This document shows, one piece after another, positions 1-64,000 of a DNA stretch of 64,000 nt. The translations under genes and the position numbers were made by a program. The notes under the pieces were generated by a model. That model had not been told where the DNA came from. It did no database searches and worked only from the letters and a program-made list of their open reading frames with translations. Source of the DNA: a virus (lineage: Duplodnaviria; Caudoviricetes); the IMG/VR virus record IMGVR_UViG_3300037400_002261, positions 1-64,000 of that record. The stretch is one strand, 5' to 3'. The first letter of the stretch is position 1; every line of letters begins with the position of its first letter.

Positions 1-745
1 TAATTATTATATATCCATCTTCATCTCTGCAGTACACATATGTATGATAGTCAACATAAAAAATTGGTTTAACACCATTCTGAATAGCGAAATCATATAA
101 TCCATCAGTATCTTCTGCAGTATATACATTATTAAACCAATCTTCAAATGTGCATTCTTCTAGTGATTTATCCAGTTCATCTGCTGTTTCAAACTTAAAA
201 CCGTCCTCATCAGTATCATACCATTCCTTGATAACCCATAATGGAAAATACATGTCAACAAGATTATTTCGATTACATTCCGCTTCACTAAAAAGTCCAG
301 TTGTATCAGCATAAATACAAACACTTACCATTTTCATATCTTTTTCAATTCCTTTTATTACTCTTTCATGCCATCCACAAAATCCATATTTATCTTCATG
401 TTTTTCAAAATCATAACCACACCAAAGCTCGTCACTTGAAATATGATTTTTATTTCTTATATAGTCATTAATCAACCATTTTAAATAAGGAAGATCTGAT
501 TTATCAAGTTCCATTAATCCACCATCATAATGTTTATCTATAAAAGAATATAAATCATATGAAATATCAATCCCAAGAAGTTCTTTTAGATAAACCATAT
601 TATCAAAATCAATCATACATCCATTATTTACAGCGCATTCAATCGCTTCTAATGGATTGCTTTCAGCATATCCATAATCATTTTCCATCAAATCATTATA
701 GCAATCAATCTTGTCGCAAACTTCTTTCCAATTAATATTCATCAT
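1..745 (-). CDS. Acidic hypothetical protein, runs off the window edge (partial)
   Basis: Open frame from ATG 745 (MMNINWKEVCD...) to position 1; AAAGGAG RBS. Confidence 0.75.
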   Translation of the reverse strand, partial: MMNINWKEVCDKIDCYNDLMENDYGYAESNPLEAIECAVNNGCMIDFDNMVYLKELLGIDISYDLYSFIDKHYDGGLMELDKSDLPYLKWLINDYIRNKNHISSDELWCGYDFEKHEDKYGFCGWHERVIKGIEKDMKMVSVCIYADTTGLFSEAECNRNNLVDMYFPLWVIKEWYDTDEDGFKFETADELDKSLEECTFEDWFNNVYTAEDTDGLYDFAIQNGVKPIFYVDYHTYVYCRDEDGYIII

Positions 746-759
746 AATTTTATCTCCTT

Positions 760-1125
760 TCAATATTTAATAAACTGTTCAATAAGGAAGTAATCTGCTC
801 CCTCAATATATTTTTGGCTAATTACATTATGAATAATTTCATTTTTACTAATACCAAAATCAACTCGTTGTTCAAGATCGCAATCGCTATTGAAGAAATA
901 ATATGTTACAATATATCTTCCTTCAGGTAATTCTTTTTCATTCTGTAATTCATCAACATATCCACTCATATCATCATATAATGCTGATTTAGTGCATAAA
1001 TGAAAACCAACTTCATTATCAACATCAACATATCCGATACCATCTTCTTTTTCATCATCTTCAGGATAATCAAAGAAATAATAATCATTATTCTTAATGC
1101 CTTTAACAATCATCCTTTCTGTCAT
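760..1125 (-). CDS. Hypothetical protein
   Basis: ORF track; RBS; packed with neighbours. Confidence 0.75.
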   Translation of the reverse strand: MTERMIVKGIKNNDYYFFDYPEDDEKEDGIGYVDVDNEVGFHLCTKSALYDDMSGYVDELQNEKELPEGRYIVTYYFFNSDCDLEQRVDFGISKNEIIHNVISQKYIEGADYFLIEQFIKY

Positions 1126-1142
1126 ATTATCACACCCCTTTC

Positions 1143-1580
1143 TTATAATTCATAATTAGTATCTTCATTTGCTTTAGCTATCAAATCTGCATAATGATAC
1201 TTTTTTGCATGTTCTTTAATAAAATTTTCGAGTATAGGTTCTGCAATACGTTCAAAATCTTCAAGTTCCATATCTAAAACGCTGGACGGAAACTCACTAT
1301 AATATGGAAATATATCATATGGATATCCATTTTGCGTTTTATTATAACCAGTATCTACACCACCAACATATAATTCATATCCAATACCATAGTGACTGTA
1401 TTCACCCCAGGCTCTAAAATCAAAAACAAGATCTCCAACTCGACAGCAACCGAAAACTCCAGCCGTATTAACATCTCCATCATCAAATCCATATGATTTA
1501 GTATCCCATTCAGCAGCCTTTCTTATTTCTTCAGGATAATTTTTCCAATCTTCTTTTGTGATTTCCCATACAAATTTCAT
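1143..1580 (-). CDS. Hypothetical protein
   Basis: ORF track; AAGGAG RBS. Confidence 0.8.
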   Translation of the reverse strand: MKFVWEITKEDWKNYPEEIRKAAEWDTKSYGFDDGDVNTAGVFGCCRVGDLVFDFRAWGEYSHYGIGYELYVGGVDTGYNKTQNGYPYDIFPYYSEFPSSVLDMELEDFERIAEPILENFIKEHAKKYHYADLIAKANEDTNYEL

Positions 1581-1704
1581 TTTTTATCTCCTTTTAATAA
1601 TATCTTGAATTATATTATTTACTGTTTCACCATTTATAATTCTCATCACAATTTCTTCAACTTCTTTAAATGTAAAATTATCAACAATCTCTTCAGCCAC
1701 CTTT

Positions 1705-1923
1705 TCACTCATCTTTTATTTCCTTATAATTATCTTCTATATGTCTCCAAATGAAACGCATTGCTCCATCATATGTATTTGATCTATATAGCTGCTCAGT
1801 TTTCTTTTTGCCATCCTCGTGCCATGTTTTAATTACTCTATATGGGTGATCAACATACATGAATCGAATCACTCTGATTTCTCCGTTACAAACAATTTTC
1901 GCCATTTGAATCTGTTTTGCCAT
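1705..1923 (-). CDS. Hypothetical protein
   Basis: Start moved to MAKQIQ after AAAGGAG. Confidence 0.7.
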   Translation of the reverse strand: MAKQIQMAKIVCNGEIRVIRFMYVDHPYRVIKTWHEDGKKKTEQLYRSNTYDGAMRFIWRHIEDNYKEIKDE

Positions 1924-1992
1924 TTTTAGAACTCCTTTCACATTTTAAAATAATTGAAATATTCAATAATCATACAATTTAATCATCTCCTT

Positions 1993-2316
1993 TCAAATCA
2001 ATCCATGATCTTCCATAAATTCTCTTGCCCATTCTGAATCAAGAAAATCTTCTGGCTGATATCCCATTTCAACCATTTCAATCATAGCGTCCAACTCATT
2101 CCAATCATTCTTGCTAAAATATTCTAAAGCAGCAGTTGTCTCTTCTATTACATCAATATCCTTTACTGTTTGAAATACAGCCATATTATATCTATCATTT
2201 ACTGCAATACAAATAAACTCAGAATTGTCTTTAAAAAAATCTGTTCCATCATCAGAATAAATTCTCATATTATCAGGCAAATCAGCAATCATTTCTTTCA
2301 ATTTTTTAATCGTCAT
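1993..2316 (-). CDS. Hypothetical protein
   Basis: ORF track; GAGGA RBS. Confidence 0.75.
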   Translation of the reverse strand: MTIKKLKEMIADLPDNMRIYSDDGTDFFKDNSEFICIAVNDRYNMAVFQTVKDIDVIEETTAALEYFSKNDWNELDAMIEMVEMGYQPEDFLDSEWAREFMEDHGLI

Positions 2317-2363
2317 ATTATACTTTTCCTCTCTTAATCAAATCATGTACAATATAAACTCTA

Positions 2364-2540
2364 TTAACATTTGTAATTTACAAGTTCAGGCATCTCATCC
2401 AATGCCACTTTATATGCGTCTTGCCAATTAATTGTGTTTTTCTCTTCAAAAAGAATTCTTCTCAAGCACATCTCGGCAGATTTGTCTTTAAATTTTAATA
2501 CTTCTTTAGAAAACATTGTTTTAATTTGTTTATCTGTCAT
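2364..2540 (-). CDS. Small hypothetical protein (58 aa, MTDKQIKT...)
   Basis: Hand translated; AAAGGA RBS; in frame with the upstream TAG-terminated gene. Confidence 0.6.
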   Translation of the reverse strand: MTDKQIKTMFSKEVLKFKDKSAEMCLRRILFEEKNTINWQDAYKVALDEMPELVNYKC

Positions 2541-2555
2541 AGTCCAATTTCCTTT

Positions 2556-2750
2556 CTATTTAACAACAGCCCATGTTTGACCACTATGATCCATATACAA
2601 ACATCTACCACTCTTCGTCTCACATATCTCAGTATTCTCATCTTTATGATTCAAATCCAGAGTATATTTAAGTTTTTCCATTGCTTCATATGGTGTTTTT
2701 GCAAAGAAACTCCAAGTTGCTCCAGTGTCAAGATTAAATACATTAATCAT
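2556..2750 (-). CDS. Hypothetical protein ending in TAG
   Basis: ORF track; AAAGGAG RBS. Confidence 0.7.
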   Translation of the reverse strand: MINVFNLDTGATWSFFAKTPYEAMEKLKYTLDLNHKDENTEICETKSGRCLYMDHSGQTWAVVK

Positions 2751-2776
2751 ATTTTTTCTCCTTTCAAATCGTTGTT

Positions 2777-3013
2777 TTATCTATGCCATACTACAATATA
2801 ATCATCTGCTTCCATCCTATTGTTATAATCATCTTCAGAATACCAGATGGCAGCTTCTATCTCATCCGCATCATTTTCTTTCGCAAGTTTCATTGCTTCT
2901 TCAAAACTATTTATATATAAATCACCATCTACATGATTTCCGTTTTTCCACACAGCAAGATTATAGCGTCCACCAGCATCTTCAATGTTCTCCAGTCTTT
3001 TAATAGGACTCAT
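2777..3013 (-). CDS. Hypothetical protein
   Basis: ORF track; GGAGATGA RBS. Confidence 0.75.
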   Translation of the reverse strand: MSPIKRLENIEDAGGRYNLAVWKNGNHVDGDLYINSFEEAMKLAKENDADEIEAAIWYSEDDYNNRMEADDYIVVWHR

Positions 3014-3045
3014 TTTTTATCATCTCCATTCAAATAACCGGTTTA

Positions 3046-3225
3046 TTAAAGTTTAATAATCGGCATTCCTTTTCTTCTCGCTTCTTCAACCTGCCCCGTG
3101 GTTGCTTCTTTGATTGAACACCATGGATATTTTGAATATTCCTTTTCAACCGCTTCATGCGTTCCAACTGCCAGATTTGTACAATAAACGTTTTCGGAAT
3201 ACTGGAATGAAACAATATATGTCAC
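3046..3225 (-). CDS. Hypothetical protein
   Basis: GTG start after GGGAGATGA. Confidence 0.7.
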   Translation of the reverse strand: MTYIVSFQYSENVYCTNLAVGTHEAVEKEYSKYPWCSIKEATTGQVEEARRKGMPIIKL

Positions 3226-3260
3226 GCTATCATCTCCCTTCATCAAACGTGTCTTTTATT

Positions 3261-3455
3261 TTATTTAATATACCTTTTAACAAATCTCTTATATGACTTC
3301 ATTGCGTCTTCTTTTATTGAATAAGGATTACTTTCATGTGTCTGATGCCATTCACCACCCCAATTCTCATAAACTCTGGCATGGTAGCAGTTTCTCTCCC
3401 ATTCACAAGTTACTTCTATGGCTGCATTTCTTTCCACTGCTATTGTTACTGTCAT
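3261..3455 (-). CDS. Hypothetical protein
   Basis: Start MTVTIA after AAAGGA; flanked by TTCATCAAACGTGT direct repeats. Confidence 0.7.
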   Translation of the reverse strand: MTVTIAVERNAAIEVTCEWERNCYHARVYENWGGEWHQTHESNPYSIKEDAMKSYKRFVKRYIK

Positions 3456-3487
3456 GCAATTACTTCCTTTCATCAAACGTGTTTTTA

Positions 3488-3655
3488 TCAAAAGTCTCTC
3501 AGCTGATACTTATCTTTCACAATGTATTCTTCAATGTTGATATCAACAATTGACTTGACTCTTGCTTTTTTTAATGCTTGTTCAACCGTTTCCGCTTCTA
3601 CCTTTTTAACCTTGTATGTATTGCCGACAACATAATCAATAATGTATGTTTTCAT
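3488..3655 (-). CDS. Hypothetical protein
   Basis: Start MKTYII after AAAGGAG. Confidence 0.7.
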   Translation of the reverse strand: MKTYIIDYVVGNTYKVKKVEAETVEQALKKARVKSIVDINIEEYIVKDKYQLRDF

Positions 3656-3685
3656 TATGCCATCTCCTTTCAAAGGCGACTTATA

Positions 3686-4060
3686 TCACATCAAATCTTT
3701 CGCAACACTAACATGAAATGTTTCTTCAAACCAGTGCCAAATCTCTTCTCTGTGATCTCCTGGAATAAATCTTCCCCAGAAATCTTCGATGCATTCCGTT
3801 TCAGGATTCATCGGAACATCTCCAAAATCTGCCCAGAGTTCTTTTACAAGATCAAGATATACATACGGAGTGCTTCTCTCAATTTTCTTTCCGTTATCAG
3901 TAATATCAATCCAGAAAGAAATAATCTCGAATTTATACTCATCTCTCCATATCTTTATTGCATCCATTGCCTTTTCATAAGACATTGCAGCATCGTATGT
4001 GTGCTGAATATCCCACTCTTTACCACGTTTAATAATTGCCATCGGCCAATATAATTTCAT
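3686..4060 (-). CDS. Hypothetical phage protein
   Basis: ORF track; RBS. Confidence 0.8.
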   Translation of the reverse strand: MKLYWPMAIIKRGKEWDIQHTYDAAMSYEKAMDAIKIWRDEYKFEIISFWIDITDNGKKIERSTPYVYLDLVKELWADFGDVPMNPETECIEDFWGRFIPGDHREEIWHWFEETFHVSVAKDLM

Positions 4061-4081
4061 AACACCATCTCCTTTTAATAA

Positions 4082-4357
4082 TTAACGATTTCCATACAAC
4101 TGATTTTTAATTCTAACCTGTGACATGATTCCTTTATTTGGATTATCTTTATCCAACCAGTAATAGAATTTTCTATACCAACCATCTGCATTAAGCATTT
4201 CTACTTTTATGGAATTATCCATGAAATTCCGCTGCGGTCGTGTCATATTTGTTTCATAGTTTCCATAACCATCAGGATATATATAACGATCATATCCGCT
4301 TGAATAATGAACCTGTAACATATTCTGACCTTCCAACTGAAGAATCCATTCGATCAT
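4082..4357 (-). CDS. Hypothetical protein
   Basis: ORF track; RBS. Confidence 0.75.
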   Translation of the reverse strand: MIEWILQLEGQNMLQVHYSSGYDRYIYPDGYGNYETNMTRPQRNFMDNSIKVEMLNADGWYRKFYYWLDKDNPNKGIMSQVRIKNQLYGNR

Positions 4358-4372
4358 TAATTTTATCTCCTT

Positions 4373-4531
4373 TCATAAAATCTGGATTTCATTTAGTTCT
4401 GTTATACTGACAACACTATATCCCATACATGTTAACCATATAGATGCATGTAGTCTGTCTTCAAAATCTCCGATAATCTTTATTTTTACTCCATTACTAT
4501 CTATCACCAAACACTCAAACTTATGCCACAT
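4373..4531 (-). CDS. Small hypothetical protein (52 aa)
   Basis: Hand translated MWHKFECL...; AAAGGAGATGA RBS. Confidence 0.6.
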   Translation of the reverse strand: MWHKFECLVIDSNGVKIKIIGDFEDRLHASIWLTCMGYSVVSITELNEIQIL

Positions 4532-4558
4532 TTAATCATCTCCTTTCAAATTTTTATT

Positions 4559-4723
4559 TTATTCTTCATATGCATTAACACAGTTTTTATTAAATACATC
4601 AGCTTCTGTCTTACATTCTTTACTCAATTCACATCTATAATCGCATTTTTCTTTGCAATAAATGCAACATTTTGCACATTTGCTTTTTGAATCAATTGCA
4701 CCGTCCATAAAACATCTAATCAT
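4559..4723 (-). CDS. Small Cys-rich protein (54 aa)
   Basis: Hand translated MIRCFMDG...CAKCCIYCKEKCDYRC; RBS. Confidence 0.65.
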   Translation of the reverse strand: MIRCFMDGAIDSKSKCAKCCIYCKEKCDYRCELSKECKTEADVFNKNCVNAYEE

Positions 4724-4737
4724 TTAATCATCTCCTT

Positions 4738-5043
4738 TTAACCATACATTTCAAATTCTTTTGCCAACCAGCGACTTTCTTCTTCAAGTTCATCAATCCA
4801 CAAATCTAAATAACCATCTCTGGCATCCTTATTTGTCCAGTTAGCTTTCCCTAGACCAACCGAAGATATCTCAATATATCCGTCATCATCAATATCCCAT
4901 AAATTCTTACCATATTTCTCTTGCCATTCCTTATTATCATTAATTTCATTTTTGGTTGCTTTAAACACCCAAAGTACTAAAGCATTATCATAATCATAAC
5001 GGAATAATTTTTTTCCTCTTTTATAAACTTTTGAAATTTTCAT
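4738..5043 (-). CDS. Hypothetical protein
   Basis: ORF track; RBS. Confidence 0.75.
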   Translation of the reverse strand: MKISKVYKRGKKLFRYDYDNALVLWVFKATKNEINDNKEWQEKYGKNLWDIDDDGYIEISSVGLGKANWTNKDARDGYLDLWIDELEEESRWLAKEFEMYG

Positions 5044-5067
5044 TCAATCATCTCCTTATTTTTAACT

Positions 5068-5439
5068 TTATCTACCAAGTGCCTTTATAACTCCAGAACT
5101 CACCATTGCAAACTGTTTTCCATCATCACGCTGGGCAACAACATCATACTTATTACCTGGCTTAAACCCAACCAGATAATATTTTCTTCCTTTCACTTCA
5201 AATTCTTTCTTATAATCGTCTTCCTTGAATCCGTAGTACTGCATATAGCCAAGCATTTCCATGAATTTTTCTTTATCAACATCTACATCATCTCGTCTTC
5301 CATTTACCTTTATAGTAAACGTTGTATTGTCATAAGTGATATTACCAGCGGTCAGTGTGATATTATATTTCTTTGCAATATCCTCCATTGCTTTATTCAG
5401 ATCAGTTCTAAACTCTTTAAAATTCATGTAATTCTTCAT
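5068..5439 (-). CDS. Hypothetical phage protein
   Basis: Start MKNYMNF after GAGGAGG. Confidence 0.75.
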   Translation of the reverse strand: MKNYMNFKEFRTDLNKAMEDIAKKYNITLTAGNITYDNTTFTIKVNGRRDDVDVDKEKFMEMLGYMQYYGFKEDDYKKEFEVKGRKYYLVGFKPGNKYDVVAQRDDGKQFAMVSSGVIKALGR

Positions 5440-5440
5440 A

Positions 5441-5719
5441 TTATTCATCCTCCTCATCATCTTCGTTTTCTTCAAAATTCTCAAGAATATCTTCAAGTAA
5501 ATCATCTCCGTCTGTACCATATTCAGGCTGATTACAGATCTCAATTTCTTTTCTATTAATATTTACATTGAGATAGACTCCATAATCGATTCCACCAGCG
5601 TTCACTGACAATCTCCACTCATATTCAAAATCAGAAATCCCATCACTAAGTTCTCTCAGCACATTAGCAAGTGCCATCGGATTGTATCTGTCAATTTCTA
5701 CTGAATAAATTTCTTTCAT
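5441..5719 (-). CDS. Acidic hypothetical protein
   Basis: ORF track. Confidence 0.75.
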   Translation of the reverse strand: MKEIYSVEIDRYNPMALANVLRELSDGISDFEYEWRLSVNAGGIDYGVYLNVNINRKEIEICNQPEYGTDGDDLLEDILENFEENEDDEEDE

Positions 5720-5760
5720 ATTATATTCTCCATTCTTAATTTAATTTTTGTTTGAGATTT

Positions 5761-6030
5761 TCAGTTTACTTCATAGTCAGGAAGAAAACCAAGTTTGCTT
5801 TTAATACACTCGTCAATTAGTTTCCATGCTCTTTCGGTATCAACATCTCCATATTCCGTCACACATTCATCATATCCGTCCAGATTTTTATATTCTTCCC
5901 AGAAGAGACATTTTTCTGAATTGCGATCTTTTTCTTCGTCAACAATTTCTCCACGGAAAAATGCGAACTTAGGAACTGAAAAATCTCCATAATGATAATC
6001 TGTGTCAATCCAGTAATAATACTTTTCCAT
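5761..6030 (-). CDS. Hypothetical protein
   Basis: Start MEKYYY after AAAGGA. Confidence 0.7.
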   Translation of the reverse strand: MEKYYYWIDTDYHYGDFSVPKFAFFRGEIVDEEKDRNSEKCLFWEEYKNLDGYDECVTEYGDVDTERAWKLIDECIKSKLGFLPDYEVN

Positions 6031-6047
6031 TATATATTTCCTTTCAT

Positions 6048-6353
6048 TCACATTGCATACTTTTCCCAGTTTTCAGGGAAGCCTTTTCTCTGTGGAGTAA
6101 TTTCAGCTAATATAAATTCTGTGCAATCTCCATCATCCCACTGGACTTTTGCATACGTTTCTTCATGATAACATTCCTCTTCGTCAAGGTGAGAAATATC
6201 ATCATCTTCTGGGTCATCATCTACCATCATATCATTATAATAATCTTCCCACATCCAATGAAGATATGCAGTTGCTTTGCGATAATCAGTAAATTCAACA
6301 GCTTCTGTTTCAGGATCAAAATTATGAGTTTTGATTACGACATACTTTTCCAT
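6048..6353 (-). CDS. Acidic hypothetical protein
   Basis: Start after AAAGGAG. Confidence 0.7.
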   Translation of the reverse strand: MEKYVVIKTHNFDPETEAVEFTDYRKATAYLHWMWEDYYNDMMVDDDPEDDDISHLDEEECYHEETYAKVQWDDGDCTEFILAEITPQRKGFPENWEKYAM

Positions 6354-6442
6354 ATTCATATCTCCTTTTATATTATTTATTTTGCTCAAGTTTTCCATGA
6401 TAATAACCAACAATCCTCTCTCTTATTAAATCATCTCTTCAT

Positions 6443-6706
6443 TTACCATTCCTCCTCTTCATCTTCATATTCCCAACCGCAAGAACCACACCACTCATAA
6501 TCCTCATAAAGTGGATAACCAAACAATTCATCTGGAGATTCCCATTTCTGCCGATCTATATAATACTCACAGCAAACACAATCTTCCCCGCCACATCCTT
6601 CGCAGCGGTCTGCATCTTCTTGCTCAATTTCAGCAAGACGTTCAAGTGTTTTGCGTTCGTAACTGAGAAGATTGTTAAACATCATGTTACCTTGAAGTCC
6701 TTTCAT
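6443..6706 (-). CDS. Cys-rich acidic hypothetical protein
   Basis: CEGCGGEDCVCC and CGSC motifs. Confidence 0.7.
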   Translation of the reverse strand: MKGLQGNMMFNNLLSYERKTLERLAEIEQEDADRCEGCGGEDCVCCEYYIDRQKWESPDELFGYPLYEDYEWCGSCGWEYEDEEEEW

Positions 6707-6710
6707 TTAA

Positions 6711-7115
6711 TCACTCTCCTTTAATAAGCTCAAATACAGTTTTCCAATCAGGCTTAAGATCTGCAACGTCACAAATAATATTGATTATGTCATTCACAAT
6801 ACACTCTTTTTCATTTCGCTCTTCATATTCAATACACATCGAACGAAACCAGCCACCACCATAATAACCAAAAATAAGATTAATCGAACATCCTTTTGAG
6901 TCAAAGTCAAAATTTTCTTTACATCCACTCCAGTCGCTCCCTAATTCGCTTGGACTTTTTACAGTATCAAGTTCCTCTTCTGTAAGTTCTTCAATATCAC
7001 AGCTACCGCAGAAATCAAACTCTGGGAATCTCATTTCCCACCAGTTAATCATTTTCCAAATTTCTTCTACACATTCTTTAACTGTTCCGCAAATAAATCT
7101 TTCGTTCTTAATCAT
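6711..7115 (-). CDS. Hypothetical protein
   Basis: ORF track; AAGGAG RBS. Confidence 0.75.
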   Translation of the reverse strand: MIKNERFICGTVKECVEEIWKMINWWEMRFPEFDFCGSCDIEELTEEELDTVKSPSELGSDWSGCKENFDFDSKGCSINLIFGYYGGGWFRSMCIEYEERNEKECIVNDIINIICDVADLKPDWKTVFELIKGE

Positions 7116-7157
7116 ATCCCATTCTCCTTATATATTAACTATTAAATATGTTCCTAC

Positions 7158-7373
7158 TTAATTCCAGGTTGACATATACAATTCATACTCATCAACTTTT
7201 GGTTTATTGTAACTATTTTTATGAATGAATTTCGTACAGTAACCACCGTCAAATCTTTTTCCGTATGCATTACATCTGTTTTGGTAATAATGATAACAAC
7301 AGTGGCATCCCATATCATCATCCAATCTATACATACCATTTACCCATAACTTTTCTTTTTTAGGTTTTACCAT
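7158..7373 (-). CDS. Small Cys-containing hypothetical protein
   Basis: Start after AAGGGTGA. Confidence 0.6.
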   Translation of the reverse strand: MVKPKKEKLWVNGMYRLDDDMGCHCCYHYYQNRCNAYGKRFDGGYCTKFIHKNSYNKPKVDEYELYMSTWN

Positions 7374-7471
7374 ATAATCATCACCCTTTACATCCACTCA
7401 ACTTTACCAAGTTCTCTTTTTTCAATATTTAATTCATTTATAAAAACATTAAAATCATTGTTTTCATTACA

Positions 7472-7834
7472 TCACTCTCCCTTCTTTAATTTCTCTACAT
7501 ATTCTTCTCGCCATTGGCAATATTCTTCAAGTGATACATTTGGAAAACTTTCCTTTGCATCTTTTATAAACACTGGACAAGTTCTCCAGTTACTACAAAT
7601 CATTGTCGGCATATCATCTGATTCACTATCAGGTTTTGCTTCTTCTCCGTACTGACAATGTTCACATTCAGTAGGATAAAAGCGGATTTCATTACAACCA
7701 TCAATGTATTTCTGGCGGCGATACTCAGCATTTGCTTTATACCACTCTTGACGATTCCAATACAATTCACATTCATGATTGTAATCTTCTTGTTCATCAA
7801 GATAATAATTCGATACGCAATTTGGAATTCTCAT
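7472..7834 (-). CDS. Hypothetical protein (CxxC)
   Basis: ORF track; RBS. Confidence 0.75.
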   Translation of the reverse strand: MRIPNCVSNYYLDEQEDYNHECELYWNRQEWYKANAEYRRQKYIDGCNEIRFYPTECEHCQYGEEAKPDSESDDMPTMICSNWRTCPVFIKDAKESFPNVSLEEYCQWREEYVEKLKKGE

Positions 7835-7850
7835 ATTTAAGTCTCCTTTC

Positions 7851-8207
7851 TTAAACCGTAATGAGTTTAATTGGTTTCAACCATTCAACAAGCAACCACG
7901 CTCCTCCCTGAGATTCTGGTCTATCATACTTCTTCATTTCTCCCTTCGCTTCACACATCATCCAGACACGCTTTTCGCCAGATTTTAATTCATCTGCAAT
8001 ATGAGGAGCAACAGGCTCAAAGCAGCAATGATAACCGCCAATCTCATTTCCATTTTCATCCTTACCAAGAGATCTCGGAGCAAACCCATTAGTAGGATGA
8101 TATTCTGCTCTCATCCATTCACCAAACTTAAATGGTTTCTTTTTGTCGATGAACAGAGGATAAACATTACCATCTTTGAGAATCCTTACTTTCTTAAATA
8201 CTACCAT
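7851..8207 (-). CDS. Hypothetical phage protein
   Basis: GGAGGT RBS; YHCC..P.APH and RPESQGG.W segments. Confidence 0.75.
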   Translation of the reverse strand: MVVFKKVRILKDGNVYPLFIDKKKPFKFGEWMRAEYHPTNGFAPRSLGKDENGNEIGGYHCCFEPVAPHIADELKSGEKRVWMMCEAKGEMKKYDRPESQGGAWLLVEWLKPIKLITV

Positions 8208-8258
8208 GACCTTACCTCCATTTTTGTATCTTGTCAATATGTATTTTAATATTTTATA

Positions 8259-8972
8259 TTAATGTGCTTCAAAAATTACATGTTCTCCATTTTTCAGAAC
8301 CCAACATCCCTCTTTATGGAAATGACAATAACTGCAATTTCCACCACAGAAATATGCTCCAAACTCTGGAGCAGTTGTTGTTCCATCTGGAAACAGAACG
8401 TGACTTTCGGGAATATGATATGGATTTTTCATTTCCATACCAGGCCACCTTGAATAAATCGGATGAACATTTGAAACAAATTTTCCGTCATGGTTGTCAA
8501 GCCAATTATTACAACCATCATAGTTCTTGGTGAAGAACAGAAAATCACATCTTGGATTTCTCTTGCCAATCTCATTAATGTACTCAAAATCTTCCTCGGT
8601 TAAATCACCGCCGACATTAATTCTGAGTTCAGTAATGAATAATGCTTTTACCTGAAGTTCAACTTCATTCCAGTACCGCTCTGGGTCTGTCTTATGAATA
8701 GCAGAGTTGACAAGTCTCTGATGCAAACAACCATTGTTAATCACATCGTGCTGAACATCATAACAATGGAATTTGCATTCACTACAATTACAACAATCAA
8801 TGATCGGAAGTAACGAAACGGTGTAACAATTACGTCCCGTCTTATCATTTCCGTTCATGATAGATACATGGAGATTATGTACATTAGCAAGATACTTTTT
8901 CAGCGCTGTTCTTGCCTTTCTGACAAATCTCTTGATTGACAGGTCGCTCCATTTTACGTGTCTCTTTGCCAT
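8259..8972 (-). CDS. Phage gp88-like protein (radical-SAM-like Fe-S fold)
   Basis: GNDKTG..SLLP..CCNCSECKFHCY, RINVGGD, FTK and C-terminal CGGNCSYC motifs; AAAGGAGG RBS. Confidence 0.7.
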   Translation of the reverse strand: MAKRHVKWSDLSIKRFVRKARTALKKYLANVHNLHVSIMNGNDKTGRNCYTVSLLPIIDCCNCSECKFHCYDVQHDVINNGCLHQRLVNSAIHKTDPERYWNEVELQVKALFITELRINVGGDLTEEDFEYINEIGKRNPRCDFLFFTKNYDGCNNWLDNHDGKFVSNVHPIYSRWPGMEMKNPYHIPESHVLFPDGTTTAPEFGAYFCGGNCSYCHFHKEGCWVLKNGEHVIFEAH

Positions 8973-9023
8973 AGCAACCTCCTTTGAATCAAAAAAGGAA
9001 CTGCATTTCAACAGTTCCCTTAA

Positions 9024-9431
9024 TCAAACATCCATTGCATTACGGATGTAAGCTACCACTCCACTTGGAATATTGAATACATCTATTGCCCATGTAAATA
9101 TCTGTCCAGTGCAATCATATGCACTATATCTACAATGTATCCAATTATCTTCAATGAATTTCAGTTTCTCTTCTTCAGACCAATGCTGATCCTTAATGAA
9201 AACCTTCATCCAACCGCTATCATATTCCCAATGAGAAGCGGTTATTATACCAATCGGTTTCCCATAATAATCATAGTACAAATCATGTCTCTCTTTGAGC
9301 CACTTTCTGTACTCCTTTTTACATTCAATAATTTTATTATTAATCAATTCAATTTTTTCTTTATCTCCATTAAGTTGAGAGAGAATAAGATTGTTAATAA
9401 ACATCCTTTCGTGATAAATTTTATGGTTCAT
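9024..9431 (-). CDS. Hypothetical phage protein
   Basis: YDCTGQ.FT segment; RBS. Confidence 0.75.
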   Translation of the reverse strand: MNHKIYHERMFINNLILSQLNGDKEKIELINNKIIECKKEYRKWLKERHDLYYDYYGKPIGIITASHWEYDSGWMKVFIKDQHWSEEEKLKFIEDNWIHCRYSAYDCTGQIFTWAIDVFNIPSGVVAYIRNAMDV

Positions 9432-9605
9432 GCAATCACCTCTTTTAAATCGTTTCTTCGTTTAATATCCATTTAAGAATATCTATCTGAGCGTTTATTA
9501 CTGGGACATCTTCCCATGGGTCAGAGAAATTATTGCGAGGATCTTCCGACCAATCCCTATCGTCTTCAAGTTCTTTGATTTTCGCTTTAATTTCTTCTAT
9601 TGTTT

Positions 9606-9971
9606 TCATTCAATCACCTCCACATCATATTTAAGACGATGTTTAATGGCAGAATATACATTGCAATTAAACAACTCAATAGCTTCTTTTTCCTTTGCTT
9701 TACCACGCCTACTGCATGACACCAAGCATTCATCATAAATTTCAGGAATATTCTTATTGAGATGTATTGTGACTCTGTTCATAACTGCGTTTCCATATTT
9801 TTCATCGTAGATAGTATACTGACCAATCGGACGGATTGACCAAGTATATCCTTTTCCTTTTGTATAATCTAAATCTGCCATAATATAATTATCTTTAACA
9901 TTGCAATCATCTGTAATGTTAGTTGGCGTTCCATTGATATGAAAATAGACTGTTTTAATATTCATACTCAT
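9606..9971 (-). CDS. Hypothetical protein
   Basis: ORF track; overlapping stop/start. Confidence 0.7.
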   Translation of the reverse strand: MSMNIKTVYFHINGTPTNITDDCNVKDNYIMADLDYTKGKGYTWSIRPIGQYTIYDEKYGNAVMNRVTIHLNKNIPEIYDECLVSCSRRGKAKEKEAIELFNCNVYSAIKHRLKYDVEVIE

Positions 9972-10177
9972 TTCCTTTCATAATCTTCCAACACTTCATC
10001 AATCGTTCTCTTGTTCTGACGGCGAAATCCTCCTTTCTTTGTGCCGACAGGATTTATAACTCCATTATCAAACACCATACGCTGCCGCCACATATAGTGG
10101 CGATCATTTGTGTACTTTACATCAATGATTTTGTGTGGGTTTCTTTTGTTTCTGTATGTTTTAATATTCATTATCAA
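9968..10177 (-). CDS. Small basic hypothetical protein
   Basis: ORF track; overlapping stop/start. Confidence 0.7.
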   Translation of the reverse strand: MIMNIKTYRNKRNPHKIIDVKYTNDRHYMWRQRMVFDNGVINPVGTKKGGFRRQNKRTIDEVLEDYERK

Positions 10178-10509
10178 TATTCCTCATCTTCATCTTCTTC
10201 ATAATATTCCTCATAATATTCTTCTGGTTTACCAAGAACTGCAAAGATTTCGTCATCAATACAATTCCATTCTCCATCTGTGCAATCATTCAATCCCCAC
10301 CATTTACCACCATGTTTAATAACTTCATCAATTTCGTCATCCGTTGCTTCTCGATCATAATTATCTTCAATCCTCATAGCAATATCTTCACGACCAAATA
10401 GTTTCATTCCGAAATAATCATCTCGGAAAAATACATCATACTTATAAATATTTCCTTCTTTCAGTACTTCCTGATTTCCATTGTCATCAATATAAATAAT
10501 TTTTGCCAT
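10174..10509 (-). CDS. Acidic hypothetical protein
   Basis: ORF track; AGGAG RBS. Confidence 0.75.
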   Translation of the reverse strand: MAKIIYIDDNGNQEVLKEGNIYKYDVFFRDDYFGMKLFGREDIAMRIEDNYDREATDDEIDEVIKHGGKWWGLNDCTDGEWNCIDDEIFAVLGKPEEYYEEYYEEDEDEEY

Positions 10510-10527
10510 AATTTATTCTCCTATTTT

Positions 10528-10821
10528 TTAAATCATTTCGCTTATTTCTACATCACCAAAATGAATATCCATTTTATTAATCCCAATCTGATAAGGTTTA
10601 CTTACTCCCAAACTCTGATTTGGATTAATATGTGGTTCAATTTCCACAATCAGAAACTTCGGATACTCGGCTACCACATGAGCGGGTAACCACACATCAT
10701 GGTAAAGAAAATGATCCCATGCATCATTTAATTTAATTCTAATCGGTTTCCCTGTGAGATTGTAGGTTTTGTAGGTAATTCCAGTACCTACAATTCTGTC
10801 TGAACAAGCATTCATTTGCAT
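10528..10821 (-). CDS. Hypothetical protein
   Basis: ORF track; AAGGAGG RBS. Confidence 0.7.
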   Translation of the reverse strand: MQMNACSDRIVGTGITYKTYNLTGKPIRIKLNDAWDHFLYHDVWLPAHVVAEYPKFLIVEIEPHINPNQSLGVSKPYQIGINKMDIHFGDVEISEMI

Positions 10822-11003
10822 TCCTCCTTTTCATAAATCTTGACCCTCTGAAGAAGATCCATCATCGCAATATAACGACCGTAATTTCGGTCATTACGTT
10901 GGGTTTCATCCTCAAGAGTTTTCTGAACGTCATTAAACACATCCATTATAGCTTTAATAATTTCTTCTTTCTTTTTCGGGCTTGTGTATTTCATACGTAT
11001 CAT
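10812..11003 (-). CDS. Hypothetical protein
   Basis: ORF track. Confidence 0.65.
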   Translation of the reverse strand: MIRMKYTSPKKKEEIIKAIMDVFNDVQKTLEDETQRNDRNYGRYIAMMDLLQRVKIYEKEECK

Positions 11004-11239
11004 CTCCTTTCTCTGATGTTCCCTTTGTAAATTTTGAATTCCTGATAACTGGCATAAGCATATGCATTATCATATATATCTACATCATGAATATGCCATA
11101 CTTCATTTTCCTTCAAACCATATCTGGCTTTATTGAGAGCGTCCATGATTTTCTTAGCAGACCGCTCACTTACCTTATGAGCAGTTGATGCTCTGAAAAA
11201 ATATTCTTGACCTTTTAAAGATACTGCAAGCACTTTCAT
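11000..11239 (-). CDS. Hypothetical protein
   Basis: ORF track; GAGGAGG RBS. Confidence 0.75.
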   Translation of the reverse strand: MKVLAVSLKGQEYFFRASTAHKVSERSAKKIMDALNKARYGLKENEVWHIHDVDIYDNAYAYASYQEFKIYKGNIRERR

Positions 11240-11251
11240 TTGTATTCCTCC

Positions 11252-11569
11252 TCAATGCTCTTCCATATATCCAACATCAAGCGTTTCCATAGTTCCAAAT
11301 TTCATCCTGATTTCCACTCTAAGCGGATCTAATTTTCCAGTATAAGGATTTGTGTTACACCAAACACCACGATACTCACAAGATGGATACGGACTAAATT
11401 CCATTCTATATTCATCGTATGTATTGTAAGGTTTCAACCAATCTAACCTACGAATTTTTATATCGTAGCAATCATCAAATTCCATACGTTTAAATATTTC
11501 CATTGCAGTTTCAATAACTGGTTCTTGCATTTCACCCTCAATTTCATAAGTAACTAAATATTTGTTCAT
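11252..11569 (-). CDS. Hypothetical protein
   Basis: Start MNKYLV after AAAGGAG. Confidence 0.7.
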   Translation of the reverse strand: MNKYLVTYEIEGEMQEPVIETAMEIFKRMEFDDCYDIKIRRLDWLKPYNTYDEYRMEFSPYPSCEYRGVWCNTNPYTGKLDPLRVEIRMKFGTMETLDVGYMEEH

Positions 11570-11775
11570 TATGCAATCTCCTTTCCGTAACAAATAATCT
11601 CACGAAGAGAAATATTCCAATCATTCGGAAAAATTCCCTTGATAAACTGGAATTTCTCCATTGCTTTCTCAGGAAGACAATCACCGAGTTCAATACGGCA
11701 ATAATGTCTACCATAAGCTGCGTTTCTTTCTGATGGTGTAACTACATTGATTTCATAATTTCTTGGAATCTGCAT
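11569..11775 (-). CDS. Hypothetical protein
   Basis: AAGGAGG RBS. Confidence 0.7.
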   Translation of the reverse strand: MQIPRNYEINVVTPSERNAAYGRHYCRIELGDCLPEKAMEKFQFIKGIFPNDWNISLREIICYGKEIA

Positions 11776-11781
11776 CTTAAT

Positions 11782-12144
11782 TTACCTCCTTAATTCTTCT
11801 TCAACCATTTCCGTTAACTCATCATAATCAACTGGGCGATTGTTAATCTCCCAGAGTGTCCAGTTACCATGAATATTATATTTCTGGAGAATGTTCAGAA
11901 TTTCTTCATACTTCATTTCGCTCTGAGCAGCGATTTTTGTTGCTGTCCATCTACGTCGGTTTTCAATGTCAAAATCTGGTGCAATCTCCTCTAAATCTCC
12001 GTTCTTGTTAAGCGCACATTCCAGAAAACGTTCGAATGTATCTGGAAATAACTTATCAACGGTTTCTTTTTTGATCTCCGAATAATGTTTTTTAAGTTCT
12101 TCGATTGTATAGATTTTTCCATAACTATCACGGTATTTTTTCAT
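11782..12144 (-). CDS. Hypothetical protein
   Basis: GGAGG RBS. Confidence 0.75.
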   Translation of the reverse strand: MKKYRDSYGKIYTIEELKKHYSEIKKETVDKLFPDTFERFLECALNKNGDLEEIAPDFDIENRRRWTATKIAAQSEMKYEEILNILQKYNIHGNWTLWEINNRPVDYDELTEMVEEELRR

Positions 12145-12146
12145 TA

Positions 12147-12530
12147 TTATTCCTCCGTGTATAATTCAATAGTAATATTATTAAAAGCCTCATAGAATGC
12201 CATAACAATATCCTTAACATCACGACATTTTGCCTTGTTGAGACGGATTTTTGTAAGTCGATCCCATGAATCCTCATACATGTTCTTTCCAAGCGTTTGT
12301 TTGTATCTTTTATCAATACCAAGGCAACGCTTCATGTGAGTTTTGTCGGCAAAGAAACCAGTAAGTTGATATTTTTCTTTACCATCATTCTCATCAGTGT
12401 ATTCATACACCATAATCAAACATGCATTTCCGTTATAAAGATTGCTTACAAAGTCTTTTTTGACTCCATCAATCTCCTGAGTAAAAGTAACCTCGCCAAC
12501 CTTTTTATCCCAATTCCAGTTAAGACTCAT
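12147..12530 (-). CDS. Hypothetical phage protein
   Basis: ORF track; overlapping stop/start. Confidence 0.75.
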   Translation of the reverse strand: MSLNWNWDKKVGEVTFTQEIDGVKKDFVSNLYNGNACLIMVYEYTDENDGKEKYQLTGFFADKTHMKRCLGIDKRYKQTLGKNMYEDSWDRLTKIRLNKAKCRDVKDIVMAFYEAFNNITIELYTEE

Positions 12531-13015
12531 ACGTTTTCCCTCCTAAATTCATCAAATATTTTCTCTGCGTGACACTGTTTAATAAATGAACGATAAAGCT
12601 CAAGTTCCTTTTCAAAAGCGGAAACTTTTTCTCTTGCATTATCTCGCTCATTAAGAACTTGACGATTAATAGCAGTGAAGAATGTGTATTTTGATGTTGA
12701 CGGCAAATCACAGTAGTCTTCATAAACTACGTTTCCGTCTTCATCAAGAAGTTCCATCCACATTTTACAAAACAGCGGATGAGTTACATTATTTGCATTG
12801 CTAAGATATATCTGGTCAGGACAAATTGACCACAGCATAAACGTTTTCCACGCTTTCCCGTCAATACTTTCTGCCCCAGTGTAAACCTCATGAGGTTTGT
12901 CTTCTTCAAACACTTTTGTCTTAAATAGTTCCCATGGATTGGGATATGTCTTAAGACGTTCCAAGTCTTTTTCGTTATCTATATATTCGATTGTATAACG
13001 TTTTCTCAGTTTCAT
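12527..13015 (-). CDS. Hypothetical protein
   Basis: ORF track; GAGGTGA RBS. Confidence 0.75.
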   Translation of the reverse strand: MKLRKRYTIEYIDNEKDLERLKTYPNPWELFKTKVFEEDKPHEVYTGAESIDGKAWKTFMLWSICPDQIYLSNANNVTHPLFCKMWMELLDEDGNVVYEDYCDLPSTSKYTFFTAINRQVLNERDNAREKVSAFEKELELYRSFIKQCHAEKIFDEFRRENV

Positions 13016-13293
13016 TCAATCACCTCTATTCCCTTTATAAAACTATCTGGGTCATTAGGATCGGTAATTTCATTTTCATCCAGAATACGATATTTGATAT
13101 TTGCTTCGTCCATTAATATCATTGACGGTTCAGCATATCCTACCTGTTCGTAGTCAGGATATTCTTCTGGATTATTCCATTGATACCAACCCTCCAAGGC
13201 AATTTCCTTTGCCTTTTCATAATCTTTCTCTTCGACTTCAACACCGAATCCCATCTGATTCATAGTGCTCCAAATAATAAATACTTTTTTCAT
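13012..13293 (-). CDS. Hypothetical protein
   Basis: AAGGAGGT RBS. Confidence 0.75.
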   Translation of the reverse strand: MKKVFIIWSTMNQMGFGVEVEEKDYEKAKEIALEGWYQWNNPEEYPDYEQVGYAEPSMILMDEANIKYRILDENEITDPNDPDSFIKGIEVIE

Positions 13294-13535
13294 GACTTTA
13301 CCTCCTTCTCTACAACAGTGCGATTGACTCCTGCAAGTTCAATCCATCCGTTGTTAGTCATCCAATCTATGAACGGATGCCAACTTGTTTCCATTGAAAA
13401 ACACGGAAATGGATTCCATCCACGGAAAGTAACATGGAATACACAATCCTTTTTCCGTTCGGAAATAACCTTACAGGTTTTTCCTGTGGAAATATTGATA
13501 AAATCATGAACCTCAGTTACAGTAATTTTAGTCAT
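13290..13535 (-). CDS. Hypothetical protein
   Basis: Start MTKITV after AAAGGAG. Confidence 0.7.
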   Translation of the reverse strand: MTKITVTEVHDFINISTGKTCKVISERKKDCVFHVTFRGWNPFPCFSMETSWHPFIDWMTNNGWIELAGVNRTVVEKEVKS

Positions 13536-13562
13536 CGAGTTACTCCTTTCTTTTTGAAACAT

Positions 13563-13703
13563 AATTTAATATCACATGACTACTGGCGAACGCATTCACC
13601 AGTAGATTCTGATATTAAATTGTAATTACCGCTAAATTTCAATTTGCCTTAATTAAAAAGCACCGTACATTTGGTGTCCTGTTTGCTCATGAAATTCAGC
13701 GGT
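13563..13703 (-). ncRNA. Candidate structured RNA (two long tandem hairpins)
   Basis: 12-bp inverted repeat 13563-13574/13610-13621 enclosing an 11-bp hairpin; second 14-bp stem 13628-13641/13690-13703; mismatches become G-U only on the minus strand. Confidence 0.5.
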
Positions 13704-13731
13704 TTAATAATCAACTGAAATAATCAATTAA

Positions 13732-14031
13732 TCAGCGGTCTGGACATTCGCTCCAGCCAAATCTGTCGCAGTAGTATGGCTTTCCGTCAAGTATAACTAC
13801 GTCACTCATACTCAGAGATCTTCCGCAGTATTCAGATGGACGCTCTTCGGTATTGAATATTCTGAAGAGTTTTTCGAGCGCACCGTTAATGGTTTCGCTT
13901 TCAATAGTTCCACGCCAGACAGGAACATAAGCGTTTAAACTCCAGTTATGTTTCATAGCATATTCAAAATCCATAAAACAATAGTCGGTAGAAACGGGTG
14001 TCATATAGATAATATATTCTCTTTTTTTCAT
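13732..14031 (-). CDS. YodL-domain protein
   Basis: LE.LF..FN...RP..Y.GRSLSMSDVV.L...YYCD.FGW signature. Confidence 0.8.
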   Translation of the reverse strand: MKKREYIIYMTPVSTDYCFMDFEYAMKHNWSLNAYVPVWRGTIESETINGALEKLFRIFNTEERPSEYCGRSLSMSDVVILDGKPYYCDRFGWSECPDR

Positions 14032-14046
14032 AATATTTTTCCTTTC

Positions 14047-14301
14047 TTAGAAAATCTCAGTAAGAAGAACATCTCTTAAATCTTTAATAGCCTTTGACAT
14101 CTCACACATTTTCAAGTGAGCATACATTTCACTCACTGTTTTCGGTTCTTTTGCATTGTTGATTTCGTCATCCAACCCCGCTTTATAACCTTCCAACAGA
14201 TACCAGATTGTAAATTTCTGGTCTGTTTCGCTCAGTTTGTCGAGAAATTTCGAGAACTGAGTATAATGGGCTTGCATCGGGTCGATTTTGATTTCTTTCA
14301 T
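14047..14301 (-). CDS. Hypothetical protein
   Basis: AAGGAGG RBS. Confidence 0.7.
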   Translation of the reverse strand: MKEIKIDPMQAHYTQFSKFLDKLSETDQKFTIWYLLEGYKAGLDDEINNAKEPKTVSEMYAHLKMCEMSKAIKDLRDVLLTEIF

Positions 14302-14315
14302 AGTGCGTCCTCCTT

Positions 14316-14591
14316 TTAATAATTCATGTGAAGACCAAAGAGCGGTTTCCCCGTTTTCCGTTCGTTGATTTCAAATCCATCACCAAGATTAATAACTTCC
14401 AATTTTCTCATATCGGAAGTCGCAAGCATTTTTATCGACTTGAGATATTCGCATATTTCCTTTGGCGTTGCATCATCCGTAATACTAATATCATCTTTTT
14501 CGATACACTGGTTGTTAACCTCATAACCGTCTTTCTTGTTTCCCCACACATCAAAATAATTAATAAGCGTGTATGTGTTTACGTTTGCCAT
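14316..14591 (-). CDS. Hypothetical phage protein
   Basis: YFDVWGN..DGYEVNN segment; AAGGAGG RBS. Confidence 0.75.
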   Translation of the reverse strand: MANVNTYTLINYFDVWGNKKDGYEVNNQCIEKDDISITDDATPKEICEYLKSIKMLATSDMRKLEVINLGDGFEINERKTGKPLFGLHMNY

Positions 14592-14614
14592 AATATATCC
14601 TCCTTGTTTTAATA

Positions 14615-14642
14615 ATTATATTTATGTTTTGCTTTTTGTCAA
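14615..14642 (-). promoter_or_regulatory. Sigma-A-type early promoter
   Basis: TTGACA-16 nt-TATAAT on the minus strand just upstream of an RBS. Confidence 0.7.
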
Positions 14643-14650
14643 CACAAACT

Positions 14651-14839
14651 TTAACAGATATATCCTGTTAATTTTCCTTGACGGTTAATCCTGTGTACTT
14701 CTTTTTGTGCATCAATAGATATATTGCCAAGACGGTCAATTTCTCTTATAGTTATCATTGCTTTCATATAGTATTTCATTACGTCTGAAGCATACTTTTC
14801 TGGATGCAATTCCTGTTTTCTTTTTGCAGATGTTCCCAT
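14651..14839 (-). CDS. Hypothetical protein
   Basis: AAAGGAG RBS. Confidence 0.65.
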   Translation of the reverse strand: MGTSAKRKQELHPEKYASDVMKYYMKAMITIREIDRLGNISIDAQKEVHRINRQGKLTGYIC

Positions 14840-14856
14840 CTTTAATCTCCTTTCTA

Positions 14857-15150
14857 TTATAATTTAATAATAATTGTTGATCCATCATCTGTGAAAGAAC
14901 CACGACCTCCGAAACCATCACCATGAATTTCGTAATATTGTCTTCCGTTAGATAAAGTATGAATTTCACACTCTGCCTTGAGAAGATTGTACATAACTGC
15001 ATCAATTCCAGCAGTATTATCAGGAATATCAAATTTTCCAGTTCCATTCATAGCTCTGATAATTTTCTTGACAAGTTCCTTTGTTTTACGACTGTATGAT
15101 GTTTCAATAAAAACATCTTTACCTTTTGCATAAAGTGTAAATCCTTTCAT
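14857..15150 (-). CDS. Hypothetical protein
   Basis: AAGGAGG RBS. Confidence 0.75.
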   Translation of the reverse strand: MKGFTLYAKGKDVFIETSYSRKTKELVKKIIRAMNGTGKFDIPDNTAGIDAVMYNLLKAECEIHTLSNGRQYYEIHGDGFGGRGSFTDDGSTIIIKL

Positions 15151-15161
15151 AATACCTCCTT

Positions 15162-16679
15162 TTAAGCAACTAAGATTTTTTCTTTTGCAAGTGCTTCTGC
15201 AAGAGCGTTGGTGAAACCAATAATTTTTTCATCTTCAACTCTCTTATTATAATCATATCTGCACTGTACTACTCTTCCATGACAATATTCCATTGCTATA
15301 TACGGTGCAGTCGGATCTTCAATGCGTCTAACAAAAAATATAAGTGTTTTGCCTTCCGCATATCTATCCACATAAGTCCCAAGACAATTATGAAGTGCTT
15401 TTCCCTCCCTTCTAAGTTCATCAACTGTCTCAGGAATTAATACCTGAAGTCCATCTGACCCAATAAAAAACTTACATAATTCCTTATTGTTGTGTAGTCC
15501 AATAGAAATGTTTTTAATTAAGTTGTTATGAAATATATCTTCGTTCTGCTTAATAATATCCAGATTTCTCATATATTCATTAGATACACGATTATCTGAT
15601 TTGCGAAAATCTTTTGGATATAGATTACTCTTATCGAGTTTATATCTTAATTTTATTAACATACTAACATAATGTATCCACTCGTTATGATTACATCCAG
15701 TCTTAATAAAATATTTAAGTGTTTTCTCAAGACTTAGACGATAGTTGATGATTTGGTTTATTACATCATCATTTACCTTAGACCGAAGACATAAATCAAT
15801 CAACTCCTGGTTAATATTGGGAATTATTTTGATTAATTGATATGCTTTTATAGTTTGATTTTCTCTTAATAATTTCAGTTGGTTTTTATTGATACCCAAC
15901 ATACCTTTTAAAGATGTTTTGTTGGAAATAGGATTGATACACATTTTTCTTGCGTAATAATTTTTTCCCCACATATCAAAATCATCTTTTGCCAGTTCTG
16001 TAAGACCTGCCTTACACAATTTTTCATATAAGTTTTTTCTATCTACAAGAACACTTATACTTGTGTGTGCATATAAACTTGAATGGGTAAAACTATTCAT
16101 AAACTCAAAATCTTTCAGACAATCGAGCTTTTTAAGTTCCTTTTTCCAAAGAGGTTTATATCCATCAGCAGGAAGACAACACCATTTACGGAAATTCCAC
16201 ATATAATATTCTGCAAAAAATCTACGACTTGAATATTTCCATTCTCCATCAATCATCTCAAATGTATGATATGATTCAGTTATTGGATTATAAACAAGCC
16301 TTGCACATTCTTCCACCTCTTCATGTTTACCCACTTTAAAACAAACGACATATCTAAGCATCAACGTTGTATTGTCGATTGCCTTTGGGATAGCAATCCA
16401 GTCGATTGTTTCAGGAAAAGATTTTACTCTCCATTCATGAATTACTTCCATTTCCTTTCCACAAACTGGACAATTAATTTTATCACGATGTTTTGTCTTT
16501 GGAAGATTGGTTTCATTTTTGCATCTTGTACAATAACCATGATGTTTTCCATCATTGTCTTTGCTAACAAGAATATAATGTGCAGTTTCCTTTCGTATCC
16601 ATTCCGTCTGGAACGAAGTTAACTTAGGGATATTAACCATATACTTTTTAATAAGTCTTTCTTTTTCAGATTTTCTCAT
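15162..16679 (-). CDS. PcfJ-like protein
   Basis: N-terminal CTRC...CPVC; C-terminal P....EL..EG..LHNCLG.Y...Y..G...IFFVR....P..PY...E...VQ motif. Confidence 0.8.
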   Translation of the reverse strand: MRKSEKERLIKKYMVNIPKLTSFQTEWIRKETAHYILVSKDNDGKHHGYCTRCKNETNLPKTKHRDKINCPVCGKEMEVIHEWRVKSFPETIDWIAIPKAIDNTTLMLRYVVCFKVGKHEEVEECARLVYNPITESYHTFEMIDGEWKYSSRRFFAEYYMWNFRKWCCLPADGYKPLWKKELKKLDCLKDFEFMNSFTHSSLYAHTSISVLVDRKNLYEKLCKAGLTELAKDDFDMWGKNYYARKMCINPISNKTSLKGMLGINKNQLKLLRENQTIKAYQLIKIIPNINQELIDLCLRSKVNDDVINQIINYRLSLEKTLKYFIKTGCNHNEWIHYVSMLIKLRYKLDKSNLYPKDFRKSDNRVSNEYMRNLDIIKQNEDIFHNNLIKNISIGLHNNKELCKFFIGSDGLQVLIPETVDELRREGKALHNCLGTYVDRYAEGKTLIFFVRRIEDPTAPYIAMEYCHGRVVQCRYDYNKRVEDEKIIGFTNALAEALAKEKILVA

Positions 16680-17839
16680 TTTTTTGCTCCTTTACTAGTA
16701 GCTTTGATTAATGTATTTTTCTTAGTTTCTATTGGTTTCTTAGGTTCTTCACTATTGAAGTAGTCTATTGCATACTTCAAAGCTGTGTCAGCAGTCATTA
16801 CAGCCACATTACCAACTCTCATACAATAACCTTCCCTTGCCTTATTAGCAAAATACTGGAAAGCACCAATATAAGATTTTTCAGGTCGCATTACATTATC
16901 AAGAAACTCCTGATCCGAAACACAAGCCTCAAGTATACCATCAATAACATATTCGGTATCTCTGTCACCTTTAAACATCTCCCGCTCTTTGTTCAGTTTC
17001 GCTTCGGCTTCTTCGTAGCTATGATGTTTATTGGTCGGCTGAAGTCTCTTAATTGTTGTAGTATCTTTCTTCGGAAATTTGATGATATTCCCCGTTTCCT
17101 TTGATGGCTCAATAATTTTCTCTTTAACGGTTAACTTGCTTATTTTTGTTGCAATATCATGTTCATCGGTATTTTTCTCAACAATTTTGTCGGTTGATTT
17201 TAGTGATTCAAGCTGTTTTAATTTTGCTTTACAACGAGTCAACCTCGTTTTATTTCCAGATGGTTTCATTTCCATCTTTAAAATTGCTGCTTTAAGCTGA
17301 TTAACAGTTGCTTTCTTTATCGGATAATTTCCGTCATTAACAGGGATAGATGTAAGAGCATGGATAATTTTTTCATCTTCTGTAGTCTCTTTTGTTGTTA
17401 TAGTATCTATATTTATAGGTTTCTTTGGTGCTTCAACAGGTTCTCTTGCAAAAATATTACCAAGAATATCTCTAAGAGTTTCTGTTTCGGAAGTGTTCAA
17501 TGTTACACTTTTAATACTATAGTTATCAGAAAATAATCGGATATCATATCCATACTTTGTTAACTGAACAACAATTTCATTTTTGCCTTGCTGAATTTTA
17601 CCAAACACCTTTATTTTCTTTTCAGAAAAGTCAATATCTGCAAGAATATTATATATCTCATTAGCTTCTTCTTGAGAGATAGAAATACCTTTCGTAAATC
17701 TTTCCTCTCCATTGTAATCATACCAACCACGGATATCGTACTTTTCTGGCTTATTATACCATGAAAGAATCCTAAGCTCCATTGTGTTGTTTTTACGATT
17801 TCCAATAACACCAAGTTTCTTTTTAATACTTACTGACAT
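16676..17839 (-). CDS. YdbC/PC4-like domain fused to a PcfK-like C-terminal domain
   Basis: N-term I.KKLGVI...ELR.LSW....KYDIRGW...KGIS; C-term D..F...V....KS...AFQY..NKA...A.DYFN; directly upstream of pcfJ. Confidence 0.65.
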   Translation of the reverse strand: MSVSIKKKLGVIGNRKNNTMELRILSWYNKPEKYDIRGWYDYNGEERFTKGISISQEEANEIYNILADIDFSEKKIKVFGKIQQGKNEIVVQLTKYGYDIRLFSDNYSIKSVTLNTSETETLRDILGNIFAREPVEAPKKPINIDTITTKETTEDEKIIHALTSIPVNDGNYPIKKATVNQLKAAILKMEMKPSGNKTRLTRCKAKLKQLESLKSTDKIVEKNTDEHDIATKISKLTVKEKIIEPSKETGNIIKFPKKDTTTIKRLQPTNKHHSYEEAEAKLNKEREMFKGDRDTEYVIDGILEACVSDQEFLDNVMRPEKSYIGAFQYFANKAREGYCMRVGNVAVMTADTALKYAIDYFNSEEPKKPIETKKNTLIKATSKGAKK

Positions 17840-17863
17840 ATTCTTCCCTCCCATTATATAATC

Positions 17864-18385
17864 TTATAACTGAATCATTTTGTTAAAGTTCCAATGTTTC
17901 TCTTTAAAACTATCTGCACTCATATACAGATTTGCTTTAAGTTTTTCTGCGAATTTTAAACCCTCCCTTCTCTGGAATAAGAGTCCTTCCCAATCAATAG
18001 TTGAAATACTCTCTTCATTGCATCTACATCCAGTACCAGTTCCATTTGAAGGGATATATTCAATACAAAAGTCCCATCCCCAAAAATCTCCGTTTTGTAT
18101 ATACATGATTGTATCAATAGGACAAGGTTCATTTAATTCCTTTATCAATTTCTTTGGGAAAATCATAAATCCATAATCATATGCATCATCTCCAGGAGTA
18201 ACATAACACTCGCAACCATGAGATTTCGCAAGTTTAAGGATTTCAATCAATTCCATACGGCGCTGAATAGCACGAGTATAATAAGGATTTGCTTTATTGA
18301 CAAACCACTCATCGAATTGCTCCTGTGTGATTTCCATTCTTCCTTCGAGAAAATCAATAGCTTCTTTCGGTACGTTTCTTTTCAT
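17864..18385 (-). CDS. Hypothetical protein
   Basis: AAAGGAG RBS. Confidence 0.75.
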   Translation of the reverse strand: MKRNVPKEAIDFLEGRMEITQEQFDEWFVNKANPYYTRAIQRRMELIEILKLAKSHGCECYVTPGDDAYDYGFMIFPKKLIKELNEPCPIDTIMYIQNGDFWGWDFCIEYIPSNGTGTGCRCNEESISTIDWEGLLFQRREGLKFAEKLKANLYMSADSFKEKHWNFNKMIQL

Positions 18386-18554
18386 AGCGTTCTCCTTTCA
18401 CTTAATAAATTAGTGAATTAATCCGTTACTAAGAAAAATATTGTCAATATATCCTGCATACAATAATGCAGAAACAAATAATACAGTAACAAACATATAG
18501 AATATTTTCCGTTTCATTGTATCCTCCTTTAATATATGAGTTATGGATTGGCAT

Positions 18555-18746
18555 TTAGCCAATCCACCTCATTTCCGTTACATCAAATGTCGCACCATTT
18601 GCATCCTGATACTCGGCATCTGGTGAATAGGTAAACACCCAAAGTGTATGATTGTTTACCTTGGTTACCTTTCTTTTACCCCATTCCATTGCAAATTTTT
18701 CACGGTATCCAGCAGATTCCCAAGCAATTTTTCCAATTCCTTTCAT
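18555..18746 (-). CDS. Small phage protein
   Basis: YQDANGATFD segment; GGAGG RBS. Confidence 0.7.
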   Translation of the reverse strand: MKGIGKIAWESAGYREKFAMEWGKRKVTKVNNHTLWVFTYSPDAEYQDANGATFDVTEMRWIG

Positions 18747-18964
18747 CTTACACCTCCATAGATAGCAACAACAACATCATCAACATCCTTAGATGTAAAA
18801 CAACGAGTTTCCTTTGTACAATACCAAGAATGATATGTACCAGCTGCGTCACTTACAAGGTTTTTCAGCTTCGTTAGATCATTTTTGAGTTCCTTTGCTT
18901 TTGTGGCAAAAGGCTCAGTGCAATTAGTAAAACAATATAATTCTCTTGCTTCTATTGTCATCAC
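18743..18964 (-). CDS. Hypothetical protein
   Basis: Overlapping stop/start. Confidence 0.65.
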   Translation of the reverse strand: MMTIEARELYCFTNCTEPFATKAKELKNDLTKLKNLVSDAAGTYHSWYCTKETRCFTSKDVDDVVVAIYGGVR

Positions 18965-19218
18965 GCTTCCTCCTTTACGAATACAAAAACCTTTACAGCT
19001 GCTCCAGATTTACTAATCTGGATAAACAACGGATTAAATATATCATCCGCAAAATATCCATGAATGTAATATGGGAAAGCTGTTTCACTTATCCATGGAG
19101 AATTATGTGTACGAACAACCATTCCCATCGAAATACGCCGTCCTTTATGATAAAAGAACGGTTTTCCTTTCTGTGTATACTGAATTTTTAACCATCTGTT
19201 TGTTTCTGGTTTATACAT
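18961..19218 (-). CDS. Hypothetical protein
   Basis: GAGGAGG RBS. Confidence 0.7.
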   Translation of the reverse strand: MYKPETNRWLKIQYTQKGKPFFYHKGRRISMGMVVRTHNSPWISETAFPYYIHGYFADDIFNPLFIQISKSGAAVKVFVFVKEEA

Positions 19219-19270
19219 TTTTTACCTCCTCAAATCCATTTTCTTTCATCATAAATTAGTTATGTAACTA

Positions 19271-19690
19271 TCAGCAACAATCTCCATGAGGGCCAACAAT
19301 CATACGTTTCTCTTTTTCGCCGTATTTGTTGACCCAAACTTCTTCAACTGAATTATCAGCCCAGTAAATAGTTTCAAGATATTTCCATTCCTGAGCATCA
19401 TACTCTTCTTTCTCTTTGCGTCTTACTTCCATTTGCAGCTCCTTAAGTCTATTAAACTCTTTCTTTGTAAGGGACCTCGCAGGTTCATCCATACAATAAT
19501 CACTGAGGAAGTATTCTGAAAATTTACCTTTGCTCATCCTATACGACCAACCATAAGTTTTCTTTTCGGCAAACTTGAGAAGTTCCTCATCAGTTTCAAT
19601 AGCACCAAATCCACGACAAGCAAATACAAATTCATCGCTTGAATAAACTGGTTTTCCGTTGACGTAGCCAAAAACGATTTTGTTTTCCAT
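19271..19690 (-). CDS. Hypothetical phage protein
   Basis: YWADNSVEE...PHGD segment; AAGGAG RBS. Confidence 0.75.
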   Translation of the reverse strand: MENKIVFGYVNGKPVYSSDEFVFACRGFGAIETDEELLKFAEKKTYGWSYRMSKGKFSEYFLSDYCMDEPARSLTKKEFNRLKELQMEVRRKEKEEYDAQEWKYLETIYWADNSVEEVWVNKYGEKEKRMIVGPHGDCC

Positions 19691-19713
19691 TTTTTATTCT
19701 CCTTGTTTATTAT

Positions 19714-19929
19714 TTACATTGCATATTCATATATATATACAAATTTTGATTTACCTTTCACATCTCTTGAAGCAAAATTCCATATTTCTTTCATTTCCCT
19801 TGAAGAAATATTGAATCTTTTATAATTCCACTCTTTTCTCTTGATACCATATATTGATATAGCATCAAAAGCATCAAGATATGCCTCTCTTTTTCTTGGT
19901 TCATATTCGTATCTTTTCGAAGCGAACAT
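19714..19929 (-). CDS. Hypothetical protein
   Basis: AAGGAGG RBS. Confidence 0.7.
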   Translation of the reverse strand: MFASKRYEYEPRKREAYLDAFDAISIYGIKRKEWNYKRFNISSREMKEIWNFASRDVKGKSKFVYIYEYAM

Positions 19930-19944
19930 CTGAAGTTCCTCCTT

Positions 19945-20052
19945 TCATTTATCGTCTTCAATGTATTCAATATAATCGGTTTCCGTTGCAAAAAGCATCC
20001 ATTTCCCTTCAACTAAACCCATATATCCTATAGAAGTATAATAGCCTTTCAA
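19945..20052 (-). CDS. 35-aa micro-protein MKGYYTSIGYMGLVEGKWMLFATETDY...
   Basis: Hand translated from TTG; resembles a small family recalled from gut Clostridia phages. Confidence 0.65.
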   Translation of the reverse strand: MKGYYTSIGYMGLVEGKWMLFATETDYIEYIEDDK

Positions 20053-20057
20053 CCTAC

Positions 20058-20513
20058 TCACCCCGCTTTCCGTTTAATATTAACAAATACGTCATATCTC
20101 TCATCGTAGTCATCAATCCAATGAGTATATGGACTATAAACAAAATACGATATTATCGTATCTCCCTTTTTTACTTTCCCTTGTAAATTTTTGTAGCTAA
20201 TATACCCAAGTGCTGTCTTTCCATCAAGACGGTTATTAAGCACTTTCCCTATTGTCCTCTCTATGTAGAGAACTTTGTTTTTTCTGTTAATTAGCATTTT
20301 TCGTGTGAGTTTCCGTTCTGAAATGATACGAACTTTCCCATAAAAATCATACCATCGGATGGTTTTACCCATCCATTTTACCTTGGTACCATATTTCCCT
20401 TGATAGACCGATAAACGGCCTTCTTTTGCAACCAGTTTTGCGTTGCTGGTTGATGAAAACATCATAACCATCATTACCATCATAATCATCATTACCATTC
20501 TCATCTTCTTCAT
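20058..20513 (-). CDS. Basic exported protein with a Met-rich signal peptide
   Basis: MKKMRMVMMIMMVMMVMMFSSTSNA|K; GGAGG RBS. Confidence 0.7.
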   Translation of the reverse strand: MKKMRMVMMIMMVMMVMMFSSTSNAKLVAKEGRLSVYQGKYGTKVKWMGKTIRWYDFYGKVRIISERKLTRKMLINRKNKVLYIERTIGKVLNNRLDGKTALGYISYKNLQGKVKKGDTIISYFVYSPYTHWIDDYDERYDVFVNIKRKAG

Positions 20514-20615
20514 GTGTTTTCCTCCATATTTTATTAATAAATATTTACTGGGGCATAGATTAAATCTATACCCCATTGTTACCCCATCGTTAACTGTCGA
20601 ACCGCTTAATATTTA

Positions 20616-21272
20616 TTATTTAGTTCTTCTGGTGGATCTGGTCTTATTGGTCTTCTTAGAAGAGGCTTTCTTAGCTTCTTCCTCTTTCTTCATTTCTTCC
20701 TTAACTCTCTCAAATGCAGTATCATACAGTTTGGTCTTATACTCATTTCTTGCAACTGGCAGTTTGCCCGTTTTACGAGCTTTTTCTCTCCACTCCTCAG
20801 CAATAACTTTCGTCATTGCCTGAACACGGTCAGCAATTTCAATACTGCCGTATTTCTTAATCTTATACTCATCAAGACCCTCTTTGTATGTCTTGGCAGC
20901 TTTATTATCAGGTTTCATATCATCATTGTTATCAATTTCCTCAGCAGGCTCCTCATTCTTGGTAGCACCAGACTCATTGGCTTCATCGGGCTTCTCAGGA
21001 GCTTCCTTCTTACCCTTATTCATAGTTTTTACAGCAGCTTTATTATCACTAGCTGTGATATTGTCGGAAGTAATGGTAGAAGTCGCTGCTCTTACGGTGT
21101 CATTCTTATAAATTGTATTAACCGTAGTAGCAAATGATTTAATTCCATCTTTGAGTTCAGCAAGAGCATTTTTAAGCTCTTTATTCTCTGCGGTCAATCC
21201 TTCGATGACCTTCTTCTGGGAATTGATGAGTTCAATGAGTTCTGCTTTCTTCATGGTGCTGATGTTTTTCAT
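20616..21272 (-). CDS. Coiled-coil, Lys-rich hypothetical protein
   Basis: ORF track; AAGGAGG RBS. Confidence 0.8.
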   Translation of the reverse strand: MKNISTMKKAELIELINSQKKVIEGLTAENKELKNALAELKDGIKSFATTVNTIYKNDTVRAATSTITSDNITASDNKAAVKTMNKGKKEAPEKPDEANESGATKNEEPAEEIDNNDDMKPDNKAAKTYKEGLDEYKIKKYGSIEIADRVQAMTKVIAEEWREKARKTGKLPVARNEYKTKLYDTAFERVKEEMKKEEEAKKASSKKTNKTRSTRRTK

Positions 21273-21461
21273 GGTTTTTCCTCCTTGAAAAATAAAAATG
21301 ATAATAATTTGTTACTTCGGAGCGGTTCTTTCTGGCTTTACCAGAACGTTGCCGTCCTAATTGTAAGTATGTATTAGAATCGGCAGATAACTCCTTCTGC
21401 GGAGTTTTTACCGACATACATCAAATTCCTCGATGTACTCCTCATTTAACTAATTTAATAA

Positions 21462-21584
21462 TTAAACCCATCCCACAATCATTAATGTAATAATTGCAGG
21501 AATCCCAACACCAAACACTCCGCAGAGTTCAGGTTCATCATAAATAAACTGTTTAATAGTTACAAAAATTCTTGAAATTACCAT
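21462..21584 (-). CDS. 40-aa membrane peptide
   Basis: Hand translated; hydrophobic C-terminus; AAAGGAG RBS. Confidence 0.55.
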   Translation of the reverse strand: MVISRIFVTIKQFIYDEPELCGVFGVGIPAIITLMIVGWV

Positions 21585-21736
21585 CTTGTTACTCCTTTCT
21601 TGAAATAATCATCCAGAACAATTCTGGACAAACAACAATCCCCAAACACCGAAATGTTCGGGGACTCACATTCGTTCAGAAATGAATTGAGAAGTGAATT
21701 AGGATGTTATATGCAATATGCAATGGATAGTGAATA

Positions 21737-22471
21737 CTACTGGCGAACCACAACCTCGCCGTTCTCATTGTTCCACACGTAGACGAAATTTGTAGATCCA
21801 GCCTTGAAACCAGAACCATTCATCTTACGATGATTGCAAGAGCAACGGTATGATTTCTTGTCCCATCCAGAGTGGAAGGTTCTGGTAGTCGGGATAATAT
21901 CATCTTCCCAGTAGTTCTCGTCATCGTTGTAATATCCATCTATCCATGAGTCATTCCATGAGTCATCCCATGAGTAATCATACTCATCTGAATCATCATG
22001 ACATCTGTTGATAATATACTTGTATTCCTCGATTGCATCCGAGATTTCTTCATCGGAGTAGTAGTCTTTCGTGGGAAGGCTGAAAAGTTCAGTATATGTA
22101 TCAATATACGTCTCACCATCATTATCCTCCCACGGATTAAACGGCTTTGCAGAGTTATTATCGGCATCGGCTTTGCAAACCTTGCGTCCTTCCTGACGCA
22201 CCTTCTTGTTCTCTAACTTCTCCCAGTTGTAGAGATAGTCTGGAAAGTTCTTCCGTCTGTCTCTACGGAAATTGGTAGGACGAACCTTCTGCTCAATCCG
22301 CTTGGTGTGACGGGAAACCGCTTCACCCATTGAGGAAATCGCTTCTTCCATAGCGATGAGATAGTTTCTTGCAATCTCATCCTTACGCTCTTCATCCAAC
22401 ATATAATCCAGATACTGGATGAAAATGTTGTCATCATCAGTTACCATCGGGATGTTCTTAAAGTAGTTCAT
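21737..22471 (-). CDS. Hypothetical protein (basic middle, acidic aromatic tail) ending in TAG
   Basis: Start MNYFKN after AGGAGG. Confidence 0.75.
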   Translation of the reverse strand: MNYFKNIPMVTDDDNIFIQYLDYMLDEERKDEIARNYLIAMEEAISSMGEAVSRHTKRIEQKVRPTNFRRDRRKNFPDYLYNWEKLENKKVRQEGRKVCKADADNNSAKPFNPWEDNDGETYIDTYTELFSLPTKDYYSDEEISDAIEEYKYIINRCHDDSDEYDYSWDDSWNDSWIDGYYNDDENYWEDDIIPTTRTFHSGWDKKSYRCSCNHRKMNGSGFKAGSTNFVYVWNNENGEVVVRQ

Positions 22472-22675
22472 TTTGTACCTCCTGTTCTGTACAACACATA
22501 TATAGTTCCTATGGTAGGTATTCCTGACCATATCTGAACGACCGAATTGGCGATTTATCGTGTTTAATAAATCATTCGGTCGCTCAAGTTTGTTCAGGAG
22601 CGGTTATTCCTCTTCATCCTCAGACGCTTCGTTATAAGCATCGAGGATATCCTTAAGGGTTGTCTCAATCATCAC

Positions 22676-23008
22676 TTATGCCTCCTTCCCATTGATTGTG
22701 ATATTGACAGTTACATTCGTACCACCGTTGACATTAACTAATGCACTGGTTACGAATTTAGACCGTGCTTCAAGAATCTCCTGACGCATAAGGAAAATTT
22801 TCTCATGAAGTGGTTGAAAATTCGGATCTGGATTCATCATGGACTCCATCTGGAAGTTATAATTCCAGATATCATCAGCTTCGCAGAAGAGGTCGAATAA
22901 TTCATCTAAATCATCGCATCTCTTCATTGTGCGCTCTAATTCTTCGATTCGTTCCTTCGCTCTGTACTGTTTCATTGTTAATCCTTTTACATACATAAGT
23001 TTCTTCAT
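22676..23008 (-). CDS. Hypothetical protein
   Basis: Start MKKLMY after AAAGGA. Confidence 0.7.
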   Translation of the reverse strand: MKKLMYVKGLTMKQYRAKERIEELERTMKRCDDLDELFDLFCEADDIWNYNFQMESMMNPDPNFQPLHEKIFLMRQEILEARSKFVTSALVNVNGGTNVTVNITINGKEA

Positions 23009-23133
23009 AGTTGTTCCTTTCTCCCAGATGGGCATAAAAATAAGCGCTGAAGATTTACTCCAACGCTTTTGTTATCTGATGAGCCGTTTCGACCCTTTTG
23101 GGTCACTACCGAAGTAGCTTGTTTATCGGTGGA

Positions 23134-23634
23134 TTACTCCACAAGCTCCCATTTAACTAACTGATCATATGTTAATGTGATATATACCGTTTCGATGAAC
23201 TCATCGTAATACTGTTCAATATCACTGTCCCACTCAGTATAATATCTATCAAATGCAACATATACTGATGAATCACAACTATATCCTTCATAGCCTCCTT
23301 CTTTAAACAAATAGAACTCATCGAAATCTGCATTTACCGTGGCAATGTCATAGGCAAATTCATGAATGTTGTCCCAATTAAGATCATGAGATGTTCTCAT
23401 ATACTGAGACGAAATGGAGCGATTGTTACGCCGATTATTTCTACGGCAGGATTTCTTCCAGTCCTTCTCATACTTATGATAGCCTTTCCTGAAACAGGAA
23501 TTACGCTTCTTGGAATCCTTCCTGTCATCAATTCTACGGCGATTCTGCCGTTTTTCCACGAAGCTGTCATCAGCTTCAATCAATACGTTCAATGCATCTT
23601 TCATAGAAATAGCGTATATAATGTCTCCTTCCAT
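23134..23634 (-). CDS. Hypothetical protein (Arg/Lys-rich then acidic); start uncertain
   Basis: ORF track. Confidence 0.7.
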   Translation of the reverse strand: MEGDIIYAISMKDALNVLIEADDSFVEKRQNRRRIDDRKDSKKRNSCFRKGYHKYEKDWKKSCRRNNRRNNRSISSQYMRTSHDLNWDNIHEFAYDIATVNADFDEFYLFKEGGYEGYSCDSSVYVAFDRYYTEWDSDIEQYYDEFIETVYITLTYDQLVKWELVE

Positions 23635-23843
23635 AGCCTTTTAGGGATAAGGCTACCCATGAATTTTGCGGTATTGTTTAGATATAGGCTACAGCAAACT
23701 GCTCCTATACCCAGAGCAACCCTGATTGTTACACTCAGTATCCAACAGCTAGAACCCACTTTGTTCATAACCATCGTAGCTTCTGAGGGAGTATCTCTGA
23801 TACTCATGACTACCTACCACCGAAGTGATGGGCAGATAGAAAA

Positions 23844-24059
23844 TCAGAGATAATATTTAAAATTGAGTTCATTGAGATGAATAGCGAAGAATGTTTCACC
23901 ATCTTCATCTCCTACTAACGCAAAGTTATATACTTTTGCGATTTTTCCAGTCCCATCAGCGACTTCAATAACTGCATCACTATTAGGATCACAGCATTTT
24001 AAAATCTCAATAAGTTCTCCAACTTTGACTGTTTTACGGGGTTTTTTCTTCATCATCAT
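23844..24059 (-). CDS. Hypothetical protein
   Basis: KVGELIEILK motif; GGAGG RBS. Confidence 0.65.
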   Translation of the reverse strand: MMMKKKPRKTVKVGELIEILKCCDPNSDAVIEVADGTGKIAKVYNFALVGDEDGETFFAIHLNELNFKYYL

Positions 24060-24220
24060 TCCTCCATAAATCCTCATAAATTATTTAGTGGCTACACTGA
24101 TTCATAGAATCAATAAGACTCACCATCCAAGATGAATCCAAGATGGTGAGCCATTTTCACCCTACGAATCTAATTATAAGCAATACTCTGGGTAGATCTT
24201 CCAGATGGCTGTTTAATAAT

Positions 24221-24712
24221 TTACTGCTGGATTGCGTCAGCTTCGGCCTTTCTCTGGCGAAGCATTTTATTCACTTCGGCACAGTTTTCGGCCTCCCATA
24301 CCCTCATATCCTTCCTGATTTCCTGCTCCAGCTTAATTCTGGCTGTCTTATACTCTTCCCCTTTCAGATGGAGAATGGTCTTGATACCTTCTTTCTTCCG
24401 TCTGTCAAACTCTGCAGCCCAGATCTTTCTGGATTCTGAGCAGAAGATAAACCTTGTCTCAGGCTTCGGAGTTTTCGGAATCTCTGGCTTCTCTGGAGAA
24501 GCCACTTTCTTCTCACTTTCGGGAGTTTTCACCTTCCAGTTATCTGCAAGGTACGAATGATAGGTACGATTCATTGCATCTGCATTGCAGATACTTGTCT
24601 CGATACCATGAGCTGTTATGGTGTACCATTTCTGTCCGTCAGAGTATACTCCCTGACGAAGAATCACTGTTCCACAGCCTCTTTTGCTCATAATAATTTC
24701 TCTAGTCTTCAT
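24221..24712 (-). CDS. Hypothetical protein, first gene of the leftward early arm
   Basis: AAAGGAG RBS. Confidence 0.75.
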   Translation of the reverse strand: MKTREIIMSKRGCGTVILRQGVYSDGQKWYTITAHGIETSICNADAMNRTYHSYLADNWKVKTPESEKKVASPEKPEIPKTPKPETRFIFCSESRKIWAAEFDRRKKEGIKTILHLKGEEYKTARIKLEQEIRKDMRVWEAENCAEVNKMLRQRKAEADAIQQ

Positions 24713-25005
24713 GTTCCGTTCTCCTTTCTGGAATATAAAATAAAATTAAAGAGAAGAACATAACGTCCTTCCCTTCGAGTCGCAAATACCATACCAAATC
24801 GGCAAAAAAATGTCAAATTTCGCAAAATAAGCATTTTCCGAAATCTCAAGATCCAGTTGGGGGGTAAATTCAGCATAAAATGCTGGTATTTTGGCACTTT
24901 TCGTTAAGCTGCTTCACCCACACACCACCACAATTTTCCGAAGTTTCATATCGTCATCCCAATCGTAACCGCCCAAATAACTAACACATAACCTCACCAC
25001 TTCAT

Positions 25006-25094
25006 TGTGGATAACTTTGTGGATAATTTTAGTATCACTACCACTCCATTTAATAAAACAAACTAAAATTTCGCTGTTGACAAAATGTTGATAA
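25006..25094 (-). promoter_or_regulatory. DnaA-box cluster
   Basis: Perfect TTATCCACA (minus) at 25006-25014 and 25018-25026; 1-mismatch box at 25086-25094; 2-mismatch box at 25075-25083. Confidence 0.6.
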
Positions 25095-25579
25095 CTACTA
25101 TACCCCACCTCCACACATTTCTAGTATATATACATTCGCACTATATAATTCAACCCAGTACTAATCACCTCGGCAAAGGCGCATCCAAAATACTTAAAGC
25201 GTAAGAAGTCTAGCTGCGCCGCACCAATAAACTCATTGCGTATAATCCTCCGTAATTCACCGTAAGGATCTCCTGCAAAATCCCCGCCCAGAATACATCC
25301 ATATATCTCATTTCCCAGTTAACAACCCCTCCCCACATATTGCGTTAATAATTAATATCTATTGAAATAGTCTTATTGCGTACAATCCAAATCTCCAATA
25401 TCTTATCCAATAAACTACTTGGTATCTCATATAATAATTAATCCAATCCTGTCATTGACAAGGCGTTTACGCCGTAGGCAATGTTAATGCTGCCCCACCT
25501 AGAAGAATAGTCATCTGGGTAGAAAGGCAGCAATATAAAAATCTTATTGGTAGAGATAAACTCATATATTAAATACTGT

Positions 25580-25608
25580 TTGACATAAATTATATTTTAT
25601 GATATACA
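25580..25608 (+). promoter_or_regulatory. Candidate sigma-A promoter for the rightward arm
   Basis: TTGACA-17 nt-TATACA with extended -10 TG. Confidence 0.45.
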
Positions 25609-25660
25609 TATTCTTGTTTATATTTTATATCTAACTAACCATCTACTACCCCCTAAAATC

Positions 25661-25845
25661 TTTTACTACTTTTTTATATATTTCTTAAAAGGGACGATGC
25701 TAAAACTCCCAATAAATAAAGGAAGAAAAAAAAATTTTACTACTTTTGACCACTTTTTTGAATCGACCGTTTTGGAGTGTAAAATTCATTTTCTTCTATA
25801 TTATATATGGTTTAAAATTTACTACTTTTGAGGTAGTAAAATTTT
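25661..25845. repeat. Iteron-like TTTACTACTTTT direct repeats plus one inverted copy
   Basis: Copies at about 25662, 25736 and 25818; GTAGTAAA at 25833 forms a hairpin with the third copy. Confidence 0.65.
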
Positions 25846-25913
25846 ATCTTAGATAAGAACCAAGACAAACGTCAGTGATGCTTGCGAGAAACAAGATAAT
25901 AGAAAGGTGATAT

Positions 25914-27167
25914 ATGAAAAATAATATTGACAATACTAATTGTAGTAACTCACCAGTATATATTGTTGACAAACCTATGGGGAGTGGAAAAACTTGCAGT
26001 GCTATTAACTATATTAATACCGCTGATAAAAAAGAACGTTTTCTTATAATAACTCCGTACATCTCAGAGGTAGAACGTTATCAAAGGGAATGCCCCCTCA
26101 GAAAATTTGTAGAACCATATAAAAGACACGGAAAAAAAATTAATGGAATTAAAGATCTAATTCGCCAAGGAAGAAATATTGTAAGTACACATGCATTATT
26201 TCAGCGTTTTGATAAAGAGATAATAGATTTGTGTAGTGTACTAAATTATACGCTTATAATGGATGAGGTTGCGGATGTCGTTAGAGATACACAATACTCA
26301 GAAGATGATATTAATAACTTATTAAATGTATACTGTGATTATGACGAAAAAACTGGATTATTAATTTGGAGAGATTCTCAAAAGGATTATCATGGAAAAT
26401 TTGATGATGCCAAGAATATGAGCGAACTTGGCGGTCTGGCATTAGCTAGAGGAAAAATGTTGATGTGGTTGTTCCCAATTGAAGTGTTTAAAGCATTTCA
26501 AAAAATATATATTCTCACATATATGTTTAACTCACAAATCCAAAGATACTATTATGATTATTATAACATTAAATACAGTTTCATACATGTGGCTGGTGAT
26601 GCAATTAATAACTACCATTTCACTGAAGAAGAAACTCCAGATTTTCATTATAATTATAATAAATTAGTTCATATATTAGATAATGAGAAGTTAAATAAAA
26701 TTGGTGATGGCAAATATAATCTTTCTGTATCTTGGTATGAAAAGAATTCACACAGCGCAGTTATGAAACAATTAAAAGATAATATTTATAACTTCTTTAA
26801 TAATATTAGAAAATCAAAAACTGCGGATAATTTATGGACTTGTTATAAAGACTATAAAAATGAGCTTCTAGGTAAAGGATATACCAAAGGGTATTTATTT
26901 ATTGGTGCTAGAGCAATGAATGAATATAGGTTCAGAAGTAATGTAGTATATCCAGTAAATGTTTTTCTTAACCCAATGATTAAAGGATTTTTTCAAGACC
27001 ATGGTGTTGATGTTGACGAAGATGGTTATGCTCTCTCGGAAATGCTCCAGTGGATTTGGCGATCCGCAATTCGTGATGGAAATCCTATCTGGATTTATAT
27101 TCCAAGTAGCCGAATGAGGGGTTTACTCCAGAATTGGATTGATTCAATTTCTTCGGCATCTAGTTAA
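25914..27167 (+). CDS. yonV: YonV-like SF2 helicase/ATPase (putative replication protein)
   Basis: IVD.PMGSGKT (Walker A), ITPY..EVER, STHALF, LIMDE, LSEMLQWIWRSAIR.G..I..YIPS.RM; SPbeta synteny. Confidence 0.75.
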   Translation: MKNNIDNTNCSNSPVYIVDKPMGSGKTCSAINYINTADKKERFLIITPYISEVERYQRECPLRKFVEPYKRHGKKINGIKDLIRQGRNIVSTHALFQRFDKEIIDLCSVLNYTLIMDEVADVVRDTQYSEDDINNLLNVYCDYDEKTGLLIWRDSQKDYHGKFDDAKNMSELGGLALARGKMLMWLFPIEVFKAFQKIYILTYMFNSQIQRYYYDYYNIKYSFIHVAGDAINNYHFTEEETPDFHYNYNKLVHILDNEKLNKIGDGKYNLSVSWYEKNSHSAVMKQLKDNIYNFFNNIRKSKTADNLWTCYKDYKNELLGKGYTKGYLFIGARAMNEYRFRSNVVYPVNVFLNPMIKGFFQDHGVDVDEDGYALSEMLQWIWRSAIRDGNPIWIYIPSSRMRGLLQNWIDSISSASS

Positions 27168-27187
27168 TTTTAATTATTAAATACTAC

Positions 27188-27216
27188 TTGACAAATATCA
27201 AATGCTGTATTATTAT
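27188..27216 (+). promoter_or_regulatory. Sigma-A-type promoter
   Basis: TTGACA-17 nt-TATTAT. Confidence 0.6.
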
Positions 27217-27267
27217 CAGTATCAGTAATTGTTGATGCTTTATTTCTCACATGAAAGGAGCCACCAG

Positions 27268-28464
27268 ATGCAATACAAGACGCTTCCTATTTCAAGTATT
27301 AATATTAATACTAGAATTCGGAAATCAATAGGTGACATATCAGAACTTGCCGCCAACATAAAAGAAGTCGGACTTATATTTCCAATTGTTGTTAATGAAA
27401 GTAATAAATTGCTTGCTGGCGAACGAAGACTTGAAGCATGTCGTTCTCTTGGATGGAATGAAATAGCTTGCATTGTAAAAACAACATCTGATGCAGAACA
27501 AGATCTTTCAATAGAAGTGTCGGAAAATATCCACCGTAAAGATTTTACCAGAGAAGAAGTTGTTGATGTTGGAATGGAACTTGAACGAATCGAGAAGGTT
27601 AAAGCGGAAGAAAGACAAGCAACTTCTACTGGCGGGACAAATCCACAGCTTAGGGAAAATTTTCCCGAAGCTGAAAGAGGTAGAACTCGTGATATTGTAG
27701 CTAGAAAACTCGGTATGTGTGGAAAACAATATGAACGAGAAAAATTTATTGTTCAAAATAAAGAACTCCTTTCATCTGGAGATTATGATGATTGGAATAA
27801 TAGAATAAAATCAACAAATGCTGTTTATACTATTATTAAGTCATTATTACCTTCAAATAATAAAAGCATTCCTAATAAACCAAAAGAAGTAATCAAAGAA
27901 GTAGTAAAGGAAGTAGTTCCGAAAGATTATGAAAATATTAAGCAACAAATAAAATCTTTATCTTCAGTAAATGAAAATTTAAAGGTCGAAAATTCTCGTT
28001 TAAAATCTTCTCTTGCTGAAAAAGAAGAAGAGATTGAGTACCTTCTTAATGAAACTGATAACCAAGATATTGCTGATGAGAATGCATCTTCTGATATTGA
28101 ACAAAAATATGAAGAACTTCGTTCACTATATAATAAGGAAGTTTCTGATTATAAATCTCAAATCGACACGATGAAAATTGAGTTAGATACTCTTCGCTGT
28201 TCTTCATCTCAGGTTGTTTCTAATTATAAAGATGGTGATGAAATATTTAACTTTTGTAGTGAGTGTAATCAGTTCGTTAGTAAAATTGTTTCTCTTCAGT
28301 ATTCAGATGCTTTTCGCAAAATTTCCGCAGAACGTGCTCTCCCCTTAAACACTCTTGCTGATTCTTGCGGAAAGGTAATGGATGCACTTGAGGAATTAAT
28401 TAAACATATTAAAACTGATTCTGTTGTTGATGTTATTGATGTTGATGTTGTTGATATTAATTAA
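27268..28464 (+). CDS. ParB/Srx N-terminal domain protein with coiled-coil C-terminus
   Basis: ELAANI..VGLI.PIVV....LLAGERRL.A, EN..RKDF; start after AAAGGAG. Confidence 0.8.
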   Translation: MQYKTLPISSININTRIRKSIGDISELAANIKEVGLIFPIVVNESNKLLAGERRLEACRSLGWNEIACIVKTTSDAEQDLSIEVSENIHRKDFTREEVVDVGMELERIEKVKAEERQATSTGGTNPQLRENFPEAERGRTRDIVARKLGMCGKQYEREKFIVQNKELLSSGDYDDWNNRIKSTNAVYTIIKSLLPSNNKSIPNKPKEVIKEVVKEVVPKDYENIKQQIKSLSSVNENLKVENSRLKSSLAEKEEEIEYLLNETDNQDIADENASSDIEQKYEELRSLYNKEVSDYKSQIDTMKIELDTLRCSSSQVVSNYKDGDEIFNFCSECNQFVSKIVSLQYSDAFRKISAERALPLNTLADSCGKVMDALEELIKHIKTDSVVDVIDVDVVDIN

Positions 28465-28476
28465 AGGAGATATCTT

Positions 28477-29517
28477 ATGGAAAACAATACTGTAAATGAT
28501 ACCGCAAAAGATGCCGTGAAAGATACTGCTCTTACACCAATTACTCGTGAAGAACTTGCAACATTTTATGAAGCATCTCGCATTAGTACTATTGATATTA
28601 TTAACACTACATTATCAAAAAGCTTTGAGAAATATGATAAAGTGTTTACAGATGCAATGAGTACAATTACAGATGCAATCAGAACAATTGGCATTAATTA
28701 TGACAATGCAATTCTTGATGTTAATAAGAACGTTGTGAAGATTATAGATGAATTTAACAAATTGGAGAAATCTCGCAACGAAGAAATGGTTGCTGCTCAG
28801 AAAGCTTCTATTGAAGCTATTAATGGTATTGCCGAAAAAATTGATAATGCTGCATCACTGTCTCGCAAACAGTTTTATGCTATTCATGGGAATAAAGATA
28901 AAACACTGAATCCACTCTTTGCTTCTCCTATTTATAATAAAGAGCAGCAGCTTTTGTGGATGGAAAAATCAAAAGGAATTATCAGCGGTGCTTGTCTGAG
29001 CAAAGGTATTAATAAAGGTAATGTATACAAATATATTTATTCTGCAATTTCTGAAAAATATAATTTGGATGAATTACTTAAAGAATACCGCACCACTTAC
29101 AACTTCCCGAATGCAACTATGATGGAAATGATTGCAGCATCTGATGCTCTTAGAAGTGCATTTATTCTTCATTATGAAAGATATATAAAGAAATGGAATA
29201 ATGGCTGCGCTGCTAAGTCGGTAAAAGAAGATACTACATATATAATAGATATTAATGATAATCTTAATCGTATTTATTCTACTGTTAGTAAGTTATCTTC
29301 TACTGGAAAACGTCAAGGAACTGTTTATAAGAAATCATATTCTATTGTTAGTAAGGCTAATAATTTTGATGTTTATCAAGTCGCAGATTCTATAATTAAG
29401 GAACATCATCTCCGTAAAGATACTTCTGTTCCAGTTGCTATTTCATATGATAACGAGCTTACTGAAAAATTCTGTGAAGCAATTGAAAAATATTTGAAGG
29501 AGAGAAAAAATGGCTGA
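28477..29517 (+). CDS. Hypothetical helical protein
   Basis: 346-aa ORF; AAAGGAG RBS. Confidence 0.8.
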   Translation: MENNTVNDTAKDAVKDTALTPITREELATFYEASRISTIDIINTTLSKSFEKYDKVFTDAMSTITDAIRTIGINYDNAILDVNKNVVKIIDEFNKLEKSRNEEMVAAQKASIEAINGIAEKIDNAASLSRKQFYAIHGNKDKTLNPLFASPIYNKEQQLLWMEKSKGIISGACLSKGINKGNVYKYIYSAISEKYNLDELLKEYRTTYNFPNATMMEMIAASDALRSAFILHYERYIKKWNNGCAAKSVKEDTTYIIDINDNLNRIYSTVSKLSSTGKRQGTVYKKSYSIVSKANNFDVYQVADSIIKEHHLRKDTSVPVAISYDNELTEKFCEAIEKYLKERKNG

Positions 29518-30313
29518 GAAATATTACATTACTAATGGCAATAAAGTAATTGGTTCTGTAAATGGAAAAGCTTATGGTGTTGTTAGTGGTTCAATTGATT
29601 TAGCGCAGAGATTTAAATATTCTGATGCAATACAGTTTTTAAGTAAGAATATGACTGGAGATCTTACCTGGGGAATTCAAAAATTTTTCTCTGTTAAATC
29701 TGGTAAAAATTATATTATTACCAATGCTATGAATTTTGCAGCTGACAAAGGAAGTATAGCAAACAAATTTGCAAATGCAAAATCATTTCGAAGTATTGCA
29801 GATGCTGATGCATATATCCGTAATCATAGGGAATTAACTAAATCTTTTGGTGATTGTTTTATAGTTAATGAAAAACTTGAAGTAGTAAGTAGTGGTGAAT
29901 GTAAAAAATTTACAGATGAACAGCTGAATATTCTTGGGAAAAAACGTAAAGCACCGAGAACTATTTTATCAAAAGATAAAAGAATTAATATTTATAATAA
30001 ATCAAATCATTTTTGTTCTTTGTGCGGAAGACCATTAGATTATTCAGAAATGACAGTTGACCACATTATTCCGATTTCTCGTGGCGGGGAAAATGAAGAA
30101 AATAATCTCCGCTGTGTATGTGAAGAATGTAATAAACTTAAGGGAAGTCGTATGGATAATGAGATGTATACTGGACTTATAAAAATATGTTCGACAAAAG
30201 CATATAGTGATCCAGATAATGATATTTGGAATATGCTGATAAGGAGCAAGGTACGTGGTACTATAAATAAATATGGAAATAGGCAAATAGCATCAATTGG
30301 AGATAATAACTAA
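29510..30313 (+). CDS. HNH endonuclease
   Basis: CSLCG...TVDHIIP.SRGG.N...NL.CVC..CN..K. Confidence 0.85.
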   Translation: MAEKYYITNGNKVIGSVNGKAYGVVSGSIDLAQRFKYSDAIQFLSKNMTGDLTWGIQKFFSVKSGKNYIITNAMNFAADKGSIANKFANAKSFRSIADADAYIRNHRELTKSFGDCFIVNEKLEVVSSGECKKFTDEQLNILGKKRKAPRTILSKDKRINIYNKSNHFCSLCGRPLDYSEMTVDHIIPISRGGENEENNLRCVCEECNKLKGSRMDNEMYTGLIKICSTKAYSDPDNDIWNMLIRSKVRGTINKYGNRQIASIGDNN

Positions 30314-30404
30314 TTGTTATAAATATTAAAAACGTTTTATATTTCCAGAGGTCTATTGGCTTCTGGAAATTATTAATTCTAACTAAATTGGGGAGTGATA
30401 GTTA

Positions 30405-33122
30405 TTGGGTGAATACGGATGGAAAATAAAAAACTTTAAAGCGGCAACTGTATATGGTAAAAACATCGGCATACGAGATAGATATGATTATACTGAAGCA
30501 ATGTTACATCATTCTCTATTTACTCGCTGGCTAAAAAATAACGGAATGCAAACCGACAAGAAGGATGAATCTACAAAAGATATTATCTGTATGGATTTTC
30601 AGTTTGGGCTTCGTAGTTATAAAGAAGAATTATCTCATTTAAAACAGATGCGGAAAGATGCTGGTGATAATACCGAGAAGCTTCAGCAAATAGATGAGAT
30701 TGAAGCAAAGGTTAACTCTAAAAAAGATTTATATAAAAAAATTAGTAAAGACCAAATTCGTAAAATATTTTACGAAGATGGAGTATCAATCACTTATTCT
30801 TATTTAGATAAAAAAACAGATGTGGTGATTTCAGAGACAATTCATTATAAGATGTTATATAGAAATCCGTCTAAAGCCAAACAGGGTTCTGTAATGTTTA
30901 TTCGTGAAGAACTGTATGACAAAGCATATGATTGGCTTACTATGGGAATTGGAAAACGTCTTCCTCATCATGGAGCGAAGATTGTGGAGATCTCCGCATA
31001 CGCTCCTCTCTCAACATCTGCAATAGAAAGAACTGTTCATATTGATATTGATGATGTGTTAATACTGAAAGATCAGGATAGTTATTTCAGGACAATTGCT
31101 GATATTGTCAGAGCGGAAGATTATGAAGTCACTTTGAAAAATGGCAAGAAAGAAATTAGAAAACGCTGCACTGTTCATAGGGAAGAAACAGATGTAAAAA
31201 ACACTTTATGGGATGGAATGGCTTTAATAGAAACAAGTATTATGCCAGATGAATGTAATGGTATGGCATTGCTAAGAAATCATTTTTTTAAGGCATGTGC
31301 TTTTAGAACTAGAATACAAGAATTTATTCAGGATTATTGTTTAGAAAATGATATAGACTATGATACATATACAATAGAGGATATTTTTGGAATAAAGCAT
31401 CTCGCAAAGAATGTCAAGATAATAACTACTGATAATGCTATTAAGTGGAAAAAATTTGTTGATTTAATGGGCGGTACTCTTCCACTGGCTTATGATTATT
31501 GGTGTAATCGTGTTAATAAAGATGGCTCGATCTGGGGGATAGTAAAAACAGATCATCCTAGTAAACTTGGTAGCGTTCAGCAGATGAGCTATCAAATGAT
31601 TAATACTCTTCCGTGTGAAGAAAAAGATATCAGAGAGATAGCGCAAACAAGTATTAATTATGTTGAATTATTAAAATCTAATAATGATGAGTTTGAAAAA
31701 TTTCTTCGCAAGAATTCTACTGCTGTGAATCATTATGAAATGTTGGCAGATTTATATAGATGGAATCATGATTTCGAAAACAGTAAAATGTGGAAGGTTG
31801 ATAAATCTAAAATTATAAGTCAGTATGTCGCAAAATTGCGCAAGGGTAAGATAACAGTAAATGGTGATAATATAACTGTTTGTGGAAATCCATATGCCCT
31901 TTTACTTTATACTGTCGGAGAGGATTGGAATAATGACCCAACACTTCTTCCAGAAGAAGGAGTTATTCAAGTATATACCAAAAGATTTGATGATGGAGAA
32001 TATCTATGTGGTATTCGCAACCCCCACAATTCAGCAAATAATATTGGTTATTTTAAAAATGTTCACCATCCATTAATGGAAGAATATTTTGAATTTAGTA
32101 ATAATATAATGGCTGTCAATTGTATCCATACTGATATACAGTCACGTATGAATGGCGAAGATTTTGATTCAGATTTTAATTTTGTTACAAATCAACCGCA
32201 GATGGTTGAAGCTGCCAGAATAGCTTATAGAGATTATCCTACTGTTGTTAATGAAGTTGGCGAAAGCGGTTTATCATATAATAACACAATGTCTGAATAT
32301 GCGAGAATGGACTCAAATATGCAGAGTGCGCAGAAAGCTATAGGTGGAGCAAGTGATACTGCTCAGTTGTCTCAAAGTTATTATTGGTCTAAGGTTGATA
32401 AAAAAGAATTTGATGATGATTGTAAGCAATATTATGAGAATACTGTAATACTGGCTGTTGCAGCTCAGTTGGCAATAGATGGATGTAAGAGAGTTTATGA
32501 GGTTGATGTTAACGATGATATTGCCAGAATAAGATCTCAGCCGTGTATGAAAAAAGCGAATGATTATCCGAATTTTATGAGGTGGACTCATGAGATTCCA
32601 GTTACTAAAAATGGTAAAGAAAGACCTCAAGAGGATATTGCTAAAGATAAGGATAGAGTTAAAAGAAGAATAGATGAAAGTATTGTATGTCCTATGAACT
32701 GGTTACAAAACTGTTTAGATAAAATACAAGGTTCTGAAAAAAAAGATATCGTAGATACTCAAAAATATTTTATCAATTTTCCAGGATGGGCTAATAATCG
32801 GCAAATGTCCAAGATACGTCAGTTGATTGAAGATTATGATGGTTATACAAAAAGAATTATGTTATTAATGAAAGATGATAATGATAATGATGATTATATT
32901 AATTTGTTAGGATTAAAAACGGAAGAAGTTCTATCTGAATTAAAAAAATATAAATTATCAAAATATACAATGAATAGATTAATAGGTAGTGTATTAGGAA
33001 TTGATTTAGGTGTTGGTAATCAATATAAATATCACCAATCTTCAAAGTATGTAAGAAAGACTTTAAATTTAATGTATCGAACTAACAGAGAATTATTCTT
33101 ACAAAATTTTATTAAAGCTTAA
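30405..33122 (+). CDS. yonO: YonO-like single-subunit DNA-dependent RNA polymerase
   Basis: 905 aa; catalytic-loop variant RMNGEDFDSD (DFDSD at 32160-32174), RNPH, RNHFFKACAF, AQLAID; followed by HU as in SPbeta yonO-yonN. Confidence 0.8.
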   Translation: MGEYGWKIKNFKAATVYGKNIGIRDRYDYTEAMLHHSLFTRWLKNNGMQTDKKDESTKDIICMDFQFGLRSYKEELSHLKQMRKDAGDNTEKLQQIDEIEAKVNSKKDLYKKISKDQIRKIFYEDGVSITYSYLDKKTDVVISETIHYKMLYRNPSKAKQGSVMFIREELYDKAYDWLTMGIGKRLPHHGAKIVEISAYAPLSTSAIERTVHIDIDDVLILKDQDSYFRTIADIVRAEDYEVTLKNGKKEIRKRCTVHREETDVKNTLWDGMALIETSIMPDECNGMALLRNHFFKACAFRTRIQEFIQDYCLENDIDYDTYTIEDIFGIKHLAKNVKIITTDNAIKWKKFVDLMGGTLPLAYDYWCNRVNKDGSIWGIVKTDHPSKLGSVQQMSYQMINTLPCEEKDIREIAQTSINYVELLKSNNDEFEKFLRKNSTAVNHYEMLADLYRWNHDFENSKMWKVDKSKIISQYVAKLRKGKITVNGDNITVCGNPYALLLYTVGEDWNNDPTLLPEEGVIQVYTKRFDDGEYLCGIRNPHNSANNIGYFKNVHHPLMEEYFEFSNNIMAVNCIHTDIQSRMNGEDFDSDFNFVTNQPQMVEAARIAYRDYPTVVNEVGESGLSYNNTMSEYARMDSNMQSAQKAIGGASDTAQLSQSYYWSKVDKKEFDDDCKQYYENTVILAVAAQLAIDGCKRVYEVDVNDDIARIRSQPCMKKANDYPNFMRWTHEIPVTKNGKERPQEDIAKDKDRVKRRIDESIVCPMNWLQNCLDKIQGSEKKDIVDTQKYFINFPGWANNRQMSKIRQLIEDYDGYTKRIMLLMKDDNDNDDYINLLGLKTEEVLSELKKYKLSKYTMNRLIGSVLGIDLGVGNQYKYHQSSKYVRKTLNLMYRTNRELFLQNFIKA

Positions 33123-33381
33123 AATACTTAAGGGTATATGATTTGAATTTATTATTTTTCAATAAATGCTTGCATTTTCGTATTTTTATTAAATTCTTTT
33201 ATATGAGGGAAAAGCGATATTTTCTTATCTACCGCTATTGCCGAGTGCGGTATAAATAAATATGGGTTCATGAATAAAAGCTAATAATACCTTTGGATGT
33301 GGGTTTAGGTTAAACATCTATTGCGCAATTTCTATATAAAAAATTATTAAACTATTACTTGATTAAAAGGAGAAAAAGGAT

Positions 33382-33654
33382 ATGAAGAAAATTGATTTTA
33401 TTAAGTTATTTGCAGAAAAGGCTAATATTACCCAGAAGGATGCAAGAGAAATTAGTGCAGCTTATTGGGATGCTATTTTTGAAGCTATGAAGGACGAAGA
33501 TGGAGTGTCTCCTGTTCAGGGTGTTAAGTTTGTAACAGTACACAAGGATTCACGTACTGCAAGAAATCCGCTTACTGGAGAATCAATCGTAGTTCCTGAG
33601 AAGGATGTGCCGAAGGTTAAGTTCGGTGCTAGTGTAAAAGATATGTTTAAGTAA
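33382..33654 (+). CDS. HU-like histone-like DNA-binding protein (YonN-like)
   Basis: RTARNPLTGESI.VP...VPKVK.G signature. Confidence 0.9.
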   Translation: MKKIDFIKLFAEKANITQKDAREISAAYWDAIFEAMKDEDGVSPVQGVKFVTVHKDSRTARNPLTGESIVVPEKDVPKVKFGASVKDMFK

Positions 33655-33757
33655 TTAGGTTGTTTAAGTAATTTGAATATTACTGACTACTCCAACCTCT
33701 CCCCAAACTGGGGTAGTCAGATAATATATTATTCCCAGTATAACTGCTGGGATTAAT

Positions 33758-33828
33758 GAGTATGTGGTGTAATCAGGTAGCACAGGTCATTTGGGATGAT
33801 CAGGAGGCGTTCAAATCGCACATATTCA
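33758..33828 (+). tRNA. tRNA-Pro(TGG) with an imperfect T-stem
   Basis: Acceptor GAGTATG/CATATTC, D-stem GTGT/GCAC, anticodon arm GGTCA-TT TGG GA-TGATC, TTCAAAT loop. Confidence 0.65.
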
Positions 33829-33872
33829 ACTATCAGTGATGATGCTGATTACAAAACTAAAATACAATTTTT

Positions 33873-33899
33873 AGGAGAGTCTCCCCACTCTCCTTTTTT
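33873..33899 (+). terminator. Intrinsic terminator
   Basis: AGGAGAGT/ACTCTCCT stem plus T run. Confidence 0.6.
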
Positions 33900-33921
33900 A
33901 TTGTAAATAAATAATAAGGAT

Positions 33922-34119
33922 GTGAAAAAGTTGATTGATATTACAAAAGACGAAATGGAATATCTTGTAAGTAAAGGAAGACTTAATGATATCCATCTTG
34001 CTTCTGCTACCCACAAGTCAGGATATAAAACAAGGTTTGTAACTGAATCTCCAAAAACATTGAAACTTTTGGAAGAGTATAGAAAAAATCAAATTGTCAT
34101 GACTTATGATGGGCGGTGA
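33922..34119 (+). CDS. Small hypothetical protein
   Basis: ORF track; overlaps the next start. Confidence 0.7.
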   Translation: MKKLIDITKDEMEYLVSKGRLNDIHLASATHKSGYKTRFVTESPKTLKLLEEYRKNQIVMTYDGR

Positions 34120-35339
34120 ATTGCATGAAGTATTTTCTTGATACAAATGTTTTATTAGAAGATATAAGTTATTATTCTTCTCTTCAATTTTTATTATCTT
34201 CTGAAACATTGATTGAACTTGAGAGAATCAAAACTAATAGAAATAGAACTGAAGATATTCGGGCTGCGGCTCGTAATGCTATAAAATGGCTTGCCGACAA
34301 TCCTAACGGATACGAGGTTATTCAATATTGTGATGCTATATATCACGAACTATGTAAACTTGAAATTGGTTATTCAGATGATGTAACTGATATTAGGATA
34401 TGCGGTTGTGTATGGTTGGCAACAAAATTATATCCAGATGAAGAAATAATATTTGTAACTCACGATCTTAGCTGTAGAAATATAGCTGAGAAAATTTTTA
34501 AATTAAACGTTGAATGGTTTGATAGTAAGGAACAAATATATAAGGGTTATAAAGAAATATCTGGTAATACTGAGTATATTAATGAATATATGGCTAATAT
34601 AGATTTATCAACTTGGTATACTAATGAATATTGTTTAATTAATAATACTGATGATAATACTCATAAAGAAATGAGATTTGATGGTACAATGTTCGTTCCG
34701 CTAAAATTACCACCTTCTAAATATATAAAAGGTAAGAACTCATTACAACGTTGTGCTCTGGATATGTTAAATAATCCATCTATAACCATATGTGCTATTT
34801 TGGGTGGATATGGTTCTGGAAAGACTATGTTAAGTACAAAGTGTGCTTTAATGTCTGTTCAGGAAAAAGGGTGGCAATCAAAAATAATAACCCTTAGAGA
34901 AATAGTTTCTGAGGGAAAAGAAATTGGTTATCTTCCAGGAGAGAAAGACACAAAGATTCTAGATTTCATGTTACCTTTTGCTGATCAGCTTGATGGCGGG
35001 GAATTCGAATTAGAATCTTTAAAACAGCGTGGAGTTATTGAAGCAAATACTCCTTATTTTATTAAAGGTAGAACTTTTAACGAAAGTATCCTGCTTGTCG
35101 ATGAAGCGGAAGATTTAACTGAAAAACAAATTAGATTAATTGGTACGAGGGTCGGACAGAACTCTCGTGTTTTTTATACTGGTGATTATTCGCAAAGTGT
35201 TATTAACCCAACAAAAAATAATGCTTTAACAAAAATGTGTAATGAATTAAAAGGGAATGAAATGTTTGCTTGTATTTATTTGGAAGATGATGTTCGCAGT
35301 GAAACAAGTAAACTTTTTGCAAATTTATTTAAAAAATAA
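34116..35339 (+). CDS. phoH: PIN-PhoH protein (PhoH2-like)
   Basis: FLDTNVLL PIN start, THD; GGYGSGKT, IGYLPG, KGRTF, DEAED, TGD..Q, RSE. Confidence 0.9.
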   Translation: MNCMKYFLDTNVLLEDISYYSSLQFLLSSETLIELERIKTNRNRTEDIRAAARNAIKWLADNPNGYEVIQYCDAIYHELCKLEIGYSDDVTDIRICGCVWLATKLYPDEEIIFVTHDLSCRNIAEKIFKLNVEWFDSKEQIYKGYKEISGNTEYINEYMANIDLSTWYTNEYCLINNTDDNTHKEMRFDGTMFVPLKLPPSKYIKGKNSLQRCALDMLNNPSITICAILGGYGSGKTMLSTKCALMSVQEKGWQSKIITLREIVSEGKEIGYLPGEKDTKILDFMLPFADQLDGGEFELESLKQRGVIEANTPYFIKGRTFNESILLVDEAEDLTEKQIRLIGTRVGQNSRVFYTGDYSQSVINPTKNNALTKMCNELKGNEMFACIYLEDDVRSETSKLFANLFKK

Positions 35340-35362
35340 AAATATAAGGAGAATAAAAGAAT

Positions 35363-35689
35363 ATGGTTATTAGAAGTATTGAAGATAATGCAATTGAAAA
35401 AAACAATGATATTAATGGTAAGGTAGTAAGAAATCCGAGACTTGCTCGTCAGATACTTGCAAAAGGTGGAAAAGATGTATGGCTTTTTGATATTAAGCCA
35501 GATAGAGATAATCCGCAAAAGTCAGTATATATCTTTGAAAATACCGACAAGTTTCAGGAAGTACTTTCTTCTGTTTTAGATGAAAACAGACAGTCTCGCA
35601 AATCTAACGAAGATGACCTTATTCGTAAGATGGAAGAAATGCAGAAGAAACTTGATGAACTTACAAAACTTAACGAAGCAAAGGAGTGA
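35363..35689 (+). CDS. DUF5659-like small phage protein
   Basis: LAR.IL..G....DIKPD..NP..SVYIFE.T pattern. Confidence 0.6.
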   Translation: MVIRSIEDNAIEKNNDINGKVVRNPRLARQILAKGGKDVWLFDIKPDRDNPQKSVYIFENTDKFQEVLSSVLDENRQSRKSNEDDLIRKMEEMQKKLDELTKLNEAKE

Positions 35690-36307
35690 TTGCGGATGGA
35701 AGAATTTTTAATCTCTAGCAATGGAGATCAGATGTCTATTTATGAAGAAACATATCGTTCTTTTTTAAGTGATAGATGTATTATTTTTTGCGGAGAAATT
35801 GGTGATGGTGTAATTGATGATGCCATTATGTATATCTTAAAATGGAATAAAGAAGATAAAGATCTTCCTATTGAAAAGAGAAAGAAAATCCGCTTATATA
35901 TTAGTTCTGTTGGTGGTTCAACATTTTCTGCTAATATGTTAATAGATGTTATTGCACAAAGTAAGACTCCAGTAATTGGTGTAGCACTTGATCTTGTAGC
36001 ATCAGCAGCTTATCTTTGCTATCTTGCTTGTCATGAGCGTTATGCATTTGAGAATAGTTCATTCCTTCAACACGAGGGAGATCTTTCAATTGGAAATTCT
36101 AGATCGAAATTTAAACAAACAGCTGAGTTCTTTGATATGATGGAAAACCGTTCTAAAGAATTTATTTTGAGTAGAACTAAAATGACAAGTGAATTTTACG
36201 ATTCTGTTTATGAACAGGAATATTGGCTTTATGCTGATAAAGCGCAAGAACTCGGTATTGTTGATAAGATCGTGGGAAAAGATTGTAGTATTGATGAAGT
36301 ATTATAA
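35690..36307 (+). CDS. clpP: ClpP-like serine peptidase
   Basis: R.I...GEI, I.LYISS.GG, ASAA (Ser), LQH (His), EYWLYA..A.ELGIVD. Confidence 0.85.
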   Translation: MRMEEFLISSNGDQMSIYEETYRSFLSDRCIIFCGEIGDGVIDDAIMYILKWNKEDKDLPIEKRKKIRLYISSVGGSTFSANMLIDVIAQSKTPVIGVALDLVASAAYLCYLACHERYAFENSSFLQHEGDLSIGNSRSKFKQTAEFFDMMENRSKEFILSRTKMTSEFYDSVYEQEYWLYADKAQELGIVDKIVGKDCSIDEVL

Positions 36308-36309
36308 TG

Positions 36310-36339
36310 ATGGAGAGTAATTACTACTCTCCATTTTTT
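36310..36339 (+). terminator. Intrinsic terminator
   Basis: ATGGAGAGTA/TACTCTCCAT plus T run. Confidence 0.65.
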
Positions 36340-36356
36340 ATATTGGAGTATAAATA

Positions 36357-36557
36357 ATGACAGATTTTATTTTAGGTAAGATTGATTGTGTAGAAGTATT
36401 AAATGCTATGAAGCAAAATACTTTTAGACCTAGCTTTCAACATTGTTATAACGTAAAACACAGACCAACATATACATTTGTCAATTGTTGTGATGAAAAT
36501 GGGAATATTATAATAAAAAGATTTGATGTAATAAAAGGCGTGTTTGTTGATAACTAA
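36357..36557 (+). CDS. Hypothetical protein
   Basis: ORF track; GGAG RBS. Confidence 0.55.
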   Translation: MTDFILGKIDCVEVLNAMKQNTFRPSFQHCYNVKHRPTYTFVNCCDENGNIIIKRFDVIKGVFVDN

Positions 36558-36585
36558 ATAAATCTTATGGAGGTAAAAGGATTAA

Positions 36586-36903
36586 ATGGAGATAGATAAA
36601 TTAATTGAATTATTAACTGCTAGTCCAGAGATTGCTAATGCAACTATCACTGGGATTTTTAATCAGTATAAACCAATATTATATTTAGTTCTTAATGAAA
36701 TATTTAAGATGTATAGTGATTTGGCATATAATGATGAATACTTTAAAACATCTGCTCATTATACACGTAATAGATTTAATGCGCTTGTTAATGAGGGATT
36801 TACCGAAGATCAGGCAATGGAAATTATGTTGGCTGAAATGAGACAAGTTCGTGAAAGTGCTCAAAGGGTAACTTCTAGAACTTCAACAAGAAATAATAAA
36901 TGA
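36586..36903 (+). CDS. Hypothetical protein
   Basis: ORF track; GFTEDQA segment. Confidence 0.75.
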   Translation: MEIDKLIELLTASPEIANATITGIFNQYKPILYLVLNEIFKMYSDLAYNDEYFKTSAHYTRNRFNALVNEGFTEDQAMEIMLAEMRQVRESAQRVTSRTSTRNNK

Positions 36904-36923
36904 TGAAAAGGAGATAAAAGGAT

Positions 36924-37142
36924 ATGCAGAATTATAAGTATAATAAAGTAACAACTGAAAAATTTAATATTAAAGGCGAACTTTCTGATGATTGCAAAAC
37001 AATCAGATATATTGATGGTGACAAGGAAGAACAGGAAATTTCAGTGGCAAAATGTTTTGAGAAATTTGCTGGTCAGGAAATTGCACTTTCTCTTATGCTT
37101 AAGACAGATGAGGATCTTTCGGACGAATTTGAGGAGGAATAA
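36924..37142 (+). CDS. yonK: YonK-like small acidic protein
   Basis: FNIKG.L...F.G.EI.LS pattern; directly before a YonJ-like gene as in SPbeta. Confidence 0.6.
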   Translation: MQNYKYNKVTTEKFNIKGELSDDCKTIRYIDGDKEEQEISVAKCFEKFAGQEIALSLMLKTDEDLSDEFEEE

Positions 37143-37145
37143 TCC

Positions 37146-38348
37146 ATGACTCCTGATGAATTAAATAAAAAGCCAGACGAAAGTGAGTTGGCTTATATAT
37201 TACGGATTGGCAGTGCAAAAGCTGCTGGTCTGTTAGATATGACTTGGGCTGAGTTGGCAAATATATTTAATAAAAATTTGAGAGAACCTGGGCAAGAATA
37301 TAACGAGAGTACTTATAGAAAGAAGTTCGCTTCTATTCGTCAGTTTGGCGATGAATTTGGTAATAGTGATGATTACGAAGAATTAAGAAAGCTTAAAGAT
37401 GAAATCTATAAGGAAAAGCGTAAACTATTTGACCAGCGTAGAGAATATAATAAGCTTCTTACATCTGATGCGAGAGCTGAACATCTTACAGAATATATGA
37501 TTGAAGCTGCTAATAATCTTAATAAACAATATCCGTTATTGGATATTTCTGATAAGATAAATGATGGGAAAAAGGAAGCTTTAATATGTTTATCTGATTG
37601 GCATTATGGTATGGAAACTGATAATATTTGGAATAAGTATAATACATGTGTATGCCGTAATCGCATAACAATATTTATTAAATATGCCAAGAAATATCTT
37701 ACTGAACATAATATTAACACTGCGAGAATTATTCTTCTCGGTGATGCAGCCAATGGTGCTATTCATACAACTTGTCGTATAAAGTCAGAGGAGGACACTT
37801 GTGACCAAATTATGCAAGTATCTGAAATATTGGCACAAGTAATTAATGAAATTTCGTCTGTTGTTAACAATGTGATTGTTTATTCTTGTTATGGGAATCA
37901 TCTTAGAAGTGTTCAAAAAAAGGAAGATTCTATTCATTCTGATAACATGGAAAAAATTATTCCGTGGTGGCTTGAGCAACGTCTCAAAGATAATAAAAAA
38001 GTAAAAGTTGAGTATTCTAATTATAAAGAATTTACTTATATGAATATACTTGGAAAGAACATAGTTTGTATTCATGGTGATGAGTTTAATTTTAAAGATA
38101 TTGGACCAACTGTAAACACATTGTTTACTAAACTATTCGGGTGTTCTATTGATTATACAGTTTCTGGAGATAAACATCATCTTGAAGAATATGGTCAGTA
38201 TGGTATAGAGAGTATCCTTGTAAGATCTCTTTGCGGAACTGATGATTATGCTAACGGGAAACATTTATATGATAAGCCTGGGCAAACTATTATTATATTT
38301 AATGATGATTATGGTAGAGAATGTACCTACCATATTCCGTTGGATTAA
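37146..38348 (+). CDS. yonJ: YonJ-like calcineurin-family metallophosphoesterase
   Basis: LSDWHYG, LLGD, GNH, IHGD, GDKHH motifs. Confidence 0.8.
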   Translation: MTPDELNKKPDESELAYILRIGSAKAAGLLDMTWAELANIFNKNLREPGQEYNESTYRKKFASIRQFGDEFGNSDDYEELRKLKDEIYKEKRKLFDQRREYNKLLTSDARAEHLTEYMIEAANNLNKQYPLLDISDKINDGKKEALICLSDWHYGMETDNIWNKYNTCVCRNRITIFIKYAKKYLTEHNINTARIILLGDAANGAIHTTCRIKSEEDTCDQIMQVSEILAQVINEISSVVNNVIVYSCYGNHLRSVQKKEDSIHSDNMEKIIPWWLEQRLKDNKKVKVEYSNYKEFTYMNILGKNIVCIHGDEFNFKDIGPTVNTLFTKLFGCSIDYTVSGDKHHLEEYGQYGIESILVRSLCGTDDYANGKHLYDKPGQTIIIFNDDYGRECTYHIPLD

Positions 38349-38475
38349 AAGGTGTGAAATATGAAAGATATAGATTTATATTGTTGTTATTCAATAAAAC
38401 TTAGAAATTATTTAACAAATAATGATTTTAGTAAATATGAATTACCAAATATTAAATTTTAAGGAGAAGATAAAT

Positions 38476-39021
38476 ATGGAAAAGATTAATGTGTTAAGCA
38501 TTGAACATTTAGAAGATATCATGATTGAAAATTTAGAGGAAAATAAATCAGTGTCTTTGGTTTCAGATTTTGAAACTGTTTGGGAAATTGCTATGGATTT
38601 TCATAGGTATGAGGATGTTGAATTTGAGTATGTTGATATCAATACCGACTATGACAAGGAGTATTATCTTACTCTCATGATGGATGATGATAACAATGCT
38701 ACTATGGCAATTGAAAAAGCATTTTGTGAAGAAATTGATAATTATCTTGCCACAGATGGTATTGTATTTATTGAAGATACTGTTGATTATAAATATCTTA
38801 CTGATGTGAAAAATAATAAGCATTTAAAAGATGGCGATTTTACACCTATTATCTTTACATTTGATACAGATGATGAAAAAGATAATAAATGTGATGATTG
38901 TTTGTTTGGAAAAGAAGTTACTGATAGTCAGGTACGATTTTTTGTTCCAGCTTGTATGGATGAATTAGTTAAGGCTATTGATAACTTAATGGATAAATAT
39001 ATTGTGGATAATTATAGATAA
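38476..39021 (+). CDS. Acidic hypothetical protein
   Basis: Start MEKINV after AAGGAG. Confidence 0.75.
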   Translation: MEKINVLSIEHLEDIMIENLEENKSVSLVSDFETVWEIAMDFHRYEDVEFEYVDINTDYDKEYYLTLMMDDDNNATMAIEKAFCEEIDNYLATDGIVFIEDTVDYKYLTDVKNNKHLKDGDFTPIIFTFDTDDEKDNKCDDCLFGKEVTDSQVRFFVPACMDELVKAIDNLMDKYIVDNYR

Positions 39022-39066
39022 CTTCCCGTCTCCACTCTCCCACAGGTTATCTATATTATATTTATT

Positions 39067-39096
39067 GCCGCTGACATTTTGTTGGCGGCTTGTTTT
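39067..39096 (+). terminator. Terminator-like hairpin just upstream of the tRNA cluster
   Basis: GCCGCTGACA/TGTTGGCGGC plus TTGTTTT. Confidence 0.5.
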
Positions 39097-39098
39097 AT

Positions 39099-50310: not shown

Positions 50311-50898
50311 ATGGCTACGACCACAAAAAGGAGAGTTGTCAAGACTGCACCAAAGGAAACTGTTGATGAGAAAGTTACTTTGAATGAAGAGCCTGTTGCC
50401 GAGAAAGTGGTTAAGAAAGAAGCAAAGAAAGAACCACGCCAGTTTAATCAGAACGATCTCATCCTTTGTCGTTCTGTAACTGCTGGTTGGCTTGGTTGCA
50501 GTGGTAAGTCTGGACAATATTATGTATTTGAAAACTTTGGAGATGAATGTGAAATCGAATATCAGGATTTGTTTGCGCTTAAAAGTAGGCATTCTAACTA
50601 CATCTATGCACCCCATTTTGTAATTGAGGATGAAGAGTTGCTTGAAAATCCTCGCTGGGCAGATGTAGCTAAGTTCTATGATGAAAAAGTATATACTATG
50701 GAAGATGTTGAAGAGGTACTTAATCTTCCAATTAATAACTTTGAAGCTGCTCTTAAAAAGCTTCCAAAGGGATTGGCTAAATCTCTTCAAGTGCGTGTTG
50801 CGCAAAAAATTGAAGATGGAACATTTGATTCTCTCAAAAAAATAAAAATCATCGATGATGTTTATGGAACTGATTTCAGAAGTATTATCGCTGATTAA
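50311..50898 (+). CDS. YonA-like virion-associated protein
   Basis: Follows capsid gene; FGD...IEY.DL, G..DS..KIK..D. Confidence 0.65.
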   Translation: MATTTKRRVVKTAPKETVDEKVTLNEEPVAEKVVKKEAKKEPRQFNQNDLILCRSVTAGWLGCSGKSGQYYVFENFGDECEIEYQDLFALKSRHSNYIYAPHFVIEDEELLENPRWADVAKFYDEKVYTMEDVEEVLNLPINNFEAALKKLPKGLAKSLQVRVAQKIEDGTFDSLKKIKIIDDVYGTDFRSIIAD

Positions 50899-50913
50899 GA
50901 GGAGGGTTGAATC

Positions 50914-51381
50914 ATGACCACCTCAGAATATGATGAAATCTACTCACGCTTTTATTTGCGTGTTAAAGATTATGAAATGTCTGGATTAAAGGAAAGTTTA
51001 GTAAAGGAAATATTAAACGGATATTTGCGGTCTGTTATTTCCAAACCTATGGTTAGAAGATTATTCACTTCTATCTCAATGGACGATGATATAGAAGAGA
51101 TTGATTATGAACTCCGTGATTAGTTAGACGAAGAATCGGATAAAGATTTTGTTGAAGAAGTTTTGGCGGTTGGAATGGTTGAGAGATGGGTTAATCCAAG
51201 ATATCAATCAACTTTATTAACTAGTCAACTTCTTACAAATTCTGAGCAAAAATTTTATAGTTAGGCTCCTCACTTAGCTGAGATGCGAGAAATGTATAAA
51301 AAGGCTCAAACCGACCTTCGCAAACTTATCCGTGATAGAGCTTATTCTTTAAGTATTATTAATGGAGTTGAAACAACGTGA
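50914..51381 (+). CDS. Head-tail adaptor-like protein (YomZ-like), 2 TAG=Gln
   Basis: T.Y.EIY..F, LA.GMV..W..P, KFYS*A.HL. Confidence 0.7.
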
Positions 51382-51710
51382 AAACAAAATATGGTTGTTA
51401 TTCTTCTAACTAGATTCGTTCTACTAAACTTAATATTCGCAAATCTATCTATTTTTTATTGCTCTATGTTGACCCAAAAACTAGAGATGAATATTCAGGC
51501 GTAAATGTTGCAGACGCTTTTTATAGTTTGCAAAAAAAACTTAATGGGTTAAATAGTATTTTACTTGAGCCGATTGAACTTGTTGAGACAATGAGTTTAT
51601 TAGAATCGGCATATATGGAATATAATAGTGATTGTTTTGATTTTTAGAAATATAGAAAATTAATATTAGATGCTGGGTCTAAGATTATGAAAATAAAGGA
51701 AGGTGATTAA
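51378..51710 (+). CDS. Structural-module protein, 2 TAG=Gln
   Basis: GTG overlaps the previous TGA; frame open in code 15. Confidence 0.7.
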
Positions 51711-51711
51711 T

Positions 51712-52902
51712 ATGATTACCTTTAAAAATTTTCAAAGTCTTCATGAGTCTTCTCTCCCAGGAAGGGCGAGAAAAATGCAGAGTGACTAGATAATGCTTAA
51801 TACTTGGAATCAAGATATCCAAGCATAGACTGCTTATATTTATGATTATTATCATGATTAGCAATCAGATGAAGCATTACAATTAAATAATCTTCATCCG
51901 TATGATGACCCGCAAAAAACCGCATTGTCGATTAAATTTATACGTCATGAAAGTTAGACATATAATAAAGATCAAATTACATTTTGGTTACAAATGTAGC
52001 CAAATCAAGAATGCAATCAGGATTATTATGATGAAGTTCTTGGTAATCGTTATGGGGCAACTTTCCCAATTGGAAATTATGTTGATATAATGCATGAGGA
52101 TGGTTCTTATAATAAATGGCTTATTGTTGATAAGGCAAATTATAATGGTAATCAATTTCCAACGTTTGAGATATTAAGATGTGATTATGTTATGTAGTGG
52201 ATTTTTAATGGATATAAATATTAGTGTCCAGCTGTTTTAAGAAGCCAGAATTCGTATAATTCTGGAATTTGGTTGGATTATAAAATTCAATCAGTAGAAG
52301 ATTAGCAAAAATTCGCTGTTCCGATGACTAGAGATACTGAGACATTATTCTATAATATCAGAATGATTATTGATGCAAAGGTAGAAACAGAACCTCGTGC
52401 ATGGCTTATATCAAAAATAAATCGAATATCTCCTAATGGAATATGTAGGGTAACACTTGCATAGGATACTTTTGATCAACACAATGATTATATTGAGAAA
52501 GATGAAGATGGGAATATTGTTGGAATGTGGGCAAATTATTTCAATCATAATATTGAGCCAATACCAGCAGTTTAGGATGATGATATAATAACATCTTCTA
52601 TTAATGCTAAGATTATATGTTCTGGTCGTTAGCAAATTAAAGTTGGTGGTTCAGCTAAAACATTCACTGTTACTTATTATGATTATAATAATGAAGAGTT
52701 ACCAGATTATACAATTGGTAATTGGTCATTTGAAATTGATGGTACTGTTGTGCCTGATGATTTATTAACATTAACATCATCAGAAAATAAGATTAAAGTT
52801 AAATTTTTAGGTGACGATTCATATATAGGTAAAATACTTACTGTAAAAAACACATCGGAGAATGCAGTCGCAGAACTCCAAATTGAAATCATCGCATTAT
52901 AA
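51712..52902 (+). CDS. Neck/head-closure-like protein, 396 aa, 11 TAG=Gln (absent from the ORF track)
   Basis: Uninterrupted code-15 frame between AAGGAAGGTGA RBS and the next RBS; IL.CDY...W, SYNSGIW.D, IKVGG segments. Confidence 0.8.
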
Positions 52903-52914
52903 GGAGGGATTTGT

Positions 52915-53481
52915 ATGGAACTTACGCAAGAACAATTACAAGAACTCCGACAGTACAAAGCTGTAATGGATGATGATAACATTAGGTTTAAAGAGATAAT
53001 AAAGAGGAATTTAATAGAAGACCCTCTTATAATTTATCTTTTAAATAATAAAGAGTTGGAAGAATAGGATGCCGATCCAAGTGATTATCTTGGAGTAAAT
53101 ATTCTTCCATAGTTTTTAATTCATCCTACTCAACACAATGTACAAAATTTTATTTGTTATGAAGTATCATTTAAAGAAACACCAAGATATAATGATGTTT
53201 TAAAATATATTAACGTTATTTTTTATATTCTTTGTGAAGAAAAAAATAATATTGAAAAGCAAACTGGTATTGCACGACATGATTTAATTGCTGCAAGAAT
53301 TAAGCATATATTTAATTGGACAAATCTTTTTGGTACACAATGCCATATTGTTTCTAATATTCCATCTGTAACGGATAATGATTATTCCACTCGTACTCTT
53401 ACATTTGAATTAACAATGCCATTAGATGTTGTTAAAACAAAAGATGGTTCTTCTATGGTTATTAATAAATTAGGTGGTTGA
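52915..53481 (+). CDS. Tail terminator/completion-like protein, 2 TAG=Gln
   Basis: AAGGAGG RBS; NI.P....P.T....NFICYE, RHDLIA..I...FNW. Confidence 0.7.
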
Positions 53482-53490
53482 GTTAGCGAA

Positions 53491-54264
53491 GTGCAGTTTG
53501 ACCGTTTAAAGATGTATTTTGGAGAACCATTTGATGTTGGTAATGGCATGAAAATATTAACTCCAACTGTTGGTGATATTCTAGAACTCCCAAATTCTGA
53601 TATAACTTTTTATCAGACACTTTATATATGGGTTGCAAACCCAACTACATATAGATTAATGCTTTGGGAAAATGGAATAGACTGGAATAAAATATCTAAT
53701 TATGAGTTGTTTTTGATGATATATAAATCCGAGAATCCAGTAGTTAGTAAAATGATTTTTGGAGATGTTGATTTTCAAGGATTTTAGTTATACACAAAAA
53801 CAATTCCAGATAAAGATGAAGATGGAAATGATATAGAAAAAACTGAAGTGACATTATATAATCCAGAAATTGATATTGAGATATCAAAAGATCATTATAA
53901 TTTAATTTCAGAATATTTGAAGGCAGCATTCAATATATATCCAAAAGTAGAATTGGTAAGAGGTAAATCTGCTAAAGAATGGATAATTGACGAAGAAAGA
54001 CAAGCATTAAACAATAAGAAAGATGATGAAAATCATTCTACTCTTCTTCCTCTTGTTTCTAGCTGTATAAATCATCCTGGATTTAAATATAATCTTTAGG
54101 AACTAAAAAATGTCAATTTTGTTTAGTTTATGGATAGTGTTCAAAGATTGCAAATATATGAAAATAGTACTGCTTTATTAAAAGGATCTATGAGTGGATT
54201 CGTTGATACTTCCAAGATAGATAAGGATGAATTTAATTTTATGAGAGAAATATCTCATAAATGA
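53491..54264 (+). CDS. Tail-module protein (YomV-like), 3 TAG=Gln
   Basis: I..PT.GDI; NHPGFKY...EL......*FMDSVQRLQ. Confidence 0.7.
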
Positions 54265-54328
54265 AACTGTATTTAAGCCCATAATTGGCTTTTATATTAA
54301 AAAAATATTATGAAAGGAGAAAAATATT

Positions 54329-55105
54329 ATGGCATTTAAGTTAGATGATATTATTATTGATCGTATTTAGATGGCAATTGCTACTGATACTAATGATACT
54401 GAAATGTACTATGTTCTGACACAGCTTTCTGAGGCTAATATTGAGATTACTGCGGAGTCTAAAGAAGCTCGTGACAAAGACGGGACACTGATTAAAAAGT
54501 TCTGGACGGGTAAGAGTGGTACGTTTACGGCTACTAATGCAATGATTAATCTGAATGTTATTGGTGAAGCTTCTGGTTCTAAGAAACAGGCTCTTGCTGC
54601 TTCAGATCTTTTCCCAGCAATTAAGACTGGTAAGCCTGGTGAAGTTGTTGCAACTCCTTATCTGAGCGAAGGTACTCTTAAGGTTCACGTAATTGGTAAT
54701 AATGGTACTATGGGTGATAATGTTACCTCTAAAGCTACTGCTACTGGTTATGGCACAGAAGGTGCAACTGTAACACTTCCGCAGGATATTGAAGGTGCAA
54801 CGAAGTTCGTTATGGAATATCAGAGAACTAATCCTAGCGCAGTTGTTATTAGAAATCAGGCCGACAAATTCCCTGGAACTGTTCGTCTTGTTATGAAGGT
54901 TCTGGCTATTGAGCCTTGCTCTCCTGATAAACTTCGTGCTGGTTATCTTGTTCTTCCGTCCTTCCAGGTTAGTCCTGAAGTAAATGTTTCTCTGACTACT
55001 GATGCTACCCTTGATTATACTGGTGACCTTCAGGTTAATTATTGTGGTACTGAAAAGACTCTGTATGAGTTCTATTGGGCAGAGGATGATATTGAGGAAG
55101 AGTAA
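54329..55105 (+). CDS. Major tail tube protein, 1 TAG=Gln at 54368
   Basis: AAAGGAG RBS; MAFKLDDIIIDRI*; ADKFP; followed by a terminator. Confidence 0.75.
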
Positions 55106-55132
55106 TTATTAAAATTATTCTAAATAAATATT

Positions 55133-55163
55133 GGTTGCCAGAGTAAAATCTGGCAACCTTTTT
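55133..55163 (+). terminator. Intrinsic terminator
   Basis: GGTTGCCAGA/TCTGGCAACC plus TTTTT. Confidence 0.75.
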
Positions 55164-55266
55164 ACTGTAACCAAATAACAATAGTTTCGTTTTATGAATT
55201 TGAAAATAATTGGATAATAGTCCGTTTATATAAATTAACTATATTCTAAAAAAGGAGGAAATATTT

Positions 55267-55686
55267 ATGAAGTATATTCCACACGAAAGAAAATGTTTAA
55301 TATGTAGGGCATCTTATAGTTATTGCCCTCATTGTGCAGAATACTCAGACCAACCTTCGTGGAGAGCAGGTTTTGATACTGAATCATGTAGATCTATTTA
55401 TGATGTAATTAATAAATTTAGACTTCATATTTTGGATGCCAAGGATGCAAAAGCAATATTGGATACATGTGATCTTTCTGGTATAAATAATTTTGACCCA
55501 GTATATAAATCTGATATTGAAAATATTTTAAGTCAGGCTATTGTAACAGCAGATGTCATTGATGATGCGAAAGATGCAGAGATAGTCGAACCAGTAGAAG
55601 TAGAGGAAAAAGTTGTTAATGAAAAATCTTCTACTATTGAGCAAGCTGAAAGATTAATAGCTAATAAAAATAGAAAGAAAAAATAA
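55267..55686 (+). CDS. Zn-ribbon protein
   Basis: CLIC...YSYCPHC......W...F....C. Confidence 0.75.
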   Translation: MKYIPHERKCLICRASYSYCPHCAEYSDQPSWRAGFDTESCRSIYDVINKFRLHILDAKDAKAILDTCDLSGINNFDPVYKSDIENILSQAIVTADVIDDAKDAEIVEPVEVEEKVVNEKSSTIEQAERLIANKNRKKK

Positions 55687-55740
55687 TATTATGAATGTGA
55701 TTAAAAAATACTATGCCGTAAATAGTTCGGCATTTTTATA

Positions 55741-55781
55741 AGGGGTTCAGACCACATTCACAGGTTTGAACCCCTTTTTTT
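55741..55781 (+). terminator. Intrinsic terminator
   Basis: AGGGGTTCAGACC/GGTTTGAACCCCT plus T run. Confidence 0.75.
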
Positions 55782-55893
55782 ACCATTTTTTAATATTTCT
55801 ATAAGTCTGTAACTATTTATTCAATTTCAACGGGCTTATTAAAAGTAATGATATTTTTATATTATTAAATATATAAAAGAAGGAGAATAACAT

Positions 55894-56118
55894 ATGAGAG
55901 ATTTTTATAAAACAACTAGAAGCTGCATAGATAAATATAATGAAATATGTGATAAGGTAACAAATGGTTCTTAGGAGATATCAAATGATGAAGATGAATA
56001 TCTTACAAATTTTTGCCTATATCTTGCTCATGCATTAATTAAAGATACTGGTGAGGGACAATTAGCTCGTGAAGAACTTGAAAAAGTTGCGGATATTATA
56101 AATGATGTAATAAGATGA
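55894..56118 (+). CDS. Hypothetical protein, 1 TAG=Gln
   Basis: AAGGAG RBS; open in code 15. Confidence 0.65.
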
Positions 56119-56129
56119 GGGAAAGTAAT

Positions 56130-56408
56130 ATGGATAGAGTAGATTTGATACATTCGGATATTACTGGAAAAGATTATTACCCTAAAGATGTAGTAAGGTT
56201 AATTAATATTCGATAGATATGTAGTTATTTGCAGATGAATAAAAAGCCTGTTGATATATATGCTTCTATTGATTTCAAATCAAGTGATCCAGTTCTTGTG
56301 GTTTTATTTGATAGGGAAGATACTAAAGATGTATATAAGAGATGGTGTGAAAGCGAAAATTTATGGAAGGAAATACAAGATGAAAAAATCAATAGAGAAA
56401 ATAAATAA
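56130..56408 (+). CDS. Small phage protein, 1 TAG=Gln
   Basis: S.ITGK.Y.....VR.IN.R*...YL....P.DIY. Confidence 0.7.
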
Positions 56409-56634
56409 ATTATATGTGATATGTTCTATAGATTTATCTGGTAAGACAGTATATCTTAATTCACTTCATAACCATAAATGGGAAATAACTCCAGATATTG
56501 AAAGAGCAAGTAAAACACTTTCAAGAAAAGTTGCAAATATGGTTCTTGAAGGATATTATCAAGATATGGGAAATGAAAGTGAATTTGTGATTATACCAAT
56601 GGAAGTAGAATATAGATTAATAGATGAAAGTTAA
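56380..56634 (+). CDS. Hypothetical protein
   Basis: Start MKKSIE after GGAAGGA. Confidence 0.6.
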   Translation: MKKSIEKINKLYVICSIDLSGKTVYLNSLHNHKWEITPDIERASKTLSRKVANMVLEGYYQDMGNESEFVIIPMEVEYRLIDES

Positions 56635-56659
56635 TTAATTATAGAAAGGAAGTGATTAG

Positions 56660-57664
56660 ATGGCTCGTAGCCGAGGAGTTTACAACAGAATTTATAGTGA
56701 CGAAAAATGGTTATAGGTTAATCCTGAAAATAAAGCCATAATGGATGACTTCCTCACAGAGTTGCGACAATAGAAAAAAAGTCCAAATACTATTGAAGCA
56801 TATAGACATGATTTAAAATTAATATTTATAAAAATTCTTGAAGACTTTAATAATAAGTCAGTTTTAGAAATGACAAAGAAAGATTTTCGCCGTTTAAATA
56901 TTTGGTTTGATGATTCTGGAATGTCTCCAGCGAGATGTAATAGGCTTCACTCTTCTATCAATTCAATGTTAACATTTTGCGAAGAAGATGATGATTATGA
57001 TTATGAAGTTAATTATAGTAAGAAAGTGCGTGGAGTTCCTAACGAAAAAGTAAAAACAAATGATGATGATTTCTTCTTTACATTTGATGAATTTATTAAA
57101 ACAAGGAATATTCTTGTAGAACAAGGTAGATTGTAGGATGCTGTGTTATGGTCTTTAATGTATGATTCTGGTGCGAGACGTAATGAAGTATATCAAGTAA
57201 AGAAACAAGGTCTTCTTGATGGTAACAAAACAAATATTGTTAGAGGTAAACGTGGAAAACAATTTCCACTTATTTATTTAAATGATACGAAAGAACTTAT
57301 TCGCCAATATCTTGAATGGCGTGGTGATGATGGAATTGATTCATTATGGATTAAAGGACATGGAGAAACTGCTTCTGAGATTGATTGTTCTACATTATAT
57401 GATCGTATTGTAAGTATTAGTAAAATACTTTCTGAGGTTCGTGGTGAAGAAGTTAATATTTTTCCGCATAGTTGCCGCCATAGTAGATTGCAAGCATTAA
57501 AAAAGGGATGGGATGACCGTCTTAAGGATGATGGAGGGAAAAATAAAGTATTTGAATTAGATCAAATATAGGCATTTGCACATCATTCAGATTTAACAAC
57601 TACTTCTGGGTATCTTAAAGATGAAACTGAAGACAAAATAAATGAAATGTTTGGAATTTCATAA
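56660..57664 (+). CDS. Tyrosine recombinase/integrase, 334 aa, 4 TAG=Gln
   Basis: GARRNE (R), GKRGK (K), PHSCRH (HxxR), HHS..TT..Y (Tyr nucleophile). Confidence 0.88.
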
Positions 57665-57678
57665 AAGGAAGGTGACAT

Positions 57679-58650
57679 ATGAAACGTGGAATAAAATTGA
57701 TGATTGTATTAATGTTATTGATGTTGATATCTCCTGTTTGTGAAGCAAAAATTGTAATTAACAAGCAACCTAAATCTTAGTATTCTCGTATTTCTGGAGA
57801 AGTAACTTTTACTGTTGAAGCAACTGGTAAAAATTTAAAGTATCAATGGTATGTTAGTAAAGATAAAAAGAAGACTTGGAATAAGATTAAATATCAAACA
57901 TCTAGATCTATCATTATTAGATGTAAAAAATCAAATAGAGGATATTATTATCGTTGTCGTATGGTGGACACATCTGGTAGATATAAAACAACTAAACCAG
58001 TGCGAGTATATGTTACAGATATTGGTAAGAAATATTCATACTTAATTGATAAGAAAAGAGCTAAAAACCTTTTCTATCCGAAAGCTGCTGATGGTTATTG
58101 TTATGTGTATTGTCATGATAGAACCTATGAGCAGCAAGTGATTGATGCTATAAATATCATTAATAAAAAAATTGGAACTACTTTTATATATACAAAAACG
58201 GGATGTATAGCAGATATTATCATATTCAACTTTTATGATTATTATGTGGAAGATAATATTTGGTTTAGAGAATTAGAGAGATATTATATTTACATGGAAG
58301 GTTATGATTTAGCTGGAATTACTTTTAATGATGAAGGGATTCATTATCTTGTTGGATTAAACAGCAGTTATTTTGACTATATTATGGATGATGCAATTCG
58401 TGGAGTAATTATACACGAACTAGGACATTGTATTGGAGTTGCACATTCAAATAATAGAAATGATATTATGTATTATATAAGTAAATTTAATGATAAGATG
58501 TCAAAAAATGATATTAAAATGTTTAAAAAACAAAGAACAAAAATTAAGAATATTGGTTCTGTTAATGTTGTTTCTAAAAAATCTGGTATAACAGATAGTA
58601 TTAGAAAAAGATGTTTGGATAATTATTAGAACTAGATTCGAGGTAGATAA
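57679..58650 (+). CDS. Secreted Ig-domain plus matrixin-type (M10-like) Zn metalloprotease, 3 TAG=Gln
   Basis: Signal peptide; I.KQP.S*...VTFTVEATG..L.YQW...YYYRC Ig domain; HELGHCIGVAH and IM Met-turn. Confidence 0.8.
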
Positions 58651-58653
58651 TAT

Positions 58654-59091
58654 ATGGAATATAAATTTATATTGGATTAGGATTTGGTTGATGAATATAA
58701 CAAAATATATTTTAAACAAAATCCTAGAGCCAAAAAACCGTTTTTAACTAAACCTCGTCATCCAACACTTAATGAATGGACAATAATGAAAAGACCATAT
58801 GCTAATGCTCTAAAATAGAAATGGAAAACATTCGGAGTATGGTGGTGTAAAAAATTAGGATATGATGGTTTGATGTTGGAAAAAGTAAAAGTAGATATTA
58901 CTGTATATCAACCACATCACAGGCGTGGAGATATTGATAATTTTTGCACTCAGAAATTTCTTTGGGATGCGTTTACTGAAGCCAGATTTTGGGTAGATGA
59001 TGATTACACTCATGTTACTGAGATTACATCTAGAATGGGTTATGATAAAGATAATCCACGAACTGAAATAATTATTAAAACAGTTGATTAA
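58654..59091 (+). CDS. rusA: RusA-like Holliday junction resolvase, 2 TAG=Gln
   Basis: RRGDIDN...KF..DA......DDD...V....YDK.NPRTEI. Confidence 0.8.
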
Positions 59092-59119
59092 TCTAAATAC
59101 TTCTTTGGAGGTGATTCTA

Positions 59120-59500
59120 TTGGGATATGTATATTATAATCCAAATCCAGCTGGAAAAATGGTTGGAGATTGTGTTATAAGAGCTATTTCAAAAGTAGAA
59201 AACAAATCGTGGGAAGATGTCTTTGTTGAATTAATGACTACTGCATATAGTTTGTCGGACATGCCGTCTTCAAATTATGTAGTAGATTAGTATTTAAAAT
59301 CAAAAGGATTTGTTCATCGTAATCTTCCGAATACTTGTCCTGATTGTTATACGGTTAGAGATTTTGTTAATGAACATTAGGATAAACCGTATATAGTTGC
59401 CACTGGATCTCATATGATTGGTGTAAATAAAAATATATATGATTCGTGGGATTCAAGTGATGAGATTGTAACTTATTATTATGAAAAGGAGGAATCTTAA
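59120..59500 (+). CDS. Module gene 1: small papain-like Cys peptidase candidate, 2 TAG=Gln
   Basis: NPNP....GDCVIRAI (Cys), GSH (His), YDSWDS (Asp); GGAGGTGA RBS with TTG start. Confidence 0.65.
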
Positions 59501-59501
59501 A

Positions 59502-60074
59502 ATGGATAATTTTTATGGATATCCAATTGGCTATCAACCAGTAAATCAAAATATTACATACCCAAATGTGCCTACAACTTATCGTGGTTGGCAAAATAGT
59601 ACTACTGCTCTTCCATCTTATACTCCTAATACTCAGAATGTAAGTGGAAATATTATTTGGATTTAGGGCGGGTTGGCTGGAGCAAAAGCATATTCTAATC
59701 TTCAACCTGGAATTCCAGTTGCTCTTTGGGATTCTGATGAGAAGGTTATTTATATAAAATCTCTTGACCAAACTGGGAAACCAAGTATCACTATTATTGA
59801 TTATACTGAGAGAGATTCTGACGAACAAGATAATAAGCAATCATCGGTTGAATATGCAACTAAAGATTAGATTAATGAATTAACAAAGTAGTTTAAGTCT
59901 TTTGGTGAAAAGTTGAACTCATTAAATAAGTATGTTACAAAAGATTAGTTTGATACTCTTAATGGACATCTTGATGACCTTAGTGGTCAAATTGAAGATA
60001 TTGAAGATAGGATTACAAGTTTTGGCAAACCATAGCAAAACTCAAATTCTAATAATAGACGAGGTGGTAAATAA
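59502..60074 (+). CDS. Module gene 2: Tyr/Pro/Gln-rich N-terminus, globular core, coiled coil; 5 TAG=Gln
   Basis: IIWI*G...AKAY...PG..V.LWDS....IYIKS.D..G.P. Confidence 0.75.
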
Positions 60075-60367
60075 TGCCTAATAATTTGTTTAATAGATTT
60101 GGTAATATGAATTCAAATCAAAATTATGCAAATACTGGTAATAACATTATATCTCAATTAGCACAGTTACGGAGAAATCCTAGTGCTATTTTAGATATAT
60201 TATTTTAGAATGGTAAAATAAATCAGTAGCAATACTCTGATTTACAACAATATAGAAATAATCCTGAAATGATTGGTAGATATTTGATTAATAATGGTAA
60301 AGCCAGTGAAATTAGTCAAGCACAACAAGTTGCTAATCAGATTGGAAATAATAGTAACTTTAGATAA
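60074..60367 (+). CDS. Module gene 3: Asn/Gln-rich small protein, 2 TAG=Gln
   Basis: ATG overlaps the previous TAA; two NP...L..NGK repeats. Confidence 0.7.
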
Positions 60368-60482
60368 TAATTAAAATGCGAACATAATATATTTAATTCT
60401 CCGTATCTGAGAAAAAGGAATAAATGGATAATAACATTATATAACTTTAAATTATTTTTATTCCAATAAGGAGGATATTATT

Positions 60483-61253
60483 ATGATGAATTCAGAAGGT
60501 TTTAGTGCAGCTGATCTTGCGGCGGTAGTTGGAAATAATAATGATGGTTTTGGTAATGGTGGAAATGGAGCCTGGTGGTTACTTATTCTTCTCCTCTTCG
60601 CAAATAATGGATGAGGAAATGGATGGGGTGGAAATAACGGTTCTGCTATGATGGGATATGCTACATAGCAAGATGTTTAGAACGGTTTTGATCAGGCAGC
60701 AGTTATGAGTGGCATTAATGGTATTAATAATGTCCTGAGCAATGGATTTGCAAATGCAGAAATATCTCGTGCCAATACTCTTGCAAGTATTACCAGTATG
60801 ATGAATACCATTGCTATGAATCAGCAACAGGCTTCTTGTAATAATCAATTACAGGTTGCCAATCTTGGAGCGCAGATTGCTTCGGAAGCATGTGCTGACC
60901 GCCAGTCTGTAAATGATGGTGTTCGTGATATTATGGCTGCTAACACTGCTAATACTCAAGCTCTTCTTAATACTATTAATGGTGGAATTCAGTCTATTCA
61001 AGATAAATTATGCCAGCAAGAAATCAATGCACTTAAAACTCAGAATGAAAATCTTCAGACTCAACTCAATCTTGCAAATCTTCGTGGTTCTCAGGATGCT
61101 CAGACAGCGGCTATCTTAGCTAGTAATGAAGCGCAGACGGCTGCCATTGAAAGGTATCTTGCCCCGAATCCAGTTCCCGCATATATCGTACCTCAGCCAT
61201 TTGGGTGTAATTGCAACAATAATTATGGTTGCGGTTGTGGAATGAATGGTTGA
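60483..61253 (+). CDS. Module gene 4: Gly/Asn-rich membrane-anchored coiled-coil protein with Cys-rich tail; 2 TAG=Gln and one in-frame TGA at 60612
   Basis: AAGGAGG RBS; SAADLAAV..GFG..AWWLLILLLF; P.PAY.V..P.GCNC...GCGCG. Confidence 0.75.
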
Positions 61254-61268
61254 TTGGAGGTGGTGTAT

Positions 61269-61742
61269 ATGGCTGAATACTCAGCAAACACTGTACAGAC
61301 AGTAAATCCAGGTGAAACTATAATTTTCACCGAATCTCCTGTTCCATGTACTCGTGGTTTTGTTCGTCATCGTGATGATACTGGAAATTTTCTTTTGAGC
61401 GGTTATGTACCGAATAGTTTTAATAGAGGATGTTGCTGTAATAGAAAAAATAGTGCTACTTATTTAGTTGATTTTGGAGCAAATATAGCTATTCCTACTG
61501 GTGGTACTCCAGAAGCAATATCTGTTGCTATAACTATTGATGGCTCTACTATACCAGCCTCTACAATGATTGTGACTCCAGCTGCTGTTGAATAGTTTTT
61601 CAATGTATCTTGTGCAATTAATGCATAGATTTGGCGTGGATGCTGTGAGACAATCGCTATAAGAAATACGAGTGATTAGCCAATATTAGTCCAGAATGCG
61701 AATGTGATTTTTTCGCGTCCTGACTTAAATGTTACACGGTAA
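61269..61742 (+). CDS. Module gene 5: beta-rich protein (BclA-CTD/C1q-like candidate), 3 TAG=Gln
   Basis: QTV.PG..I.F; Y.V.FGANIA.P; I.I.NTS..PI.VQNAN; CCC and CC motifs. Confidence 0.7.
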
Positions 61743-61750
61743 GGAGGGAA

Positions 61751-62179
61751 ATGGTAATGCAAGAGTTTGATAATATTAAAGATATGGTTTATTGTGAACT
61801 TGATGAAATTTCTCGCCAAGGTAAAATGGATATGAACACTGTTAAAGTGCTCGGCGAGTTGACAGATATACTTAAAGATATCGGCAGTATAGAAATGTTC
61901 GAAGAAGGTATTAATATTCAGGAAGATGATTTTATGTAGACTAATGGATATAGTCGTAATGGCGGTTATTCATAGAGAAGAATGCCAGTTTATTATGATG
62001 GTAACAGTTATAACTCTCGTGGTATGAGTAATGGTGGCTATTCTCGCAGAAGTCGTGGTTATAGTTACGATGATAGTAAATCTCATATGATCGAAAAGTT
62101 AAATCATCTTATGATGGAAGCTTCTGATCAATAGGATAAAGATGCTATTCAGCGTCTTATTGATTAGATGTAGAGATAA
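61751..62179 (+). CDS. Module gene 6: helical protein with a central Tyr/Ser/Arg/Gly low-complexity tract, 5 TAG=Gln
   Basis: ELDEI...L..LTD.LKDI; repeated GYSR units; AAGGAGG RBS. Confidence 0.75.
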
Positions 62180-62228
62180 TAGATATTGAGATGAATTAAA
62201 TATATGGTTCGTATTTTGATTAATATAA

Positions 62229-62259
62229 GGGGAACAAGATTTTTTGTTCCCCATTTTTT
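62229..62259 (+). terminator. Intrinsic terminator closing the six-gene module
   Basis: GGGGAACAA/TTGTTCCCC plus T run. Confidence 0.7.
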
Positions 62260-62292
62260 ACGATTTATGATTTTGAAAAGGAGAAAAAGAAT

Positions 62293-62808
62293 ATGGAAAA
62301 TAATAAAATCTCAGCAATAGAATATATAAATAATAATGAGTTACTCGAAGTAAGTTATATACCATTTGATCAAAAAATGCAAGTGGTTAGTGATGTTTTG
62401 TCTGAAGTTATTAATTCTGTGGGTGGATTAAATACTACTCTTTTGCGTAGAGTTTCTACTGAAGTCTTTATTGAAACTATTACTAATATTGATATGGGAA
62501 TTGTTGATGAAAATGGTTTAAGCGGTTTTGATCAATTGTGTTATTATAATCAACTTAATACACTTAAAACAGTTATTGGTAATGAATATATTGAATTTGA
62601 AACTATTTTAAAAGAAAGAATATCTGACTATATTCGTATTGAAACAAATCCAGCTGTTACTATTAGTTCTATATATAATCAACTTAAAAATAATACGGAT
62701 AAAGTTTTAGATTATGTTAGTAACCAAATTCAAAATTTAGATATTGATGATTTTGTTAATAGGATTTCAGAAACTGCTACTGCTTTGAACGGTGGTGGTG
62801 ATGAATGA
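62293..62808 (+). CDS. Tail assembly chaperone-like protein
   Basis: YIPFD.K ... FD.L; located before the probable tape measure gene. Confidence 0.55.
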   Translation: MENNKISAIEYINNNELLEVSYIPFDQKMQVVSDVLSEVINSVGGLNTTLLRRVSTEVFIETITNIDMGIVDENGLSGFDQLCYYNQLNTLKTVIGNEYIEFETILKERISDYIRIETNPAVTISSIYNQLKNNTDKVLDYVSNQIQNLDIDDFVNRISETATALNGGGDE

Positions 62809-63179
62809 AACCTAGTTCATTTTTAACTTTATATAATTCAAGAGTAAAGAATGATTCTTTGGATAGAGATAAAATTATTTCGACAATTACAGAGTTGATA
62901 AAACCTGTTGATTATATACCGTATGATGATAAAGTCAAATTAGTAAGCACTACTATTTTGTAGTCAAAAGACTCAGACTATCCAACAGCAACTCTTCATA
63001 GAAATTTTATTATTAATATAATTTCTGCTTATACTATTTTGGAAATGGATAAAGAAGGGTTTGACTTGTTAAGTAAAACTAAAATGATTGATTTGATCTT
63101 ATCATTGTTTTAGTCTGAGTTTACTATATGTGATAGCTTGTTGAATATGTGTCTTAATGACCTTGGAAAGAAGGTGTAA
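62805..63179 (+). CDS. Probable paralog of the preceding gene, 2 TAG=Gln
   Basis: YIPYD.K ... GFD.L; open in code 15. Confidence 0.6.
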
Positions 63180-63180
63180 T

Positions 63181-63753
63181 ATGGCATATACGAGTTTTTA
63201 TTAGTTGATACAAGATATTAAACGTGATATTGGTAAAATTGGAAATAAGATAGCAAGGGGTGTTGCAGAAATTGCTCATGAAGATATGTGTGAGGCACAC
63301 TCTTCTATTATTGAAAGTTATTATGGTGGCTATACTCCAGTTAGTAGTTATACTTACTATTATTATTCTCCAAGTGGAAAATTTTATTCTGGTCGTTCTC
63401 ATGGATATAGACGAACTGGAAATTTGAAAAATAGTATTATTCCACAGGGTGTAACAGGTAGTGGTCATTCTTTTACTGCACGAATACAAGTTGGTCCAAT
63501 GTAGATGGATGGATATATTAATTCTACTGGGAGAGTTTTTCCAGCTGAAGGTGTTTTTGATTTGATTTGGGATCAAGGAATTCGTGGTTTACCAGAAGGT
63601 TATAGAGGGCATATAGGTAATGTAAGTATATCTGCTGCGCCAGTTGGAATTGGAATATCTGGAAAACCAGATGAAGCTATGAATGAATTTATGGATAATT
63701 GGTGGGCATAGCGTGGACAACAAATGGCTGATATGATTGCAGGAAGTGTATGA
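63181..63753 (+). CDS. HK97 gp10-like tail completion protein, 3 TAG=Gln
   Basis: YRRTGNLKNSI motif; three code-11 fragments join in frame. Confidence 0.65.
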
Positions 63754-63814
63754 TGGGAAGTGCAATATTGTACTTCCTATTTTTTACTTTTTATTATAAA
63801 AAGGGAGGTATAAT

Positions 63815-64000
63815 ATGGCCGATATTAAAGAATATATTATAAAAATAACGGCGAATGTTGATGATGCCAAATAGAAGTTAGATAGTTTGGCAAATTCTAT
63901 GTCAAAAGTAAATCTTAATAATGGACTTGATTTAGATTTAAAAAAGTCTACAAGCGAAATTACTGGTTCTATAGGAAAAGTTGCTGAAGAAGTAGGAAAA
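63815..64000 (+). CDS. Probable tape measure protein, N-terminus (partial; 1 TAG=Gln)
   Basis: GGGAGG RBS; IIKITANVDDAK* start; gene order. Confidence 0.5.

What the first reader, a model, noticed from the sequence alone, without database searches (positions are those of the whole stretch)
2764..4561. Cassette-like array: micro-genes separated by a 5-6-5 palindromic site
Seven of eight consecutive junctions carry T(C/A)AAA-N6-TTT(T/C)A: 2764, 3030, 3243, 3473 (N5), 3670, 4376 and 4546. A similar N7 site lies at 7450. Each sits at or overlapping the 3' end of one gene and just before the next RBS. The arms are conserved and the 6-nt spacer varies, which is the geometry of tyrosine-recombinase core sites. 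Gene 3261-3455 is flanked by an identical 14-bp TTCATCAAACGTGT. Inference: an integron-like gene acquisition or shuffling array in the phage early region, with the tyrosine recombinase at 56660 as one candidate enzyme. A repressor operator or RNA-processing signal are alternatives. Part of the TCAAA arm overlaps the GAAAGGAG RBS context, which inflates the apparent conservation.
Basis: partly seen in the sequence, partly recalled or inferred. Interest (0 to 1): 0.7.

Follow-up and report, generated by a model that had tools for sequence, protein, structure and literature searches.

The report
Shared linkers joining shuffled phage genes
A row of tiny genes in an uncultured ~107-kb gut/rumen-type phage is joined by a short repeated 'stop codon, spacer, ribosome-binding site' linker, and related phages have swapped single genes at these joints, most likely by ordinary recombination at short shared sequences and not by an integron-like enzyme.

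Summary
The genes lie on the minus strand. In the sense direction each site is [T(A/G)A]TAA-AA, a 5-7-nt C/G-containing spacer, TTTGA(T), then a long Shine-Dalgarno GA(A/G)(A/G)GGAG and ATG. The '5-6-5 palindrome' is never perfect (4/5). The literal pattern is not enriched window-wide (9 hits vs 6.0±2.7).

The ordered junction motif is real and specific to this lineage. It occurs at 4/11 junctions in the window array and 23/50 in close relatives, against about 0.2 and 0.7 after shuffling and 0-5% in control phages.

Relatives from IMG/VR show heavy single-gene mosaicism. 71% of homology-block ends lie within 10 nt of a junction (17% by chance). Identical linker classes (GACACG, TCGCC, CAACGA) join unrelated genes.

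Crossovers that can be resolved fall in the shared GGAGAT(G) ribosome-site core or in the linker. Junctions without the motif break too. The linker has no RNA fold, promoter or terminator. The recombinase at 56660 is a generic Xer-like enzyme 52 kb away.

Best reading: a minimal, promoter-less analogue of the T4-type PeSL cassettes. It serves as translational punctuation and as short homology for modular shuffling. This scan has noted similar stop-start joints in other phages.

The parts
2364..5043 (-). Core of the array: 11 co-oriented small genes (52-124 aa; 2364-2540, 2556-2750, 2777-3013, 3046-3225, 3261-3455, 3488-3655, 3686-4060, 4082-4357, 4373-4531, 4559-4723, 4738-5043). All are ORFans or of unknown function. 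It is part of a longer minus-strand run of small genes, 760-7400.
   Evidence: ORF list and coding/SD-scored gene calls. No informative Pfam or PHROG hit. No paralogy among the proteins. Homologues of single genes are scattered in different orders in relatives.
2751..2779 (-). Linker, CAACGA class. Sense: TAA-AA CAACGA TTTGA-AAGGAG N7 ATG. The TAA is the stop of 2777-3013.
   Evidence: The same linker class follows the homologous gene in L103 and occurs in L004 and L130.
3014..3048 (-). Linker, CCGGTTA class (7-nt spacer). Sense: TAA-TAAA CCGGTTA TTTGA-ATGGAG N10 ATG.
   Evidence: The ACGGTTA class occurs in L001 and L130. The homology block with L103 starts exactly at the GGAG (3027).
3226..3263 (-). 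Linker, GACACG class. Sense: TAA-AATAAAA GACACG TTTGA-TGAAGGGAG N9 GTG. It contains one copy of the 14-bp repeat (3239-3252).
   Evidence: The GACACG class is found at about 10 junctions between unrelated genes in 6 relatives.
3456..3490 (-). Linker, (G)ACACG class (5-nt spacer). Sense: TGA-TAAAA ACACG TTTGA-TGAAAGGAAG N7 ATG. It holds the second copy of the 14-bp repeat (3469-3482). Together with 3226-3263 it brackets gene 3261-3455.
   Evidence: Three independent relatives lose homology at 3465, inside this SD.
3656..3688 (-). Linker, GTCGCC class. Sense: TGA-TATAA GTCGCC TTTGA-AAGGAG N8 ATG.
   Evidence: The class follows the homologous gene (family F0) in L002 and L003 whatever gene comes next, and precedes family F6 in L003 and L103.
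4061..4084 (-). Junction without the motif (TAA-TTATTAAAAGGAG N9 ATG). It is the one conserved adjacency (F1 to F0 in 4 of 4 genomes).
4358..4391 (-). Compact junction. The stop TGA (4373-4375) is embedded in TGAAAGGAG.
4532..4561 (-). Linker with an all-A/T spacer. Sense: TAA-AATAAAAA TTTGA-AAGGAGATGATTAA ATG.
7450..7466 (-). Linker-like unit (sense TGAAAACAATGATTTTA) in a 74-nt gap, not followed by an SD.
1924..1995 (-). TTTGAAAGGAGATGATTAA joint followed by only an 11-codon ORF that ends in the TGA of the next SD. Probably a deletion scar.

Best explanation
The array is a hyperplastic block of unrelated small accessory genes. Its junctions use a lineage-specific, roughly 26-35-nt standard intercistronic linker. 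In the sense direction it reads: stop codon(s) T(A/G)A-TAA plus AA, a 5-7-nt C/G-containing spacer, TTTGA(T), a long Shine-Dalgarno GA(A/G)(A/G)GGAG, 7-10 nt, then the start codon.

Shown: the anatomy, its non-random order, its restriction to this array and to related phages, its lack of RNA structure, and the single-gene mosaicism among relatives, with homology blocks that end at the SD core or at the linker.

Inferred: (1) On the mRNA the linker is translational punctuation. It gives firm termination, often with tandem stops, followed by an unstructured A/U-rich leader and a very strong SD for re-initiation within one polycistronic transcript. (2) The same 6-15-nt strings (GGAGAT(G), ATAAAA-spacer-TTT) recur at many junctions and in co-infecting relatives. 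General homologous or microhomology-mediated recombination, or template switching, between them therefore inserts, deletes and swaps 'gene + linker' cassettes without breaking genes. The same process copies the linkers to new contexts. This is the logic of T4-type PeSL modular shuffling, reduced to a promoter-less, hairpin-less linker. No dedicated recombinase is needed.
For: Anatomy and logo: (A at -12 94%, T at -11 80%, AAA, spacer with C 54% at -4 and no T at -1, TTT, G 63%).

Non-random order: 37/123 junctions vs 4.5±2.0 shuffled. Refined motif: 4/11 in the window array and 23/50 in close relatives vs 0.19 and 0.74 shuffled; controls 3/70, 2/37 and 0/12.

Region-specific within the genome: 6/18 junctions at 1-7500 vs 1/14 and 0/6 elsewhere in the unrecoded arms.

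Unstructured RNA: mean z +0.20 over 35 sites. No Rfam hit. No promoter excess, and the gaps are too short for one.

Mosaicism: gene order is scrambled among 9 loci. HSP ends are 43% inside junctions and 71% within 10 nt, vs 11% and 17% at random. Single-gene islands include window 4081-3663 at 93% identity in L001 between unrelated neighbours.

Linker classes are shared between non-homologous genes and travel with either the upstream gene (F0, F2, F22) or the downstream gene (F6, F25).

Resolved crossovers fall in GGAGAT and AGGAGATG of the SD, and in ATAAAAGACACGTTT. HSP right ends peak at SD +2..+8, left ends at -25..-20, -10..-8 and -3..0.

The array proteins are not paralogues, so linker similarity is not left over from tandem duplication.

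Precedent: PeSL cassettes, where crossovers were mapped between the SD and the -10 box and mini-circles were detected (PMC2839356, read).
Against: Nothing here shows that the linker causes recombination and is not simply carried along with it. Junctions without the motif also break synteny (36/51 pairs vs 23/24 with the motif; Fisher p=0.015, but pseudo-replicated; per gene family 13/17 vs 12/12, not significant).

The translational role is inferred from position and lack of structure only. It does not explain why a C/G-containing spacer between an A-run and a T-run is kept in a 33% G+C genome, or why tandem double linkers exist (L004 4900, L130 1901, L001 6997).

No single-strand-annealing recombinase was recognised in the window; only an SbcD/Mre11-like exonuclease, a ParB-like nuclease and an HNH endonuclease were.

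The relatives are metagenomic contigs, the gene calls are my own simple caller, and BLAST HSP ends are fuzzy by a few bases.
Confidence: 0.6

Rival explanations
1. The A-run/spacer/T-run is a cis-regulatory site recognised by a protein. One option is recognition on the mRNA: a translational repressor of early genes in the manner of T4 RegA, or an endoribonuclease site that cuts the polycistron just 5' of each strong SD so that the SD stabilises the downstream fragment. The other is recognition on DNA: a dimeric repressor bound at many intergenic sites, like the stoperators of cluster A mycobacteriophages. Shuffling would then be a side effect.
For: The position is fixed relative to both the stop and the SD (T-run to ATG 18-23 nt). 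The sites are restricted to one co-transcribed block and to one lineage. The spacer is C/G-rich in an AT-rich genome. There is partial dyad symmetry, ATAAAA-N6-TTTGAT, and in the two tandem double linkers the second unit's left arm is ATCAAA, with no stop codon, the exact complement of TTTGAT. The unstructured RNA would suit a single-strand-binding protein or RNase. Precedent for unexplained start-associated motifs: SAS/ESAS of cluster K mycobacteriophages (PMC3203893).
Against: No binding protein was identified. Half-sites made of A/T only would give poor specificity (0.67 matches per kb even in coding sequence). Only about 40-50% of eligible junctions carry the motif, and orthologous genes can have it in one phage and lack it in another (F6, F23, F24, F25), which is unlike the gene-faithful ESAS. 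Orthologous linkers are not visibly more conserved than the flanking genes (comparison of F0-to-F2 and F2 flanks). About two thirds of sites fall in four near-identical spacer classes, so much of the 'conservation' is copying.
Confidence: 0.2
2. Integron- or shufflon-like site-specific system. The sites are core sites (two arms and a 6-nt overlap) for a phage tyrosine recombinase such as the one at 56660-57664. The enzyme excises and inserts single-gene circles.
For: Direct repeats of the same linker bracket single genes (3261-3455 in the window; F14 in L002). The spacers fall into discrete classes, as would be needed if overlap regions must match. A tyrosine recombinase is encoded (Pfam Phage_integrase 32.5 bits plus an N-terminal SAM-like domain). 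The exchanges in the F14 contexts are compatible with a crossover anywhere inside ATAAAAGACACGTTT.
Against: The arms are 5-6 nt, imperfect (4/5 to 5/6), and largely accounted for by stop codons and the SD. Known tyrosine-recombinase arms are 9-13 bp (established knowledge). Two cleanly resolved indels cross over in the SD core, 5-10 nt outside the proposed spacer. Junctions with no such site break as well. There is no attC-like hairpin. The recombinase is 52 kb away in the TAG-recoded late module and scores far below the XerC/XerD cut-offs (65.8 vs 335 bits). The NCBIfam scan returned no bacterial integron-integrase model. Its only integron-labelled hit, the XerA-type NF040815, scored 64.5 bits against a 220-bit cut-off. 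Its homologue is 93% identical in one relative but only 33% and 26% in two others, and it was not found in an 88%-complete relative that carries linker-like sites. Its setting resembles the Xer-like genes of distantly related ~100-kb Enterocloster phages.
Confidence: 0.04
3. Nothing specific. The pattern is what any AT-rich phage gives when a TAA stop is followed a few bases later by a U-rich stretch and an SD.
For: The literal 5-6-5 pattern is not enriched window-wide (9 vs 6.0±2.7). One arm contains the stop codon and the other overlaps the SD. Genome-wide, the SD context is T(G/A)AAAGGAG.
Against: Composition-preserving shuffles of the same junctions give about 8- to 30-fold fewer sites. 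AT-rich controls with the same stop-plus-SD architecture have 0-5% (random AT-rich viral loci 2/37; Staphylococcus phage K plus Enterocloster phage PMBT24 0/12, where junctions are plain A-rich). Other junctions of the same genome lack the motif. Identical 6-mers such as GACACG recur at about 10 junctions.
Confidence: 0.06

Closest known systems
PeSL (promoter-early stem-loop) regulatory cassettes of T4-type phages (Arbiol et al. 2010, PMC2839356; Comeau et al. 2014, PMC4122927)
   Same: Conserved short intergenic elements ending in an SD sit between ORFans in hyperplastic regions. Insertions, deletions and replacements between relatives map to them. Crossovers have been mapped near the SD. 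The authors compared the organisation to integrons, but no dedicated recombinase is involved.
   Different: PeSLs are about 70-100 bp and contain a strong sigma70-type promoter and a terminator stem-loop. Here the linker is 26-35 nt, with no promoter, no hairpin and no sign of separate transcription units. The host lineage differs (likely Clostridia-type, strong SD). Mini-circles have not been looked for.
Start-associated sequences (SAS) and extended SAS of cluster K mycobacteriophages (Pope et al. 2011, PMC3203893)
   Same: A repeated motif lies immediately upstream of the start codons of a subset of genes and includes the RBS. The extended form has an imperfect inverted repeat with a variable spacer. 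Its function is unknown.
   Different: ESAS repeats are 17 bp and stay with particular gene families across genomes. Here the arms are at most 6 nt, one arm is the preceding stop codon, and the linkers move between unrelated genes.
Integron attC sites with the IntI integrase
   Same: An array of co-oriented promoter-less single-gene cassettes, each followed by a repeat element, with gene-by-gene gain and loss.
   Different: attC sites are 57-141 bp imperfect palindromes that fold as single strands. An adjacent intI, attI and Pc are needed. None of these is present here.
   Same: Many short repeats (19 bp, 7-bp spacer) delimit DNA segments that are rearranged.
   Different: Shufflon sites are in inverted orientation and invert segments of one gene's 3' end. 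Here all the sites are direct repeats between complete genes, and no inversions are seen.
Earlier notes of this scan on other phages: shared stop-start joints between small accessory genes (e1-5660760, e1-5783555)
   Same: A 15-22-nt joint ends one small gene, binds the ribosome and starts the next, and relatives gain, lose and swap genes at it.
   Different: Different sequences and different phage lineages. Here the stop and start are separated by a distinct A-run/spacer/T-run body. I did not examine those loci.

Membership tests
Integron (attC cassette array) | attC: 57-141-bp imperfect palindrome that folds into a hairpin with R''/L''-L'/R' boxes | tested here: not met
   The linkers are 26-35 nt and the quasi-symmetric core is 16-18 nt. 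RNA-parameter folds of 35 sites with 50 nt of upstream flank give a mean z of +0.20, meaning no structure. DNA parameters were not run.
Integron (attC cassette array) | Adjacent intI integron integrase with attI and Pc | tested here: not met
   The only tyrosine recombinase found is 52 kb away on the other arm. NCBIfam best hits are XerC at 65.8 bits (cut-off 335) and NF040815 (XerA-type 'tyrosine recombinase/integron integrase') at 64.5 bits (cut-off 220). No bacterial integron-integrase model was returned.
Tyrosine-recombinase core site (lox/FRT/dif type) | Two inverted 9-13-bp binding arms flanking a 6-8-bp overlap region | tested here: not met
   The logo shows at most 6 informative positions per side. 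The consensus ATAAAA / TTTGAT is complementary at 5 of 6 positions. The left arm is the stop codon(s) and the right arm abuts or overlaps the SD.
Tyrosine-recombinase core site (lox/FRT/dif type) | Exchange confined to the overlap (spacer) region | tested here: not met
   Two resolved indels cross over in GGAGAT and AGGAGATG of the SD, outside the spacer. Other events cannot be resolved within ATAAAAGACACGTTT.
PeSL cassettes (T4-type phages) | Sigma70-like early promoter within the element | tested here: not met
   The gaps are 14-35 nt. Promoter-like sites number 46 vs 48.8±6.1 in shuffles over 1-9000.
PeSL cassettes (T4-type phages) | Stem-loop terminator or attenuator within the element | tested here: not met
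   No stable hairpin at the linkers. None of the terminator-like hits in 1-9000 lies at an array junction.
PeSL cassettes (T4-type phages) | Lies between ORFans of a hyperplastic region, ends in an SD, and marks the indel or replacement breakpoints between relatives | tested here: met
SAS/ESAS (cluster K mycobacteriophages) | Motif stays associated with the same gene family across genomes | tested here: not met
   Linker present or absent, or of a different class, for the same family in different phages (F6, F14, F22, F23, F24, F25).
Stoperator-type repressor sites | Specific binding by the phage immunity repressor | not testable with these tools

The most novel reading that the evidence does not exclude
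The A-run/spacer/T-run unit is a dedicated recognition element. It would serve either a phage-encoded recombination function (for example the Xer-like recombinase) that moves single-gene cassettes between co-infecting phages, making a phage-borne minimal integron analogue, or a trans-acting factor that controls the whole accessory array. The discrete spacer classes would then act as compatibility groups.
Probability: 0.05. Interest if true: 0.85.

Novelty: new variant of a known kind. Interest (0 to 1): 0.4.

Why it matters
Phage accessory ('ORFan') gene arrays are where anti-defence and host-takeover genes turn over fastest, and how they are reshuffled without breaking genes is only partly understood. 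This locus suggests that the PeSL principle, conserved regulatory punctuation doubling as recombination joints, also operates in a very different lineage of phages that use strong Shine-Dalgarno sites. Here it is stripped to about 30 nt containing only a stop, a spacer and a ribosome-binding site. The resolvable crossovers lie in as little as 6-9 nt of shared ribosome-site sequence. Together with similar joints noted elsewhere in this scan, it points to a general and cheap mechanism for gene-by-gene exchange. It also gives a practical rule for delimiting cassettes in metagenomic phage genomes. It does not reveal a new enzyme system.

Tried and rejected
- Megablast of window 1-9000 against GenBank phages: no match.
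- Exact-pattern scan of IMG/VR with AAAGACACGTTTNATNA: over 119 hits, mostly chance. Only 9 had an SD context, of which about 7 were relatives. It cost a scan for little gain.
- Single-protein search with the GP88-like gene: nothing. The alignment-based search worked.
- An 8-6-8 consensus (TAATAAAA-N5-7-TTTGATGA) scanned over the whole genome: only the two GACACG sites and two unrelated plus-strand sites reach 15/16. The rest is background (62 sites at 13 or more), so the longer palindrome is not a genome-wide element.
- Hairpin or terminator idea (spacer as the 3' half of a stem): only one true case, in L103; otherwise no structure.
- Promoter ideas (a T7- or SP6-like resemblance of TAATAAAAGACACG...GGGAGA, a -10-only promoter): these rest on one spacer class only, could not be tested, and were dropped.
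- Tandem-duplication origin: no paralogy among the array proteins (best E 0.018).
- Staphylococcus phage K as an AT-rich control gave only 4 eligible junctions. Enterocloster phage PMBT24 added 8. These cultured-phage controls are small.
- Comparison with the closest relative by recombinase (G002): only patchy DNA similarity in the early arm, so no recent indels could be mapped there.
- PHROG and Pfam annotation of the larger genes found no single-strand-annealing recombinase.
Full report
CONTEXT. The window is the first 64 kb of a single 107,285-bp virus record with 33% G+C. Genes run on the minus strand from about 24.7 kb down to about 760, and on the plus strand from 25.9 kb onward. The plus-strand late module is TAG-recoded, according to earlier notes of this scan. 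I relied on that only to translate the recombinase. The nearest cultured relatives are very distant: ~100-kb Enterocloster bolteae phages and human-gut 'Bacteriophage sp.' records. The finding lies at the distal end of the minus-strand arm, in a run of about 25 genes of 42-145 aa. These have strong Shine-Dalgarno (SD) sites and no informative Pfam or PHROG hit.

WHAT THE SITES ARE. In the sense direction the 'T(C/A)AAA-N6-TTT(T/C)A' sites read TAAAA-N6-TTTGA, followed at once by AAGGAG or, 3 nt later, by GAAGGGAG, then 7-10 nt and the start codon. The TAA is the stop codon of the preceding gene at 2777, 3046 and 4559. At 3261 it lies 2 nt after the stop, and at 3488 and 3686 directly after a TGA stop. 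The GA of TTTGA is the start of the extended SD GAAAGGAG in half of the sites.

Exact matches are at 2764, 3243, 4376 and 4546 (N6), 3473 (N5) and 7450 (N7). 3030 and 3670 are near-misses. None is a perfect palindrome (4/5). 4376 is out of register, with both arms inside coding sequence and the real stop being the TGA of TGAAAGGAG. The literal pattern is not enriched in the window (9 hits vs 6.03±2.74). The 14-bp repeat at 3239 and 3469 is exact and unexpected by chance.

THE MOTIF IS NEVERTHELESS REAL. A protein search with gene 3686-4060 fetched 53 IMG/VR loci. Five hold full-length homologues, and a DNA-pattern scan added four more relatives. In these phages the junctions of the small-gene arrays carry the same, longer element: (T)[A/G]A-TAAAA, then 5-7 nt (C 54% at -4, never T at -1), then TTT-G(63%)-A-(T/A), then the SD.

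Over the window plus 8 non-redundant relatives, 37 of 123 junctions match AAA-N5-7-TTT[GAT]A. That compares with 4.5±2.0 (max 12) when each junction is shuffled, and with 15 vs 0.67 matches per kb in junctions vs coding sequence. Dropping the RBS-overlapping GA still gives 50 vs 10.2±2.9.

With at least 2 G/C required in the spacer, the figures are as follows:
- window array: 4/11 (0.19 expected)
- close relatives: 23/50 (0.74 expected)
- AT-rich relatives found through the GP88-like gene: 11/49 (1.0 expected)
- distant loci: 3/70
- random AT-rich viral loci: 2/37
- Staphylococcus phage K plus Enterocloster phage PMBT24: 0/12, where junctions are plain A-rich

Inside this genome the motif is confined to the distal array: 6/18 eligible junctions, against 1/14 and 0/6 in the other unrecoded parts. 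So it is not a generic by-product of 'TAA plus SD' in AT-rich DNA.

WHAT IT IS NOT. It is not a structured RNA. The folds of 35 sites are, if anything, less stable than shuffles (mean z +0.20). Rfam finds nothing in 1-9000. It is not a promoter or terminator cassette: promoter-like sites are at the shuffle level and none of the terminator-like hits lies at an array junction. It is not a remnant of tandem gene duplication, since the array proteins share no similarity.

COMPARATIVE EVIDENCE FOR CASSETTE SHUFFLING. Clustering the proteins of the nine loci shows the same families in quite different orders and neighbourhoods. All-against-all blastn gives homology blocks that are typically one gene long. 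Of 192 block ends, 43% lie inside a stop-to-start junction and 71% within 10 nt of one, against 11% and 17% for random positions.

Examples in window coordinates:
- 4081-3663: gene 3686-4060 alone, 93% identical in L001 between unrelated neighbours.
- 3676-3465: gene 3488-3655, in L106 and L003.
- 3027-2749: gene 2777-3013, in L103.

Right ends of blocks pile up at SD +2..+8. Left ends pile up at the stop/A-run (-25..-20), at the T-run (-10..-8) or at the SD (-3..0). The practical unit is therefore 'SD, gene, linker, SD'.

Linkers fall into spacer classes: GACACG (about 10 copies), [G/C]TCGCC, CAACGA, ACGGTTA, ACAGC, ATCAAG and others. These are shared by non-homologous genes. A class can stay with the upstream gene whatever follows: F0, F22, and F2 with four different downstream partners. 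It can also stay with the downstream gene (F6, F25). Gene 3261-3455 in the window and family F14 in L002 are each bracketed by two GACACG linkers.

WHERE THE CROSSOVERS ARE. Two events can be resolved.
1. Family F1 (window 4082-4357) is absent in L001. The L001 junction equals the junction upstream of F1 in L002 up to ...GAAGGGAGAT. From there on it follows the junction upstream of F0 in L004 and the window, with one substitution (TGTGTT for GGTGTT). The exchange therefore lies in the shared GGAGAT.
2. L003 has two extra genes between the homologues of 3686-4060 and 3488-3655, one of them a homologue of window gene 760-1125. The window junction is the left part of the first L003 junction (GTCGCCTTTGA) joined to the right part of the third (AAGGAGATG-CATA-ATG). 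The exchange lies in A(A/G)GGAGATG.

In the F14 and F25 contexts the shared segment is the linker ATAAAAGACACGTTT itself. Junctions without the motif also lose synteny (36 of 51 pairwise comparisons, against 23 of 24 with the motif). The motif is therefore not required for shuffling. At most it adds homology.

THE RECOMBINASE. Read with TAG=Gln, 56660-57664 is a 334-aa tyrosine recombinase with Phage_integrase and SAM-like N-terminal domains. By NCBIfam it is a generic Xer-like protein far below every cut-off, and no bacterial integron-integrase model was returned. It lies 52 kb away among late genes. A 93% homologue exists in one relative. Only 33% and 26% matches exist in two others, and none was found in an 88%-complete relative that carries linker-like sites. 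Distant Enterocloster phages also carry a XerD-like gene. Nothing links it to the array.

MECHANISM. My best reading (0.6) has two parts. First, the linker is standardised translational punctuation in a polycistronic accessory-gene block. It gives firm termination (often tandem stops), then an unstructured A/U-rich leader and an 8-9-nt SD helix that tolerates G·U pairs (GAAAGGAG, GAAGGGAG, GAGAGGAG). Second, its many copies, together with the shared SD core, are the short homologies at which general recombination or template switching swaps 'gene + linker' cassettes between co-infecting relatives.

The shown steps are the anatomy, the statistics, the mosaicism and the crossover positions. The inferred steps are the translational role and the causal role in recombination.

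What this reading does not explain is the C/G-rich spacer and the tandem double linkers. These keep a protein-binding or RNA-processing role alive (0.2). The integron or tyrosine-recombinase reading is unlikely (0.04). 'Pure chance' survives only for the literal 5-6-5 palindrome (0.06).

COMPARISON AND NOVELTY. Functionally this is closest to the PeSL cassettes of T4-type phages, which mediate modular shuffling of ORFans. There the crossovers were mapped between the SD and the -10 box and the authors compared the system to integrons (PMC2839356). The locus fails the two structural criteria of PeSLs, promoter and stem-loop, so it works like one but is not a member. It also recalls the SAS/ESAS motifs of cluster K mycobacteriophages (PMC3203893), but it does not stay with particular genes. 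This scan has already reported analogous stop-start joints in other uncultured phages (e1-5660760 and e1-5783555). The principle is therefore recurrent and this is a new sequence variant in a new lineage. I rate it a new variant of a known kind, of moderate interest.

Noticed in passing
window 2364-2750 (-): Gene 2556-2750 ends in TAG (2556-2558). The 15-nt gap puts it in frame with the next gene, 2364-2540. Under the phage's late TAG=Gln code the two would be read as one fusion protein. In relatives the two families (F23, F24) are separate and F23 ends in TAA.
   Followed up: partly
window 1924-1995 (-): A full TTTGAAAGGAGATGATTAA joint is followed only by an 11-codon ORF that ends in the TGA of the next SD. 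It looks like the scar of a deleted cassette.
   Followed up: no
window 3686-4060 (-): The C-terminal ~55 residues of this 124-aa protein occur as stand-alone small proteins in more than 45 IMG/VR contigs of about 50-200 kb (PHROG 24588, function unknown). This widespread accessory domain anchors the comparative set.
   Followed up: no
window 8208-8258 and 8973-9023 (-): A TTGACA box about 25-30 nt upstream of the start of gene 7851-8207 is conserved in the window and four relatives. A terminator-like hairpin plus T-run precedes gene 8259-8972 in three genomes. The small-gene array may be its own transcription unit.
   Followed up: no
L103 9896-9925: A true hairpin terminator (GGCGA-GTAAAT-TCGCC followed by TTTAATTT, fold z -3.1). 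Its 3' half looks like a TCGCC-class linker. This is a possible hint to the origin of that class.
   Followed up: no
L003 / L004 (G002, both ends of a 202-kb contig): The relative with the 93%-identical recombinase has two diverged copies of the F1-F0 gene pair (F0 copies 93% and 56% identical to the window's) at opposite contig ends, which would be adjacent if the record is circular. Its early arm otherwise shares only patchy DNA similarity with the window.
   Followed up: partly
window 15162-17839 (-), 27268-28464 (+), 37146-38348 (+): PcfJ-like and PcfK/PC4-like proteins, a ParB-like nuclease and an SbcD/Mre11-like exonuclease. A PcfJ-like and a PhoH-like protein are also annotated in the leftward early/middle arm of Staphylococcus phage K.
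   Followed up: no
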